DNA of 64,000 nt, from contig OY970178.1 of assembly GCA_963707915.1 (NCBI GenBank), forward strand, positions 3,559,635 through 3,623,634. The letters are read 5' to 3'. Source of the DNA: Candidatus Eiseniibacteriota bacterium (GTDB lineage Bacteria; Eisenbacteria; RBG-16-71-46). The notes under the pieces are model-generated. The model saw only the letters and a program-made list of their open reading frames with translations. It did not search any database and was not told where the DNA came from. The translations under genes were made by a program, and so were the position numbers. Below, one piece after another: positions 1 to 64,000 of this stretch (positions are counted from its first letter, which is position 1; each line of letters opens with the position of its first letter).

Positions 1-214
1 CGAGCTGTGGGACAAGCTCTCCGCGGGCGGGGCGCCGAACCAGTGCGGCTGGCTGCAGGACAGGTTCGGACTGTCGTGGCAGATCGTCCCCACGGTCCTG
101 GGCAGGCTGATGCAGGACCAGGACCCGGAGAAGTCGCAGCGGGTCATGAAGGCGATGCTCCAGATGCGCAAGCTCGACGTCGCCGGCCTGCAGCGGGCCT
201 ACGAGCAGGAGTAG
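1..214 (+). CDS. VOC/PhnB-like protein (3-demethylubiquinone-9 3-methyltransferase family), 5'-truncated by window edge
   Basis: Manual translation from nt 2 gives ELWDKLSAGGAPNQCGWLQDRFGLSWQIVP...MLQMRKLDVAGLQRAYEQE*. CGWLxDxFGxSWQI is the family motif. Not in the ORF track. Confidence 0.85.
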   Translation, partial: ELWDKLSAGGAPNQCGWLQDRFGLSWQIVPTVLGRLMQDQDPEKSQRVMKAMLQMRKLDVAGLQRAYEQE

Positions 215-227
215 ACCGCCCCCCCGC

Positions 228-1430
228 CTACCCCACCAGCGCGGCGTGCAGCGCGCGCGCGGCGTCCTCCACGCGCCCGTTGGGCACGCGGAAGACGAGC
301 GCGGTGGGGGAAACGCGGAGCGCCGCGATCGGCACGCCGGCGCGCTCGAGCGCGACCTCGGCCCGTGCGGCCTCCCGCGCCCCCAACCCCAGGCCCACCA
401 CCGACACGAACGCCGCGCCGTGCTCGACCCGCAGCACCCATTTCTCGTTCGGCCCGCGCAGGGCGGCGTGGAACTCCCTTTCCAGTGCCTCGACGTCTTC
501 GCGCGAACCGGTCCAGGTCAGCGCGTGGTGCCCACCGGCCGCCGTTTCGTGGGACACCAGCTCCAGCTCGGGGTGCGCGTCCGCGACCGCCTCGAGCAGG
601 CCGCGCGCCTCGCCGTGTCCGCCCACGCCGCCCTCGGCGACGGCGATCGAACAATCGCCGCGGTGCGCCACCGCCTCCACCCGGGGTCCTTCCATGTCGA
701 ACTCTCCGATCTCGGTGCCGGGCGACTCGTCGAACGACGAGCGCACCACGAGTGGCACGCGCTCGCGCGCCGCCAGGTCCACGCAGCGCGCGTGCAGGAC
801 CCGGCCGCCCAGGTGGGCCAGCGTCGAGCACACGCGGTAGTCGAGTCTCGGGATCACGCGCGCGCCGGGCACGGCGCGCGGGTCCGCGCGGTAGACGCCG
901 GCGACGTCGGTGAAGATCTCGCAGCGCGCCCGGCCGAAGGCCGCGGCCAGCGCCGCGGCGGTGGTGTCCGAGCCGCCGCGCCCCAGCGTGGTGATCTCCT
1001 TCGTCTGGGGATTCACGCCCTGGAAGCCGGCGACGATGACGACCTTGCCCTGCTCGAGCTCGCGGCGCAGCCGCTCGGGACGAACGTCGGTGATGCGTGC
1101 CGCCCCGTGCCCGGCGTCGGTGAGGATGCCGCTCTGCGAACCGGTGAAGGAGATGGCCGGCACGCCCAGGTCCCCGAGCGCCATGGCGAGCAGGGCCATG
1201 CTGACGCGCTCGCCGGTGGTGAGGAGCATGTCCAGCTCGCGCCGGTTGGGGCTGGCGGAGACCTCGTGCGCGAGCCGCAGCAGCTCGTCGGTGGTCTGGC
1301 CCATGGCCGAGACGACCACGAGCACGTCGTTGCCCGCCGCGCGGGCCTCGGCGACGCGCCGGGCCACCGCGCGGATGCGCTCGGGGCCCTCGACCGATGT
1401 GCCACCGTACTTCTGGACCAGGACGGCCAT
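228..1430 (-). CDS. lysC: Aspartate kinase
   Basis: N-terminus [13 protein letters not shown]; motifs [38 protein letters not shown]-terminal ACT-like region. Confidence 0.93.
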
Positions 1431-1437
1431 GGGGGGA

Positions 1438-1466
1438 GTTATAAGCGTTCGCGAGCCGGAGTGCAT
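1438..1466 (-). promoter_or_regulatory. Putative sigma70 promoter of lysC (probably leaderless)
   Basis: Minus strand ATGCAC-17nt-TATAAC, with the -10 ending 7 nt before the ATG; no SD. Confidence 0.45.
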
Positions 1467-1526
1467 CTCGGGGCGCGCAGTGCAGGGCGCAGCGATGGCC
1501 AGCGAGCCATCGGGATCCTCGACGCG

Positions 1527-1591
1527 GGGCCCGGGCGTGAGGGTGGGCAAGCGCACGGTGCCTCCGATTGCCCACCCTCACGCCCGGGCCC
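1527..1591. repeat. Perfect 24-bp inverted repeat with 17-nt loop
   Basis: GGGCCCGGGCGTGAGGGTGGGCAA (1527-1550) and its exact reverse complement TTGCCCACCCTCACGCCCGGGCCC (1568-1591). Confidence 0.9.
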
Positions 1592-1689
1592 GGCAGCCCG
1601 CGGGTTGCGCCCGCGGCCCCCCATCGCAGGTCCGGTCCCCGCGATCCTCGATCGCCCGAACCCCGCGTCCCGTGCGTGGCCGCCCCGCC

Positions 1690-1719
1690 TTGACGTTGCC
1701 GCGCCCGGCTGGCTAGAAT
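1690..1719 (+). promoter_or_regulatory. Sigma70 promoter of tRNA-Gly/folE
   Basis: TTGACG (1690-1695), 18-nt spacer, TAGAAT (1714-1719), just upstream of the tRNA. Confidence 0.7.
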
Positions 1720-1742
1720 GCTCCGCTCTTGAACGTCTTCGA

Positions 1743-1819
1743 GCGGAAGTAGCTCAGCCCGGTAGAGCGCCACCTTGCCAAGGTGGATGTCGCGGGTTCG
1801 AATCCCGTCTTCCGCTCCA
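1743..1819 (+). tRNA. tRNA-Gly (anticodon GCC)
   Basis: GCGGAAG acceptor stem pairing with CTTCCGC; D-arm AGCTCAG..GGTAGAGC; anticodon arm CCACC-TTGCCAA-GGTGG; T-loop GGTTCGAATCC; encoded CCA. Confidence 0.97.
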
Positions 1820-1936
1820 TTCTCGTCGCGGGGCCAGCCGAGGCTCCGGTCTCTGGGCGCGAGCCCCCGTGTCCGACCGCGGGGCGCGCACCGGGGCCTG
1901 GCTCGGCGGGCCCCGTGGCTCTTCCGGGAGTCTCCC

Positions 1937-2623
1937 ATGGCCCCCCGCCGCACGACGAAGCCGGCCGCCAGGCGGCCGAAGCCCGCGGTCGCCCGCCCGG
2001 CCCCGGAGCCGAAGGCCGTGCAGCGGGCGGTCGCGCAGCTCATCCGCGCGCTGGGTCTGGACCCGGCCACCGAGCCCGAGCTGCTGGCCACCCCGGAGCG
2101 CGTCGCCGGCCTCTACGCCGAGATCTTCGCGGGGCTCCTCCCGGGCGCCGAGCCCCGCCCCGCGACCTTCTCCGCCACGGGCGCGGGCCGCCGAACGGGG
2201 AAGCGCGGGGAGGACCTGGTCATCGTGCGTGACCTGCCCTTCTACTCGCTGTGCGTGCACCACTTCGTGCCCTTCTTCGGCCACGCGCACGTCGCCTACC
2301 TGCCCGGGAAGCGCCTGATCGGGCTCTCGGGGGTCGCGCGCATCCTCGAGTTCTACGCGCGCCGGCCGCAGCTGCAGGAGCGCCTCACCGCCCAGGTCGC
2401 GGACCACCTCGTCCGGCTGCTCGAGCCCCGCGGTGTGGTGGTCGTCCTCGAGGCCCGGCACCTGTGCATGGAGATGCGCGGCGTGCGCAAGACCGGCTGC
2501 TTCGAGACGCGCGCCCTGCGCGGCGAGCTGGCGCAGCCCGAGTGGTCGGGCGTGTTCGCGGCGGAACGAGCGAAGCGGCGCCCCGGCGCGGGGGCGCGCC
2601 TGCGGCGCGGGGCCGCGCGGTGA
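1937..2623 (+). CDS. folE: GTP cyclohydrolase I
   Basis: TPERVA, SLCVHHFVPFFG, RRPQLQERLT, HLCMEMRG (Zn ligands Cys/His/Cys); GGGAG SD upstream of ATG 1937. Confidence 0.92.
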   Translation: MAPRRTTKPAARRPKPAVARPAPEPKAVQRAVAQLIRALGLDPATEPELLATPERVAGLYAEIFAGLLPGAEPRPATFSATGAGRRTGKRGEDLVIVRDLPFYSLCVHHFVPFFGHAHVAYLPGKRLIGLSGVARILEFYARRPQLQERLTAQVADHLVRLLEPRGVVVVLEARHLCMEMRGVRKTGCFETRALRGELAQPEWSGVFAAERAKRRPGAGARLRRGAAR

Positions 2624-3342
2624 GCGGTGCGGGCGTCGACTTCCACGGCATCTACCAGCGCCACGCCGACGAATACGACGAGCTGGTCGCCGCCGAGGAC
2701 TGTGACGGCCACCTGCTTCCCGCGCTCCAGTCGATCGTGCCGCTGGCCGGGGCCGCCGTCCTCGAGGTAGGTGCCGGCACCGGGCGCGTGACCCGGCTCC
2801 TGCTCGAGGCCGGGGCGCAGGTCGTGGCGAGCGAGCCCGCGCCGGCCATGCTGGCGGTGGCCCGGCGTCATACCGCCGGGCATCCGGCCGCACGCTGCGC
2901 GCTGCTCGGCGCGGATGCGCTGGCGTTGCCGGTGCGGGCGGGCTGGGCGGACGCGGCGATCGCCGGGTGGGCCCTCGGGCACCTGCGCTCGTGGCGTGCG
3001 GACGCCTGGCGCGAGGCCATCGCGCGGGCTCTCGCGGAGATGGACCACGCGCTGCGTCCCGGGGGTGCGCTCATCGTGATCGAGACGCTGGGCACCGGGG
3101 CGGAGCGGCCCGGCCCGCCGGGCCCCGAGCTGGCGGAGTACTATGCCTGGCTCGAGGGCGAACAGGGGATGGAGCGCCTGGCCCTCCGCACCGACTACCG
3201 CTTCGCCGACCCGGAGACGGCGGCGCGGGCGACGGGGTTCTTCTTCGGCGCGGAGTTCGCGGCGCGCGTGCGGCGCGAGGGCTGGTCGCGCATCCCCGAG
3301 TGCACCGGACTGTGGTGGCGGCGCAAGGCCGGCGGCGATTGA
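2620..3342 (+). CDS. Class I SAM-dependent methyltransferase
   Basis: VLEVGAGTGR motif I; LRPGGALIVIE; GTG start overlaps the folE stop (GTGA). Confidence 0.85.
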   Translation: MSGAGVDFHGIYQRHADEYDELVAAEDCDGHLLPALQSIVPLAGAAVLEVGAGTGRVTRLLLEAGAQVVASEPAPAMLAVARRHTAGHPAARCALLGADALALPVRAGWADAAIAGWALGHLRSWRADAWREAIARALAEMDHALRPGGALIVIETLGTGAERPGPPGPELAEYYAWLEGEQGMERLALRTDYRFADPETAARATGFFFGAEFAARVRREGWSRIPECTGLWWRRKAGGD

Positions 3343-3376
3343 AGCGGACGACGGACCCACACCGGGAGAACACTCC

Positions 3377-4381
3377 ATGACGCTGGCTGTCCGTCCGCTC
3401 GGAGCGAGCGGGATGCGCATCACCGCCGTCGGCCTCGGCGCCTGGGCCATCGGCGGCGGGGGATGGGCCTACGGCTGGGGGCCGCAGGACGACGACGCTT
3501 CGCTCGCCACCATGAGGCACGCGCTCGAGCGGGGCATCAACTGGATCGACACCGCCGCGATCTACGGGCTCGGGCACTCGGAAGAGGTCGTGGGCCGCTT
3601 CCTGCGCGGGTTGCCGCCGGCCGAGCGGCCGCTGGTCTTCACCAAGTGCGGGCTGGCGTGGGACCCGCGGGACCCGATGGCGGAGCCCAGGCGCACGCTG
3701 GAGCCCGCGTCCATCCGTGCCGAGTGCGAGGCGTCCCTGCGCCGGCTCGGGGTCGAGCGCATCGACCTGTACCAGTTCCACTGGCCCGACGACACCGGCA
3801 CGGCGGTCGAGGACTCCTGGGCCGAGATGCTGAGGCTGGTCGACCAGGGCAAGGTGCGCTCGCCGGCCGTCTGCAACTTCGACCTGGCGCTGCTCGGCCG
3901 CTGCGAGGCCCTGCGGCACGTGGACTCGCTGCAGCCGGGGTTCTCGATGATCCGCCGCAACGTGGCCGCGCGGGAGATCCCCTGGTGCGCCCGGCACCAG
4001 ACCGGGGTGATCGTCTACAGCCCGATGCACTCGGGGTTGCTGACGGAGGGCTTCGACGCGAAGCGCGTCGCCGCGATGGCGGACGACGACTGGCGCCGGC
4101 GCGCGCCCGACTTCCGTCCACCCAAGCTGGAGCGCAACCTCGCGCTGCGGGACGCGCTGCGGCCGGTCGCGGTGCGCTACGAGACCACGGTCGCCGCCGT
4201 GGCCGTGGCGTGGACCCTCGCCTGGCCGGGCGTGAGCGGCGCCATCGTCGGTGCGCGCGCGCCGGAGCAGGTCGACGGCTGGCTGCGGGCGGCGAGCCTC
4301 GATCTGACGGTGGGCGACCTCGACGAGATCGCCGCGGCCATCTCCGCGACCGGCGCGGGCTCGGGGCCGGTGCGGCCCTGA
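3377..4381 (+). CDS. Aldo/keto reductase
   Basis: GLGAWAIGG, WIDTAAIYG, TKCG, IDLYQFHWPD, YSPM.SGLL. Confidence 0.92.
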   Translation: MTLAVRPLGASGMRITAVGLGAWAIGGGGWAYGWGPQDDDASLATMRHALERGINWIDTAAIYGLGHSEEVVGRFLRGLPPAERPLVFTKCGLAWDPRDPMAEPRRTLEPASIRAECEASLRRLGVERIDLYQFHWPDDTGTAVEDSWAEMLRLVDQGKVRSPAVCNFDLALLGRCEALRHVDSLQPGFSMIRRNVAAREIPWCARHQTGVIVYSPMHSGLLTEGFDAKRVAAMADDDWRRRAPDFRPPKLERNLALRDALRPVAVRYETTVAAVAVAWTLAWPGVSGAIVGARAPEQVDGWLRAASLDLTVGDLDEIAAAISATGAGSGPVRP

Positions 4382-4456
4382 GCGGGAACGCGGCGCCGGC
4401 GACCGGGAACGCGTGATCGCGCCGCATCGGGGGCGGCCCCGCCGGGGCCGCCTCGC

Positions 4457-5227
4457 TCATTCGGGCGGCAGCGAGACTCCCGGCGGCAGCTTCATGCCCA
4501 GGTGCTGGCCGCCGTCGAGCACGATCATCTGCCCGGTGAGGGCGGGCGCCGCCAGGATGAACCGCACCGCGTCGCAGATCTCCGCGGGGTTCGTGCCGCG
4601 CTTGAGCGGCGTCATCTCGCACTGGCGGGCGAAATCGGCCTCGGTCTGGCGCGGGCTCTTGAGCGCCGGGCCCGGGCCGATGGCGTTCACGCGGATCCGC
4701 GGGGCCAGCGCCAGCGCCAGCGAGCGGGTCAGCGTCCACAGCCCGGTCTTGCTCACCGTGTACGAGACGAAGTAGGGCGTCAGGTTCCAGACCCGCTGGT
4801 CGAGCAGGTTGATGACGTTGCCCGCCGCGCCCTCGGGCAACTGGCGCGCGAACGCCTGGGTGAGCAGGAACGGCGCGCGCAGGTTGGTCTCGAGGTGCGC
4901 GTCCCACGAGGCGCGAGTGACGGTGTCGGCCAGGTCCAGCTCGAAGGTCGAGGCGTTGTTGACCAGGCAGGTGAGCGGCCCGAGGGCCGCGGCGGCCCGC
5001 GGCACCAGCGTCTCGGTCTCCGCTTCGTGGGATAGGTCGGCCCGGACCAGCGCCGCGCGGCCGCCGCCCTGCTCGACCAGGCCGACGACCTCGCGCGCCT
5101 CCGCCTCGGAACGGCTGCAATGCACGGCCACGGACCAGCCGTGGCGGGCGAGGTCCAGCGCGATGGCGCGGCCGATGCGCCGCGCCGCGCCGGTGACGAG
5201 CGCGGTCTTCAGGGGCTCGGGACTCAT
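4457..5227 (-). CDS. SDR oxidoreductase, pteridine reductase (FolM/PTR1)-like
   Basis: TGAARRIG cofactor motif typical of pteridine reductases; LVNNAS; YTVSK (YxxxK); DGG. Confidence 0.85.
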   Translation of the reverse strand: MSPEPLKTALVTGAARRIGRAIALDLARHGWSVAVHCSRSEAEAREVVGLVEQGGGRAALVRADLSHEAETETLVPRAAAALGPLTCLVNNASTFELDLADTVTRASWDAHLETNLRAPFLLTQAFARQLPEGAAGNVINLLDQRVWNLTPYFVSYTVSKTGLWTLTRSLALALAPRIRVNAIGPGPALKSPRQTEADFARQCEMTPLKRGTNPAEICDAVRFILAAPALTGQMIVLDGGQHLGMKLPPGVSLPPE

Positions 5228-5335
5228 GCCCGGCCATGATGCGGGAGGACGCCGGGTGGTTCAAGCGCAGCTTTCCGGTGACCTCGCCGGCCGCTTCGGC
5301 GATACTCGCGGCCGACCCCAGCCCCGGAGGAGCCC

Positions 5336-6991
5336 ATGGCCCGAGCCGCGAAGCCATCACCCGGTGCGCCGTTCACGAACTACCGCCTCTACCGCGCGCG
5401 CGAGGTGCCGCGCACCTATCTCGTGGTCTCGACCTACTTCGACCACGAGCGCCGCCCCGAGGTGCCCGACCCGGAGGCCTTCGAGGAACGGGGCGCGATG
5501 CAGGCGCTGCTCGCCGACCTGGCGGCCGCGCGGCGGCCGCGCCGGGGCGGGCCGGCCGCGGCGCCGGCACCGCTCGGCCGGGCGCCGGTGACGCTGCGCA
5601 CCCACGGTTTCAACGCCCGGCTCCGCGACTTCGCGCGCGATCTGCTGGGCGAGGCGACCGCCCCGTCCCGGGAGACCCTGCGCCCGGGGGGCCGCGTGTC
5701 GATCGGCTACCGCTGGCCCAGCGAGGGCGTGTTTTCGGCGGGGTCGCTGCGCGACACCGCACAGGCGCTGTTCTTCACCGCGGCGGTGAGCGTGCTGCTG
5801 CTGCTCCTGCCCCTGCTGGCGCTCTCGCCGACCGGGCGCGACGCGCTGGCGGGCGGCGCGGCCTGGACCCGGGCCTGGGTGCTGCGGGCGCTGTTCTGGC
5901 CCTACGCCTCGCGCGTGCTCGCCGCGGCGCTGCTCGGCGCGGGCGCCCTGCTGCTCCTGCTGCGGCTCTCCACCTACCTGCGGGACCGCACCCGCGCGCT
6001 CCAGCACGGGGTGCCCGACCTGTGCGAATTCGTGCGCGACCTGGAGATCGGGCTCGAGGCCACCGGCACGCGGGTGGCGCTCGACCTGGTAGGCCACAGC
6101 ATGGGCTGCCTGGCCCTGGTCAACGCGGTGCGGGTGATGACCGAGTTCTTCCACCGGCCCGGCGCGGAGAGCCGCTTCCTCGGCTACGGTCGCGCCATCC
6201 GGCTGCGCACCCTGGTGCTCGCCGGGCCCGACATCCCGGCCGCGCTCGCGAGCCCCGAACGCAACAACTACTTCCTCGCCTCGCTGCGGCGCTTCGCGGC
6301 GGTGCACGTGCTCTCGAGCGACCGCGACATCGTGCTCAAGTGGGCATCGACCCTGGTCAACTGGGCGAGCGAGCCGCGCCACGACATGGCGGGCCGCCAC
6401 CTCGGCAACGTCTTTCTCGCCCGAGCGGGGAGCGTGCCGCAGGCGACCCCTCCCGCGCCGCGCGTCGGGCCCTTCCTGCCGGCCCTGCGCCCCCAGGTGC
6501 GCGCCTTCCCGGTGCTCGACCCGGTCGCGCCGCGGACCGGCCAGAGCCTGCTGGCCTGGGTCCACTTCCACGACTGCAGCGTGTGCCCCGGCCTCGCGGG
6601 TGGCGGCGGCCGGCCCGTGGTGCTGAGCGCCGGCGCGCTCGCCGCGGCCGCGGCGCTGCACCTCTGGCTGGGCCTCGACGCGACGCGCTGGGCGCTGGCG
6701 TGGGCCACGGTGCTCTTCGGCCTGGGCGCGCTGGCGCGGGGCGTGGCCGGCTGGCGTGACCGGTGGCGCCTCGGGCCGTTCCTCGGCGCGCTGGCCGACT
6801 GGCCCTCGATCGTCGGCTTCGGCCCGCGCTCGAACCCGCACGGGGGCTACTTCGTGCCCGGCAGCGAGCCGCGCCGCCTGATCGCGCTCATCCTGGCGCG
6901 GCCCGCGCGGCCGCCTGCGGCGGGGGAGATGCCCAAGCTGGTGCGCGCGGGTGCGCGGATCCGCACCAGCGCGGTGGCGCTGGAAGTGTGA
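5336..6991 (+). CDS. Alpha/beta hydrolase (DUF900-like) with inserted transmembrane segments
   Basis: HGFN, GYRWPS, GHSMG nucleophile elbow, SSDRD, HGGYF; two hydrophobic hairpin insertions; GGAGGA SD. Confidence 0.7.
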   Translation: MARAAKPSPGAPFTNYRLYRAREVPRTYLVVSTYFDHERRPEVPDPEAFEERGAMQALLADLAAARRPRRGGPAAAPAPLGRAPVTLRTHGFNARLRDFARDLLGEATAPSRETLRPGGRVSIGYRWPSEGVFSAGSLRDTAQALFFTAAVSVLLLLLPLLALSPTGRDALAGGAAWTRAWVLRALFWPYASRVLAAALLGAGALLLLLRLSTYLRDRTRALQHGVPDLCEFVRDLEIGLEATGTRVALDLVGHSMGCLALVNAVRVMTEFFHRPGAESRFLGYGRAIRLRTLVLAGPDIPAALASPERNNYFLASLRRFAAVHVLSSDRDIVLKWASTLVNWASEPRHDMAGRHLGNVFLARAGSVPQATPPAPRVGPFLPALRPQVRAFPVLDPVAPRTGQSLLAWVHFHDCSVCPGLAGGGGRPVVLSAGALAAAAALHLWLGLDATRWALAWATVLFGLGALARGVAGWRDRWRLGPFLGALADWPSIVGFGPRSNPHGGYFVPGSEPRRLIALILARPARPPAAGEMPKLVRAGARIRTSAVALEV

Positions 6992-7096
6992 GATCCGCCC
7001 GCGGACCCGGGGCGCCGGGGCCGCGGCCCGGGCGCCGGCCGGAAAGCGCGGGCCCCCGCACGCCGCGGCGCACGGGGGCCCGACCATCCGGCGGGG

Positions 7097-7971
<875 letters not shown>

Positions 7972-7972
<1 letters not shown>

Positions 7973-8427
7973 CACTTGACCCTCCGTACGGTGAGCGTGA
8001 CGCCATCGATGCCTTCGACCACCACCTCGGCCCCGGTCTCGAGCGCTCCCGGCTCGTCGGGCGCGGGGCGCGCGCGCCAGACCTCGCCGCGCAGGCTCAC
8101 CTGCCCGGGCTGGTGGGCGGAGAGCGCCTGCGTGACCAGCGCGCGCTCGCCGATCAACGCGTCGGTGTTGCTGTGCAGGCCGGGGCGCTTGAGCCGGGCG
8201 CGCACCCAGCGGCGGCCGGCCACGATGTAGAGCACGCACAGCGCGCTCGCGGTCACGAACCCCGCCACGGCGTTGCCGGTCAGCAGGCCGAGCGCGCCGC
8301 CCAGCACGAACGAAGAGCCGATCAGGACGAGGTCGAAGCCGGCGAAGCCGCCGAGCGCGGCCTCGACCAGCACCATCACCGCGCCCATCACCACGAGCAC
8401 CCAGTTCCAGTCCAGGTTCAGCGCCAT
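7972..8427 (-). CDS. NfeD family protein (short form)
   Basis: Three TM segments followed by an OB-fold with [12 protein letters not shown] and [11 protein letters not shown]; coupled to the SPFH gene. Confidence 0.9.
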
Positions 8428-8440
8428 CGTTCCCTCCGCG

Positions 8441-9835
8441 TCAGCGTGTCCGCGCGGCGCCCCGCAGGCGCGCCGTCTCGGCGTCGAGGTCGAGCCCCAG
8501 CAGCCCGGCGATCAGCCGGGCAACGTCGGTGTTCTCGTGCAGGCCGCGGAAGCGCTCGCTGCCGGGGCCGGAGGCGTAGAGGCCCACGTCCACGCCGGTG
8601 TGGCCGCCGGTGCTCCAGCCGACCCGCGCGCGCCGGCTCTCGATCTCGCTCAGCGCTCGCAGCAACCCGTGGCGGCGCAGCGTGTCGGGCGCGGCGGCGG
8701 CGGCGAGCAGCGCCTCCCGCTCGTCGTCCGCGAGCGGGCTCACGCCCGTGCCGCGCTCCGCGACGGCGACCGGATCGCCCCCCTCCAGGATGTCGCCGGA
8801 CATCCGCCAGACCGAGGCGCGGGCGGCCAGCAGCGACTCGGGGTGCATCACGTACGGGCTGGCGCGTCCGACGCGGCGGCCGAGCCCGAGCCCGCCGGTC
8901 TCGTGATCGGTCACCGACAGGACCAGCGTGCGCCCGTCGCGGCGGGCGAACTCGAGCGCGAGGCCGACGGCCCGGTCGTAGGCCAGCACCTCGCGGGCCA
9001 CCCCCGCCGGGTCGTCGTCGTGGCCGGCGTCGTCGATGCGGCCGCCCTCGACCAGCAGGAAGAAGCCGCCCGGCGAGGGCTGCAGCAGTTCGAGCGCCTT
9101 CGCGGTCATCTGGGCGAGCGAGGGCTCCCGCAACGTGTCGCGGTCGATCTCGAGGGCGATCTGGTCCAGGCCGATGCCGAAGAGACCGAGCAGGGGCAGG
9201 CGGCGGGCCGCCGCCAGCTCAGCCGGGGTGGTGACCACGGTGCCGCCGCGCGCGCGCTGCTCCGCCAGCAGGTCGCGGCCGTCGTGGCGCCGTCCGCCGG
9301 CGCCCTCCGGGCGCCAGCGCGACGCATCGCCGCCGAGCAGCACGTCCACGTGGTGCCCGAGCATCGCCACGGCGATCGAGTCCTGCAACGTGCGCTGGGC
9401 GACGTGCGCGACGAAGGCCGCGGGCGTGGCATCGGTCAGGTCGGCGGTGGTGACCAGCCCGGTCGCGAGGCCGCGGGTCGCCGCGGCCTCGACCAGCGTG
9501 CCCAGGGGCCGCGCGTCGGGGTCCACGCCGAGCATCCGGTTGCGGGTCTTCACGCCGGTGGCGAAGGCCGTGCCGGCCGCGGCCGAGTCGGTGACGTCGG
9601 AGTCGGCCGAGTAGGTCTGGACCGCGCCCACCAGCACGCTGTCGAGCGCGAGCGGACGTCCCGCCGCGCGGCGGGCGAGCGTGATCGCCGCCGGACCGGC
9701 GCCATCGGAGATCATCAGGATGACGTTGCGCGGCCGCGCGGTCCCGTCGGCGGGAACGGCCGCGCCGCACGCCGCGGTGGCTTCCAGCACCACCGCGAGC
9801 AGGACGAGCGGGACGAGCCGCCGGGTCGGGATCAT
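8441..9835 (-). CDS. Alkaline phosphatase (PhoA family), exported
   Basis: Signal peptide; NVILMISDG, VTDSAAAGTA (catalytic Ser), TDATPAAF, VEGGRIDDAGH, TDHETGG, GHTGVDV. Confidence 0.92.
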   Translation of the reverse strand: MIPTRRLVPLVLLAVVLEATAACGAAVPADGTARPRNVILMISDGAGPAAITLARRAAGRPLALDSVLVGAVQTYSADSDVTDSAAAGTAFATGVKTRNRMLGVDPDARPLGTLVEAAATRGLATGLVTTADLTDATPAAFVAHVAQRTLQDSIAVAMLGHHVDVLLGGDASRWRPEGAGGRRHDGRDLLAEQRARGGTVVTTPAELAAARRLPLLGLFGIGLDQIALEIDRDTLREPSLAQMTAKALELLQPSPGGFFLLVEGGRIDDAGHDDDPAGVAREVLAYDRAVGLALEFARRDGRTLVLSVTDHETGGLGLGRRVGRASPYVMHPESLLAARASVWRMSGDILEGGDPVAVAERGTGVSPLADDEREALLAAAAAPDTLRRHGLLRALSEIESRRARVGWSTGGHTGVDVGLYASGPGSERFRGLHENTDVARLIAGLLGLDLDAETARLRGAARTR

Positions 9836-9957
9836 CGCGCGGCAGCATACCTGCTCCGCGCGGCGCCGAAAACCCGGGCCGGCGCGCCCGGCCCGCCGGC
9901 GGGCGCCGTGCGGGACCGGGGTCCGGCTGTCGCCGCCCCGGGCGGTGGGGACGCCGG

Positions 9958-11172
9958 CTACCAGGTCCTCACGCAGCGACGCTGGCCGATCTGGATCTCG
10001 GGCGGCGCGGCCGGGTCGAGCGCCCACCTCAGGCGCGCGATGGCCTCCACCAGGTCCTGCCGAGCGCCGGCGTAGGAGAGCCGCAGGTGCCCCTCCATGC
10101 CGAACTCCCGGCCCGGCACGGTGACCAGCAGCGCCTTCTCCAGCAGGAACTGCGAGAGCCGCATCGAGTCGCCGTCGTGGGCGCGGAGGTCGGGCAGGCA
10201 GTAGAACGTGCCGTCGGGTCTCGCGCACTTCACCCCGGGGATCGACGCCAGCCCCTGCATCACCAGGTCGCGGTGCTCCTGCATCGTGCGCCGCAGCGTC
10301 TCGACCACGCCCTGGTCGCCGTTCAGCGCGCCCTCGGCGCCCGCTTGCAGCACGGTGGAGCTGCAGGTCGTGGTCTGGCTCTGGATGTTGGTCATGACGG
10401 CCACCAGCTCGCGGCTGGCGACGGCCCAGCCGATGCGGAAGCCGGTCATGCCGTAGGTCTTCGCCACGCCGTTGACGAGCACGACCTTCGAGTGCTCCAC
10501 GTCGCGCGTGGTGTAGCGCCAGGCCGGCACGGCCTGGCGGCCGTCGAAGACCAGCTTGTGGTAGATGTCGTCCATCAGCAGGTGGATGCCCCGGCCCTCG
10601 CAGAGCTCCACCAGCCCCTGGATGAAGCCCTCGTCGTACATCACCCCGGAGGGGTTGTTCGGGCTGTTGCAGAGGACCGCCTTGGTGCGGGGGCTGAGCG
10701 CGCGCTCGACCTCGGCGAGGCCCGGGCGGAAGCCGCCGTCCGCCGCCGCGACGACCACCGGGACGCCGCGGCACATGCGCGTGATCTCCGGGTAGCTCAC
10801 CCAGTAGGGCGCCAGCAGGACGACCTCGTCCTGCGGGTCGAGCAGCGCGTAGAGCAGGTTGAACAGCGACTGCTTGGCGCCCGAGGAGACGATGACGTTC
10901 TCGGGCGCCACCCGGCGGCCGTAGTTCGCCTCGGTGTAGCGGAGGATGGCCTGCTTGAGCCCGGGGGTACCGTCGGTCGAGGCGTACTTGACGTCGCCCT
11001 GGTTCAGCACCGCCGCGGCCCCGGCGATGGCGGCCTCGGGCGTCTTGTTCTTGGGTTCGCCGATGCCGAGGTTGATCACGGCTTCGCCCTTCGCCCGCAG
11101 GACGCGGGCCTCCTCGCTCAGCTTGAGGGTGGGCGACTCGGCGATGGACGAGGCGAGCTGGCTGAGGCCCAT
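9958..11172 (-). CDS. PLP-dependent aminotransferase class I/II (aspartate aminotransferase-like)
   Basis: NLGIGEP, NSPNNPSG, DDIY, GVAKTYGMTGFRIGW (PLP lysine), LRLSYA; AGGAGG SD. Confidence 0.92.
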   Translation of the reverse strand: MGLSQLASSIAESPTLKLSEEARVLRAKGEAVINLGIGEPKNKTPEAAIAGAAAVLNQGDVKYASTDGTPGLKQAILRYTEANYGRRVAPENVIVSSGAKQSLFNLLYALLDPQDEVVLLAPYWVSYPEITRMCRGVPVVVAAADGGFRPGLAEVERALSPRTKAVLCNSPNNPSGVMYDEGFIQGLVELCEGRGIHLLMDDIYHKLVFDGRQAVPAWRYTTRDVEHSKVVLVNGVAKTYGMTGFRIGWAVASRELVAVMTNIQSQTTTCSSTVLQAGAEGALNGDQGVVETLRRTMQEHRDLVMQGLASIPGVKCARPDGTFYCLPDLRAHDGDSMRLSQFLLEKALLVTVPGREFGMEGHLRLSYAGARQDLVEAIARLRWALDPAAPPEIQIGQRRCVRTW

Positions 11173-11351
11173 CGGGTGTTGACCTCCTGGGAGCGGACGC
11201 GGCGACTCCACCGCAGGAAAGGCGATCACCGCAGTATAGGCACCGCCTTCCGCGGCGGACAAGCGTCCGCATGGCACGGTGCGCGCTCCGTCCGCCGAAT
11301 TTCGTTCGGTCCGCGCGGTGCCCGCGCCGCGCGCGAGGGCGGACCGGGGGA

Positions 11352-13847
11352 TCAACGCAGCTGCACGATCCTGGCGGTCCGCGTCTCGCCCGCCGCCTCG
11401 ATCCGCAGGAAGTAGACGCCGGCCGCCACGGGGGCGCCGGCCGCGTCGCGGCCATCCCAGCGGGCGAGGTGCGTGCCGGCGGCGTGCACGCCGTCCACCA
11501 GCCCGCGCACCCGCCGGCCGCGCACGTCGAAGACGTCGAGCCGCGCCCTTCCCGGCCGCGGCAGGTCGAAGGAGACGCTCGCCGTGCCGCGTGAGGGGCT
11601 CGGCGAAACGGGCCCCAGGCGCAGGCCCGGCGCCCCGGGGACGGGCACGGGGACGTCCACGACCGCGCGCGGCGCCAGCAGCAGCAACCCCATCTGCGGG
11701 ATCGTGAGCGTGGCCGACTGGGCGTAGCCGTCCCACGGCGCGGCCTGGGACGCGATCGTGCCCGGGTTGCCGACACCGTTGCCGTCGTAGGCCGTGGCCT
11801 GGCTGTTGAGGATCTCCTCCCAGTCGCCCGCGGCCGGCAGACCGATGACGTAGTTCGAGAGGTTCGCGTTGCCGAAGTTGGCGATCACCACGAGGGGCCG
11901 GCCCGACGGGTCGCTGCGGCGGAACGCGACGACGTTGTTCAGTTCGTCCACGTGGAAGACCTGCCAGGGCGCGTCGGCCTTGAGCGCGGGCCGCGTCCGG
12001 CGATGGCCGATCAGGTCCCTGAAGTACCGCTGGATGTTCGCGTACGTGGTCCGCTTGGACCAGTCGATCCGGTTGGCGGCATCGGTGCCGAAGTCGGTGT
12101 CCTCGAGCCACTCGGTGCCCATCAGGAACGCCGGCACCCCGGGCGAGAGCAGCACGAGCCCCTGCCCCAGCTTCACGCGGCCCTTCGCGTAGAGGTCGTC
12201 GTGCGGGGCGACCGGGTCGATGGTCTTGACGATCCGTTGTCCGCCGCTGGTGGGCCAGCACTCGTCGTGCAGCTCGAGGAAGTCGAGCTTCCGCTTCCCG
12301 CTCAGCCAGCTCCCGCCGCCGTTGATCACGTCGCGGATCTGCGACATCTGCGGATCGCCCGAGCCCGCGGCGACGATGGCGTCGTGCAGCGTGTGCGCGA
12401 AGGCGTCGTGGTAGCTGCCGTCGAAGCCCGCGCCGCCCGTGCCGGTGGGGCGGACGATCCAGTCGTCGTCCGGGCGCTGCTCGGCGATGGTGATCCGGTC
12501 GGCGAACCGGCCGTTCTTCTCGTCGTTCAGGCGCTGCATCAGGGCCCAGCCCGAGGCGTCCTGCGGCGGGACGTTCATGTAGTCGGTGGCGTCCATGCGG
12601 AAGCCGTCCACGTGGAACTCCTCGAGCCAGGTCAGCGCGCTGTGGGCGTAGTAGTCGCGGACCGCCGCCTTGTCGAAGTCGGCCTGGGAGCCCCAGGGCG
12701 TGTTCACCGCGACCGAGTCGAAGTAGGTCTGCGAGCCGTCGTAGTTCCACATGAAGTTGTCATTGGTGGTGAAGTGGTTCCAGACGATGTCGAGGAGCAC
12801 CGCGATGCCGTTGCGGTGCAGCGTGTCGATCATCTGCTTGAGCTCGTCGGGGGTGCCGTACTTCCACTCGGGCGCCCAGGCGCTCTGCGGGTTGTAACCG
12901 GCGGAGAAGTCGCCCGGGAACTCGTTCACCGGGTTGAGCATCACCGCGTTGATGCCCAGGTCCACGAGGTGGCCGACGCGCGCAGCGACGTCGACGTAGC
13001 GGGAGGGCATTGGCGCGGTGCCGTACGGGTCGTTGCGTCCGGCGAAGGTGCCGACGTGGAGCTGGTAGACCACCAGGTCCTCGAGCGCCGGGGTGGACCA
13101 GGCGGAGTCGCCCCAGGCGTAGCGGAACGGGTCCTCGATGCGGGCGTTCAGGTTGTCGCTCGGGTCGAGCGAGCGGGCCCGCGCATCGGTGTTCCAGACC
13201 GCGTTGTTGAAGAAGTACTTGTACTTCTGGCGGTCCGCGGTGGCGGCGACCCGCGCCACGAAGTGCTCGCCCACCCGGGTCATCGGGTTGCCGAGGCCCC
13301 AGGCGTTGAACTCCCCGCGCACGTGGACCGTCGTGCGCGTCGGCGCCCATACCTTGAAGACGGTGCCGCCGCCGTTCACCCGCGTGGCCCCGACCGGGGC
13401 GTGGGAAAGCGTGGCGAAGTCCACGAGGAACCCGCCGTCGGAGGGCGGGCCATCGTTCATCCCGTTCGCGCTCAGGGCGTCGGTGTCGCTGCCGTCGGTG
13501 AGCTCGATCCAGTAGCGCAGCGTGTCCGTGAGCGCGGCCGGCGCCTGTGCGGTCCACAGGTCGTAGGGGCCCCGCGTGCCGGTCCGCGCCGCCGCGACCC
13601 AGGCGACCGCGCCGCCGTTGGTGACGCAGAGCCGGGCCGAGGTGAGGTCGTTCGCGTAGGTCTGGAAGCGGACCTGGAAGCCCTCGCGGCCCACCGGGCA
13701 GACCGGCCGGCGATCCTGCCATGGGACGTGCGAGACGCCATTCCACTCGACGTTGCCGTCGGGCGCGGCGCCGGGCGAGGGCGTGGCGGCAAGGGCGAGG
13801 ACGAACAGGGCGCAGGCGGCGGGTGTCGGGAAGCTCGGCAGTCGCAA
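11352..13847 (-). CDS. Exported GH13 alpha-amylase-family glycoside hydrolase (CBM48, TreZ/GlgB-like) with C-terminal FlgD-Ig tail
   Basis: Signal peptide; FKVWAP, YQLHVGTF, DIVWNH, DGFRMDAT (nucleophile), IAEQ, LHDE; C-terminal DVRGRRV...WDGRD...GVYF. Confidence 0.88.
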   Translation of the reverse strand: MRLPSFPTPAACALFVLALAATPSPGAAPDGNVEWNGVSHVPWQDRRPVCPVGREGFQVRFQTYANDLTSARLCVTNGGAVAWVAAARTGTRGPYDLWTAQAPAALTDTLRYWIELTDGSDTDALSANGMNDGPPSDGGFLVDFATLSHAPVGATRVNGGGTVFKVWAPTRTTVHVRGEFNAWGLGNPMTRVGEHFVARVAATADRQKYKYFFNNAVWNTDARARSLDPSDNLNARIEDPFRYAWGDSAWSTPALEDLVVYQLHVGTFAGRNDPYGTAPMPSRYVDVAARVGHLVDLGINAVMLNPVNEFPGDFSAGYNPQSAWAPEWKYGTPDELKQMIDTLHRNGIAVLLDIVWNHFTTNDNFMWNYDGSQTYFDSVAVNTPWGSQADFDKAAVRDYYAHSALTWLEEFHVDGFRMDATDYMNVPPQDASGWALMQRLNDEKNGRFADRITIAEQRPDDDWIVRPTGTGGAGFDGSYHDAFAHTLHDAIVAAGSGDPQMSQIRDVINGGGSWLSGKRKLDFLELHDECWPTSGGQRIVKTIDPVAPHDDLYAKGRVKLGQGLVLLSPGVPAFLMGTEWLEDTDFGTDAANRIDWSKRTTYANIQRYFRDLIGHRRTRPALKADAPWQVFHVDELNNVVAFRRSDPSGRPLVVIANFGNANLSNYVIGLPAAGDWEEILNSQATAYDGNGVGNPGTIASQAAPWDGYAQSATLTIPQMGLLLLAPRAVVDVPVPVPGAPGLRLGPVSPSPSRGTASVSFDLPRPGRARLDVFDVRGRRVRGLVDGVHAAGTHLARWDGRDAAGAPVAAGVYFLRIEAAGETRTARIVQLR

Positions 13848-14131
13848 GCGGGGCTCCGTGGCGATCGTGACCCGGGATGTGGGATGCCCGCCGGATGCAG
13901 GCCGGCCGGTGGCAGAGGCATCAAGGCTACCATGCGGGCCCCCGCAGGCCGAATCGCGGCCCGCCGGCCCGCGCCCCGGCCGCCGGGACCGGGCCGGCCC
14001 CTTCCCCGGTCGGCGCTTGGGCGTGCGCGCCCGAGTTGGTCTAGAATGCCACGGTCCTTCGCACCGTCGCCGTCGGGCGGGCCGCGTGGCGTGGTCCGCC
14101 CTTCATGAACCTCTCAACCGGAAGGTCGCAC

Positions 14132-15025
14132 GTGGAATTCCGCAAGCTGGGCATCGTCGGCGGGGGCACGATGGGCAAGTCCATCGCCGAGAAGGTCGCG
14201 TCCAACGGCATCGACGTCATCGTGGTGGAGATCGACCAGGCGATGGCCGAGCGGGCCCGCGAGGAGCTGGTCCGCATGCTGGACCGCGAGCTCGAGAAGT
14301 GGGCCATCACGGCGTCCGAGAAGAAGGTGGTCCTGTCGCGCGTGCGCTTCACCGCCGACCTCGCCGAGCTCGCCGCGACCGACATGGTCATCGAGACGGT
14401 GAACGAGGACCTCGAGACCAAGAAGGACGTCATGCGGCGACTCGGCGCGGTCTGCCCGCCCGATCGCATCTTCATCACCAACACCTCGATCCTGAGCATC
14501 ACCGAGATCGCGGCGGCCTCGGGGCGGCCCGACAAGGTGCTGGGCATGCACTTCATGCGCCCGGTGACGCGCACCCCGGTGGTCGAGGTGGTCCGCGGGG
14601 TCGAGACCTCGGACGAGACCTACGGGCAGGCCCTGGCCCTGGCCCAGGCCCTCGAGAAGACGCCGGTCGCGGTGTTCGAGTACCCGGGCTACGTCGTCAC
14701 CCGCGTCATGCTGCCGATGCTGAACGAGGCCATGTACGTGGTCATGGAGGGCGTGGCCAGCGCCGAGGACGTGGACCTGGCGATGAAGCTCTCCTACGAG
14801 TTCCGCGTCGGGCCGCTCGAGTTCGCCGACCGCGTCGGGCTCGACAAGATCATGGGCTGGATGGACCACCTGTTCCGCGAGCTGGGGGACATCAAGTACC
14901 GCCCCTGCCCGCTGCTGCACAAGCTGGTGCGCGCCGGGCACCTCGGCCGCAAGACCGGCCGCGGCTTCTTCGCGTACGACGGGCACCAGCGCGTGGCCGG
15001 CGCCGGGAAGGAGGCCGCGCTGTGA
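14132..15025 (+). CDS. 3-hydroxyacyl-CoA (3-hydroxybutyryl-CoA) dehydrogenase family
   Basis: [50 protein letters not shown]. Confidence 0.9.
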
Positions 15026-16263
15026 AGGTCCTCGTCATCAATTCCGGATCCTCGTCCGTCAAGTACCAGCTCATCGAGACCTCGTTCGAGCTGATCGACC
15101 AGGACAGCGACCACGCCATCGCCCGCGGCTCGGTGGAGCGCATCGGGACCTCGAGCGCCGTCCACACCTACCGCCCCGCGGGGCAGGACAAGGTGAGCGT
15201 GGTCAAGGAGATCCTCGAACACCGGGTGGCCATCGCCGACATCATCCAGACGCTCACCGCCCCGCAGACCGGCGTGATCCGCGAGGTTGCCGAGATCGAG
15301 GCGGTGGGCCACCGCATGGTGCACGGCGGCGAGAAGTTCACGCAGTCGGCCCTGTGCTCGGCCGAGGTGGTCCAGGAGATCGAGGACTGCTGCGAACTGG
15401 CGCCGCTGCACAATCCCCACAACCTGCGCGGCTTCCACGCGGCCAAGGCGATCCTGCCCGACGTGCCGCACGCGGCGGTGTTCGACACGTCCTACCACCA
15501 GACCATGCCGCAGCACGCCTACCTGTACGGCCTGCCGCACGTGCTCTACACCCGGCACGGCATCCGGCGCTACGGCTTCCACGGCACCTCGCACCGCTTC
15601 GTGGGCTGGCGCTCGCGCAAGCTGCTCGGGCGGCCGCGCGAGGAGACGCGCCTGATCACCTGCCACCTGGGCAACGGCGCCAGCATCTGCGCCATCGACC
15701 ACGGCCGGTCGGTGGACACCTCGATGGGCTTCACGCCGCTCGAGGGGCTGCTGATGGGCACGCGCTGCGGCGACCTCGACCCGGCGGTCATCTTCTACGT
15801 CATGCACAAGGAGGACCTGACCGAGTACGAGGCCAGCACCATGATGAACAAGCACTCGGGCCTGTTCGGGGTCTCGGGCCTGTCGAACGACATGCTCGAG
15901 CTCGAGAAGGCCGAGGCGCAGGGACACGAGCGCGCCCGGCTGGCGATCGACATCTTCTGCTACCGCGTGAAGAAGTACGTCGCGGGCTACGCCGCGGCCA
16001 TGGGCGGGGTGGACGCGGTCGTCTTTACCGGCGGGATCGGCGAGAACTCGTCGGTGGTGCGGGCGCGTTCGATGGCGGGGCTCGAGTTCATGGGCGCCGG
16101 GATCGACCCCGCGGCCAACGCGGCGGCGATGAAGGGCAAGGAGGCCGACATCTCGACGCCGGACGCGAAGGTGCGCACGCTGGTCATCCCCACGAACGAA
16201 GAGCTGATCATCGCCCGTGACACGCTGCGGCTGGTGAAGGGCAAGCTCCGGCCGGCGAGCTGA
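15022..16263 (+). CDS. ackA: Acetate kinase
   Basis: [78 protein letters not shown]. Confidence 0.95.
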
Positions 16264-16272
16264 TCGAAGTGG

Positions 16273-16314
16273 GACGCCCCGGGGCCCGCTCGGGCACCCG
16301 GGGCGTCGCTTGTT
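16273..16314 (+). terminator. Putative intrinsic terminator after ackA
   Basis: GACGCCCCGGG...CCCGGGGCGTC stem followed by GCTTGTT. Confidence 0.55.
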
Positions 16315-16433
16315 CGGGGCCGGTCACCGGTCCGTCGCAGGGGGCGGGTCCCGGGCGACCGAAGGACGGCTAAGTACGGACACGCTCGCCCTTCGGCCGC
16401 CCGGGTCCCGCCTCCCGGTGTGAGCGGGGCGGG

Positions 16434-17582
16434 TCAGCCGACGTCGGCGGTGACCACCATCGGGTGGCGGATGAGGGCGAACGCCAGGCTCGCCGAGAGC
16501 CCCCCACCGAAGCCGAAGAACCCGACGCGACGCCCCACCGTGAGCGCGTCCGCGTTCAGGGACAGGGCGAGCGGGACCGAGGCGCTGGTGGTGTTGCCGA
16601 AGCGCCCGCCGGCGGTCAGCACCTGGCCGCGGAAGCCGCTCTTCTTCCACTGGGCGATGATCTGCTCGTTCAGCATCAGGTTGGCCTCGTGCAGGGCCAC
16701 GGCGTCGAGCTCGTCGAGCCTCCAGCCCGCCTTGGCGAGCGCGGCCGTGATCCCGGGTCCGCCCACGAACGGCACCAGCACTTCCTTCACCGCGCGGCCG
16801 TCCATCGCCAGGAGGTGCCGGCCGTTCGCGATGTCCTCGGCCGAGCGCAGCGGCGAGCGCGAGCCGCCCGCGGGCGTCTGGATGATCTCCGCGTGGCCGC
16901 CGTCGAGCCAGGACCAGAAGCGCTCCGGCGCGAACCAGTCCTCCTCGGCGGGGACCGCCTCGCAGAGCGTGGCGGTGCCGGCATCCCCCAGCACCGTGGC
17001 GAACGACCGGTCGCGCCAGTTGATGGTCGTGCTCATGCGGTCCGCGCCCACCACCACGATGCGCCGCGCCATCCCCGAGCGGATCAGGGCGTAGGCGAGC
17101 GCCAGGGACGCCACCCAGGACGAGCAGGCGAGCGAGACGTCGGCGGCCTTCATCTCGTGCGGCAGGCCGCCCACGAGGGCCGGGATGCCGAGCGCCTCCT
17201 GCAGCAGGGCCGCGTCGGGCGGGCTGTAGAGGTAGGAGGGGGTCACGCTGCCGAACAGGATCCCGTCCACGCTCGCGGGGTCCGTCCCCGTGGTCTCGAG
17301 CAGCCGGCGCGCGGCCAGGGTCGCCAGGTCGATCGTGCCCTGGCCCTCCGCGCTGAAACGGCGCTCGCTGAAGCCGATGAAACGCCGCACCCAGCGGTCG
17401 CTGGTCGCGAACTCGCGGGCCTCGTCGGGGGTGAGCCCGTGCCCGCGCTCCTGCCGCAACTGGGCGTCACGCCGGAGGCGCGCCAGGCGCAGCCGCGCCG
17501 CCACCTTTTCGTTGCTCCAGACCTGGCGCGGAGCGTAGGAACTGATGCCGGCGAGACGCATGCCGAAGGTCTGATGGTTCAC
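16434..17582 (-). CDS. 3-oxoacyl-ACP synthase III (FabH-like)
   Basis: Cys-His-Asn triad: LACSS, LHEAN, FGNTTSASVPLAL; FGFGGGLS. Confidence 0.88.
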   Translation of the reverse strand: MNHQTFGMRLAGISSYAPRQVWSNEKVAARLRLARLRRDAQLRQERGHGLTPDEAREFATSDRWVRRFIGFSERRFSAEGQGTIDLATLAARRLLETTGTDPASVDGILFGSVTPSYLYSPPDAALLQEALGIPALVGGLPHEMKAADVSLACSSWVASLALAYALIRSGMARRIVVVGADRMSTTINWRDRSFATVLGDAGTATLCEAVPAEEDWFAPERFWSWLDGGHAEIIQTPAGGSRSPLRSAEDIANGRHLLAMDGRAVKEVLVPFVGGPGITAALAKAGWRLDELDAVALHEANLMLNEQIIAQWKKSGFRGQVLTAGGRFGNTTSASVPLALSLNADALTVGRRVGFFGFGGGLSASLAFALIRHPMVVTADVG

Positions 17583-17714
17583 GTCCTGACTCCTTGGCGG
17601 GGCCGGGTGCGGCCGCAGTGGGACCCGATGGTTTCCGCCGCGACCCTACCACCGGGGCCGCGGCGCTCCAACCGGCACGGGCGCTGGACCTGACGAATCC
17701 CTGACGCGCCGCCG

Positions 17715-18926
17715 CTAGCCGCGCGCGCTGCCCACCGCGCTCGGGATGGCCGCGAACGCCTGCTGGAGGTCGGCGACCAGGTCCTCGACATCCTCGATGC
17801 CGGTGGAGTAGCGCACCAGGCCGTCGGTGATGCCCGCCTCGAGCCGGGCCTCGCGCGACATCCCGGCGTGCGTCATCGAGGCCGGGTGCTCGATGAGCGT
17901 CTCGACGCCGCCGAGGGACACGGCCAGGGTCGCCAGCTTGACGTTGTCCATGACCGCGCGGCCGGCCTCCAGGCCGCCCTTGAGCTCGAAGCTGATCATG
18001 GTGCCGAAGCCCGACATCTGCCGCTTCGCCAGCTCGTGCTGGGGATGCGACGGCAGGCCGATGTAGCGCACCCAGTCCACTTCGGGCCGGGACTCGAGCC
18101 AGCGGGCGATCTCGAGCGCGCCGCGCTGTGCGCGTTCGATGCGGATGCCCAGGGTCTTCACGCCGCGGAACACCAGGTAGGCCTGGTGCGGGTCCATGTT
18201 GCAGCCCAGCGCGATCATCAGCGGCCGCAGGCGCCGGTCCATCTCCTCGGTCTTCGCCACCAGGATGCCGCCCACGATGTCGGCGTGCCCGTTGATGAAC
18301 TTGGTCACCGAGTGCAGCGCGACGTCGGCGCCCAGGTCGAGGGGCTTCTGCAGGTAGGGGGAGGCGAAGGTGTTGTCCACCACCAGCGGGCAGCCGTGCG
18401 CGTGCGCGATCTCGGCCACCGCCCGGACGTCGGTGACCTGCATGGCCGGGTTCGACGGGGTCTCGATGTAGACCAGCCGGGTGTTCGGCCGCAGGGCCTT
18501 GCGCACGTTCGCCGCGTCGGTCGTGTCCACGAACGTGGCCTCGACGCCGAACCGGGAGAGGTGCTTCTCGACCAGGCCGCGCGACGGCCCGTAGACCGAG
18601 GCCGTGCTCACCATGTGGGCGCCCTTCTCCAGCAGCGCGAGGTACACGACCGAGACCGCGCCCATGCCCGAGCTGGTGGCGATGCCGCGCCGGCCGTTCT
18701 CCAGCTCGCCGATGCACTCCTCCAACGCTTTGATCGTCGGGTTGCCCAGGCGGGTGTAGATGTAGCCGTCGTCCGCGCCGCCGAAGAGCGCGGCCCCGTG
18801 CTCGGCGTTGCGGAAGGCGAACGTGGAGGTCTGGTAGATGGGGACCGTCACGGCCCCGGTGGCGGGGTCGCCATGGAACCCGGCGTGCACCAGTCGGGTG
18901 TTGATGCCCTGCTTCTTCGACTTCAC
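17715..18926 (-). CDS. Cys/Met metabolism PLP enzyme (methionine gamma-lyase / cystathionine lyase-like)
   Basis: PIYQTSTF, YIYTRLGNPT, SSGMGA, ETPSNP, VDNTF, HSVTKFINGH, AVSLGGVETLIEHPASMTH. Confidence 0.92.
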   Translation of the reverse strand: MKSKKQGINTRLVHAGFHGDPATGAVTVPIYQTSTFAFRNAEHGAALFGGADDGYIYTRLGNPTIKALEECIGELENGRRGIATSSGMGAVSVVYLALLEKGAHMVSTASVYGPSRGLVEKHLSRFGVEATFVDTTDAANVRKALRPNTRLVYIETPSNPAMQVTDVRAVAEIAHAHGCPLVVDNTFASPYLQKPLDLGADVALHSVTKFINGHADIVGGILVAKTEEMDRRLRPLMIALGCNMDPHQAYLVFRGVKTLGIRIERAQRGALEIARWLESRPEVDWVRYIGLPSHPQHELAKRQMSGFGTMISFELKGGLEAGRAVMDNVKLATLAVSLGGVETLIEHPASMTHAGMSREARLEAGITDGLVRYSTGIEDVEDLVADLQQAFAAIPSAVGSARG

Positions 18927-18987
18927 GACGGCCTCCCTCTGGGGCGGGGTGGTCCGGGTTCACTAGGGAACGGCGGAAAGGACTGCC

Positions 18988-19017
18988 AGATTACAGGGTC
19001 GCGCCGGGGAGGCTCAA
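18988..19017 (-). promoter_or_regulatory. Putative sigma70 promoter of the Cys/Met lyase gene
   Basis: Minus strand TTGAGC-18nt-TAATCT. Confidence 0.45.
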
Positions 19018-19145
19018 GCGGGAGGAATGCGGGGCGGGGACTGACCTTCCCCCCCAACGCTGGCTCAAGTCACGGTGCCAGTCACTCTGGTCGGTGGCAG
19101 ACGATAGCGCTGCCCCTGCTTGGGGCGGAGACGCCTGATCGTCTC

Positions 19146-19376
19146 CTACTCCGGCCGCACCAGGATCTCCCCGGCCACGGCGTCGTCGAGCGAGACCTCG
19201 GTCTCGCCGATGCGCAGCACCAGCGCGGGCTTCTTCTGCAGCACCGTGATCCAGGAGCCCGGCATCAGGCCCAGCGCGCCCAGGCGCGCCAGCCGGCCGT
19301 GGTTGTCGGACGCCAGCTCGACGACCTCGGCGCGCTGGCCAGGCTTGAGCCGGTGCAGCGGCACGGGGCGGCTCAT
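19146..19376 (-). CDS. feoA: Ferrous iron transport protein A
   Basis: 76 aa, LHRLKPGQRAEVV...RLGALGLMPGSWITVLQKKP...IGETEVSLDDAVA, SH3-like FeoA pattern; in the feoB operon. Confidence 0.88.
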   Translation of the reverse strand: MSRPVPLHRLKPGQRAEVVELASDNHGRLARLGALGLMPGSWITVLQKKPALVLRIGETEVSLDDAVAGEILVRPE

Positions 19377-19585
19377 GGTTTCGGCTCCGGCTTCCCGGGG
19401 TCGGCGGGCGCGTGCAGCATGCGGCGCAGCAGCTTCGCCGCGCCGGACTTGTTCTCGTCCACCATCTGGTAACCGCAGTTCGGGCAGCACACCAGGTTGC
19501 AGCCCTGGACCGCGGCCATAGGGCACGAGCGCAGGCAGGAGTGGTCGGTCTCGTCGAATTCGCAACCGCAGAGCGGGCAGAGCAT
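19373..19585 (-). CDS. Small Cys-rich putative metal/Fe-S binding protein (70 aa)
   Basis: MLCPLCGCEFDETDHSCLRSCPMAAVQGCNLVCCPNCGYQ...; 9 Cys; starts 8 nt after the feoB stop and its stop overlaps the feoA start. Confidence 0.8.
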   Translation of the reverse strand: MLCPLCGCEFDETDHSCLRSCPMAAVQGCNLVCCPNCGYQMVDENKSGAAKLLRRMLHAPADPGKPEPKP

Positions 19586-19593
19586 GGAGCGCC

Positions 19594-21537
19594 TCAGAAG
19601 TGGACGCCGAGGACGAGCAGTCCGAAGTGGAGCAGCACGCCGACGGCGAAAGCGAACGGGAAGACGAAGCCCACCACCCAGAACGCCACTCGCGTCCCGT
19701 GCTCGCGGGCGATGACGAGCACGTTGGCGACGCAGGGCACGAACAGCGTGATGACCACCAGGCTCACCAGCACCTGCGGCACGCTGAGCGCGCCGGAGCG
19801 GGCCAGTGCGAACAGCCCGGCCGCGCCGTAATCGCGGCGCAGGAAGCCGATGATGAACGAGGCGGTGGTGGCGCGCGGCAGGCCCAGGCCGCCCTCGACC
19901 AGCGGCGCCGCCCAGCGTTCGAGCAGGTGCAGCGCGCCGGTGCGGTCGAGCACGAACAGCAGCAGGGTGCCCAGCGCGAAGAGCGGCAGGACCTCCTTCA
20001 GGTACCACTCGAGCCGGGCCACGGTCTTGATGACGATGTTGACGAGCTTCGGGCGGCGGATCGGCGGCAGCTCGAGGATGAAGTCGGAGCGCTCACCGGG
20101 GATCACGCGCGAGGCGGCCCAGCCCACGGCGAACATGACGCCCGTGACGACCGCGCCCCAGACCACGATCGCCGCGGGCGGCAGGTAGGCGGTCATGCCC
20201 ATGATGACGCCGAGCTGGGCCGAGCAGGGCACGCCCAGCGCGAGCAGCAGGGTGACCATCAGGCGGTCCTTGCGGGTCTCGAGGATGCGCGTCGTCATCG
20301 TGGCCATGGTGTCGCAGCCCAGGCCCAGCACCATCGGCAGCACGGCCTTGCCGTTGAGGCCGAGGGCCTTGAAGGGGCGGTCCATCATCACCGCGAGCCG
20401 CGGCAGGTAGCCGGAGTCCTCGAGCAGTCCGAACGCGATGAAGAACGTGAGCACGATCGGCATGACGATGGCGATGCCGTAGGTCAGCGCCATGGTGACC
20501 AGCCCGTACTCCCCGACGAGCAGGTCACGTGCCAGTGGCACGGGGATGAAGCCCGCCAGCCAGGTGGCGGCCGGGTTGACGCCACGGCCGAAGAACACCT
20601 TCTCCATCCAGTTGACGCACACGCCCGCGCCCAGGCGCCCGACGAAGAGGTAGAACAGCGCCAGCACGGCGACCAGCACCGGCACGCCCCAGACCGGGTG
20701 CAGCGCCAGGCGGCCCAGGGTCTCGCCCGCGTGCGCCTGCCGGGTCTCGGGATGGCGGACCGCCGCGGCGACCAGCTCGTCCACGGCGCGCAGGCGCTGC
20801 TGGGTCAGCACGAAGTGCAGCGGGCGGGGATAGCGTTCCGCCGTCCGCGCGACCAGCGTCTCGATCTCGGCGCGGTGCGCGGCGCCGTAACGCGTGGCCA
20901 GCTCGACGTCGCCGGCCAGGATCATCAGGGCGACGGCCCGCTCGTCCCCGTCCCGCCCTTCGAGCAGGGGCGCGAGCCGCGCGACCGCCTCCTCGATGGC
21001 CGGGTCGTAGCGCACCCGGTGGCGCACGGGACGCGCGGACGGCAAGCGCTCACGCAGCGCCGCGACGCCCTCGCCCGTCACGGCCACGGTGGGCACCACC
21101 TGGACACCCAGCAACTGCTCGAGTCGCGCGGCGTCCACCTGGATGCCGCGCTCGCGGGCCTCGTCCACCATGTTGACGTCCAGGAGCAGGGGCCGGTCCA
21201 GTTCGGCGAGCTGCACGGTGAGCAGAAGGCTGCGCCGCAGGTTGCGCGCGTCGGCCACCTGCAGCAGCAGGCTGCCGCCGCGCTCGAGCAGGATGTCCCG
21301 CGTGACGCGCTCGTCGTCCGAGCGGGCGTGCAGCGACTGCACGCCGGGAGTGTCCACCAGGGGCATGCCGTCGGCTTGCCCGGTGCTCAACTCGACGGTG
21401 GTGCCGGGGAAGTTCGAGATCTCGACGTAGTGACCGGTGAGCGCGCCGAACAGGGCGCTCTTGCCCACGTTCGGGTTGCCCACCAGGATGACGTGGGGGG
21501 CGCTCTCGAGGGAGGGATCGATCGGGAAGCGGGTCAT
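19594..21537 (-). CDS. feoB: Ferrous iron transport protein B
   Basis: G1 GNPNVGKS, G2 NFPGTTV, G3 DTPG, G4 NMVD; LEDSGYLPR, LGLGC, VPCSAQ, FILELPP, FVPCVA gates. Confidence 0.95.
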   Translation of the reverse strand: MTRFPIDPSLESAPHVILVGNPNVGKSALFGALTGHYVEISNFPGTTVELSTGQADGMPLVDTPGVQSLHARSDDERVTRDILLERGGSLLLQVADARNLRRSLLLTVQLAELDRPLLLDVNMVDEARERGIQVDAARLEQLLGVQVVPTVAVTGEGVAALRERLPSARPVRHRVRYDPAIEEAVARLAPLLEGRDGDERAVALMILAGDVELATRYGAAHRAEIETLVARTAERYPRPLHFVLTQQRLRAVDELVAAAVRHPETRQAHAGETLGRLALHPVWGVPVLVAVLALFYLFVGRLGAGVCVNWMEKVFFGRGVNPAATWLAGFIPVPLARDLLVGEYGLVTMALTYGIAIVMPIVLTFFIAFGLLEDSGYLPRLAVMMDRPFKALGLNGKAVLPMVLGLGCDTMATMTTRILETRKDRLMVTLLLALGVPCSAQLGVIMGMTAYLPPAAIVVWGAVVTGVMFAVGWAASRVIPGERSDFILELPPIRRPKLVNIVIKTVARLEWYLKEVLPLFALGTLLLFVLDRTGALHLLERWAAPLVEGGLGLPRATTASFIIGFLRRDYGAAGLFALARSGALSVPQVLVSLVVITLFVPCVANVLVIAREHGTRVAFWVVGFVFPFAFAVGVLLHFGLLVLGVHF

Positions 21538-21752
21538 GGAATGCCGGAGTCGGGTCCCTGGTGGCGTTCCGGCCGCGTCCTAGCCGTGGGTGAGCCGTTC
21601 ATCTAACCACGTCCGGCGCGGGAGCGGAAGCCGGGCGCGGGGCGTGGCCCGGCTGGCGGCCGGCGAACGGGCGGGGCTAGAATGCCCGCCGTCTGTGCCC
21701 GGCACCCGCGCCACCCGGCGCCAACCCCCGACCGAAAGGTGGGAGCAGGACG

Positions 21753-24700
21753 ATGAGACGATCCCTGGCTACTCTGCTCGTGCTCGCGACCCTGGCCGCC
21801 CTCTCCGCGCGAGCGGCCGAGACCGGCAGCAAGCCGGCCCATCCGGCCGGTGCCCGTTCCGCGGCTCCGGCCAAGTCCGCGACGCACGCCGGGCCCGACA
21901 GCCTGCTCAAGCCCGAGACCTTCACCGGGCTCGAGCTGCGTGGCATCGGCCCCGCCATGAACTCCGGACGGGTCATCGACCTGGCGGTGCACCCGACCCA
22001 GCGCGCCACCTGGTACGTGGCGGTGGCCTGCGGCGGGGTGTGGAAGACGGTCAACGCCGGCAACACGTTCACCCCGATCTTCGACCAGCAGGGCCAGTAC
22101 TCGATCGGCTGCGTGACGCTCGACCCCAGGAACCCGCTCGTCGTCTGGGTCGGGACCGGCGAGAACAACAGCCAGCGCTCGGTGGGCTACGGCGACGGCG
22201 TCTACAAGTCCGAGGACGGCGGGAAGAACTGGGAGAACGTCGGCCTCAAGGCCTCGGAGCACATCGGCAGGATCGTGCTCGACCCGCGCGACCCGAACAC
22301 GGTCTACGTCGCCGCCCAGGGGCCGCTGTGGGCCGACGGCGGCGATCGTGGGCTCTACAAGAGCGTCGACGGCGGGAAGGACTGGAAGAAGGTGCTGGAC
22401 ATCAGCCCGCGCACCGGCGTCACCGACGTGTGGCTCGACCCGCGCAACCCCGACGTGCTCTACGCCGCGTCCTACCAGCGGCGCCGCCACGTCTGGACGA
22501 TGATCGACGGCGGTCCCGAGAGCGCGATCTACAAGTCGCTCGACGCCGGCGCGACCTGGAAGAAGCTCAAGAACGGGCTGCCGAAGGACGACATGGGGCG
22601 CATCGGGCTCGCCGTCTCCCCGGTCGACCCCGACGTCGTCTACGCGGTGATCGAGGCGGCGAACAAGGCGGGCGGCACGTTCCGTTCGACCGATGCGGGC
22701 GCGAACTGGGAGAGGATGAGCGACTACGTCTCGCCCAGCGCCCAGTACTACAACGAACTGATCCCCGACCCGCAGGTCGTGGGCCGCGTCTACTCGATGG
22801 ACACCTGGATGATGGTGACCGAGGACGGCGGCAGGAACTGGAAGCGGGTGGGCGGGAAGTACAAGCACGTGGACGACCACGCGCTGTGGATCGACCCCGC
22901 CGACACGAAGCACCTGCTCGCCGGCTGTGACGGCGGGCTCTACGACTCCTTCGACCGCGGGGCCAACTGGCGCTTCTTCGGCAACCTGCCGGTGACCCAG
23001 TTCTACAAGGTGGGCCTCGACGACGCGAAGCCGTTCTACAACGTCTACGGCGGCACGCAGGACAACAACTCGCTGGGTGGCCCGTCGCGCACCGTCAACC
23101 AGCACGGCATCATGAACCAGGACTGGTTCATCACCACCGGCGGTGACGGCTACCAGAGCGCGGTGGACCCCGAGGATCCGGACGTCGTCTACGCCATGTC
23201 GCAGTACGGCGGGCTGGTCCGCTACGACCGCAAGACCGGCGAGCAGACCGACATCCAGCCGCAACCCGGCGCCGACAACGTGCCGCTGCGCTGGAACTGG
23301 GACTCGCCGTTGTTCATCAGCCCGCACTCGCACACCCGGCTCTATTTCGCGGCGAACAAGCTGTTCCGCAGCGACGACCGCGGCGACGCGTGGCAGGCGG
23401 TGAGCCCCGATCTCACGAGGCAGACCGACCGCAACCGGCTCAAGCTCATGGGCCGGGTCTGGAGCGTGGACGCGGTCGCCAAGAACGCCTCGACTTCGTT
23501 GTACGGCAACATCGTGGCGATCGCCGAGTCGCCGCTCCGCGAGGGCCTGCTCTTCGTCGGCACCGACGACGGTCTCATCCAGATCAGCGAGGACGGCGGC
23601 AAGGCCTGGCGCAGACTCGACAAGTTCCCCGGCGTGCCCGAGCTGTCGTACGTCTCGCGGGTCACCCCGTCGCGGCATGACGTGAACACGCTCTACGCGA
23701 CGTTCGAGAACCACAAGCAGGGCGACTTCAAGCCCTACGTGCTCAAGAGCACGGACCTGGGCCGCAGCTGGACTTCGATCGCGGCGAACCTGCCCGAGAA
23801 CGGCCCGGTCTGGGTGCTGGTCGAGGACCACGTGAGCCGCGATCTGCTGTTCGCGGGCACCGAATTCGGCGTGTTCTTCACGAACGACGGCGGCAGGAAG
23901 TGGGTGCAGCTCAAGGGCGGCATGCCGCCGATCTGCGTCAAGGACCTCGCCATCCAGAAGCGCGAGAACGACCTGGTCGTGGCCACCTTCGGCCGCGGCT
24001 TCTACGTCCTCGACGACTACTCGCCGCTGCGCGCGGCCGACCCGGCGATGCTCTCGCGGGAGAGCGCGCTGCTGCCGTCGCGCCCGGCGTGGGCCTACAT
24101 CGAGTCCACTCCGCTGGGCGATCCCGGCAAGAGCCAGCAGGGCGATGGGTTCTTCACCGCGCCCAACCCGCCCTACGGCGCGGTCTTCACCTACTACCTG
24201 CGCGACGAACTCAAGAGCCGCAAGGCGGCGCGCCGGGAACAGGAGAAGGAGATCCAGAAGAAGGGCGGCGACACCTTCTACCCGCCGTGGGACGTGCTGC
24301 GCGCCGAGGCGCGCGAGGAGGACCCGGCCATCCTGCTGACCGTCACCGACGAGGCGGGGGCCGTGGTGCGGCAGATCACCGGCCCGGTGTCCGCGGGCTT
24401 CCACCGCGTGGCCTGGGACCTGCGTTACCCGGCCGGCAATCCGACCTCGCTCGCCAAGCCGGGCGAGCGCGCGCCCTGGGACCGCGCCCCGTCGGGCCCG
24501 CTGGCCGCCCCCGGCGCCTACCAGGTCGCGCTCGCCCGGATGGTCGACGGCAAGTCCACGCCGCTCGCCGGCCCGGTGAAGTTCACGGTGGAGGCGCTGG
24601 GCACCTCCGCCCTGCCGCCCGCCGACCGCAGCGCCACGCTCGCGTTCCAGCAGAAGATCGCGCGGTTGCAGCGCGCCGTGTTGGGGGCGAATGAGAGCGC

Positions 24701-25100
24701 GAAGGAGGCGCAGCGCCGGCTCGACCACCTCAAGAAGGCCCTGCTCGACACGCCGGCCGCCGACCCGCGCCTGTCGGACGACGCGCGTGCGATCGAGTCG
24801 CGGCTCAAGGACCTGCAGGTCGCGCTCTCCGGGGACGACGTGCTGGCCGAGAAGAACGAGCCGGTGCCGCCCGCGGTGCAGGACCGTGTCAACCAGGTCG
24901 TGAACGGGGCCTGGTACTCGACCTCGGCCCCGACGAGGACGCACCAGCAGTGCTACGACCTCGCGGCGGCCCAGTTCGCCCCGGTGCTCGGGAAGTTGCG
25001 GGCGCTGATCGAGGTGGATCTCCAGCGGCTCGAGCAGCAGGCGGAGACGGCGGGCGCGCCGTGGACGCCGGGCCGCGTGCCGACCTGGACGCCGGAGTAG
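21753..25100 (+). CDS. Exported Vps10/sortilin-like BNR-repeat beta-propeller ('glycosyl hydrolase')
   Basis: Signal peptide; RGIGPAMNSGRV; many S/TxDGGxxW Asp-box repeats; GGTQDN; C-terminal coiled coil. Confidence 0.88.
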   Translation: MRRSLATLLVLATLAALSARAAETGSKPAHPAGARSAAPAKSATHAGPDSLLKPETFTGLELRGIGPAMNSGRVIDLAVHPTQRATWYVAVACGGVWKTVNAGNTFTPIFDQQGQYSIGCVTLDPRNPLVVWVGTGENNSQRSVGYGDGVYKSEDGGKNWENVGLKASEHIGRIVLDPRDPNTVYVAAQGPLWADGGDRGLYKSVDGGKDWKKVLDISPRTGVTDVWLDPRNPDVLYAASYQRRRHVWTMIDGGPESAIYKSLDAGATWKKLKNGLPKDDMGRIGLAVSPVDPDVVYAVIEAANKAGGTFRSTDAGANWERMSDYVSPSAQYYNELIPDPQVVGRVYSMDTWMMVTEDGGRNWKRVGGKYKHVDDHALWIDPADTKHLLAGCDGGLYDSFDRGANWRFFGNLPVTQFYKVGLDDAKPFYNVYGGTQDNNSLGGPSRTVNQHGIMNQDWFITTGGDGYQSAVDPEDPDVVYAMSQYGGLVRYDRKTGEQTDIQPQPGADNVPLRWNWDSPLFISPHSHTRLYFAANKLFRSDDRGDAWQAVSPDLTRQTDRNRLKLMGRVWSVDAVAKNASTSLYGNIVAIAESPLREGLLFVGTDDGLIQISEDGGKAWRRLDKFPGVPELSYVSRVTPSRHDVNTLYATFENHKQGDFKPYVLKSTDLGRSWTSIAANLPENGPVWVLVEDHVSRDLLFAGTEFGVFFTNDGGRKWVQLKGGMPPICVKDLAIQKRENDLVVATFGRGFYVLDDYSPLRAADPAMLSRESALLPSRPAWAYIESTPLGDPGKSQQGDGFFTAPNPPYGAVFTYYLRDELKSRKAARREQEKEIQKKGGDTFYPPWDVLRAEAREEDPAILLTVTDEAGAVVRQITGPVSAGFHRVAWDLRYPAGNPTSLAKPGERAPWDRAPSGPLAAPGAYQVALARMVDGKSTPLAGPVKFTVEALGTSALPPADRSATLAFQQKIARLQRAVLGANESAKEAQRRLDHLKKALLDTPAADPRLSDDARAIESRLKDLQVALSGDDVLAEKNEPVPPAVQDRVNQVVNGAWYSTSAPTRTHQQCYDLAAAQFAPVLGKLRALIEVDLQRLEQQAETAGAPWTPGRVPTWTPE

Positions 25101-25262
25101 CGACCGGGGAGCCGGCTCCCGCACGGGGGCCGGCTCCGGGTCGGCACGAGCGGGGACGCGGTCACGGGCTTGACCCCGTCCGCGACTTGGTCCGTAATGG
25201 CCGGCGGGCACGCCCGGGACGAGTGCCCCCACGAGCCGCTTCGCGATGACAGGGGAGAGCCC

Positions 25263-26891
25263 ATGACCGAAGAGAAGCAGAGCGCCGAGTCCGCCGCGGC
25301 CGTCGCCGAGGCGAAGCCCAATCCGTTCCAGGAGATCGTCCAGCCCTTCGTGGACGTCTGGCACGCGCCGCGCGCCCTGTGGGGCGTGAACCTCGGCTAC
25401 ATGCTCGAGGGGCTGGCGTACTTCGGGGTGCTCGGCTACCTCGCGATCTACTTCTCGCAGGAGGTGTTCGCGGGGGTGGCCAGCCCCGACACCTTCGCGC
25501 ACAACATGGTCGCGGTGCTCACCGGCGGCATCACCATCGCGATGCTGTTCCTCGGCTTCGTCCCGGACAAGTGGGGCGTGCGCCGCGCGCTGGTCTGGTC
25601 CTTCGTGCTGCTGGTGCTGGGCCGCGTGGTCATCGCCGGGGCGCCCACCGTGCTCCACCTGCGCGCCGGCCTGTGGTCGCCGCTCCACCTCGCGACGATG
25701 CTCGGCATCGTCATCGTGGTCATCGGCTACGGCATGTACCAGCCGGCGGCCTACGCCGCGGTGCGCCAGTTCACCACGCCCCGGACCTCGGGCATGGCGT
25801 ACGCCATGCTCTACGCGCTCATGAACCTGGGCGGCTGGTTCCCGTCGTTCGCGTTCCTGCTGCGCGACCGGGCGGGGCTCGGCATCACCGGCACGTTCTG
25901 GTTCTACGTCGCCGTCACGGTGCTCGGCCTGGTGTCGACCGTGGTGCTGCTCACCGGCCGCACGGTGGCGAAGGCCATCGAGAAGGCCAAGGCCGACACC
26001 GCCCTCGAGTTGGAGGGCGCGGCGGCGGCCGCCGCCGCGGCGGGGGAGAAGCCGGCCGAGGCGGTGGTGAAGGGCGTCAGCGGGCGCTTCCCGCCGCTGC
26101 AGATGTGGCTGCTGATGCTGGGTGTCGCGGTCGCGTTCTACTTCAGGATCCCGGCGACCGCGGTGTCCGGCCTGCCTGCGCCGCTGGCGTTGAACCTCGT
26201 GCTCGCGTCGCTGGTGGTCGTGCTGTGGACCGTGCTCGCGCTGGTGCCGGCGACCGGCCGCTTCCTGGCGCGGCACCCGCTCGCCGACCTCAAGTTCTTC
26301 TTCTTCATCTTCGCGCTGATCCCGGTGCAGACGCTGTTCACCTACAACTGGCTGGTGCTGCCCGAGTACATCAACCGGGCCTACACCGGCTGGGTCGGCC
26401 GGTACTTCGAGATCGCCTCGAACTTCAACCCGATCCTGATCTTCATCCTGACCCCGATCATCGCGGCCCTGACGCTGAAGAAGAAGGTCTACGACATGAT
26501 GATCTGGGGCACGTTCATCATGGCGGCCCCGGCGTTCCTGCTCGCCATCGGGCCGACCTGGTGGACGCTCTACCTGTACCTCATCATCATGACGGTGGGC
26601 GAGGCGATGTGGTCGCCGCGCTTCCTGCAGTACGCCGCCGAGATCGCCCCCGAGGGCCGCACCGGCGAGTACATGGGCGTGGCCCAGTTGCCGTGGTTCC
26701 TCACCAAGGTGCTGGTGCCGCTGCTCTACTCCGGGACCATGATGGACCGCTACTGCCCGGCGCCGCAGACCGGGCGGGCCGTGCACACCGAGCCGATGTG
26801 GCTGATCTTCGGCGTCATCGCGATGGGTTCGTTCGTCCTGCTGGTGCTGGCGAAGAACTGGATCGGCAAGGACTTCAAGACCAAGGCGTAG
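25263..26891 (+). CDS. MFS transporter (POT/PTR-like peptide transporter subfamily)
   Basis: Multiple TM segments; LEGLAYFG, DKWGVRR motif A, YALMNLGG, GEAMWSP, GEYMG; GGGGAG SD. Confidence 0.85.
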   Translation: MTEEKQSAESAAAVAEAKPNPFQEIVQPFVDVWHAPRALWGVNLGYMLEGLAYFGVLGYLAIYFSQEVFAGVASPDTFAHNMVAVLTGGITIAMLFLGFVPDKWGVRRALVWSFVLLVLGRVVIAGAPTVLHLRAGLWSPLHLATMLGIVIVVIGYGMYQPAAYAAVRQFTTPRTSGMAYAMLYALMNLGGWFPSFAFLLRDRAGLGITGTFWFYVAVTVLGLVSTVVLLTGRTVAKAIEKAKADTALELEGAAAAAAAAGEKPAEAVVKGVSGRFPPLQMWLLMLGVAVAFYFRIPATAVSGLPAPLALNLVLASLVVVLWTVLALVPATGRFLARHPLADLKFFFFIFALIPVQTLFTYNWLVLPEYINRAYTGWVGRYFEIASNFNPILIFILTPIIAALTLKKKVYDMMIWGTFIMAAPAFLLAIGPTWWTLYLYLIIMTVGEAMWSPRFLQYAAEIAPEGRTGEYMGVAQLPWFLTKVLVPLLYSGTMMDRYCPAPQTGRAVHTEPMWLIFGVIAMGSFVLLVLAKNWIGKDFKTKA

Positions 26892-26946
26892 CCGGCCGGC
26901 GCGGCAGGCCGGACACCACCGGACCCACAGGAGGGCGCGTCCCGAC

Positions 26947-28273
26947 ATGACCGATCCACAGCTCGCTGGCGCCGGACCGTTCCACCCGTCGCGGGGCACC
27001 TACCGCTTCGTGGTGCTGGCGATCGCCGGCCTCCTCACGTTCGGCAGCTACTTCGCCTACGACTCGGTCGGCGCGCTGGTGGACACGCTGCTCAAGGCGT
27101 GGCACACGGACCGCCAGGCCATCGGTGGGCTCTACACGCTCTACTCGGTGGCCGCCATCGTGGTCGTGTTCCTGGGCGGCATGCTCATCGACCGGATCGG
27201 CACGCGCTGGGCGAGCCTGATCTTCTCGGGGCTCATCGTGATCGGCGCCTGCATCGTGGCGGTGGCGCCGAACGTCACCGTCGCGGGCCTCGGCCGGCTG
27301 GTCTTCGGCGCGGGCAGCGAGTCGCTGGTGGTGGCGCAGAGCGCCATCCTCGCGCGCTGGTTCAAGGGCAAGGAGCTGGCCTTCTCGTTCGGCTTCACGC
27401 TCGCGATCGCCCGGCTCGGCACGCTGTTCAGCTTCAACACCGAGGAACTGATCGCCAGCCGCCTGGGCTGGCACGCCGCGCTCTGGGCGGCGGCCGGGCT
27501 GTGCGTGCTGAGCCTGCTCGCCAACCTCGTCTACTACGCGATGGACCGGCACGGCGAGAAGGTGCTGGGCCTGGCCGAGGCGGGCTCGGGCGACAAGATC
27601 GTGTTCGCCGACATCAAGAAGTTCAGCGCCTCGTACTGGTACGTCGTCCTGCTGTGCGTCACGTTCTACTCGGCGATCTTCCCGTTCACCGCGCTCTCCA
27701 CCGACTTCTTCCACGAGAAGTGGGGCCTGCCGCTCACGGCCGGCGGTGGCGGCGGCTTCTTCGCTGCGGCCTTCGCGAACCTGTTCCACATGTTCTCGAC
27801 CGCCCCGGGGACGTCGTCGATCATCATCTTCGCCTCGATGTGCCTGGCGCCGTTCGCCGGCAGCCTGGTGGACCGGATCGGCAAGCGCACCGGCCTGATG
27901 ATGCTGGGCGCGCTGCTCATGATCCCCTGCTACCTGATCATGGGCTTCACCACCATCCCGCCGATGTTCCCGATGCTGCTGCTCGGCGCGTCGTTCGTGC
28001 TGGTGCCGGCCGCGATGTGGCCGGCCGTGCCGCTCATCGTCGAGGAGAACCGGGTGGGCACGGCGTTCGGCCTGATGACCATGATCCAGAACATCGGGCT
28101 CGGGCTCTTCCCGTTCCTGAACGGCAAGCTCCGCGACGTGACGCACAACTACGAGTCGAGCATGGTCATGTTCGCCGTGCTTGGGGTTGTGGGCCTCGTG
28201 TTCGCGGTCCTGCTCAAGCGCGCCGACGCGCGCGGCGGGCGGGGTGCTCGACCGCGGGCACGCCGCGGCCTGA
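26947..28273 (+). CDS. MFS transporter, MFSD1-like; +1 insertion near the 3' end hides the true stop
   Basis: FGSYFAYDS, DRIGTR, GRLVFGAGSESLVVAQ, WFKGKELA, FYSAIFPF. Removing one base near 28235-28244 gives ...GGVLDRGHAAA* at 28271-28273, followed by a hairpin and a new promoter. Confidence 0.82.
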
Positions 28274-28300
28274 GCGGAGCGGGGGCATCGCTGACGCCGG

Positions 28301-28345
28301 GACGGACGGCCGGTCGCGTGGGCGACCGGCCGTCCGTCGTTGATT
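28301..28345 (+). terminator. Strong hairpin/terminator after the MFSD1-like gene
   Basis: Perfect 17-bp stem GACGGACGGCCGGTCGC-GTGG-GCGACCGGCCGTCCGTC followed by GTTGATT. Confidence 0.65.
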
Positions 28346-28369
28346 CGGGCGCGGACGCTGCTGTAGCAT
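28340..28369 (+). promoter_or_regulatory. Putative sigma70 promoter of the first OPT gene
   Basis: TTGATT-18nt-TAGCAT with a TG dinucleotide nearby; GGAGG SD before ATG 28402. Confidence 0.5.
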
Positions 28370-28401
28370 CGCGCGGTTTCCACCCACCAGGAGGCCTGAA
28401 C

Positions 28402-30544
28402 ATGAGTCCGAGCCAGCAGGAAGGACAGGGAGCCGGGCCGCGGAAGCTGCACCCGGCGGCCTACCGGGAGCTGCAGCCCGGCGAGACCTACGAGCCGTAC
28501 GTGCCGGCCACCGCGGCGGTCCCCGAGTTCACCGCGCGGTCGGTGATCATCGGCATCATCATGGTGATCGTCTTCGCCGTGGCCTCGACCTACTCGGGCC
28601 TCAAGGTCGCGCAGGTGATGGAGGCGGCGATCCCCATCAGCATCCTGGCGGTCGGCGTCTCGGGCCTGTTCAAGCGCAAGAACACGCATCCTCGAGAACG
28701 TCATCATCCAGAGCATCGGCGGCGCCTCGGGGCTGATCGTGGCCGGCTCGATCTTCACGCTCCCCGCGCTCTACATCATGAACGTGGCGCCGGGCACCCT
28801 GTCGATGCTGCTCACCATCTTCATCGTCTCGGTGCTGGGCGCGTCCCTCGGCCTGCTCTTCCTGATCCCGCTGCGGCGCTACTTCGTCGCCGAGCAGCAC
28901 GGCAAGCTGCCCTTCCCCGAGGCCACCGCGATCAACGAGGTCTACGTCACCGGCGAGAAGGGCGGCGAGCAGGCCAAGACGCTGGTGGTCGCCGCCTGCG
29001 TCGGCGGCGTCTACGACTTCCTGGCCGTCACGCTGCGGGCCTGGAACGAGATCGTGAACTTCCGCTTCGTGCCGCTGATGGAGGACCTGGCCACCAAGTT
29101 CAAGGCCACCATCAGCGTCAACGCCGTGAGCCTGATCCTGGGGCTCGGCTACATCACCGGGCTGCGCTTCTCGGCGATCATCTGCGCGGGCGGCTTCTTC
29201 TCCGCCCTGATCGTGGTGCCGCTGGTCTACCACTTCGGCCAGCACATCCCGGCACTCACGATCCCGCCGGCCCCGCTGCCGGGGATCCCGGACTTCGTGC
29301 CGGACATGAACGCGAACCAGATCTTCCGCCTCTACGCCCAGCGCATCGGCGTGGGCGCCATGGCGGGGGCGGGCATCATCGGCATCATCCGCGCGCTGCC
29401 CACGATCGTCAGCGCCTTCTCGCTCGGCTTCAAGCAGGTCTTCCATCCCCACGCCGCCGGCGACCACGCCCCGCGCACCGACCGCGACCTCAAGATGAGC
29501 ACGGTGCTGGGCGGGATCGTGCTGAGCGCCCTGGCGATCGGGCTGTTCTTCTACTTCCTGCTGAGCAAGGGCGACCCCGCGGTGGCCGCGAAGGCCCCGC
29601 AGATCGCGCTGACCGGCCTGGTGATCGCCTTCGTGTTCGCCTTCCTGTTCACCACCGTCGCGGCGCTGGCCACGGCGATGACCGGCAACAACCCGATCTC
29701 CGGCATGACGCTGGTGACGCTCATCATCGGCTCGAGCGCGCTGGTCGCGGTCGGTCTGCAGGGCGAGTTCGGCAAGTACGCCGCGATCGTGATGGGCGCG
29801 GTGGTCTGCACCTCGCTGTCCATGGCGGGCGGGTTCGTCACCGACCTCAAGGTGGGCTACTGGCTGGGCTCCACGCCGCGCTACCAGGAGCTGTCCAAGG
29901 TGATCGGCACGCTGTTCGCCGCCGTGGGCGTCGCGTTGACGGTGCTGCTCATCCACCGCGCCTACGGCCATACGGACCCGGCGACGGGCCAGTTCATCTC
30001 GGGCTTCATGGACACGCAGCGGGTGCCGGCGCCGCAGGCCAACCTGTTCGCGACCATCCTTTCGGGCATCTTCGACAAGGCGCCGGTCACCTGGCTGCTC
30101 TACGCGGTCGGCCTGGTGCTGTCCATCCTGCTGGTGATGATGGGCATCCCGCCGCTCGCCTTCGCGATCGGCATGTACCTGCCGCTCGCGATCAACACCC
30201 CGCTGTTCATCGGCGGGCTGATCTCGCACTGGGTCGGCAAGTCCAGCAAGGACCCGAAGGTCTCCGAGGCCCGCTCGAACCGCGGCACGCTGCTGGCCAG
30301 CGGGTTCATCGCCGGCGGGGCGCTCGCCGGCGTGCTCGGCGCGGTGCTGAACCTCGTCAAGACCAGCATCCCCGACCCCGAGCTGCCGGGCGATTACCTG
30401 TCGCTGGCCAAGGCCATCGAGCTGCCGACCTGGCTGCACTTCAGCCCGGACATCCCGCTGGCCCAGATCATCTCGATCGTGATGTTCGTCGGGCTCGCGC
30501 TGTTCCTGTACTTCGACTCGCGGCGCGCGAAGGCTTCCGAGTAG
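28402..30544 (+). CDS. Oligopeptide transporter, OPT/YSL family (+1 frameshift at ~28687)
   Basis: YVPA..EFTARS, YSGLKVAQVMEAAIPISI, then in the +1 frame ILENVIIQSIGG..IFTLPAL, LPFPEATA, NPISGM, DLKVGYWLG, PAPQA, IGMYLP. Confidence 0.88.
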
Positions 30545-30796
30545 CGCCCGGGCTCACGGTCGTGGCGACGCCCGCGCGGGAGACCGCGCGGGCGTCGTCG
30601 TGTCCGTGCCGGCCGCGCACGCCGCGGCGGCCCGTGACCTGGTCACCCGCGCCGTCCCCGCGGCGTGCCCGAGCGGGGGGCGGCGGGGCTTGCACGATCC
30701 GGAGGGCGGCTAGGTACGGACACGCTCGCCCTCCGGACCGTCTCTGCGCCCCGCCGCGTGCCCGCGCGGGGGGACGGCGGGGTCTCGGCCGGGGGT

Positions 30797-31291
30797 CTAT
30801 GTGTCCTTCGTGCCTTCGAAGCGCCCGGTCGCGCGATTCTTCCTGACGTCGTCCCAGTCGAAGCATCGCCCGTTCATGACGACGTAGACGCCGTGCGGGA
30901 GGGTCTGCACGAAGGCGAGGGCGCTGCCGAGGTTGAAGAGCCCGTCGGAGCTGCCGAAGGTGTAGGGCACCATGGCGCCGGTCAGCACGATGGTCTTGTC
31001 CCGGATGCGCTCGCCGAGGTAGCGGGCGGTCTCGGGCATGGTGTCGGTGCCGTGGCTGATGACGATTCGCTCCTCGAGCGACTCGGCGCAGCTCCTGAGG
31101 ATCACCTCGCGGTCCAGCTCGCTCATGTCGAGGCTGTCGATCATCATCAGCGTGCGCAGCTCGGGATCCAGGCTGCAGCGGCCCAGGCGGAGCATCTCGC
31201 GGAGATGGGTGTCCTTGAAGAACAGGGCCCCGGTGAGCTCGTCGTATTCCTTGTCGAACGTGCCGCCGGTGACGAGGAAGCGGATCTTCAT
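30797..31291 (-). CDS. Asparaginase N-terminal-domain-only protein
   Basis: VTGGTFDKEY, IDSLDM, SHGTDTM, VLTGAMVP, SDGLFNLG; 164 aa; GGAGG SD. Confidence 0.88.
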   Translation of the reverse strand: MKIRFLVTGGTFDKEYDELTGALFFKDTHLREMLRLGRCSLDPELRTLMMIDSLDMSELDREVILRSCAESLEERIVISHGTDTMPETARYLGERIRDKTIVLTGAMVPYTFGSSDGLFNLGSALAFVQTLPHGVYVVMNGRCFDWDDVRKNRATGRFEGTKDT

Positions 31292-31507
31292 GGCTCGGAC
31301 CTCCTTCGTGGGATACCCTCGTAGCGGCCGCCGGGCGCCCCTGTCAAGCGGCGGACGGCGCGAGGTCCGGTTGCGACGGGGCCGTCCGCGGTGGCAGACT
31401 GCCGACCGGGAAGCGCCCTCCCGCGGGAGGGTGCTTCCGTCCTGGCGCAGGCCCCAAGTGACGCGACTGCAGTCATCCCCCATCGATCGCTCGGGCTGGA
31501 GGTTGAG

Positions 31508-32239
31508 GTGGCAGGGAAGGTCGAGCTCTTCGGCGTGCCGGTCGATCTGCTGACGATCGATGAGACCGTGGTGCGCTGCGAGGAGTTGATCGAGCAGCGG
31601 CGACCCGTGCAGCACGCCTTCATCAACGCGGCCGAGACCGTGATGATGGAGGACGTCCCGGGGTTCCGCGAGACGCTTGCCGCCTGCGACATCGTGAACG
31701 CGGACGGCCAGTCGATCGTCTGGGCGGCGCGGCTCCTGGGGGTGCCCCTGTCGGGGCGCGTGGCCGGTCCCGACCTGATGGACCGGCTCATCGACCTCGC
31801 GGAGCGCAAGGGCTATCCGGTGTATTTCCTCGGGGCCAAGGCCGACGTGCTGGTGGACTTCGAGGCCGCGGTGATGAAGTCGCATCCGCGGCTCGTGGTC
31901 GCCGGGCGGCACCACGGCTACTTCGACGACGACCAGGCGGTCGCCGACGACGTCCGCCGGTCCGGCGCCCGCCTCCTCTTCGTCGCGATCTCCAGCCCCC
32001 GCAAGGAATTCTTCCTGTCGCGGAACCTCGACCGGATCGGTCCGCTCTTCGCGATGGGCGTCGGCGGCAGCTTCGACCTGCTGGCGGGCCGGTTGCGTCG
32101 CGCCCCCCGCTGGATGCAGGACGCCGGGCTGGAGTGGCTCTTCCGCCTGATCCAGGAACCCCGCCGGATGTGGAAGCGCTACCTCATCGGCAACGCGAGG
32201 TTCCTCGGACTCACGCTCAGGGCATGGCGACGCAAGTAG
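31508..32239 (+). CDS. WecB/TagA/CpsF family glycosyltransferase (GT26)
   Basis: NADGQSIVWA, RVAGPDLM, HHGYF, SSPRKE, GVGGSFD, RAPRWMQ..GLEWLFRL.QEPRRMWKRY. Confidence 0.92.
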   Translation: MAGKVELFGVPVDLLTIDETVVRCEELIEQRRPVQHAFINAAETVMMEDVPGFRETLAACDIVNADGQSIVWAARLLGVPLSGRVAGPDLMDRLIDLAERKGYPVYFLGAKADVLVDFEAAVMKSHPRLVVAGRHHGYFDDDQAVADDVRRSGARLLFVAISSPRKEFFLSRNLDRIGPLFAMGVGGSFDLLAGRLRRAPRWMQDAGLEWLFRLIQEPRRMWKRYLIGNARFLGLTLRAWRRK

Positions 32240-33357
32240 CCCGGCCCGGCCCGGGATCCGGACGCGTGATCGTGGTGACTCCGGCCCTCGACGCGAAGGG
32301 CGGGATATCGAGGGTGAACGCCCTCTACGGGCGGGCCGGGCTCTTCGGGACTCACGCGGACGGCCTGGAAGTCAGGCTCCATCCCTCGACCATCGACGGC
32401 GGGCCGGTGGCGAAACTGGCGTTCTCGGCCTGGCAGCTGTTTCGTTTCGCGCTCGCGCCGCTGCCGCCCCGCACCATCGTGCACCTGCATGTCTCCTGGC
32501 ACGCCAGCTTCTGGCGGAAGATGGCCTACGCTTGGTTCTCATGGTGGAAGGGCGCCCGGGTCCTTCTGCACGTCCACCCGACCTACTTCATGGACTTCTA
32601 CGAAGGCAGCGATCCCCTCCGCCGGAAGGCCATCCGGGCCACGCTGCAGCGCTGCCGGGCGCTGATGGTGCTGAGCGAGGAGATGGCCGCGAGCCTCGCC
32701 GCTCTCGCTCCGGGCTGCGCGATGTACGTCATGCCCAACCCGGTGGACCTCGATGAGTTCGGCGCGGAGCCGCTGCCGGCGCGCGAGCCGGCCACCGTGG
32801 TCTTCCTGGGCTGGTTCGTCCCGGGCAAGGGTGCCTACGACCTGCTCGAGGCGCTCGCGCGCCTGAAGGGCCGCCGGCCCGGCCTGCGGGCGGTGTTCGG
32901 TGGCTACAAGCTGGAGGAGCAGCTTCGCGAGCGGGTCCGCCGGCTCGACCTGGCCGGGACGGTCGAAGTGGCCGGCTGGTGCGGGCGCGAAGACGTCATC
33001 CGGCTCCTGCGCGCCTGCACGATGTTCGCGCTGCCCACCTACTCCGAGGGGATCCCGATGGCCTTGCTGGAGGCGATGGCCTGCGGCGCCCCGATCGTGA
33101 CCTGCCCGGTGGGCGGGATCCCCGCCGTGGCCCGCGACGGCCGCAACGCGCTGTTCGTGCGGCCGGGCGACGTCGAGGGCCTGGCTGCCGCGCTCGAGCG
33201 GCTGCTGGACGACTCGGCGTTGCGCGACGCCATGTCGCGGGCGAACCGCGAGGACGTCCGGCGCTACGACGTGCGGAGCATGCTGGCCGAGTTGCTCGCG
33301 ACCTACCGCGAACTCGCGGGGACCGGCGGCGTCGAACCGCCGGGCCCGCGCGGCTAG
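32224..33357 (+). CDS. Glycosyltransferase family 4
   Basis: KGGI, KGAYDLLEA, LPTYSEGIPMALLEAMACG (EX7E), VGGIP; start could alternatively be GTG 32266. Confidence 0.9.
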   Translation: MATQVARPGPGSGRVIVVTPALDAKGGISRVNALYGRAGLFGTHADGLEVRLHPSTIDGGPVAKLAFSAWQLFRFALAPLPPRTIVHLHVSWHASFWRKMAYAWFSWWKGARVLLHVHPTYFMDFYEGSDPLRRKAIRATLQRCRALMVLSEEMAASLAALAPGCAMYVMPNPVDLDEFGAEPLPAREPATVVFLGWFVPGKGAYDLLEALARLKGRRPGLRAVFGGYKLEEQLRERVRRLDLAGTVEVAGWCGREDVIRLLRACTMFALPTYSEGIPMALLEAMACGAPIVTCPVGGIPAVARDGRNALFVRPGDVEGLAAALERLLDDSALRDAMSRANREDVRRYDVRSMLAELLATYRELAGTGGVEPPGPRG

Positions 33358-33485
33358 AAGCCTCTCCGAGCAGTGCTCGCGGTGAACATCCGACCTTCAC
33401 GGATGCACCAGGAGCGACGACCTCGAATCGTCCTGAGCGCTCTCCTGGCAGGAATCGACTTCATTCCCAACACCTCGACCGGCTC

Positions 33486-34697
33486 CTAGCGCAGCACGAC
33501 GCGCGCGGTGGCCTGCCGGCCCGGCATCCGGGCGCGCACGAAGTACGCGCCGGGCGCCGCCCGGTGGCCCGCGCCGGTCCGGCCCGACCACGTGAGCATC
33601 CGGTGGCCGGGTCGGGCGCCGCCCTGATCGAGCGTGGCGACGCGCCGCCCCTGGGCGTCCAGCACGTCCACCGCCAGTTCGCCCTCGACCGGGACGTCCA
33701 GCGAGAGGCTCACTGCGCCCCGCGTCGGGTTGGGGGCCGGTGGCGCGAAGCGCAGTCGCTCCGGGGCGGGCTCGCCGGGAACGGCCAGCGGGACGGACGG
33801 CACCAGCAGCAGGTCGTCCATCACGTGCCCCGTCGCGTAGGGCACGGCGAATCCGAGCAGCAGGCCCACGGTCGGGACGATGTCCACGGGCTCCAGGGCG
33901 GCCGTCGAGACCAGGCCGGTCTTGAAATCCGGGCCCAGCACGAGCATCTGGACGCGCCGGCAGCCCATGCAGCCGTCGCCGTGGTTCTGGAATCCGCCGT
34001 GCGCGTCGTCGTGACGGCCGTGGTCGTTGGTGACGAACAGCGCGGTCCGTCCGGCCAGCCCGCTGTCCGCCTCGATCCGGATCCAGAGGTCGTAGACCAG
34101 CGAATCGGCGACCTGCAGCGCCCGCAGGTAGCCCGGCCAGTCGCCCGAGTGGGCGGTGATGTCCGTGTCGCCCAGGTTCATGGCGAGGATCGCCGGCCGG
34201 TCGGCGATCAGCCGCGCCTCCGCCGTCGCGACCACTCCGGCGTCGCCGGCGCAGTCCGCCTTCACCTGTGCCGCCAGGCTGTCGCCGTAGTCGGGGTGGT
34301 CGCTGTTCGACATGACGGCCAGCTTCGGCTTGTTGGAGTAGAACCAGGTCTGCGAGGCGGGGGCCCCGGTGGCGGCGCGGTAATACTCGAACACGGTCGG
34401 CAGGTGGGGGCGCTCGGTGCCGTCGTTGGCCAGCGGCTGGTAGATGCCCGAGAGGATGGCGGCGTGTCCCGGGTTCGTGCTGGTGACCCCGTTGTTCCAG
34501 CTCTCGCCGCGGCAGCCCGCGGGGGCCATCAGCAGACCCTGGCGCGGCTCGTTCGCCAGGTTCGGATCGCCGAGCGTCTCGGTGTAGCGGCCGCCGTCGA
34601 TGACGACGATCACCACGTGGCGGGTCTCGTAGGCGCGCGCGACGGTGAGCTGCGCGCTGGCCAGGAGCAGGGCGAGGACCAGAACGATGCGAGGCAC
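33486..34697 (-). CDS. Exported alkaline-phosphatase-superfamily metalloenzyme with FlgD-Ig tail
   Basis: Signal peptide; VVIVVIDGGR, TNPGHAAILSG, DTDITAH, TNDHGRH; C-terminal PNPTRG..DAQGRRV..WSG..GAYF. Confidence 0.8.
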   Translation of the reverse strand: MPRIVLVLALLLASAQLTVARAYETRHVVIVVIDGGRYTETLGDPNLANEPRQGLLMAPAGCRGESWNNGVTSTNPGHAAILSGIYQPLANDGTERPHLPTVFEYYRAATGAPASQTWFYSNKPKLAVMSNSDHPDYGDSLAAQVKADCAGDAGVVATAEARLIADRPAILAMNLGDTDITAHSGDWPGYLRALQVADSLVYDLWIRIEADSGLAGRTALFVTNDHGRHDDAHGGFQNHGDGCMGCRRVQMLVLGPDFKTGLVSTAALEPVDIVPTVGLLLGFAVPYATGHVMDDLLLVPSVPLAVPGEPAPERLRFAPPAPNPTRGAVSLSLDVPVEGELAVDVLDAQGRRVATLDQGGARPGHRMLTWSGRTGAGHRAAPGAYFVRARMPGRQATARVVLR

Positions 34698-34949
34698 GGG
34701 GTGCGTCTCCTCCGGCGGCGCGGGGCGCGGCGGGAATCCGGGGGCGCTCCACGGCATCCGGTCCCCCAGCTTCCCGCGACGACTCTACCACGCGCGAGCC
34801 CGGCCCGCGCGGTCGCTCGCCGCCGCCCCGGTGCCGGGCGAGGCCCGGGGATTCGCCGCGGGACGCGAGAAAACCGTTCCGTCTCCCGCCGGTTGCGAGT
34901 ACCCTTCCCCGGTGGGAATCCACCCACGCGCCTCCGGCGGGTGCCCGAC

Positions 34950-37142
34950 ATGGCCTCGGTTCGTCTCCTCCTCCTGCGTCTCGTGCTCGTGACCCTGGCG
35001 CTCGCCGGAGGGCTGCCGGCGTGGGGTGCGGGCGCGGCCGCGCCGGGGCGGCCGGAGGGCGACGCCCGGTCCCTGGACGGGCCAGGGGGCCACGACCTGG
35101 TCGCGCTCACGCTCGAGGTCGCTGACTCGTCGGGCCGCCTGATCCCGGTGCGGGCCCAGGTGATCGGGGCGGACGGGCACGCCTACCCGAGGACCGCCGA
35201 TCCCGAGCTCCTCAGCCACTCCAGCCTGGGCGGCTACTTCTACGTGGACGGCCGCGCGACGCTGGAGGTGCCCGCCGGGCCCGTGCGCGTGAACCTCTCG
35301 CGCGGATTCGAGTTCAGCCCGGTGAGCGTGTCCGCCACGCTGCAGGGCGACGCGACCCTGCAGGTGACGCTTGCGCGCTTCGCGGCGCTTCCGGCGCGCG
35401 GCTGGTACGGCGGCGACCTGCACGCCCACACGCGTCACGAGCCGCTGGACTACGAGCCGACGCCTGCGCAGGCGAAGCTCGTGGCCGGGGCCGAGGGGCT
35501 GTCCGTCCTTCACCTGCTGGACAACGAGTGGCAGTTCACCGGCACCCCCCACGCGCTGTCGGACAGCGCGGTCGTGCTGTACTACACCTACGAGTACCGG
35601 AACCAGACGTGCGGCCACGTCAGCCTCCCGGGGCTGCGCGGCCCGGTGGGCTGGGAGTGCTGCCTGAGCCCCGAGCCGCCGTACCCGATGATCGCGGACC
35701 TGGCCGCGCAGGTGCATGGCCAGGGTGGCGGGCTGGCCGTGTTGTCGCATCCGCACACGACGGACGACTACTCGATGCTCGACGGCTGGCCCGGCGCGGG
35801 ACTGGGCCGGGAGTTGCCCGTGTTCGCCGCGCTGGGAGCGCTCGACGCCCTCGACATCGCGTCCTACAGCAACCGTCCCGATCTCGACACCGGCGAGTGG
35901 TTCGACCTGATGTCCGCCGGTTTCGCGGTGCCCCCTTCCGCCGGCACCGATGCCGTGCTCGACCAGTACGCGCAGGCCCCGCCGGGCGGCTGGCGCGTGT
36001 ACGTGCGCGAGGCGGGTGCGGCCGGGCTCGAATATGACCGGTGGCTCGCCGCGCTCGCCGCCGGCCACAGCTTCGTCACGAGCTTCCCACTGGTCCCGGA
36101 GTTCACGGTGGGCGGGCGCGGCATGGGGGATTCGCTCGAGGTCGCGGGCGACTCGCTGGATGTGCCGGTGCACATCGAGGCGTCGTGCGCCATCGGTCTG
36201 CGAAGGGTGGCGCTGGTGGCCGACGGCCAGGATGCCTGGTCACGGCCGTTCGCGAGCCTGCCCGCGACGTTCGGCTTCGACACCACGTTCCAGGTGCGGA
36301 TGCGACGGCCGGCGTGGATGCTCCTGCGCGTGGAAGGCCCGAACTCGCATCCCGCGCTGGCCGCATCGCCGGCGGTGGCCTATACGAATGCGGTGCGCAT
36401 CCTCCACGACGGCGTGGCGGGCCGGCTCCCGGCGGCGATGGGGCGCTGCCTGGACGGCGTCGACCGGTTCGGTTCGGTGGTGGCCTCGTCCCTCGGCTGG
36501 CAGGCGTCCTGGCAGCGCGACACCGTGCTTGCGCGCATCGGCCGGGCGCGGAGCTACTACGCGCAGCCCTTCCGGGCGCCCCCGGGGGACTTCGCGCTGC
36601 TGCCGCCGCAGTTGAACCCCGCGGGGACGTTCGACCTGGCCTGGCAGTCCGCGCACGATGCCGACGCCGGTGACCGCGTGATCTACACGGTGCGCGCCGG
36701 CGAGGATTCGACGCGGATCGACGGCGTGATCGCGCAAACCACGGACACCGTGGCGACGGAGATCGAGCTCGCGCAGGGACGCTGGTACTGGTGGGCGGTC
36801 GAAGCCACGGACCGGGCGGGCAACGTCGTCCGCTCCACCCCGCCGAGCGCGCGCTTCTTCCTGGCCAGCACCGCGGACGTCCCCGCGTCGGGGCCGGAGT
36901 CGCGGCCACAGGCGCTGCCCAATCCCAGCCGGGGCGCGGTCGCGCTGCGGGGGATGGGCCCGGACGTCGCGGTCTACGACATGGCCGGTCGACGGGTCGC
37001 GGGGCCGGGGCACGGCATGACCCTTGCGGCGGGGACGCTGGTCTGGGACGGGAACGTGGGAGGACGACCGGCGCCGGCGGGCATCTACCTTGCGCGCGGC
37101 GGTTGCGGACAGCGGCTGGTGCGAATCGTGCGGCTGAAGTAG
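34950..37142 (+). CDS. Exported CehA/McbA-family (PHP-like) metallohydrolase with Fn3-like and FlgD-Ig tail
   Basis: Signal peptide; RGFEF, GWYGGDLHAH, YEYR...GH, SHP, SAGTD, GGWRVY, GHSFVT; PNPSRG..DMAGRRV..WDG..GIY. Confidence 0.8.
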   Translation: MASVRLLLLRLVLVTLALAGGLPAWGAGAAAPGRPEGDARSLDGPGGHDLVALTLEVADSSGRLIPVRAQVIGADGHAYPRTADPELLSHSSLGGYFYVDGRATLEVPAGPVRVNLSRGFEFSPVSVSATLQGDATLQVTLARFAALPARGWYGGDLHAHTRHEPLDYEPTPAQAKLVAGAEGLSVLHLLDNEWQFTGTPHALSDSAVVLYYTYEYRNQTCGHVSLPGLRGPVGWECCLSPEPPYPMIADLAAQVHGQGGGLAVLSHPHTTDDYSMLDGWPGAGLGRELPVFAALGALDALDIASYSNRPDLDTGEWFDLMSAGFAVPPSAGTDAVLDQYAQAPPGGWRVYVREAGAAGLEYDRWLAALAAGHSFVTSFPLVPEFTVGGRGMGDSLEVAGDSLDVPVHIEASCAIGLRRVALVADGQDAWSRPFASLPATFGFDTTFQVRMRRPAWMLLRVEGPNSHPALAASPAVAYTNAVRILHDGVAGRLPAAMGRCLDGVDRFGSVVASSLGWQASWQRDTVLARIGRARSYYAQPFRAPPGDFALLPPQLNPAGTFDLAWQSAHDADAGDRVIYTVRAGEDSTRIDGVIAQTTDTVATEIELAQGRWYWWAVEATDRAGNVVRSTPPSARFFLASTADVPASGPESRPQALPNPSRGAVALRGMGPDVAVYDMAGRRVAGPGHGMTLAAGTLVWDGNVGGRPAPAGIYLARGGCGQRLVRIVRLK

Positions 37143-37210
37143 CCCCCCCCGCGCTTGCCGGTCGGGGGCGGCTGGATTCCGTGGGGCGTTCAGGGCATCC
37201 TGCGCCAATC

Positions 37211-38617
37211 ATGGCCGCTCCTTCCCGCATCCCGGCGCGCGTGCGCTCTCACCACCTGTTCCCCACCTCCGACGACGCGAGGCGGCTGTGGGCGCTGGCT
37301 CTGCCGGTGGTCGTGGTCCAGTTGGGCATGATGTCGCTGGGGGTCGTGACCACCGTCATGGTGGGGCACGTCTCGGCCACCGACCTGGCCGCCGCGGCGC
37401 TGGGGAACCTGTGCTTCGTCTGGCTGTCCCTGCTGGGCTGGGGCACGCTGATGGGCCTCGACCCGATCATCTCGCAGGCGCACGGCGCGGCTGACCGCGA
37501 AGGGATCGCCCGCGGGGTCCAGCGCGGACTGGTGCTGGCGGTCGGGCTGAGCGTGCTGACCGCCCTGCTCTTCCTCCCGGCCCGGCCCGTGCTCCTCCTG
37601 CTGCGCCAGCCGGTCGACGTGGTGCCGCTCGCGGCGCGCTACATCGCGGTCTCGATCCCCGGGTTGGTCCCGTTCTTCGTCTTCCTGGTGCTGCGCCAGA
37701 GCCTGCAGGCCATGGGCCGCATGCGGGCCGTCGTGGTCACCATCCTGGGCGCGAACGCGCTCAACGCGGCGCTGGGCTGGGCGCTCGTCTTCGGGCATCT
37801 GGGCAGCCCGGCCCTGGGTGTGGTGGGCGCGGGCCTCGCCGCCACCGCGAGCCGCTTCGCGCTGGCGCTCGGGCTGTTCGCGCTGGCGTGGCGCGACCTG
37901 CGCCCGCTGCTGTCGCCGGTGCGGCGCGAGGCGCTCGACCGCGCGGCGCTCGTGCGCATGGTGCGCCTGGGCGCGCCGATCGGGCTGCAGATGCAGCTCG
38001 AGTACGGCATCTTCGCGCTGGTGGCCCTGCTGATGGGCCGGCTGGGGACGGTGCCCATGGCGGCCCACCAGATCGCCCTGACCATCGCCTCGGTCACGTT
38101 CATGGTGCCGCAGGGCATCGGCGGCGCGGCGGCGGTGCTGGTCGGCCAGGCCGTGGGCAGCGGGGACGGCTCCCGCGCGCGCCGCGCGGCGGCGGCCTCG
38201 CTCGGGGCCGGGGCGGCCTTCATGCTGCTCTGCGGCCTGGTGCTCGTCGCGCTGCCGGCGCCCCTGGCCCGGCTCTTCTCCACCGAGGCGCCGGTGGTCG
38301 CGGTGGCTGCGTTGCTGCTGCCCATCGCGGGCGTGTTCCAGGTCTTCGACGGGATCCAGGTGGTCTCGATCGGCATCCTGCGGGGGGTGGGGGACACGCG
38401 CGCCCCGGTGGTCCTCAACGCGCTGGCCTTCTGGCTGGTCGGGCTGCCGGCCAGCCTGTGGTTCGGATTCGGGCTGAAGGCCGGCGCGGCCGGGCTGTGG
38501 TGGGGCCTCGTGGTCGGCCTGGTGCTCGTCGCCGTGTCCCTGCTGGCGCGCGTGCGCCAGCGGCTGAGGCGCCCACTGACCCGGATCGTGGTGGACCGGA
38601 CCCCGGCGCCGGTCTGA
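37211..38617 (+). CDS. MATE family efflux transporter (NorM-like)
   Basis: LALPVV, MVGHV..LAAAALG, ISQAHGA, LGVVGAGLAT, MAAHQIA, FQVFDGIQVV..GILRGVGDT. Confidence 0.92.
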   Translation: MAAPSRIPARVRSHHLFPTSDDARRLWALALPVVVVQLGMMSLGVVTTVMVGHVSATDLAAAALGNLCFVWLSLLGWGTLMGLDPIISQAHGAADREGIARGVQRGLVLAVGLSVLTALLFLPARPVLLLLRQPVDVVPLAARYIAVSIPGLVPFFVFLVLRQSLQAMGRMRAVVVTILGANALNAALGWALVFGHLGSPALGVVGAGLAATASRFALALGLFALAWRDLRPLLSPVRREALDRAALVRMVRLGAPIGLQMQLEYGIFALVALLMGRLGTVPMAAHQIALTIASVTFMVPQGIGGAAAVLVGQAVGSGDGSRARRAAAASLGAGAAFMLLCGLVLVALPAPLARLFSTEAPVVAVAALLLPIAGVFQVFDGIQVVSIGILRGVGDTRAPVVLNALAFWLVGLPASLWFGFGLKAGAAGLWWGLVVGLVLVAVSLLARVRQRLRRPLTRIVVDRTPAPV

Positions 38618-38645
38618 GCTCGCGCCGCGTTCGCCTAAGTAGTGC

Positions 38646-38674
38646 TTGCGCAAGGGAATCCTGACGGCTAACCT
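38646..38674 (+). promoter_or_regulatory. Putative sigma70 promoter of the OPT-pepD operon
   Basis: TTGCGC-17nt-TAACCT, about 145 nt before ATG 38820. Confidence 0.5.
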
Positions 38675-38819
38675 GCCTCGTTCTCTGGGGAGCGCCGTCC
38701 TGGACGGGCCGCGCTTCCTGCCGTCGAAGAACGCCCCACGGGCACTGGGTCCCGTGCTCCGGGATGGACCTGGCTTGCGCCGGCCGCCTGCCGCAGCTCG
38801 TTCGTATGGAGGAGCGACA

Positions 38820-40856
38820 ATGGAGGAGCAGAAGAGCAAGTCCTACGTGCCGGCGAACTCGACCATGCGCGAAGTCTCGATCAAGGCGCTGCTCATCGGC
38901 CTGATCATGTGCGTGGTGCTGGGCGCGGCCAATGCCTACCTCGGCCTGAAGGCAGGGATGACCATCGCGGCCACCTACCCGGCGGCCGTGATCGGCATGG
39001 CGCTGCTCAAGGTTTGGAAGGGCACGATCCTCGAGGAGAACTACGCGCGAACCGTCGGCTCGATCGGCGAGTCGGTGGCCGCGGGCGCGATCTTCACGCT
39101 CCCGGCCTTCCTGATCGCCGGCGTGTGGACCGAGTTCTGGAGCCCGCGGCACTACTTCGAAGCCAGCGCGATCCTGCTGATCGGCGGCATCCTGGGGATC
39201 CTGTTCGTCACGATCCTGCGGCGCGTGATGGTCGAGGACAAGGAGCTCCCGTTCCCCGAATCCGTGGCGGCGGCCGAAATCCACAAGGCCGGCCAGGGCG
39301 GGCAGACCGGCGCGAAGTTCCTGTTCTGGGCGATGGGCCTCGGTGCGGTCATCCAGGCGATGCGGTCACTGAACGTCTTCGCCTCGAGCTGGGAGCGCTT
39401 CGTCTCCTTCGCCGGCAAGAAGATCACGCTGGGCAACGGCGCCTCGGTGCAGGCCGGCGGCGGCGCGCTCATCACCACGCCGGGCGTGAGCCCCGCGTAC
39501 ATGGGCGTCGGCTACATCATCGGGCCCAAGCTGGCGGCGCTGAACTTCACCGGCGGGCTGCTGGCCTGGGGCCTGTTCGTGCCGCTCCTCCTGTACTTCG
39601 TCGGGCCGCAGTTGGCGGCCTCGCTGCAGGGCACGGGCGTCGACGTCACCGCCCACGACACCTGGGTGACGATGGCCAACCAGGTCTGGCGCGGCATCGT
39701 GCGCCCGATCGCCATCGGCGGCATGCTGATGAGCGCGGGGTTCACGCTCTTCCGCATGCGCAAGAGCCTGGGCTCCGGCCTGTCGCGCGCCATGGGCGAC
39801 GTCAAGAAGGCCGCGGCCGGCAAGCACGACGTGGTGCGCACCGACCGTGACCTGCCGTTCAACTGGGTGTTCGTCGGCATCCTGCTCTGCATGATCGCGG
39901 TCTTCGCGCTCTACCTGTACTTCACCAACCACGTCACCGCGGCGCTGGTTGCGACCATCGTGATGGTCGTGGCCGGCTTCTTCTTCTCCGCGGTGTCGGG
40001 CAACCTGGTCGGGCTGATCGGCTCGAGCAACAACCCGATCAGCGGACTGACCATCTCGACGCTGATCATCGCCGCGCTGCTGATGGTCGCCCTCGGCGTC
40101 TCCGGGATGCCCGGAGTGGCCGCGGTCCTCGGCGTGGCGGCGGTCGCCTGCGTGACGGCCGCGGTCGCCGGCGAGATGCTGCAGGACCTCAAGGTCGGCT
40201 TCATCCTCGGCGGCACGCCCTGGAAGATGCAGCTCGGCGACATGCTGGGCGTGCTGGTCGCGGCGGCCGTCATGTTCATTCCCCTGGTCATTCTCAACCA
40301 GGGTGACATCGCGATGGGCGGCACCGGGCTGGGCGGCAAGGCCTATCCCGCTCCGCAGGCGAGCCTGATGGCGATCCTGGCGAACGGCATCGTCGGGCAC
40401 GACATGGCCTGGCCGCTCATCATCGTCGGCATGCTGATGGCGTTCGGCTTCATCCTGGTGCAGGTGAAGAGTCCGATGTTGGTGTGCGTCGGCATGTACC
40501 TGCCGCTCGAGACCTCGTTCGCGATCTTCATCGGCGGGCTGGTCAAGGGGGTCTTTGACAGCATCGCGAAGAAGCGCGGGTTCAACGAGGCCCAGACCAT
40601 CCGCAGCGGCAACAACGGCACGCTGCTCGCTGCGGGCCTGATCGCCGGGGAGGCGCTCATCGGGTTGCTGTTTGCCGGGCTGGCGGTCGCGAACCTGAAG
40701 TACGACACGTGGCTGCCTGGCATGTCGAACTTCTTCCCGGCGCCCTTCGGCGTCAGCCTGCTGGTGTTCGTGGTGATCGGCTGGGTGCTGATCCGCGTGC
40801 CGCTCGCGAACGCGGGACGCCCGGAGGATCCGGCGCCGCCGAGCGCGATGGTCTAG
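38820..40856 (+). CDS. Oligopeptide transporter, OPT/YSL family
   Basis: ANAYLGLKAGMTIAATYPAAVI, ILEEN, IFTLPAF, LPFPESVA, SSNNPISG, LQDLKVG, PAPQA, GMYLP; GGAGGA SD. Confidence 0.93.
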   Translation: MEEQKSKSYVPANSTMREVSIKALLIGLIMCVVLGAANAYLGLKAGMTIAATYPAAVIGMALLKVWKGTILEENYARTVGSIGESVAAGAIFTLPAFLIAGVWTEFWSPRHYFEASAILLIGGILGILFVTILRRVMVEDKELPFPESVAAAEIHKAGQGGQTGAKFLFWAMGLGAVIQAMRSLNVFASSWERFVSFAGKKITLGNGASVQAGGGALITTPGVSPAYMGVGYIIGPKLAALNFTGGLLAWGLFVPLLLYFVGPQLAASLQGTGVDVTAHDTWVTMANQVWRGIVRPIAIGGMLMSAGFTLFRMRKSLGSGLSRAMGDVKKAAAGKHDVVRTDRDLPFNWVFVGILLCMIAVFALYLYFTNHVTAALVATIVMVVAGFFFSAVSGNLVGLIGSSNNPISGLTISTLIIAALLMVALGVSGMPGVAAVLGVAAVACVTAAVAGEMLQDLKVGFILGGTPWKMQLGDMLGVLVAAAVMFIPLVILNQGDIAMGGTGLGGKAYPAPQASLMAILANGIVGHDMAWPLIIVGMLMAFGFILVQVKSPMLVCVGMYLPLETSFAIFIGGLVKGVFDSIAKKRGFNEAQTIRSGNNGTLLAAGLIAGEALIGLLFAGLAVANLKYDTWLPGMSNFFPAPFGVSLLVFVVIGWVLIRVPLANAGRPEDPAPPSAMV

Positions 40857-40977
40857 AGGGCCGAGACAGGAAGGATCGAAGCAGCTTGATCGGGAGCACG
40901 CGAGGGGACGGGACGCGAGACCGGGCGTCCCGGGGGTCCCTTCGCGTCCTCCCGGGACCCGAGAAAGGAGCCTGGCT

Positions 40978-42435
40978 GTGTCGAGCGCGATCGAAGGACT
41001 GAAGCCCGCATTGATGTGGAAGTACTTCGCGGCGATCTCGAAGATCCCGCGCGGTTCGAAGAACGAGGCGGCGATCACCAAGTACGTGCTGGGGGTCGCC
41101 AAGCAGCTCGGGCTCGAGGCCCGGGCCGACAAGTTCGGCAACGTGGTGGCGCGCAAGCCCGCCTCGCCCGGACGCGAGAAGGCCCGCACCGTGGTGCTGC
41201 AGGGCCACCTCGACATGGTCTGCGAGAAGAACAAGGACACCGTGCACGACTTCCTCAAGGACCCCATCGTGCTGGTGCGCAAGGGCGACGTGATGATGGC
41301 CGACGGCACCACGCTGGGCGCGGACAACGGCGTCGCGGTGGCCACCAGCCTCGCCATCATGGAGGACAAGAGCCTCGAGCACGGGCCGCTCGAGTTCCTG
41401 TTCACCGTGGACGAGGAGACCGGCCTGACCGGCGCGAACAACCTGGGCCCCGATTTCCTGACCGGCAAGACCCTGCTGAACCTCGATTCCGAGGAGGAGG
41501 GCGCGCTCTACGTCGGCTGCTCGGGCGGGCGGAACACGGCGGCGCGGTGGGCGCTGACCACCGACGCGGCACCCGCGGCGTCGGTGGCGGGGCTGCTCAA
41601 GATCACCGGCCTCAAGGGCGGCCACTCCGGCCTCGAGATCGACAAGAACCGCGGCAATTCGATCAAGCTCCTGGCGCGGGTGCTGGTCGCCCTCTCGGAA
41701 CTGGGCGTGCGGATGGCCTCGATCGAGGGCGGCGACAAGCACAACGCCATCCCGCGCGAGGCCGAGGCGCTGGTGTTCGTGCCGAAGAAGATCTGGCCGG
41801 TCGCGCTCGAGCTGGTGGCGAAGTGCCAGGCGACCATGCGGGCCGAGCTCGGCGGCGCGGACCCCGGCATGAACCTGACGCTGGTCGAGGGCAAGGGGCT
41901 CCGGCGCCGCGTCGTGTTCAAGAAGGCCGCGCAGATGAAGGTGCTGCAGACGCTGCTGGCGCTGCCGCACGGCGTCATCAAGATGAGCTCCGACATCCCC
42001 GGCCTGGTCGAGACCTCGACCAACGTGGCCGCCATCAAGACCACCGCCAAGTCGGTCGAGATGGTGACCAGCCAGCGCAGCTCGGTGGCGTCGGAGAACG
42101 CGGAGATCTGCGACACGGTGCAGGCGATCTTCGAGCTGGGCGGGGCCAAGGTGAAGGCCGGCGACGGCTACCCGGGCTGGAAGCCGAACATGGCCTCCGA
42201 GATCCTCAAGGTCGCCAAGGGCACCTACCAGTCGCTCTACGGCAAGACGCCCGAGGTCAAGGCCATCCACGCCGGTCTCGAGTGCGGCATCATCGGCGAG
42301 AAGTACCCGGGCATGGACATGCTCTCCTTCGGGCCGACGCTCGAGGGCGTGCACTCGCCGGACGAGAAGCTGCACATCGGCTCGGTCGAGCGCTACTGGG
42401 ACTTCCTGATGGGCATCCTGAAGAACGTCAAGTAA
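40978..42435 (+). CDS. pepD: Aminoacyl-histidine dipeptidase (M20C)
   Basis: IPRGSKNE, LQGHLDMV, TTLGADNG, TVDEETG, NLDSEEEG, KGGHSG, IHAGLECG, HSPDE. Confidence 0.95.
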   Translation: MSSAIEGLKPALMWKYFAAISKIPRGSKNEAAITKYVLGVAKQLGLEARADKFGNVVARKPASPGREKARTVVLQGHLDMVCEKNKDTVHDFLKDPIVLVRKGDVMMADGTTLGADNGVAVATSLAIMEDKSLEHGPLEFLFTVDEETGLTGANNLGPDFLTGKTLLNLDSEEEGALYVGCSGGRNTAARWALTTDAAPAASVAGLLKITGLKGGHSGLEIDKNRGNSIKLLARVLVALSELGVRMASIEGGDKHNAIPREAEALVFVPKKIWPVALELVAKCQATMRAELGGADPGMNLTLVEGKGLRRRVVFKKAAQMKVLQTLLALPHGVIKMSSDIPGLVETSTNVAAIKTTAKSVEMVTSQRSSVASENAEICDTVQAIFELGGAKVKAGDGYPGWKPNMASEILKVAKGTYQSLYGKTPEVKAIHAGLECGIIGEKYPGMDMLSFGPTLEGVHSPDEKLHIGSVERYWDFLMGILKNVK

Positions 42436-42506
42436 CGAGGAACGACACGCGGTGGCCGGCCCGGGTCTTCCGACCCGGGCCGGTCGCGCGAAGTGGAGCG
42501 TGTGCG

Positions 42507-44147
42507 ATGACGCGGAGCCCCCGGAGGCTTGGATTCCTCGTCCTGGCCGTCGCCTGGACGGTGTTCGCCGCCGCGGCCCGCCCGCCGCGGGCCGCGATCC
42601 CCTCCGCGGCCGAGTTCCTTGCGGCACGCGCGAACTACCCTGCGCACTGGTGGGCGCCCGTCCCGCAGGAGGGCGCTCCCGATTGGGAGATCCTGCCGCA
42701 GGCGGCCGGGCCCGGCGAGGTGATCGTCTCCAAGCGCCACGAGCTGGGCCTGCTCTCCAACTTCGCCGCGACCCCGTTCACCTTCCGCGGGCGGCGCTAC
42801 GCGAGCCTCGAGGGCTTTTGGCAGATGATGCTCTACCCCGAGGGCCCCGGCGATCCGCGGGCGTCCTTCCCGGGCGTCGCCTGGGCCTTCACGCGCGACT
42901 CGGTGGCGCGCATGACCGCCTTCGAAGCCAAGAGCGCGGGAGCGCTGGCCGAGCGGAACATGCGGACCATGGACATCGGCTGGGCGTCGTTCGAGGGCCG
43001 CCGCTTCGCCTACCGCTCGGCCCGGCCCGGCCGGCACTACCGGCTGATCGTGGCGGCCATGCACGAGAAGCTGCGGCAGAACCCCGCGGTGCGCGACGCG
43101 CTGCTGGCGACCGGCGACCTGGTGCTCCGGCCCGACCACCAGCCGGAGCCGGACGCGCCGCCCGAGTGGCGCTACTGCGAGATCTGGACGCGGATCCGCG
43201 ACGAACTGCGACGCGGCCGGCGAGCGGGGTCAGCCGCGGCCGACCCCGCTCCGGGGACCTGGCGGTCCGTGGCACCGATGAAGCACGCCCGGGCCGCGCA
43301 CGCCGTGGTGAGCACCGGAACCGCGATCTACGCGCTGGCCGGCACCGGCGCCGGACACGCGCCGGTGCTCGAGATCGAGCGCTTCGACGGCCGGACGTGG
43401 ATGGTGGAGTCCGCGCTCCCGTCGTCCGGGCTGAACGCGCCGGCGGCGGTCGCGCTGGGCGGACGAATCTACCTGATCGGCGGCTTCGAGACCGTGACCA
43501 ACGTGCCGACCGACCGGGTCCAGGTCTACGATCCGGCCGCGCGTGCCTGGAGCGCGGCCTGCCCGCTGCCCGCTCCGCGGGGTGGCCACGCGGCGGTGGT
43601 GCTGGACGGCAGGATCCACGTGCTGGGCGGCGGCAACTCACGCTCGACGCTGGCCGACCATTCCGTCTACGACCCGGCGACGGACCGCTGGAGCGAGCTG
43701 GCACCGCTGCCGCGCGCGGAAGGGAGCCCGGCGGCCGTCGCGCTGGGAGGGAAGCTCTACGCGATCGGCGGTCGGAGCGGCCCCGTCGACTTCGGCGCGG
43801 TGGACGTGTACGACCCGGCGACGGACGTCTGGTCCGCGGGCCACGCGATCGAACCGCGTGGCACCGCCGGCGCCGTCGCCTGGTGCGGGGCGATCTACCT
43901 CTTCGGCGGCGAGTCGCAGGCGCGTGGGGAGAGCCTCGCGGAGGTCCTGTGCCTGGAGCCGGGCGCGGCGGTGTGGCGGGCGGCCGCGCCCATGCCGACG
44001 GCGCGGAACTTCGCCCGCGCAGTGCCGCTCGGGGACGCGATCTACGTGGTCGGGGGGAGCCCCACGCCGGAGCGCGGCCACGCCTCCCAGGGCAGCGCGG
44101 TCGTGGAGCGCTTCCAGGTCCGCTGCGGGCGCGGGGGCACCCGATGA
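42507..44147 (+). CDS. Signal peptide + divergent NADAR (YbiA-like) domain + six-bladed Kelch beta-propeller
   Basis: Hydrophobic N-terminus; LSNFAATPFTFRGRRYASLEGFWQ and MHEKLRQNPAVRDALLATGD..RIRDEL match the NADAR pattern; six Kelch repeats (W..AP(L/M)P..R....AV..G.IY.IGG). Confidence 0.75.
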   Translation: MTRSPRRLGFLVLAVAWTVFAAAARPPRAAIPSAAEFLAARANYPAHWWAPVPQEGAPDWEILPQAAGPGEVIVSKRHELGLLSNFAATPFTFRGRRYASLEGFWQMMLYPEGPGDPRASFPGVAWAFTRDSVARMTAFEAKSAGALAERNMRTMDIGWASFEGRRFAYRSARPGRHYRLIVAAMHEKLRQNPAVRDALLATGDLVLRPDHQPEPDAPPEWRYCEIWTRIRDELRRGRRAGSAAADPAPGTWRSVAPMKHARAAHAVVSTGTAIYALAGTGAGHAPVLEIERFDGRTWMVESALPSSGLNAPAAVALGGRIYLIGGFETVTNVPTDRVQVYDPAARAWSAACPLPAPRGGHAAVVLDGRIHVLGGGNSRSTLADHSVYDPATDRWSELAPLPRAEGSPAAVALGGKLYAIGGRSGPVDFGAVDVYDPATDVWSAGHAIEPRGTAGAVAWCGAIYLFGGESQARGESLAEVLCLEPGAAVWRAAAPMPTARNFARAVPLGDAIYVVGGSPTPERGHASQGSAVVERFQVRCGRGGTR

Positions 44148-44710
44148 GCGGACCGGGGTTCTCCTCCGTGGTCGCCGATCGGGTGATTCTCCGCCGCTTG
44201 CGTCCATCCGACGCGGAGGTGGTGTTCGGCTATCGGGCCGACCCCGAGGTGTCGCGTTACCAGAACTGGGTGCCGGCATCGTTCGACGAGGTCCGGTCGT
44301 TCATCGAGTCCCTGGCCGGGCTCGAGCCGGACTCTCCGGGCAGGTGGTTCCAGGTGGGGATCGAGCTTCGCGAGTCGGGGGAGCTGGTGGGCGATTGCGG
44401 CATCCACGTCTCCGCGTCGGACCCCCGGCTGGTGGAGATCGGGATCACGCTCGCGCCGTCGCATCAGCGCCGCGGGCTGGGCGCCGAAGCGCTCCGGGCG
44501 CTCCTGGACTACCTCTTCCGCGAACTGCGCAAGCACCGCGCGTATGGCTCGGTGGATGGACGCAACGTGGCGTCCCTGGCGCTGCTGGGCCGGGTCGGCA
44601 TGAGGCAGGAGGCTCACTTCGTCCAGAGCTACTGGTCCAAGGGCGAGTGGACCGACGACGTGGTCTTCGGGATGCTCGGCTGGGAGTGGGAGGAGAGGCG
44701 CGGGACCTGA
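44144..44710 (+). CDS. GNAT N-acetyltransferase, RimJ/RimL family
   Basis: VILRRLRPSD, LVGDCG, EIGITL..HQRRGLG (AcCoA motif), NVASLALL..GMRQE; ATGA overlap with the upstream gene. Confidence 0.9.
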   Translation: MSGPGFSSVVADRVILRRLRPSDAEVVFGYRADPEVSRYQNWVPASFDEVRSFIESLAGLEPDSPGRWFQVGIELRESGELVGDCGIHVSASDPRLVEIGITLAPSHQRRGLGAEALRALLDYLFRELRKHRAYGSVDGRNVASLALLGRVGMRQEAHFVQSYWSKGEWTDDVVFGMLGWEWEERRGT

Positions 44711-44776
44711 GGTCTCGCCGGAGCCCGATGCTCCGCGGCCCTGCCGCGGAGGCCACCCGTCCGTGGTGGACAGGAG

Positions 44777-45766
44777 GTGAACGTGGATATCGAACCCATC
44801 GAGCGGGTCGAATTCGAGGCTTCCCGCCTGATCGAGGAGCACCCGCCGCGCTGGCGCGACCGGAACAAGGAGGTCGTCTTCCGGATCGCGAGCGCCCGGG
44901 AGTTCCCGTTCGAAGGCCACATCCGGTACGCCCGCTGGCCGAAGATGGAAACTCCACCTTCCGTGTCCGGCCGGCGCCAGATCACGTTGCGCGCAGGCTT
45001 CTATGACTACCTCCCGTCCGCACCGGGTGGCGCGGTCGAGTGGCACGTGAACTTCGCCGATCCCGAGTTGTTCGTGGCGTATGGCTCGGGGCTGCTGGCA
45101 CAGGACGAGATGCAGGTCGCGGAGCACCCGATCCTGGGCTGCGTCCGCGAGGCATTGCTGGCCATGGGGAGGCCGGCAGTGACCTGCGAGCCCTGGGGCG
45201 GACCGACACCCGTCACGGTCACCGGCGCGCAGCGCCGCTGCGCCATCGACACGGCCCCCGACCCGGCGGCGGGGCGCCCTTGCGGCCTGTACGGGAAGGC
45301 TTTCGCGCGTGCCTCCGTAGCGGACGTCACGGCCGTCACGCGGCCGCTGTCGCCTCCGACCCTGAGCAACATCCTCGCGATCTCGGCGCCGCCCGGCGGA
45401 AGCGGAACGTACACGCGGGGTGAGATAGCGGACGTCCTCGAGACGGCCTTCACCGGCTTCGTGGCGGCCCGCCGCGAGAGCGGGAGCCTCGCCGGTGCCG
45501 GTGAGCAGACGATCGTCCATACGGGGTTCTGGGGATGCGGCGCGTTCGGCGGAGACCGCAGGCTGATGACCATGCTCCAGGCCCTGGCGGCCGAGTTGGC
45601 CGGAGTGGACGTGGTGTTCCACGCGGGGACACCCGAAGGGGTCACGCTCGCCACGGAGGCCTTCGAGGCCTGCGCCCGGATGCGGGATGCGGCTCCCGAC
45701 ACAGAGGTGATTCTGGACGAGTTCGTGGACCTCGGTTTTCGGTGGGGCGTGTCCGATGGCAACTGA
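44777..45766 (+). CDS. PARG-like macrodomain protein (poly(ADP-ribose) glycohydrolase fold)
   Basis: HVNFAD...G.LAQDEMQ..EHP resembles PARG VDFAN...QEEI...PE; HTGFWGCGAFGGD matches PARG TGNWGCGAFGGD; AGGAGG SD. Confidence 0.75.
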   Translation: MNVDIEPIERVEFEASRLIEEHPPRWRDRNKEVVFRIASAREFPFEGHIRYARWPKMETPPSVSGRRQITLRAGFYDYLPSAPGGAVEWHVNFADPELFVAYGSGLLAQDEMQVAEHPILGCVREALLAMGRPAVTCEPWGGPTPVTVTGAQRRCAIDTAPDPAAGRPCGLYGKAFARASVADVTAVTRPLSPPTLSNILAISAPPGGSGTYTRGEIADVLETAFTGFVAARRESGSLAGAGEQTIVHTGFWGCGAFGGDRRLMTMLQALAAELAGVDVVFHAGTPEGVTLATEAFEACARMRDAAPDTEVILDEFVDLGFRWGVSDGN

Positions 45767-45907
45767 GATCACGCCCTCGGGGTACGGCTCCCCGCCGCCC
45801 GCCGACTCGCACGTGTCCCCGGCCTGCGGTAACGTAGGCTCGTCGGACCACGCACCGTGGTGCCCCGTGTTCCAGGCCCGCGCGAACCCACTGTCGGGAG
45901 GCTCACC

Positions 45908-47167
45908 GTGATCCAAGGTGTCGCGAAGTTCTTCCGCTCGCTGCGCGAGTACCACGCGTCCTTCTGGACCGCGAACCTCTCGGAGTTGTTCGAGCGGGTC
46001 GCGTTCTACGGGATGACGACCATCCTGGTCCTCTTCCTGACCAAGTCGCGGGGGTTCTCGGACTCGACGGCGATCTACATCGGCGGCTACTTCGGGCTGT
46101 TCACCTACGGGCTAGCGGCCTTCTCGGGCTTCCTCGCCGACCTGCTCGGCTACCGGCGGGCGATGCTCTCGGCCTACGCGCTGCTCGCAGTGGGCTACTT
46201 CCTGGTCGTCACCGTGCAGGGCACGGTGCCCATCCTGGGCGCGCTGCTGCTGATCGCGTTCGGCGCCTCGCTGATCAAGCCCTCGATCACCGGCACGGTG
46301 CAGAAGGTCTGCACCGAGCCGCAGCGGGCGCTCGGCTTTTCGATCTACTACACCCTGGTCAACGTCGGCGGGTTCATCGGCCCCAACCTGGGCGGGCAGA
46401 TTCGCGACCGCGCGGGGGTGGAGCCGGTGTTCTACTGCAGCGCCGCCGCGGCCGGGCTCGCCTTCCTGTTGGTGCTGGTCGCCTTTCGCGAGCCGGCGGC
46501 CGCGCCCGGAGTCGTGGCCCGGAAGAGCTTCGGCGCCTTCCTCGCGGACTTCGGCCGCGTGCTGCTCAACTGGCGGCTGATGATGCTGATCCTGCTGGTC
46601 GCGGGGTTCTGGAGCATGTTCTTCCAGTTCTACGGGCCGCTGCCCCTCTACCTGGAGAACGACCTCCACGCCTCGACCCGCCAGTTGGGCTTCGTCATCT
46701 CGCTCGACGCGCTCGCGATCGTCTGCCTGCAGGTGGTGGTCGGCTACTTCGTCCGCAACCTCGCGGCGAGCCGGGCCATCTTCCTGGCCGCACTGATCGC
46801 CGCGGCGGGCATCGCGGTCATCGGCGTGGTCCCGTCCATCTGGGCCGTCGGCGCCGGCGTCCTGATCTTCTCGGTGGGCGAGATGATCTACTCGGCCCAT
46901 TTCTACCGCTACCTCGGCAGCATCGCGCCGCCCGACCAGGTCGGCATGTACATGGGCTTCGCGTTCCTGCCGATCGCGCTGGGCTACTGGCTCTCGGGGG
47001 TGATCGGCGCGCCGGCCTACCCGTTCTTCAAGAACACGCTCCACCAGCCGCAACTGATGTGGTTCGCCTTCGCGGCGGTCGGCGTGGTGTCGGCCTTCGG
47101 CCTGCTGCTGATGACCGCGCTGCTCAAGGGCGGGGCCGGCGCGCGGCCCGGGGCCGGGACGGCCTGA
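45908..47167 (+). CDS. MFS transporter (POT/PTR-like)
   Basis: ELFERVAFYG (ExxER(F)xYYG POT signature), ADLLGYRR, IKPSI, GFSIYY..VNVGG, GEMIYS. Confidence 0.88.
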   Translation: MIQGVAKFFRSLREYHASFWTANLSELFERVAFYGMTTILVLFLTKSRGFSDSTAIYIGGYFGLFTYGLAAFSGFLADLLGYRRAMLSAYALLAVGYFLVVTVQGTVPILGALLLIAFGASLIKPSITGTVQKVCTEPQRALGFSIYYTLVNVGGFIGPNLGGQIRDRAGVEPVFYCSAAAAGLAFLLVLVAFREPAAAPGVVARKSFGAFLADFGRVLLNWRLMMLILLVAGFWSMFFQFYGPLPLYLENDLHASTRQLGFVISLDALAIVCLQVVVGYFVRNLAASRAIFLAALIAAAGIAVIGVVPSIWAVGAGVLIFSVGEMIYSAHFYRYLGSIAPPDQVGMYMGFAFLPIALGYWLSGVIGAPAYPFFKNTLHQPQLMWFAFAAVGVVSAFGLLLMTALLKGGAGARPGAGTA

Positions 47168-47168
47168 G

Positions 47169-49844
47169 TTGCACCCGCTCGACCGCATCTTCCGGCCGCA
47201 GCGCATCGCGCTGATCGGCGCCTCGCAGAACCCGCGGAGCGTCTCGGGCACGGTGCTCAAGAACCTGGTCGGCTCGGGCTTCCGCGGGGTGGTCTACCCG
47301 GTGAACCCGGCGCACGAGTCGGTGCTCGGCGTGCAGTGCTGGCCGGACCTCGGGCACCTGCCCCGCACGCCGGACCTGGCGGTGATCTGCTCGCCGGCGG
47401 CCGAGGTGCCCGCCGTGGTGCGGACCTGCGGCGAGGCGGGGATCCGCGGCGTGGTCGTCATCTCGGCGGGCTTCCGCGAGACCGGGCCCGAGGGCGCCGC
47501 GCTCGAGGAGCGCGTGCGCACCGAGGTGCGGCGCTTCGACGGGATGCGCGTGCTGGGACCCAACTGCCTCGGCTTCATCGTCCCGGAGGCGAGCCTCAAC
47601 GTCACCTTCGCGCACGGCATGCCCAAGGCCGGCAGCGTGGGCTTCATCTCGCAGTCGGGCGCGCTCTGCACCTCGGTACTCGACTGGGCGCTCGAGCAGG
47701 GCATCGGCTTCTCCTGCTTCGTCTCGGTCGGCAACATGCTGGACACCGATTTCGGCGACCTGATCGACTACCTGGGCGAGGACGAGCGCACCCGCTCGAT
47801 CCTGCTCTACGTCGAGTCGCTGACCGACGCGCGCAAGTTCCTGAGCGCCGCGCGGGCGTTCGCCCTGGGCAAGCCGATCGTCGCCTACAAGGCCGGGCGC
47901 TTCCCCGAGTCCGCGAAGGCCGCCGCCTCGCACACCGGCGCGCTGGCATCGGAGGACGAGGTGTTCGACGCCGCCTTCGCGCGCGCGGGCGTGGTGCGGG
48001 TCTACGAGATCGCCGACATCTTCAACGTCGCCGGGCTGGTGGGCCGCTACCGCAGCCCGGCCGGCCCGCGGCTCGGCATCGTCACCAACGCCGGGGGCCC
48101 CGGCGTGATGGCGACCGACGCGCTCATCGCGCGGCGCGGCGTGCTGGCCGAGCTCGCGCCGGAGACCATCGCCGCGCTGGACGAGAACCTCCCGCCGGCC
48201 TGGTCGCACGGCAACCCGGTGGACGTGCTGGGCGACGCCAACTCGAAGCGCTTCGCCCGGGCCGCCGGGATCGTGGCGGCCGACCGCGGCGTCGACGCGG
48301 TGCTGGCCATCCTCACGCCCCAGGCGATGACCAACCCGACCGCCACCGCGATGGAGCTGGGCGCCCTGGCGGAGAAGGTGAAGAAGCCGGTGCTCGCGTC
48401 GTGGATGGGCGGGGCCAGCATGCGCGAGGGCGTGCAGATCCTGGCGCACGCTGGGGTCGCGACCTACGGCACCCCCGACGAGGCGGTGCAGGCCTTCATG
48501 ACGCTGGTCGCCTACGCGCGCAACCGGGAGACCCTCTACGAGACGCCCCGCGACATCCCGGTCGAGTTCCCGCTCGACCGGCAGGCGCTCAAGACGCGCT
48601 TCGCCGCGCTGGTGCCGGAGCAGGGCGACACGCTCTCCGAGGCGGCGTCGAAGACCGTGCTCGAGGCCTACGGCATCGCGGTGGCCCGGCCGGTGCCGGC
48701 GCAGGACGCGGACGAGGCCGTGCGGATCGCGGCGGACCTGGGCTACCCGGTGGTGCTCAAGCTCGACTCGCCCGACATCACGCACAAGAGCGACGTGGGC
48801 GGCGTGGCGCTGGACCTGGCGGGGGCCGACGAGGTGCGCGCGGCCTGCGAGCGCATCGTCTCCGGGGCGCGGCGGGCGCAGCCCGGGGCGCGGATCGCGG
48901 GGGTGACCGTCCAGCGCATGGTGCGCTCGCGCGACGGGCTCGAGCTGATCGTCGGCGCGCGCCAGGACGCGGTGTTCGGTACCGTGATGCTGGCCGGCAT
49001 GGGGGGCGTGGCCGCCGAGGTGCTGCGCGACCGCTCCCTGGGGCTGCCGCCGCTCAACGAGCGGCTCGCCCGCCGCATGCTCGAGTCGCTGCGGGCCTGG
49101 CCGCTGCTGCAGGGCTACCGCGGGCGGCCGGGCGTGAACCTGGACCGCCTGATCGAGGCGCTGATGCGGGTCTCCTACCTGGTGGCCGAGCACCCCTGGA
49201 TCAAGGAGCTCGACGTCAACCCGCTGCTCGCCACGCCGGACGAGGTGATCGCACTCGACGCGCGCATCATCGTGGACCGCGAGCGGCTGGCCCGCCCGGG
49301 GAAGCCGTACGCCCACCTGGCGCTGCGGCCCTATCCCGAGGAGCTCGAGCGCCATGTCCTGCTCCCCGACGGCGAGCGGCTGCTGCTGCGGCCCATCCGG
49401 CCCGAGGACGAGCCGCACTGGATGGCGATGCTGGCGGCCTGCTCGCGCGAGACCCTCTACATGCGCTTCCGCTACATGTTCCAGTGGGCCACGCACGAGG
49501 CCGCGCTGCGCTACTGCTTCACCGACTACGACCGCGAGATCGCCATCGTGGCCGAGCGCGAGGGTGGCGAACCGCGGCTGGTGGGCGTCGGGCGGCTGGT
49601 CGCGGAGCCCGAGCACGAGGCCGCCGAGTACGCCGTGCTGGTGAGCGATGCCTGGCAGAACCGCGGCCTGGGCGGCGTGCTGACCGACACCTGCGAGGAG
49701 ATCGCGCGTGGCTGGGGCCTGCGGCGAATGGAGGCCCAGACCACCGCCGACAACGCGCGCATGCTGGCCCTGTTCCGCAAGCGCGGCTACGCGATCGAGC
49801 CCGACGACGAGGGATTGATGAAGGTGACGAAGGAGCTGCGGTAG
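47169..49844 (+). CDS. Bifunctional NDP-forming acyl-CoA synthetase domains + C-terminal GNAT (Pat/Pka-type)
   Basis: IALIGAS, YPVNP, ISAGFRE, LGPNCLG, ISQSGA, ASHTGAL, TNAGGPG, NPVDVLGD, THKSDVGGV, ELDVNP, then LRPIRPED...WQNRGLG. Confidence 0.92.
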   Translation: MHPLDRIFRPQRIALIGASQNPRSVSGTVLKNLVGSGFRGVVYPVNPAHESVLGVQCWPDLGHLPRTPDLAVICSPAAEVPAVVRTCGEAGIRGVVVISAGFRETGPEGAALEERVRTEVRRFDGMRVLGPNCLGFIVPEASLNVTFAHGMPKAGSVGFISQSGALCTSVLDWALEQGIGFSCFVSVGNMLDTDFGDLIDYLGEDERTRSILLYVESLTDARKFLSAARAFALGKPIVAYKAGRFPESAKAAASHTGALASEDEVFDAAFARAGVVRVYEIADIFNVAGLVGRYRSPAGPRLGIVTNAGGPGVMATDALIARRGVLAELAPETIAALDENLPPAWSHGNPVDVLGDANSKRFARAAGIVAADRGVDAVLAILTPQAMTNPTATAMELGALAEKVKKPVLASWMGGASMREGVQILAHAGVATYGTPDEAVQAFMTLVAYARNRETLYETPRDIPVEFPLDRQALKTRFAALVPEQGDTLSEAASKTVLEAYGIAVARPVPAQDADEAVRIAADLGYPVVLKLDSPDITHKSDVGGVALDLAGADEVRAACERIVSGARRAQPGARIAGVTVQRMVRSRDGLELIVGARQDAVFGTVMLAGMGGVAAEVLRDRSLGLPPLNERLARRMLESLRAWPLLQGYRGRPGVNLDRLIEALMRVSYLVAEHPWIKELDVNPLLATPDEVIALDARIIVDRERLARPGKPYAHLALRPYPEELERHVLLPDGERLLLRPIRPEDEPHWMAMLAACSRETLYMRFRYMFQWATHEAALRYCFTDYDREIAIVAEREGGEPRLVGVGRLVAEPEHEAAEYAVLVSDAWQNRGLGGVLTDTCEEIARGWGLRRMEAQTTADNARMLALFRKRGYAIEPDDEGLMKVTKELR

Positions 49845-50037
49845 TCGGACCGGGCCCGGGGACGCGTTCGGCGCCCATCCGCACGCGCTGGGCGGAATCT
49901 TCCGTGCCCGGCTGGCTCTTTCGGGGCTCCCGCCTTACGAATCAACCTTGCGGTTCCTGCACGGTTAGCCCCCCGGCCGCGCGCCGGAGACGGTCGCGCG
50001 GCACGGGGCGTCCCCAACCCATCTCGAGAGGTCCGAC

Positions 50038-51441
50038 ATGGAAGGAAGCCGGTTGCGAGCGTCCCTGCGCGGCCTGGCCTTCGGGCTCGCACTGCTGGCG
50101 GTCGCCGCCACGCCGCGCGGGCTCTGGGCCGCCGGCGCGCTGAGCGTCCCCCACACCACCTTCACCCTGCCCAACGGGCTCAAGGTCATCCTGCACGAGG
50201 ACCACGCGCTGCCCATCGTCAGCGCCAACATCTGGTACCACGTCGGGTCCGGGGACGAGAAGCCGGGGCGGACCGGCTTCGCCCACCTGTTCGAGCACAT
50301 GATGTTCATGGGCTCCCAGCACGTGCCGACCGGGGGGTTCGACCGGCTGCTCGAGGCCGCCGGCGCCGACAACAACGGTTCTACCACCGAGGACCGCACC
50401 AACTACTACGAGGACGGTCCCTCGAACGCCCTGCCGCTGATGCTCTACCTGGACTCGGACCGCATGGGCTTCCTGACCCCCGAGATCACCGCCGAGAAGG
50501 TCGAGCTGCAGAAGGGCGTGGTGCAGAACGAGCGCCGGCAGTCCTACGAGAACCGGCCCTACGGGCTCGCCGAGGAGAACATCCTCAAGCGCCTCTACCC
50601 GGCCGGACATCCCTACCAGTGGCCGGTGATCGGCTCGATGGCCGACCTGCAGGCGGCCTCGCTCGAGGACGTGCAGGGCTTCTTCAAGTCGTACTACACC
50701 CCCAACAACGCGGTGCTGGTGATCGCCGGCGACATCGACCCGGTCCAGACCCGCCGGCAGGTGGAACGCTGGTTCGGTGGCGTCCCGCGCGGGCCCGAGG
50801 TGGTGCGCACGCCGCCGCCGCCGGTGAACCTCGAAGCCGACGTGTTCGGCACGCTCGAGGACCGGGTGCAGCTGCCGCGGGTCTACGACGTGTGGCACTC
50901 CGGCCGCCTGTTCGGCCCGGATGACGCGGCCCTCGACGTCATGAGCCAGATCCTGGGCGGTGGCAAGTCGTCGCGGCTGTACCGCAGGCTGGTCTACGAG
51001 CTGCAGATCGCCAACCAGGTCGCGGTCTACAACGACGCCGGCCGGATGGACGGCAAGCTGATGATGTTCGCCACCGCCACGCCCGGCCACACGCTCGACG
51101 AGTTGCAGCGCGTGATCGACGAGGAGTTGGCGCGCCTCGCGCAGACCGGGCCGACCGAGCGCGAGCTGCAGCGGGTCAAGAACGGCGCCGAGGCCCAGTT
51201 CCTCGACGGCATGCAGCAGGTCGGCGGGTTCTCGGGCAAGGCCAACCAGCTCAACTACTACGAGTACTTCGCCGGGACGCCGGACTACTTCGCCCAGGAT
51301 CTCGCGCGCTACCAGAAGCTGACCACTGCCGACATCCAGCGCGTGGCCCGGGCGTACCTGGCCGACGCGCACCGCGTGGTGCTCAGCATCGTGCCGCAGG
51401 GCAAGGCGGAGCTGGCGGTGACGGAAGGGAGGAAGCCATGA
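50038..51441 (+). CDS. M16 (pitrilysin) zinc peptidase, catalytic subunit, exported
   Basis: Signal peptide; LPNGL; GFAHLFEHMMF (HxxEH); NGSTTEDRTNY; ERRQSYEN. Confidence 0.93.
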   Translation: MEGSRLRASLRGLAFGLALLAVAATPRGLWAAGALSVPHTTFTLPNGLKVILHEDHALPIVSANIWYHVGSGDEKPGRTGFAHLFEHMMFMGSQHVPTGGFDRLLEAAGADNNGSTTEDRTNYYEDGPSNALPLMLYLDSDRMGFLTPEITAEKVELQKGVVQNERRQSYENRPYGLAEENILKRLYPAGHPYQWPVIGSMADLQAASLEDVQGFFKSYYTPNNAVLVIAGDIDPVQTRRQVERWFGGVPRGPEVVRTPPPPVNLEADVFGTLEDRVQLPRVYDVWHSGRLFGPDDAALDVMSQILGGGKSSRLYRRLVYELQIANQVAVYNDAGRMDGKLMMFATATPGHTLDELQRVIDEELARLAQTGPTERELQRVKNGAEAQFLDGMQQVGGFSGKANQLNYYEYFAGTPDYFAQDLARYQKLTTADIQRVARAYLADAHRVVLSIVPQGKAELAVTEGRKP

Positions 51442-52901
51442 ACTCGCTCGTCGCGAACATCGTGCGGCGGTCCGTGTCCGCCTGCATCGGTCTTGCGCTG
51501 ATCGCCGGGGCGGGGTTCGCCGCGGACGCGCCCCTCGACCGCACGAAGCCGCCGGCGCTCGGCCCGCTCAAGCCGCTCAAGGTACCGGTGGTGCAGACGC
51601 AGACGCTGCCCAACGGGCTGCAGTTGGCGGTGGTGGAGATGCACGAGGTCCCGGTCGTCGACTGCATGCTGATGGTGCGGGCGGGCGCGGCCTACGATCC
51701 GCCGGAGAGCCCGGGTCTCGCGAGCTTCGTCGCCGGCATGCTCGACGAGGGCGCGGGCAAGCGCAGCGCGCTGGAGATCTCCGAGGAGGCCGACTACCTC
51801 GGCGCGCAGTTCGGCACCGGCGCGGGGATGGACCACGCGCAGATCGGACTGCACGTGCCCAAGGCGCGGCTGGCGGCGGCGCTCGACCTGATGGCCGACG
51901 TCGCGCTGCGGCCGGCGTTCCCCGATTCGGAGATCGTCCGGCAGCGGGAGCTGCGCAAGAACAACCTCCTGCAGCTTCGCGACCAGCCCACCGCCATGGC
52001 GCCGCTGGCGTTCCACGCCATCCTGTTCGGCGCGGCGCACCCCTACGGGCACCCGCAGGGCGGGACCGAGGCCGCGACCGCGGCGCTGGATCGCGCGCAG
52101 GTCACGCGCTTCTACGAGACGCACTACCGCCCCGGCAATGCGAAGCTGCTGTTCGTCGGTGACGTCACGCTGGCGGAGGCCCGTGCGCTTGCCGAGGCGC
52201 GCTTCGGCGCCTGGGCGAAGGGCGATGTGCCCGCCCGTCCAGCGGGCGCAACGCCGGTCGCGGCCGCGCGCACGTTCTACCTGGTGGACAAGCCGGGCGC
52301 GCCGCAGTCGGTCATCCTGATCGGCAACCTCGGCGTGCCGCGCTCGACGCCGGACTACTACGCGCTGCGGGTGATGAACAACCTGCTGGGCGTCTCGTTC
52401 ACCTCGCGGCTGATGCAGAATCTGCGCGAGCTGCACGGCTACACCTACGGCGCGCGCTCGTCCTTCGACATGTACCAGCAGGCCGGGCCGTTCCGCGCGT
52501 CGTCCTCGGTGCACACCGCCAAGACCGACAGCGCGATGATCGAGTTCTTCCGGGAGCTGCGCCGGGTGCGCGACGAGCCGGTGCCGGCGGCGGAACTGGC
52601 GAAGTCGAAGGCCTACATCGCGCTCGGCCTGCCGGGCGAGTTCGAGACCACGCAGGGCGCGGCCGGCCGGTTCATGGACCTGCTCGCCTACGACCTCCCG
52701 CTGGACTCCTACAACTCGTTCATCGGGAAGATCCAGGCGGTGACCGCCGCGGACGTGCAGCGCGTGGCGAGGAAGTACATCACGCCGGACCAGTTCAGCA
52801 TCGTGGTGGTGGGCGACCGCAGCCAGATCGAAGCGCCCCTCAAGGCCCTGAACGAGGGCCCGGTCGAGTTGCGCGACCTGTGGGGACAGCCGGCGAAGTA
52901 G
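51438..52901 (+). CDS. M16 peptidase, non-catalytic partner subunit, exported
   Basis: Signal peptide; LPNGL; lacks HxxEH; SRLMQNLRELHGYTYG (R/Y pair); ATGA overlap. Confidence 0.9.
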   Translation: MNSLVANIVRRSVSACIGLALIAGAGFAADAPLDRTKPPALGPLKPLKVPVVQTQTLPNGLQLAVVEMHEVPVVDCMLMVRAGAAYDPPESPGLASFVAGMLDEGAGKRSALEISEEADYLGAQFGTGAGMDHAQIGLHVPKARLAAALDLMADVALRPAFPDSEIVRQRELRKNNLLQLRDQPTAMAPLAFHAILFGAAHPYGHPQGGTEAATAALDRAQVTRFYETHYRPGNAKLLFVGDVTLAEARALAEARFGAWAKGDVPARPAGATPVAAARTFYLVDKPGAPQSVILIGNLGVPRSTPDYYALRVMNNLLGVSFTSRLMQNLRELHGYTYGARSSFDMYQQAGPFRASSSVHTAKTDSAMIEFFRELRRVRDEPVPAAELAKSKAYIALGLPGEFETTQGAAGRFMDLLAYDLPLDSYNSFIGKIQAVTAADVQRVARKYITPDQFSIVVVGDRSQIEAPLKALNEGPVELRDLWGQPAK

Positions 52902-53072
52902 CGCGGGGGGCACCGCGACGCAGACGACGGCCCGGTGGGCAGCACGCCCGCCGGGCCGTCGGCGTGGGGTGGGAGGGTTCCGACGCGCTGTCTGCGACGT
53001 CGCGCATGCTCGCCGGTCCACGGGCGCCGGGGGCGTCGTGCCCGGCCCCCGGTCCATGTCGGCGCCGCGGCG

Positions 53073-54137
53073 CTACAGTTTCGCGTCGAGGATGCGCTGC
53101 AGCAGGCGGCCGAAGTCGGCGGAGGTGACGTTGTTCGCGCTGTCGAACGTGTTCACCCGGTGCACCACCACCATGTCGCGCTCGGGGATGACCACGAGGA
53201 AGTGGCCGCCCGCGCCGCGGGCCGAGTAGGTGCCCTCGGGAAGCCGGCAGTTCGGCAGGTGGGGGAGCTTGTTGTGGTCCTTCGCCACCCACCACATGTA
53301 GCCGTAGCCGTCGGAGCGGTAGATCGTGGCGTCGGAAAAGTAGGTCGTGCTCTCCTTCACCCAGTCGGCCGGGACGACCTCCTGGCCGTTCCACTGGCCG
53401 TTGCGCAGCATCAGCAGCCCGAAGCGCGCCATGTCGTGCGCGGTGATGACGAACATGTAGGCCGGGTGCACCGAGCGCCCGCTGCGCCCCCACAGGCTGT
53501 CGGTGGCCGAGAAGCTCTCCATGCCGATGGGGGCGGCGATGTCCTCCGCCATGGCCTGGAAGAGATCCTTGCCGGTGAGCTGCGTGAAGGCCGTGCCGAG
53601 CACGTTGAAGTCCCAGTTGTTGTAGAGCCAGAACTCGCCGGGCTTGAACATCCCCGACGGCGGCTTGAGCTTGTGCATGCCGTCAGTCTCGGCCTCGGCG
53701 GTGTGGAACACGCCCGAGCGCGCCTTGAGGCAGTCGCGGAGGGTCGCGGTCTTCTCCTGCGCGGTGAGCGGCGGATCGTCGTCGATGCCGAGGTCGGCCA
53801 TCGTCCGTTCCAGCCCGATCGCTCCCGATTTCACGTACTTCCCGTAGAGCGCGGAGAGGAAGCTCTTGCGGCACGAATGGGTCAGGTACTTCTCGTCCAC
53901 CGCGCCCCACTCGTCGAGGATCTCGCCGTGGACGACGATGACCACCGCGGCGGTCTTGAGGCTGTCGGAGAGCCGCCGCGCCGCGGCCAGCTTCTCGGTG
54001 GAGTAGCCGAGCGACTCGGGGCTCTTCGCGTGCCCCCAGGTCCTGCCGGGGTAGACGGGGCGCGGAGCGGCGGGCGCGGCACCGCCGGCCAGCGTGAGGG
54101 CGAGCAGCACGGCGGCGGCGAGGCGGACGGGTCTCAT
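53073..54137 (-). CDS. Serine hydrolase, beta-lactamase/esterase family, exported
   Basis: Signal peptide; SCRK (SxxK), YNN (YxN), DMARFGLL, YGYMWW, ARGAGG. Confidence 0.88.
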   Translation of the reverse strand: MRPVRLAAAVLLALTLAGGAAPAAPRPVYPGRTWGHAKSPESLGYSTEKLAAARRLSDSLKTAAVVIVVHGEILDEWGAVDEKYLTHSCRKSFLSALYGKYVKSGAIGLERTMADLGIDDDPPLTAQEKTATLRDCLKARSGVFHTAEAETDGMHKLKPPSGMFKPGEFWLYNNWDFNVLGTAFTQLTGKDLFQAMAEDIAAPIGMESFSATDSLWGRSGRSVHPAYMFVITAHDMARFGLLMLRNGQWNGQEVVPADWVKESTTYFSDATIYRSDGYGYMWWVAKDHNKLPHLPNCRLPEGTYSARGAGGHFLVVIPERDMVVVHRVNTFDSANNVTSADFGRLLQRILDAKL

Positions 54138-54285
54138 GGGGCTCCTCGGGTGTGGGCCGGGGCGGCGGCGCGCGGCGCCGCAGTCGATGCTCGACGGCAG
54201 CATGCCCCGGCGCCTCGCGGACCCGGCGTGCATTCCTACCGGCGCGGCCCCGTGGCGGACGAGTGACGGCCTGTCCGGAACGCCG

Positions 54286-54311
54286 ACGGGCCCGGCACTC
54301 GCCGGGCCCGT
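54286..54311 (-). terminator. Hairpin after the kbl-like gene
   Basis: ACGGGCCCGGC-ACTC-GCCGGGCCCGT 11-bp stem; no clear U-tract. Confidence 0.35.
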
Positions 54312-54328
54312 TCGCGCTGCGCCCGCTC

Positions 54329-55576
54329 CTACATCCCGTACTTCTCGATGATCTCCTTCTTGTTCAGGCCCAGGATGCCGTACTTCGCGCCGACCTTCTT
54401 GAAGGCGGCGATGCCCTTGTCGAGGTGGTGCTTCTCGTGGGCGGCGGAGAGCTGGGTGCGGATGCGCGCCTGGCCCTTGGCCACCACCGGGAAGAAGAAG
54501 CCGACCACGTAGATGCCCTCGTCGAACAGGTCGCGCGCCACGTCCTGCGCCAGCTTGGCGTTGTAGAGCATCACCGGCACGATCGGGCTCTCGCCCTCCT
54601 TGATGTCGAAGCCGGCCTCGGTCAGCAGCTTGCGCCAGTAGGCGGTGTTCCACTCGAGCTTGTCGCGCCGCTCGGTGGTGGCCGAGATCAGGTCCAGCAC
54701 CTTGAGCGCGCCCTCGACGATCACCGGCGCGACCGTGTTCGAGAACAGGTAGGGCCGCGCCCGCTGGCGGCACATCTCGACCAGCTCGCGCCGGCCGCTG
54801 ACGCAGCCGCCCGAGGCGCCGCCGAGCGCCTTGCCGAGCGTGGTGGTGATGACGTCGATCCGGCCGACCACGCCGCAGTGCTCGTGCGTGCCGCGGCCGG
54901 TCTTGCCGATGAAGCCGGAGGCGTGCGAGTCGTCGACGAACACCATGGCGTCGTACTTCTCGGCCAGCGCGACGATCTCGTCGAGCTTCGCGATGTCGCC
55001 GTCCATCGAGAAGACGCCGTCGGTGATGATCATGCGGAAGCGCTTGTCCTGGTGCTCGCTCAGCTTCTCCTCGAGGTGCGCCATGTCGGAGTGCTTGTAG
55101 GTGTCCTGCATCGCCTTGCACAGCCGCATGCCGTCCACGATCGAGGCGTGCACCAGCCGGTCGGCGATCATCACGTCCTGCTCGCCGAGGATGGCCTCGA
55201 AGACGCCGGCGTTGGCGTCCATGCAGGAGGGGAACAGCAGCGTGTCCTCGGTGCCGAGGAACGCGGTCAGCTTCTGCTCCAGCTCGCGGTGGATGTCCTG
55301 GGTGCCGCAGATGAAGCGCACCGACGACATGCCGTAGCCGCGGTGGTCGAGGCCCTGGTGCGCCGCCGCCACGACCTCGGGGTGGCTCGAGAGGCCGAGG
55401 TAGTTGTTGGCGCAGAGGTTGATGACCTTGTGGCCGCCGCTGCCGACCGGGAACTCGACCTCGATGTCGGCGCCCTGCGGCGAGTGGATGAAGCGCTCCT
55501 CCTTGAACAGGCCCTGCTCGCGCAGTGCCTTCAGCTCGGCCTGGTAGTGCTCGCGGACCCTGTCGGCGTAACCCAT
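54329..55576 (-). CDS. kbl: Glycine C-acetyltransferase (2-amino-3-ketobutyrate CoA ligase)-like alpha-oxoamine synthase
   Basis: NLCANNYLGLS, GMSSVRFICGTQDIH, DGVFSMDG, DDSHASG, TTLGKALGGASGG, RPYLFSN, ARIRTQLSA. Confidence 0.9.
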   Translation of the reverse strand: MGYADRVREHYQAELKALREQGLFKEERFIHSPQGADIEVEFPVGSGGHKVINLCANNYLGLSSHPEVVAAAHQGLDHRGYGMSSVRFICGTQDIHRELEQKLTAFLGTEDTLLFPSCMDANAGVFEAILGEQDVMIADRLVHASIVDGMRLCKAMQDTYKHSDMAHLEEKLSEHQDKRFRMIITDGVFSMDGDIAKLDEIVALAEKYDAMVFVDDSHASGFIGKTGRGTHEHCGVVGRIDVITTTLGKALGGASGGCVSGRRELVEMCRQRARPYLFSNTVAPVIVEGALKVLDLISATTERRDKLEWNTAYWRKLLTEAGFDIKEGESPIVPVMLYNAKLAQDVARDLFDEGIYVVGFFFPVVAKGQARIRTQLSAAHEKHHLDKGIAAFKKVGAKYGILGLNKKEIIEKYGM

Positions 55577-55580
55577 GGTC

Positions 55581-55836
55581 TCAGCCCTTCTGCTGGAAGC
55601 GGGTCGACCAGCGCGGCGATGCTGTTGACGGTGTCGAAGGCCTGCGGGCTGGCGTCGGCGTCGGGGATCTGGATGTTGTACTTCTTCTCGAGGAAGCGCT
55701 TGAGCGAGACCATCGAGAAGGAGTCCACGATGCCGCCGGTGATGAGCGGCGAGGCCTCGTTGACCACGCGGTCGTCGTCCTCCTCGAGGTACTCCTTCTT
55801 CACGTAGTCGAGGATCGTCTGCTTGAGCTCGTCCAT
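55581..55836 (-). CDS. Acyl carrier protein (+1 frameshift near the 3' end)
   Basis: Acidic ~84 aa protein with GIVDSFSMVSL (phosphopantetheine Ser) and FDTVNSIAAL; removing one base gives ...LVDRFQQKG* just before the kbl start. Confidence 0.85.
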
Positions 55837-55890
55837 GGGTCTCTCCTGTGGGTTCCGGGCTGCGGCCCGCGGGCCGCGGAACGCAGCGTT

Positions 55891-57603
55891 TCAGTCGTCC
55901 ATCACGGTCGAGATGTCGCCGACCGGCTCGCCCCACTCCTGGGCCCGCAGCATGCGGCGCACGATCTTGCCGCTGCGGGTCTTGGGCAGCGCTCGCCACG
56001 AACTCGATCTCCTGCGGCATCGCCAGCGGCGAGAGCCGCTTGCGGACGAAGTTCATGATCTCCAGCTCGAGGTCCTCGTCCGCCTGGAAGGCCGGGCTTG
56101 AGCACGACGAAGGCCTTGACCACCTCCATGTTCACCGGGTCGGGCTTGGCCACCGCGGCCGACTCGGCCACCGCCGGGTGCTCGAGCAGCGCCGACTCGA
56201 TCTCGAACGGTCCGACCAGGTGGCCGCCGGTGTTGATGACGTCGTCGTCGCGGCCCACGAACCAGAAGTAGCCGTCGGCGTCGATGCTGGCGCGGTCGCC
56301 GGTCAGGTACCAGCCGTTCTTGAACTTGCTCTCGTAGGCGGTCGGGTTCCTCCAGTAGCGCGCGCATCATCGACGGCCAGCCCGGCCTGAGCGCGATCAG
56401 GCCGACGCTGCCCGGGCTGGCCGACCGGCTCGAAGCTGCGCGGGTCGAGCACGGTGGCGGTGATGCCGGGGAAGGGCTTGCCCATCGAGCCGGGCTTGAT
56501 CGGCATGCCCGGGAAGTTGGTGATCACCATGCAGCCGGTCTCGGTCTGCCAGTAGGTGTCGTGGAACATGATGCCGAAGGCCTCCTTCGACCACAGCACG
56601 GCCTCGGCGTTGAGCGGCTCGCCCACGCTCGCCAGGTGGCGCAGCGCGGAGAGGTCGAAGCGGCGCACGGCCTCCGCGCCCTCGCGCATCAGCAGGCGGA
56701 TGGCGGTGGGGGCGGAGTACCAGACGGTGACGCGGTGCTTCTGCGATGAAGGCGTACCAGCGCTCGGCGATGAAGCCCGAGTCGAGCACGACCTGGGTGA
56801 CGCCGTTGGCCCAGGGGCCGATGATGCCGTAGGAGGTGCCGGTGACCCAGCCGGGATCGGCGTTGCACCAGTAGACGTCGTCCGGCTGCAGGTCGAGCAC
56901 CCACTTGCTGGTCAGGTACTGCGAGATCAGCGAGGAGTGCACGTGCTGCGCGCCCTTGGGCTGGCCGGTGGTGCCCGAGGTGTAGTGCAGCACCGAGGGC
57001 GTCTCGGCGCGTCGACGGGTAGACCTCGAAGGACTCGACCCGCGGCTCCTGGTCCAGCGCCAGCGGCGATCTCGCGCGTCCTGCAGCGGCGGGCCCTCGG
57101 CCCCGTCCACGACGATGATGTGCCGCAGGCCGGGCAGCGAGTCGCGGATCTTGCGCATCTTGGCCACGTGCTTGCGCTGCGTGAGGATGGCCGCGGTCTG
57201 CGCATTGTCGAGCCGCGTGTGCAGCGACTCGTCGCCGAAGGCCGAGAACAGCGGCTGGACGATGCCGCCCATCTTGAGGACGCCGAGGAAGCCGATGTAG
57301 AGCTCGGGGATGCGGTCCATGAACAGGCAGATGCGCTCGCCGGGCTTGAGCCCCAGCCGCTGCAGGTAGGCCGCGATGGTGTTCGAGAGCACGCGCAGGT
57401 CGTCGTAGGTGTAGGTGCGCGTCTCGCCCGTGGCCGCCCTCCCAGATCAGGGCCGGCTTCGCGGCCGACCCGAGCTGGCAGATGCGGTCGCTGCAGTACC
57501 AGCCGATGTTGATCGGGTCGCCCCGGCGCCAGCCGAGCTCCTTCTCGGCGATCGACCAGTCGAACTGCTTCAGCCGCTCCTCGTACGAGTTCGCGTCGTT
57601 CAT
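55891..57603 (-). CDS. Acetate-CoA ligase (AcsA-like) adenylate-forming enzyme, interrupted by nine apparent +1 insertions
   Basis: Stitched across frames: [13 protein letters not shown] (P-loop), [57 protein letters not shown]; ~567 aa once corrected. Confidence 0.85.
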
Positions 57604-57626
57604 GCGGTGCGCCCTCTCTCCAGCGA

Positions 57627-58025
57627 TCAGGTGATGGGAGGTGACTCGAAGGACTCGAGGACCACGGCGGCGGCCGCCAGGTCCGGGGTGTGCGTGAGCG
57701 AGACGAACAGCCGGCCGGCGAGGCGCTCCCGGGCCCGGGCCGCGAGCCGGCCGTGCAGGACCAGGTCCGGGGCGCCCGAGGGGGCGCGGCGCACCTCGAC
57801 CTCGCGCCACGAGGCGCCGTCACGGTCGGCGGCGTCCAGGGCCTTGAACAGGGCCTCCTTGGCCGCGAACCGCGCGGCGTAGTGCTGCGCCGGGGAGCGC
57901 TCGCCCTCGCAGTCGGCGATCTCGCCGGCGGTGAAGAGCCCGGCGGCGAAGTCCCCGGGGTCACGCCGCAACTCCCGCTCCATGCGCGCCACCTCGAGCA
58001 CGTCCACGCCGATGCCGACGATCAT
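57627..58025 (-). CDS. acpS: Holo-ACP synthase (4'-phosphopantetheinyl transferase)
   Basis: [34 protein letters not shown]. Confidence 0.93.
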
Positions 58026-58123
58026 CGTTCTCCGTTCCCGGCGCCCGCCGGGGCCCGCCCGGGGGTGCCGAATCGCCCTCACACGGCCGAACGCCCGCGG
58101 GCAGGCGGGCGGGTCGGCCGGAC

Positions 58124-58152
58124 ATGGTGGCCTGCCCGCGCGGGGGAGTCAA
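58124..58152 (-). promoter_or_regulatory. Putative sigma70 promoter of the acpS-acs-acp-kbl operon
   Basis: Minus strand TTGACT-17nt-CACCAT. Confidence 0.5.
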
Positions 58153-58250
58153 ACCGCCCGGTTCGCGCCGGAGCGCGTGCCGGGTGATGCCCCGCGGCGG
58201 CCCGAAAGTTCCCCTTCTCAGGCCGCCGCGCGCTTCCTAGAATGGAGGCG

Positions 58251-59243
58251 ATGCCCGCGAACCTGACCCCCCAGTACCGCGAAGCCGAGGAGCGCTTCCG
58301 CGCGGCCACGACCCACGAGGAGAAGCGGGTCGCGCTGCACGAGATGATGGCCCTGTTGCCCAAGCACAAGGGCACGGAGAAGCTGCAGGCCGACCTGCGC
58401 CGGCGCCTCGCGAAGCTCGAGGAGGAGGCCGAGCACGGTGCCCGGGGCGGCGCGCGCCGCATCGACCCCGGGCACGTGCGCCGCGAGGGGGCGGGCCAGT
58501 GGGTGCTGATCGGGCCGCCCAACGCCGGCAAGTCGGCGCTGCTCGCCGCGCTCACCCACGCGCACCCCGAGGTGGCGCCCTACCCGTTCACCACGCACGC
58601 GCCGCAGCCGGGCATGATGCCGTTCGAGGACGTGCAGGTGCAGCTGGTGGACACGCCGGCGGTGACCGCGGCGCACACCGAGCCCTACATGGCGAACCTG
58701 GTGCGCAACGCCGATGGCGTGCTGGTGGTGCTCGACCCGACCGCCGACGACCTGGCCGGATCGCTGGCCGCCTGCCGGGGGCTGCTCGAGCGCGGGCGCG
58801 TGTGGCCGCAGGAGCGGCCGCTGCCGCCCGACGCCTCGCCGCTGCTGGTGGTGCGCCCGGTCCACGTGGTGCTCAACAAGGCCGACCTCGACGCCGACGG
58901 CACGTTCGTGGCGCTGGCGCGCGAGTCGGTCGGGGAGGAGCTGCCCGGCTTTCGCGTGTCGGCCGAGCATGGCCACGGGCTCGAGGAGTTGCGCGGGCGG
59001 CTCTTCGCCGACCTCGGCCGCGTCCGCATCTACGCGAAGGAGCCGGGCAAGAAGCCGGACTTCGCGCGGCCGTTCGTGCTGAAGGACGGGGCGACGGTCC
59101 ACGAGCTGGCGCTCATGGTCCACAAGGACATCGCCGAGAAGCTGCGCTTCGCGCGCATCTGGGGCCACGCCCGTTTCGACGGCCAGCAGGTGGACCGCGA
59201 CCACGTGCTGGCCGACCGCGACGTGGTCGAACTGCACGCCTGA
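58251..59243 (+). CDS. OBG/DRG-like GTPase with C-terminal TGS domain
   Basis: MPANLTPQY, PKHKGTEKLQADL, G1 GPPNAGKS, G2 YPFTT, G3 DTPA, G4 NKAD, TGS RIYAKEPG...VHKD..ARIWG..D.D.VELH. Confidence 0.9.
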   Translation: MPANLTPQYREAEERFRAATTHEEKRVALHEMMALLPKHKGTEKLQADLRRRLAKLEEEAEHGARGGARRIDPGHVRREGAGQWVLIGPPNAGKSALLAALTHAHPEVAPYPFTTHAPQPGMMPFEDVQVQLVDTPAVTAAHTEPYMANLVRNADGVLVVLDPTADDLAGSLAACRGLLERGRVWPQERPLPPDASPLLVVRPVHVVLNKADLDADGTFVALARESVGEELPGFRVSAEHGHGLEELRGRLFADLGRVRIYAKEPGKKPDFARPFVLKDGATVHELALMVHKDIAEKLRFARIWGHARFDGQQVDRDHVLADRDVVELHA

Positions 59244-59404
59244 GGCGGAGCGGGCGCGGCGAGGTCGTGGGATCAGCCCTTTGTCGGCCGATTTCGCGCC
59301 GGGGGGGTGCGGAGGCATAGTCGGGGCACGGCGGGACCTTGCCGCACCCCTCGGAGCCTCGAGCGCCCGCCAGCTCGGGCACCGTCCAGCCTGGAGGCCG
59401 CAAC

Positions 59405-60304
59405 ATGGGTCGTGTCCTGCAGTCTTCCGCACTCCTGGTGGCCGTGACCGGGATGCTCCTCTCCATGAGCCTCCCAAGTCCCGCCGCGGTCCCGCCGCTC
59501 CTCTACTCATCTCCGGAGGGGTGGATCTGCACTCAGATTCCGATCCTCGAGCCGAACGGCGGTCCGGCACGCTACTTCATCCTCGGCAACGTGACCGCGG
59601 ACTCCTTCAGCGTGTTCCGAGCGGATGACTTCACGCGGGTCGCGGGCATGTACGGGGACTTTGGCGGGGTGTGCGACTTTGCCGGGATCGGCATCTGGTG
59701 TCTGGGCGACGTGGACGCCTCGGGCCGCGACAACCTGCTCCTCGCGATTCCCGACGGAGCCTACTCGGGCGCACCCGAACACGAGCGCTGGGGCAACGTG
59801 GTCGTCGCGGATCTGACGGACCCCATGACCGTGACGTACGAGTGGCGGCCGGAGTGGGAACCCGATGCACCGAGCTACGCCGTGAGGTATGTCGGGGCGA
59901 CCGCGGGATCGAACGATCTCAGGTTGATGCTCAACCAGCGGATCTCCGACACGCAACAGCAGATGCTGGTGTACTCGTTCGGCCCGGCCACCGCCGCGGT
60001 CGAGAGGTCCTCCGGTCCGGTCGGGAAGTCGCTCCAGCTCAGACAGAACGCACCCAATCCGTTTCTCGGCGGCACGACGATCCACTACGAACTCGGCGAG
60101 CCGGGAGTGGTGCGGTTGCGGATCTTCGATGTCGCAGGGCGGCTCGTTCGCGCCACGCCCGAGAGGAAGGAGCCTGCCGGGGCGCGCGCGTTCCGCTGGG
60201 ACGGGACCGCGGACACCGGCGCACGGGTCTCGCCGGGGACCTACTTCTACGAGCTGAGTGTCGACGGCCGCAGCCAGACGAGACGGATGGTCCTGCTCCG
60301 CTAA
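59405..60304 (+). CDS. Exported hypothetical protein with FlgD-Ig tail
   Basis: GGAGG SD; signal peptide; one FG-GAP-like GDVDASGRDNL motif; QNAPNPF..DVAGRLV..WDG..GTYF. Confidence 0.75.
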   Translation: MGRVLQSSALLVAVTGMLLSMSLPSPAAVPPLLYSSPEGWICTQIPILEPNGGPARYFILGNVTADSFSVFRADDFTRVAGMYGDFGGVCDFAGIGIWCLGDVDASGRDNLLLAIPDGAYSGAPEHERWGNVVVADLTDPMTVTYEWRPEWEPDAPSYAVRYVGATAGSNDLRLMLNQRISDTQQQMLVYSFGPATAAVERSSGPVGKSLQLRQNAPNPFLGGTTIHYELGEPGVVRLRIFDVAGRLVRATPERKEPAGARAFRWDGTADTGARVSPGTYFYELSVDGRSQTRRMVLLR

Positions 60305-60366
60305 GGCGGCGACCCGGCACCGATCCCCTCGATGCCGCTCCGGAGGCCCGGCGGGCGGGTCCCCGC

Positions 60367-63096
60367 CTACCGGGCCTCCAGTTGCTCCAGCAGCTCGCGC
60401 TCGATCGCCGGCAGCTGGTGCGCCGGCTGCCAGGTGGCGATGTTCGCGCGGAAGGTCCACTCGGGGGGCGCGTCGTTCGCGATGCGCTCCCGGACCGGCG
60501 CCCACGCGGCGGTGGCGGCGGCGGCGTTCCCTGCGCGCTGCTCGGCAGCGCCCAGCACGATGCGCGCAAGGTCGCACCACGGCCCCAGGTCCAGGGCCTG
60601 GCGCGCGTGCTGCCGCGCGGCCACGATGTCCCCGGACCGCAGGGCGAGCAGCCCGCGCAGCGCCTCGGCGGTCGGGTCGCCCTCGTCGAGCAGCTTGGCC
60701 TCGTCGAGTTGGTTGCGGGCCGCGTCGAGCCGCATGGCGCGCAGCAGGTCGAAGGCGTAGTCACAGCGCAGGTCCACGACGCCGGTGCGCAGCCGCACGG
60801 CCTGGTCGTACCCGGCGAAGGCCTCGTCCCAGCGCCTGGCGAGAGCGAGGCTCGAAGCGCGGGCCCGCAGGCCGTCGGGGCTGTCGGCCTGGCGCGCGAG
60901 CACCGAGTCCGCGGCCGCCAGCGCCGCCGGCGCGTCGCCCCGCACCCACGCCAGGTGCGCGATCTCCAGATCGACCAGCGGGCGGTCCTCGGTCCGCACG
61001 CCGGCGCGCCGCGCTCTCGCCAACGCCAGCGCGGAGTCGAGCCCGCGGCCGCCGTGCCAGGTGGCCTCGGCCGCCTCCGCCAGGATCGCGCCGCTCGCGG
61101 GACGGGCGGCGAGCGCCCGCTCGGCGGCCGCCAGCATCCCGGGGCGACGGTTGCCGAGGTCGAGCGCGCGCGTGTGGGACAGCAGGGCGTACTCTTCGTC
61201 GGGTTTCAGCGCCAGCGCCTTCTCGTAGAAGGGCAGGGCCGCATCGACGGCGCCGCGCCAGAGGCGGTCGTCCCCCGCGTTGACGTAGGCCACCGGATAG
61301 CTGCCGCTCACGTCGGCCGTGGCCATGAGGCGCTCGACCAGGGCCATCAGCGCGGGGTCCTTGCGCTCGAGCCGGCCGCGCACCTCGGGACGCGGGTCGT
61401 AGGCATCGCGCTCCACGGACAGCAGGGCGTTGGCCCCCTCGGCGAGGTACTCCTCCACGGCGACCGCGGAGTAGCGGGAGATGAACGCGTCGTGCGTCGC
61501 CTCGTCGCGCGCCTTGGTCCGGCGGTAGAGGTCCTGGATCTCGCGCGACTGGTCCGCGGTGAGCACGGCGTGGACCTGGTGGGTGAGCTCGTGCAGCACG
61601 GTGTTGTAGCGGTCGAAGATGGTGGCCTCGACGTCCTCGATGCCGGTGACCGTGTGGTAGCCGCCCGAGCCGCGAACGTCGTCCCAGAGGCGCGAGTCGT
61701 AGCTGATGCGCTGGTCCTTGAGGGTCTCCTGCCCGGGGACCTCGGAGAGCCGCATGTACATGGGCTTGATGTAGAAGTCGGCCCCGCCGGCGAGCAGCAC
61801 CGGGACGAACCGACGCCAGGGCGCGATGGACAGAGCCACGCGCTTCTGGTGGCGCGGCGAGAGCGACTTCCAGTTCACGACGAAGCGCTCGATGCCCGGC
61901 ACCTCGGGCACGGCTGCGGCGGCGAGCCGCGACTCGCAGGCAGGGCGATGCACGTCCACGTCGAAGCGCTGGAACTGGATCGCCTTGGCGAGCACGGCGT
62001 GGGCGCGGCCGTACTCGGGGCACAACGCGAGCGAGCGGACGCACAGCGTGGCGGCCTCGCGGTAGCGGCCGTCCTCGAAGTCCAGCGAGGCGAGGCGCAC
62101 GGGCACGTCCGCCCACCCGGGATGGGCCGCGCGCAGGGCCTCGTAGTCGCGGCGCGCCGCCCGTCGGTCGCCCGCGAGGGCAAGACGGTCGGCGGCGGCG
62201 AGCGCGGCCCTGCCGGCCCGGTCGGTCTCGGCGAAGGCCTTCGGGTAGGCCGCGAACAACTGGGTGTAGCTCTTCCGCACGGTGTAGCCGTTGCCGCGCA
62301 TGTAGTGCGCCATCTCGCCGTACGGCCCGAGCCGCGTCGCCCACTCGGCGGCGGTGATCGCCTCGTCGGTGCGCGCGACCCGCAGCAGCGCCTGTGCCAG
62401 CGTGGTCATGGCGTCTCCGCAGCCGCCGCGCGCGACCGCGCGCTGCGCGGCGGCCAGGGCGCCGTCCCAGTCCCGCAGGCCGTTGCGTACCTGCGCGAGC
62501 CCGATGAGCGCCGTGTCGCGCGCCGCCGCGGGGTAGCCGGCCGCCGCGTCCCCGACGCGCTCGAGCGCGCGGGCGTAGCAGGACTCGGCCCGCGCGTAGT
62601 CCATCCGATTGCCGGCCAGCCGGGCGGCCGCGAGCAGATCGGGGATGCGTGGCGCGGGCTCGTGCAGGACCGCGCGGGTCAGCGTGTCCACCCGGGCGAC
62701 GTCGTCGTGCGCGAACAGCCAGGCCAGCGTCGCCTCGCGCTCCTCGTCGGTGGGGGAGGCGAGCGCGGCGAAGCGGCGCGCCAGCGGCTCGGCGGCGGCG
62801 TAGTCCTGGCGCGCCAGCAGCACGCGGAAGCGCGCCAGCGCCACCGCCGCGGGGTCGCCCTTCAGGCTCGGAAGGGCCGCGTACGCTTCGTCCACGCGGC
62901 CGAGGCGCATGAGCAGCGCGATGCGCTCCGGCGTCACGTCGGCGGGCAACCGGTCGAGCGCGGCCTGGTCCTGCGCGTAGCGCGCGACGACGGGGGCGAA
63001 TAGGCCCGTGTCGGGTGTGGCCTGGGCGCGGACGGGCGCAGCCCACGAAGCGGCAATGCAGGCGGCCAGCGCGCCGCACAGCAGCGCGTTCCTCAT
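60367..63096 (-). CDS. Exported TPR-repeat protein with central zincin (HExxH) metallopeptidase-like domain
   Basis: Signal peptide (AxA); Ala-rich TPR helices on both sides; VLHELTHQVH and downstream EEYLAEG. Confidence 0.75.
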   Translation of the reverse strand: MRNALLCGALAACIAASWAAPVRAQATPDTGLFAPVVARYAQDQAALDRLPADVTPERIALLMRLGRVDEAYAALPSLKGDPAAVALARFRVLLARQDYAAAEPLARRFAALASPTDEEREATLAWLFAHDDVARVDTLTRAVLHEPAPRIPDLLAAARLAGNRMDYARAESCYARALERVGDAAAGYPAAARDTALIGLAQVRNGLRDWDGALAAAQRAVARGGCGDAMTTLAQALLRVARTDEAITAAEWATRLGPYGEMAHYMRGNGYTVRKSYTQLFAAYPKAFAETDRAGRAALAAADRLALAGDRRAARRDYEALRAAHPGWADVPVRLASLDFEDGRYREAATLCVRSLALCPEYGRAHAVLAKAIQFQRFDVDVHRPACESRLAAAAVPEVPGIERFVVNWKSLSPRHQKRVALSIAPWRRFVPVLLAGGADFYIKPMYMRLSEVPGQETLKDQRISYDSRLWDDVRGSGGYHTVTGIEDVEATIFDRYNTVLHELTHQVHAVLTADQSREIQDLYRRTKARDEATHDAFISRYSAVAVEEYLAEGANALLSVERDAYDPRPEVRGRLERKDPALMALVERLMATADVSGSYPVAYVNAGDDRLWRGAVDAALPFYEKALALKPDEEYALLSHTRALDLGNRRPGMLAAAERALAARPASGAILAEAAEATWHGGRGLDSALALARARRAGVRTEDRPLVDLEIAHLAWVRGDAPAALAAADSVLARQADSPDGLRARASSLALARRWDEAFAGYDQAVRLRTGVVDLRCDYAFDLLRAMRLDAARNQLDEAKLLDEGDPTAEALRGLLALRSGDIVAARQHARQALDLGPWCDLARIVLGAAEQRAGNAAAATAAWAPVRERIANDAPPEWTFRANIATWQPAHQLPAIERELLEQLEAR

Positions 63097-63348
63097 GGCG
63101 ATTCCCTCGGGATGGGTTGGGATGCAGTCTGACCGCGCGAATGTAGGAGGCGGCGCCGGAAGTGGTCAATCGGCGGGGGGGGGAGCGCCGGGGCGGGCCG
63201 GGAGCGCGCCTCGGGGGGCTCCGCGCGCCGGCGAGCCAGGGACTGGCGAGCCGGGGTTGCGCGCGGCGCAGCGAAGGTGAGCCAGGGATCGGCGAACCTG
63301 AGCGGCCCCCGGGGCGCGCTCCCGGCCCGCTCCGGCGCTGCAGCGCTT

Positions 63349-64000
63349 CTACGTGCCCGGCACCAGCACGGCCGCGCCCTGCAGCTTCCCCTCGCGCAGG
63401 CGCGCCAGCGCCTCGTTCGCCCGCTCGAGCGGGAACGTCACGGTCTCGGTGTGCACCGGGATGTCGGCGGCGATCGCGAGGAACTCCTCGCCGTCGCGGC
63501 GCGTGAGGTTGGCCACCGAGCAGACGGTGCGCTCCTGCCACAGCAGCTCGTAGGGGAACGCGGGGATGTCGCTCATGTGGATGCCGCCGCACACCACGAT
63601 GCCGCCGCGGGCCACCGCCCGCAGCGCGGTGGGCACCAGCGCGCCCACCGGGGCGAACAGGATCGCGGCGTCCAGCTCGACCGGCGCGCGCTCGTCGGAG
63701 CCGCCCGCCCAGGCCGCGCCGAGTCCGCGCGCGAAGCGCTGCGCGGCCTCGTCGCCGGGGCGGGTGAAGGCGTAGACCTCGCGCCCCTGCCAGCGCGCGA
63801 CCTGCGCGACCAGGTGGGCCGCCGCGCCGAAGCCATAGATGCCCAGCCGCTCGGCGTCGCCGGCCTTGAGGAGCGAGCGGTAGCCGATCAGCCCGGCGCA
63901 CATTAGGGGCGCGGCGGCGACGTCGCCGAAGGCGGCCGGCAGCGCGAGGCAGAAGCGCTCGTCGGCGACAACGTACTCCGCGTAGCCGCCGTCGAGCGTG
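63349..64000 (-). CDS. Zinc-dependent alcohol dehydrogenase family protein, 5'-truncated by window edge
   Basis: DGGYAEY, AAPLMCAGLIGYRSL, GIYGFGAAAH, VCGGIHMS, SVANLTR. Confidence 0.92.
   Translation of the reverse strand, partial: TLDGGYAEYVVADERFCLALPAAFGDVAAAPLMCAGLIGYRSLLKAGDAERLGIYGFGAAAHLVAQVARWQGREVYAFTRPGDEAAQRFARGLGAAWAGGSDERAPVELDAAILFAPVGALVPTALRAVARGGIVVCGGIHMSDIPAFPYELLWQERTVCSVANLTRRDGEEFLAIAADIPVHTETVTFPLERANEALARLREGKLQGAAVLVPGT

What the first reader, a model, noticed from the sequence alone, without database searches (positions are those of the whole stretch)
54329..58152. Self-contained acpS - AcsA-like ligase - ACP - KBL-like operon: a possible ACP-dependent acyl + glycine condensation pathway
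Seen: four co-directional, closely spaced genes under one putative promoter encode a PPTase, an AcsA-like adenylate-forming enzyme, a stand-alone ACP (DSF Ser motif) and an alpha-oxoamine synthase with KBL-type signatures (SSVRFICGTQDIH, TTLGKALGG). No tdh and no fab genes are adjacent. Known: canonical Acs and KBL use free CoA and need neither ACP nor PPTase. The logic of acyl-ACP synthetase + dedicated ACP + alpha-oxoamine synthase is that of bacterial sphingolipid (SPT) synthesis, but with long-chain acyl groups. Inference: the ligase loads acetate or a short acid onto this ACP, and the PLP enzyme condenses acyl-ACP with glycine. Possible products are 2-amino-3-ketobutyrate/aminoacetone (threonine or aminopropanol precursors) or a small aminoketone; the reaction could also run in reverse during threonine catabolism.
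Basis: partly seen in the sequence, partly recalled or inferred. Interest (0 to 1): 0.8.

Follow-up and report, generated by a model that had tools for sequence, protein, structure and literature searches.

The report
Carrier-protein version of threonine cleavage enzymes
Four adjacent genes that annotation software would label as routine housekeeping enzymes form a conserved, undescribed unit that probably handles the two-carbon piece of threonine on a small private carrier protein instead of coenzyme A.

Summary
The four genes are real, co-directional on the minus strand and tightly spaced: acpS, an AcsA-type ligase, an 84-aa carrier protein and a Kbl-type oxoamine synthase. In this assembly the ligase is broken by nine single-base insertions and the carrier's last codons by one. 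These are probably assembly errors. The cassette recurs almost unchanged in at least ten phylum-level groups, and its Kbl and ligase form their own clades. Every cassette ligase examined has Leu where acetyl-CoA synthetases have a conserved Arg (S. enterica Arg526), but keeps the acetate-pocket Trp. New here: related genomes carry uvrA-tdh-kbl-gcvT. This genus carries uvrA-tdh-gcvT-gcvP with kbl missing, and the cassette Kbl is its only Kbl. One congener lacks tdh and the cassette together. The cassette therefore most likely serves threonine breakdown to glycine, with acetyl carried on the private carrier. The ligase would link acetyl-carrier to acetate and ATP, in a direction still unknown. 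No biochemistry exists, and a fold-based docking test gave only weak support. This scan has noted the same cassette before on other DNA. My two literature searches found no paper describing it.

The parts
57627..58025 (-). acpS: second, cassette-specific holo-ACP synthase (PPTase). One 1-nt insertion relative to G004 lies near its 3' end, at 57644.
   Evidence: PF01648 59 bits (cut-off 25) and TIGR00516 73.5 (cut-off 59.8), with profile position 1 aligned to the ATG at 58025. Another AcpS lies at G000:C1:3251699-3251995.
55891..57603 (-). AcsA-type AMP-forming ligase. It is read in four frames here because of nine 1-nt insertions at about 55993, 56092, 56359, 56411, 56745, 57012, 57068, 57079 and 57431.
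   Evidence: Pieces match NF003313 at 249.9, 160.3, 140.8, 32.1, 22.2 and 19.1 bits. Intact orthologs score 745.9 and 774.4 against a cut-off of 729. Read in the G004 frame: 568 codons, 477 identical, 60 synonymous, 31 nonsynonymous, 0 stops.
55581..55836 (-). Stand-alone 84-aa carrier protein with an invariant DSF serine. An extra base at about 55605 shifts the last seven codons. The ORF as it stands in the window runs on to 55531.
   Evidence: NCBIfam hits are all below cut-off (best NF052616, 59.1 against 130; DltC 28; TIGR00517 22.7) and Pfam finds nothing. Alignments are A1 and A3. The model has pLDDT 85.5, and the nearest folds are PigG, PltL, DltC and the Bradyrhizobium glycine carrier, TM 0.67-0.82.
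54329..55576 (-). Kbl-type alpha-oxoamine synthase, 415 aa, intact, and the only Kbl in the genome.
   Evidence: TIGR01822 595.7 bits (cut-off 493). PDB 1fc4 matches at 478 bits. It is the only family match over the cut-off in G000. It belongs to a cassette clade of 75 rows with SH-aLRT 99.

Best explanation
The cassette is a carrier-protein-dependent form of the Kbl reaction.

Proposed mechanism:
- AcpS attaches phosphopantetheine to the private 84-aa carrier.
- The Kbl-type enzyme exchanges an acetyl group between 2-amino-3-ketobutyrate/glycine and the carrier thiol, instead of CoA.
- The AcsA-type ligase interconverts acetyl-carrier with free acetate, using ATP <-> AMP + PPi.

In this genome the unit works with the unlinked tdh-gcvT-gcvP operon in threonine breakdown: threonine -> 2-amino-3-ketobutyrate -> glycine + acetyl-carrier, with glycine passing to the glycine cleavage system. 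The carrier must then be freed again. The only cassette enzyme able to do that is the ligase running backwards (acetyl-carrier + AMP + PPi -> acetate + ATP).

Shown: the gene content, its conservation, the clade separation, the loss of the ordinary kbl, and the residue changes.

Inferred: that the carrier is the thiol substrate of both enzymes, and the direction of flux.

The frameshifts in this assembly are most likely sequencing or assembly errors, not gene decay.
For: 1. Conservation. The carrier was found in at least 559 stretches of the genome collection. In the best 80 loci, Kbl lies directly downstream in 79 (1 has no room). The ligase is adjacent in 70, within 0.4-2.7 kb in 5, not found in 2, and 3 have no room. 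acpS is present in 60, not found in 10, and 10 have no room. Record titles span Acidobacteriota, Gemmatimonadota, Fibrobacterota, Calditrichota, Zixibacteria, Latescibacterota, Polyangia, Planctomycetota, Chrysiogenales and Ignavibacteriales.

2. Separate clades. Cassette Kbls are 71-100% identical to each other, but only 54-59% identical to the tdh-linked Kbls of the same bacterial family. Cassette ligases are 66-100% identical to each other, against 47% to true AcsA and 34-37% to long Acs. In the tree, 75 cassette Kbl rows sit on one side of a branch (SH-aLRT 99) and 21 tdh-linked rows on another (94).

3. Displacement.
- 21 of 21 relatives' canonical Kbl genes (640-694 bits) sit beside tdh; uvrA is seen before tdh in 16 of these and gcvT after kbl in 14 (my tally of the rows). 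This tally includes the unpublished G026; without it, 20 of 20.
- In G000, G001 and G004 the array is uvrA-tdh-gcvT-gcvP with no kbl.
- In G007 and G033 another gene lies between tdh and gcvT, with no kbl remnant.
- None of the 9 cassette genomes has a Kbl of 640 bits or more.
- G005 (same genus, 96% complete) lacks the carrier, Kbl, ligase and tdh together.
- G039 has a tdh-like gene directly upstream of acpS, and L065 likewise.

4. Ligase residues. Leu460 is present in 69 of 69 cassette ligases, where 10 of 10 Acs/AcsA of relatives have Arg. This is S. enterica Arg526 by offset from Lys609. Trp350 (= Trp414, the acetate pocket), Lys543 and Arg518 are each kept in 69 of 69. The roles of these residues are taken from passages of PMC10455477.

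5. The carrier model has a carrier-protein fold. A second AcpS and the housekeeping AcpP lie elsewhere in the genome.

6. Predicted complex of the Kbl dimer plus carrier: score 0.55, best of 3 controls 0.19, verdict 'weak support'. In calibration the mark was reached by 116 of 157 solved complexes and 2 of 215 mismatched pairs. At 0.60 or under, it was reached by only 18 of those 157 and by both mismatches. The runs agree in at least 93% of contacts, and the partner pLDDT is at least 84.

7. Frameshifts look like artefacts.
- They form a run of 16 one-base indels (55579-58050), all insertions, in coding and intergenic DNA alike.
- With the insertions ignored, the substitution pattern is that of a constrained gene.
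- Contigs of four public runs lack the extra bases where they cover them, for example at 56745, 57068 and 57079.
- Close relatives' ligases are 567-570 aa in 16 of the 20 cluster members read, 15 of which are listed.
Against: - No biochemical test exists.
- By curated scores both enzymes are ordinary: the Kbl is over the TIGR01822 cut-off and intact ligase orthologs are over the NF003313 cut-off. Use of CoA cannot be excluded.
- The Arg that is replaced is also conserved in NRPS adenylation domains, which do load carrier proteins (recalled, not tested). Arg-to-Leu is therefore not a known signature of carrier use.
- The docking result is weak, and it used my own alignments with a dimer, unlike the calibration.
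- Outside this lineage the cassette usually coexists with another Kbl: 4 of 5 genomes from other phyla have a second Kbl-like gene of 484-563 bits. Only 1 of the best 80 loci has tdh beside the cassette. Displacement is therefore a feature of this lineage, not a general rule.
- Relatives are not independent samples.
- An AMP-forming ligase running towards ATP is known only for Syntrophus aciditrophicus Acs1 (abstract of PMC13404658).
- This genome also has acetate kinase.
- No laid run holds this strain (best word share 0.27), so real insertions in this organism are not excluded.
Confidence: 0.55

Rival explanations
1. Anabolic direction. The ligase spends ATP to load acetate on the carrier. 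The Kbl-type enzyme condenses acetyl-carrier with glycine to 2-amino-3-ketobutyrate, which Tdh reduces to threonine or which decays to aminoacetone or pyrazines. A private carrier would let ATP hydrolysis push an otherwise unfavourable condensation.
For: AMP-forming ligases normally run towards the thioester. The ligase is part of the conserved core, adjacent in 70 of 80 loci, and it has no obvious role in plain catabolism. The known analogue AasR/AcpR/SPT is biosynthetic (abstract of PMC9386255). The Kbl reaction is reversible in vitro (recalled).
Against: In this genome tdh is co-oriented with gcvT and gcvP, directly upstream, in the slot where relatives keep the catabolic kbl. Threonine synthase is present, with 3 matches of which the best scores 236.7 bits. 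No reductase, transaminase or export gene is conserved beside the cassette.
Confidence: 0.2
2. Ordinary CoA enzymes in a conserved neighbourhood. The Kbl and AcsA copies use CoA as usual, and the carrier and AcpS serve some other purpose, such as regulation or an unrelated acyl transfer.
For: Both enzymes pass the curated equivalog cut-offs. They keep the catalytic Lys, the PLP-binding Lys motif and the acetate-pocket Trp. This genus has no other Acs or Kbl, which would be simple if these copies still did the standard jobs.
Against: The carrier's most constant neighbour is Kbl: 79 of 80 loci, with the remaining locus having no room, at a 4-nt spacing here. The cassette enzymes form their own clades with fixed differences: Leu460 in 69 of 69 ligases, and in Kbl a 5-residue insert, a 13-residue C-terminal tail and Cys258. 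A dedicated PPTase makes sense only if the carrier is in use.
Confidence: 0.15
3. In this particular strain the cassette is decaying. The ligase and the carrier tail are true pseudogenes, and only Kbl remains functional.
For: Nine frame-breaking insertions lie in the ligase and one in the carrier, while Kbl is intact. No public run holding this exact strain could be laid.
Against: All 16 one-base indels in the 2.5-kb run are insertions, spread evenly over coding and intergenic DNA. No stop codon appears once they are ignored, and synonymous changes outnumber nonsynonymous ones 60 to 31, as in the neighbouring genes. The ligase is a single open frame in 6 of the 8 relatives' loci; it is frameshifted in L032 and cut by the contig end in L033. 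Close cluster members are full length. Elsewhere in the window, one-base indels mostly come in compensating pairs.
Confidence: 0.12

Closest known systems
Tdh-Kbl threonine cleavage pathway (E. coli-type kbl-tdh; Kbl structure 1FC4)
   Same: The oxoamine synthase is a Kbl by curated score (595.7 against 493) and matches 1fc4 at 478 bits. In this genus it is the only Kbl, while tdh keeps its place next to the glycine cleavage genes.
   Different: It belongs to a separate clade, 54-59% identical to tdh-linked Kbls of relatives. It has a 5-residue N-terminal insert, a roughly 13-residue C-terminal tail and 26 diagnostic positions. It is always paired with a private carrier protein, a ligase and usually a PPTase, and it is rarely next to tdh (1 of 80 loci).
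AasR / AcpR / serine palmitoyltransferase triad of Caulobacter and other Rhodobacteria (PMC9386255, abstract read)
   Same: The logic matches: a specialised ANL-family ligase that loads a specialised carrier protein, which an alpha-oxoamine synthase then uses as its thioester substrate.
   Different: The acyl group here is C2, since the acetate-pocket Trp is kept in 69 of 69 ligases. The amino acid is glycine and the synthase is Kbl-type: the SPT models score 227-331 bits against cut-offs of 500-670. The cassette brings its own PPTase. The genomic context points to catabolism, not lipid synthesis.
[quoted passage not shown]
   Same: Intact orthologs pass the NF003313 cut-off and match 9g79 at 566 bits. 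The acetate-pocket Trp and the catalytic Lys are conserved. SaAcs1 shows that such an enzyme can work towards acetate plus ATP.
   Different: Identity to true AcsA of relatives is only 47%. The Arg equivalent to S. enterica Arg526 is Leu in 69 of 69 sequences. Seven further positions are fixed differently from both Acs types. The thiol acceptor is presumed to be a protein-bound phosphopantetheine.
Stand-alone adenylating enzyme plus type II carrier pairs (PigI/PigG, PltF/PltL, DltA/DltC, Bradyrhizobium glycine:[carrier protein] ligase)
   Same: The carrier model is closest in fold to these carriers, with TM 0.67-0.82. One source names a cluster member DltC.
   Different: Those carriers hold amino acids loaded by amino-acid-specific enzymes. 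Here the partner ligase is of the acetate type, and the consumer is a PLP-dependent oxoamine synthase.

Membership tests
Glycine C-acetyltransferase / Kbl (TIGR01822, NF005394) | Whole-protein score over the curated equivalog cut-off | tested here: met
   595.7 bits against 493, and 595.3 against 460.
Glycine C-acetyltransferase / Kbl (TIGR01822, NF005394) | PLP-lysine motif and the conserved oxoamine-synthase core | tested here: met
   TTLGKALGG and the HAS motif are present. The protein aligns over residues 13-402 with 1fc4.
Glycine C-acetyltransferase / Kbl (TIGR01822, NF005394) | Groups with tdh-linked Kbls in a tree | tested here: not met
   75 cassette rows are separated from 21 tdh-linked rows by a branch with SH-aLRT 99. 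Rows were labelled by identity band after their context had been seen.
Glycine C-acetyltransferase / Kbl (TIGR01822, NF005394) | Uses CoA / acetyl-CoA as the thiol substrate | not testable with these tools
   This needs enzyme assays.
Acetate-CoA ligase, AcsA type (NF003313) | Whole-protein score over the curated cut-off (729) | tested here: inconclusive
   The window's gene is split into pieces of 249.9, 160.3, 140.8, 32.1, 22.2 and 19.1 bits. Intact orthologs score 745.9 and 774.4. True AcsA of relatives scores 913-933.
Acetate-CoA ligase, AcsA type (NF003313) | Acetate-pocket Trp (S. enterica Trp414) and catalytic Lys (Lys609) | tested here: met
   Trp350 and Lys543 are each present in 69 of 69 sequences. 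The numbering was mapped by offsets and is my inference.
Acetate-CoA ligase, AcsA type (NF003313) | Conserved Arg of the thioester-forming conformation (S. enterica Arg526) | tested here: not met
   Leu in 69 of 69 cassette ligases, against Arg in 10 of 10 Acs/AcsA of relatives. The residue's role is taken from PMC10455477.
AasR/AcpR/SPT-type carrier-dependent oxoamine synthase system | Dedicated carrier and dedicated ANL ligase encoded beside the oxoamine synthase | tested here: met
AasR/AcpR/SPT-type carrier-dependent oxoamine synthase system | The synthase is a serine palmitoyltransferase and the acyl group is long-chain | tested here: not met
   SPT models score 331.1, 270.9 and 227.3 bits against cut-offs of 640, 500 and 670. 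The acetate-pocket Trp is kept.
AasR/AcpR/SPT-type carrier-dependent oxoamine synthase system | The ligase acylates only its own carrier, and the synthase prefers the acyl-carrier | not testable with these tools
   The only evidence is a weak docking pass: 0.55 against a best control of 0.19.
Acyl/peptidyl carrier protein | Helical carrier fold with a conserved Ser at the start of helix 2 | tested here: met
   The model has pLDDT 85.5, with helices at 3-16, 39-53 and 70-83. D38 and S39 are invariant in 56 sequences. Foldseek finds PigG, PltL and DltC.
Acyl/peptidyl carrier protein | Match to a curated carrier family over its cut-off | tested here: not met
   Pfam gives no family at E <= 0.001. 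NF052616 scores 59.1 against 130, and TIGR00517 22.7 against 70.45.
Ornithine-lipid OlsHI carrier protein (NF052616) | Score over the cut-off, and OlsH/OlsI neighbours | tested here: not met
   59.1 bits against 130. The neighbours are an Acs-type ligase and Kbl. The OlsH paper (passages read) says that OlsH needs no ACP.
Holo-ACP synthase AcpS | Score over the curated cut-offs | tested here: met
   PF01648 59 against 25; TIGR00516 73.5 against 59.8; TIGR00556 76.7 against 45.35.

The most novel reading that the evidence does not exclude
The cassette is an energy-conserving branch of threonine fermentation. Kbl hands the acetyl group to a private carrier, so that it cannot drain into the acetyl-CoA pool. 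The Acs-like ligase, altered at the Arg526 position, then runs backwards to make ATP from AMP and PPi while releasing acetate. This would be substrate-level phosphorylation on a protein-bound thioester, widespread in uncultured sediment and soil phyla and hidden under housekeeping annotations.
Probability: 0.3. Interest if true: 0.85.

Novelty: new variant of a known kind. Interest (0 to 1): 0.62.

Why it matters
Annotation pipelines and public sources name these genes acetyl-CoA synthetase, acyl carrier protein and glycine C-acetyltransferase. Metabolic reconstructions of many uncultured soil and sediment phyla therefore silently treat them as the CoA-dependent enzymes.

If the acetyl unit of threonine is instead carried on a private protein arm, this would be the first carrier-protein version of a central amino-acid cleavage reaction. 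It would be a C2 counterpart of the sphingolipid AasR/AcpR/SPT logic. It might also be a new route of ATP conservation.

The natural loss of the ordinary kbl from the tdh-kbl-gcvT array in this genus gives a concrete, testable link between the cassette and threonine and glycine catabolism.

Tried and rejected
- **Sphingolipid / SPT reading.** Rejected. SPT models are far below their cut-offs and the ligase has an acetate-type pocket.
- **Ornithine-lipid carrier (NF052616).** Below cut-off, and OlsH needs no ACP.
- **BioF / biotin reading.** TIGR00858 scores 363 against a cut-off of 426.45. I did not search for bioA, bioB or bioD.
- **Substitute for a missing threonine pathway.** Not needed, because thrC is present.
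- **Further conserved partners in the 80 loci.** None was widespread. A roughly 100-aa ORF without a Pfam match follows Kbl in 16 of 80 loci, and the remaining families occur in 12 loci or fewer.
- **Genes lying between ligase and carrier in 5 loci.** These are a HAD hydrolase, an HTH/SocA protein, a HEAT-repeat protein and unassigned ORFs. They gave no clue.
- **Surroundings of the second Kbl genes in four genomes of other phyla, and of the tdh of a fifth (G043).** Aldolase, EF-G, a CN hydrolase, a glyoxalase-family protein, a PfkB kinase and an IS element. Nothing informative.
- **Promoter and terminator scan.** Nothing on the minus strand.
- **Public runs.** The best holder has only 0.27 of the words. 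The laid contigs are therefore relatives, and cannot settle whether this strain truly carries the insertions.
- **A second patch of one-base insertions in the window (30436-31072).** It lies in poorly conserved sequence between genes, so it is not a second example of the same artefact.
- **One literature search failed on term syntax and was not repeated.** The two completed searches listed no paper that links acetyl-ACP, or a carrier protein, with Tdh/Kbl.

Full report
**What is in the window.**

Four genes lie head to tail on the minus strand between 54329 and 58025.

- **acpS (57627-58025).** It matches PF01648 (59 bits, cut-off 25) and TIGR00516 (73.5, cut-off 59.8) from its first residue.
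- **Ligase (55891-57603).** It starts 23 nt further on. Its pieces match NF003313, the AcsA-type acetate-CoA ligase.
- **Carrier protein (from 55836).** It starts 54 nt after the ligase stop and has the motif GGIVDSFSMVSL.
- **Kbl-type synthase (54329-55576).** It starts 4 nt after the carrier's frame-corrected stop. It is 415 aa and intact, and scores 595.7 bits on TIGR01822 (cut-off 493). It matches E. coli Kbl 1fc4 at 478 bits.

The flanking genes are a beta-lactamase-family gene and an Obg/TGS-type GTPase. Two M16 peptidases follow further out. No tdh or fab gene is adjacent. A consensus scan found no sigma-70-like promoter or terminator on the minus strand.

**The broken frames.**

I aligned the window to a same-genus genome, G004, which is about 91% identical over this stretch. 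Between 55579 and 58050 every one-base indel is an insertion in the window: 16 in a row. Nine lie in the ligase, one in the last codons of the carrier gene, one near the end of acpS, and the rest between genes. Elsewhere in the window such indels mostly come as compensating insertion-deletion pairs.

Read in the G004 frame, the ligase has 568 codons: 477 identical, 60 synonymous, 31 nonsynonymous and no stop. This is much like Kbl (352 identical, 46 synonymous, 18 nonsynonymous) and the GTPase gene (242, 57, 35).

Further points bear on whether the insertions are real:
- The ligase is a single open frame in 6 of the 8 relatives' loci. It is frameshifted in L032 and cut by the contig end in L033.
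- It is 567-570 aa in 16 of the 20 members read of the 90%-identity cluster, 15 of which are listed.
- Contigs of four public wetland and sediment runs lack the extra bases where they cover them. At 56745 this is 37.9 of 37.9 depth in X4. At 57068 and 57079 it is 28.9 of 28.9 in X4 and 6.3 of 6.3 in X2.
- Those contigs are from relatives, not from this strain: the best word share is 0.27.

I read the insertions as a local patch of assembly error (about 85%). Real decay is not excluded.

**Conservation.**

Among 41 related genomes, 9 have an ortholog of the carrier (E <= 6e-28, 64-100% identity). In all 8 relatives' loci the order acpS-ligase-carrier-Kbl is kept, where the contig reaches far enough to show it.

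A scan of one genome per species with the carrier alignment found at least 559 stretches. The best 80 loci are all metagenome-assembled genomes. Their titles span:
- Acidobacteriota (Thermoanaerobaculia, Terriglobales, Holophagae, Aminicenantes, Vicinamibacteria)
- Gemmatimonadota
- Fibrobacterota
- Calditrichaeota
- Zixibacteria
- Latescibacterota
- Polyangia
- Planctomycetota
- Chrysiogenales
- Ignavibacteriales

The nearest record is titled Candidatus Eisenbacteria.

In these 80 loci:
- Kbl follows the carrier in 79, and 1 has no room.
- The ligase is adjacent in 70, 0.4-2.7 kb away in 5, not found in 2, and 3 have no room.
- acpS precedes the ligase in 60, is not found in 10, and 10 have no room.

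No other gene is widely conserved beside the cassette. Public sources name the three proteins acyl carrier protein, acetyl-CoA synthetase and glycine C-acetyltransferase.

**The cassette enzymes are separate clades.**

Cassette Kbls are 71-100% identical to each other across phyla. They are only 54-59% identical to the tdh-linked Kbls of the window's own bacterial family. Cassette ligases are 66-100% identical to each other, against 47% to true AcsA and 34-37% to long Acs.

On the curated models the groups separate by score:

| Enzyme | Cassette type | Canonical type |
|---|---|---|
| Kbl (TIGR01822) | 582-616 bits | 640-694 bits |
| Ligase (NF003313) | 742-774 bits | 913-933 bits (AcsA) |

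In a maximum-likelihood tree of 100 rows, the 75 cassette rows lie on one side of a branch with SH-aLRT 99. The 21 tdh-linked rows lie on another, with SH-aLRT 94. One of those rows is from the unpublished genome G026.

Compared with the tdh-linked Kbls, the cassette Kbl has:
- a five-residue insert near residue 40
- a C-terminal tail of about 13 residues
- 26 fixed differences, among them Cys258 where the others have an aromatic residue

**Ligase residues.**

All 69 cassette ligases have Leu at position 460 (G004 numbering). All 10 Acs/AcsA sequences of relatives have Arg there. By offset from the catalytic lysine (Lys543 = S. enterica Lys609), this is Arg526.

According to passages of PMC10455477, Arg526 contacts the phosphate of the acyl-adenylate and stabilises the thioester-forming conformation. 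Its replacement in the M. thermautotrophicus enzyme lowers kcat 130- to 326-fold, or makes the enzyme unsaturable for CoA.

The Trp that limits Acs to acetate and propionate (Trp414) is kept in 69 of 69 sequences. So are Lys543 and Arg518 (= Arg584). The numbering transfer is my inference from motif offsets.

The acyl substrate is therefore most likely acetate, while the thiol half-reaction differs from that of ordinary Acs. The same Arg is conserved in NRPS adenylation domains (recalled). The change is thus a clade marker, not proof that a carrier is used.

**The carrier.**

Pfam does not recognise it, and every NCBIfam match is below its cut-off. The best is the ornithine-lipid ACP model, at 59 against 130.

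A model built from 56 sequences has pLDDT 85.5 and three long helices, with the invariant Asp-Ser at the start of the second helix. Foldseek places it nearest to stand-alone carriers that are loaded by free-standing adenylating enzymes: PigG, PltL, DltC and the Bradyrhizobium glycine carrier, with TM 0.67-0.82.

The genome has a second AcpS and a normal AcpP elsewhere. The cassette therefore carries its own PPTase and its own carrier.

**Link to threonine and glycine catabolism (new here).**

In the 21 relatives that have a canonical Kbl, kbl lies beside tdh in 21 of 21 loci. uvrA is seen before tdh in 16, and gcvT after kbl in 14. The remaining loci are too short to show these neighbours. One of the 21 is the unpublished G026; without it the count is 20 of 20.

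In the window's genome the same place reads uvrA-tdh-gcvT-gcvP, with 171 nt between tdh and gcvT and no kbl. G001 and G004 show the same. In G007 a subtilase gene, and in G033 an unassigned ORF, lies between tdh and gcvT. In neither could a kbl remnant be detected, even at E <= 1.

Other observations fit this picture:
- None of the 9 cassette genomes has a canonical Kbl of 640 bits or more.
- In G000 the cassette Kbl is the only family member over the cut-off.
- This genus also has no other Acs-type gene.
- G005, of the same genus and 96% complete, lacks the carrier, Kbl, ligase and tdh all together.
- In G039 a divergent tdh-like gene (NF003808, 272 bits against a cut-off of 380) sits directly upstream of acpS.
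- In one Zixibacteria locus (L065) a tdh-like gene does the same.

These patterns indicate that the cassette Kbl takes the product of Tdh and supplies glycine to the cleavage system.

Two limits apply. The relatives are kin, so these are few independent events. In five genomes of other phyla the cassette coexists with a second Kbl-like gene in four (484-563 bits), and one of those is next to tdh.

**Mechanism and direction.**

Threonine synthase is present, so the cassette is not needed to make threonine. If Kbl hands acetyl to the carrier during threonine breakdown, the carrier must be freed again. The only cassette enzyme that could do this is the ligase, running towards acetate and ATP. That direction is documented for Syntrophus aciditrophicus Acs1 (abstract of PMC13404658).

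The opposite, biosynthetic direction remains possible. It is the direction of the only characterised analogue, AasR/AcpR/SPT (abstract of PMC9386255).

A predicted complex of the Kbl dimer with the carrier scored 0.55 (runs 0.55, 0.57, 0.54) against a best control of 0.19, for a verdict of weak support. In calibration the mark was reached by 116 of 157 solved complexes and 2 of 215 mismatches. At 0.60 or under it was reached by only 18 of the 157 and by both mismatches. The runs agreed in at least 93% of contacts, and the partner pLDDT was at least 84. The job used my own alignments and a dimer, unlike the calibration.

**Novelty.**

Two full-text searches were run. One combined 2-amino-3-ketobutyrate, acyl carrier protein, acetyl-CoA synthetase and phosphopantetheinyl transferase. 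The other combined acetyl-ACP, threonine dehydrogenase and Kbl. I saw only the search listings, and no title or abstract start there suggests a description of this cassette. In the listing, no listed paper contains 'acetyl-ACP'.

Earlier notes of this scan describe the same cassette on other genomes and reached the same general reading. I tested that reading independently here and added three things: the displacement evidence, the Arg-to-Leu change, and the artefact analysis. One of those notes also led me to PMC9386255.

I class the finding as a new variant of a known kind: a carrier-dependent oxoamine-synthase system.

Noticed in passing
window 47169-49844 (+): An 891-aa protein with CoA_binding_2, Succ_CoA_lig, Ligase_CoA_2, ATP-grasp_5 and a C-terminal GNAT domain. 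This is the architecture of Pat-type protein lysine acetyltransferases, which are known (recalled) to acetylate the catalytic lysine of Acs. It lies about 4.5 kb from the cassette, whose ligase keeps that lysine.
   Followed up: partly
window 15022-16236 (+): Acetate kinase: TIGR00016 506 bits, PF00871 501.8 bits. The organism therefore has a CoA/phosphate route between acetyl units and acetate in addition to the cassette ligase.
   Followed up: partly
G000:C1:1544920-1546259 and G000:C1:1320074-1321911 (outside the window): Two further pairs of an ANL-family ligase next to a small carrier-protein-like ORF in the same genome. Their function was not examined.
   Followed up: no
L089:7561-7866, L032:8806-9111 and 14 other loci: A conserved ORF of about 100 aa, with no Pfam family, directly downstream of the cassette Kbl and co-directional with it, in 16 of the 80 loci. 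It is absent from the window.
   Followed up: partly
L074:5459-5836, L122:5461-5838: In Chrysiogenales-titled loci the ligase is 2.2-2.7 kb away from the carrier. A 125-aa ORF without a Pfam match sits directly upstream of the carrier, where acpS would be expected, and a HAD hydrolase lies on the opposite strand.
   Followed up: partly
L178 (G004:C4:2049000-2060000): In the same-genus genome G004, uvrA and tdh are themselves split over several frames. Local indel-rich patches are therefore not peculiar to the window's assembly.
   Followed up: no
G000:C1:97763-98791, 1654188-1655069, 994824-995807 (outside the window): Three thrC-like matches in this genome (236.7, 185.5 and 161.6 bits). Same-genus genomes have 1-3 such matches (5 of 7 have 2 or 3), whereas most other relatives have one.
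   Followed up: no
window 59339-60304 (+) and 60367-63096 (-): A 321-aa protein ending in a FlgD_ig-type domain, and a 909-aa TPR-containing protein. They lie beyond the divergently oriented GTPase gene and are unrelated to the cassette.
   Followed up: no
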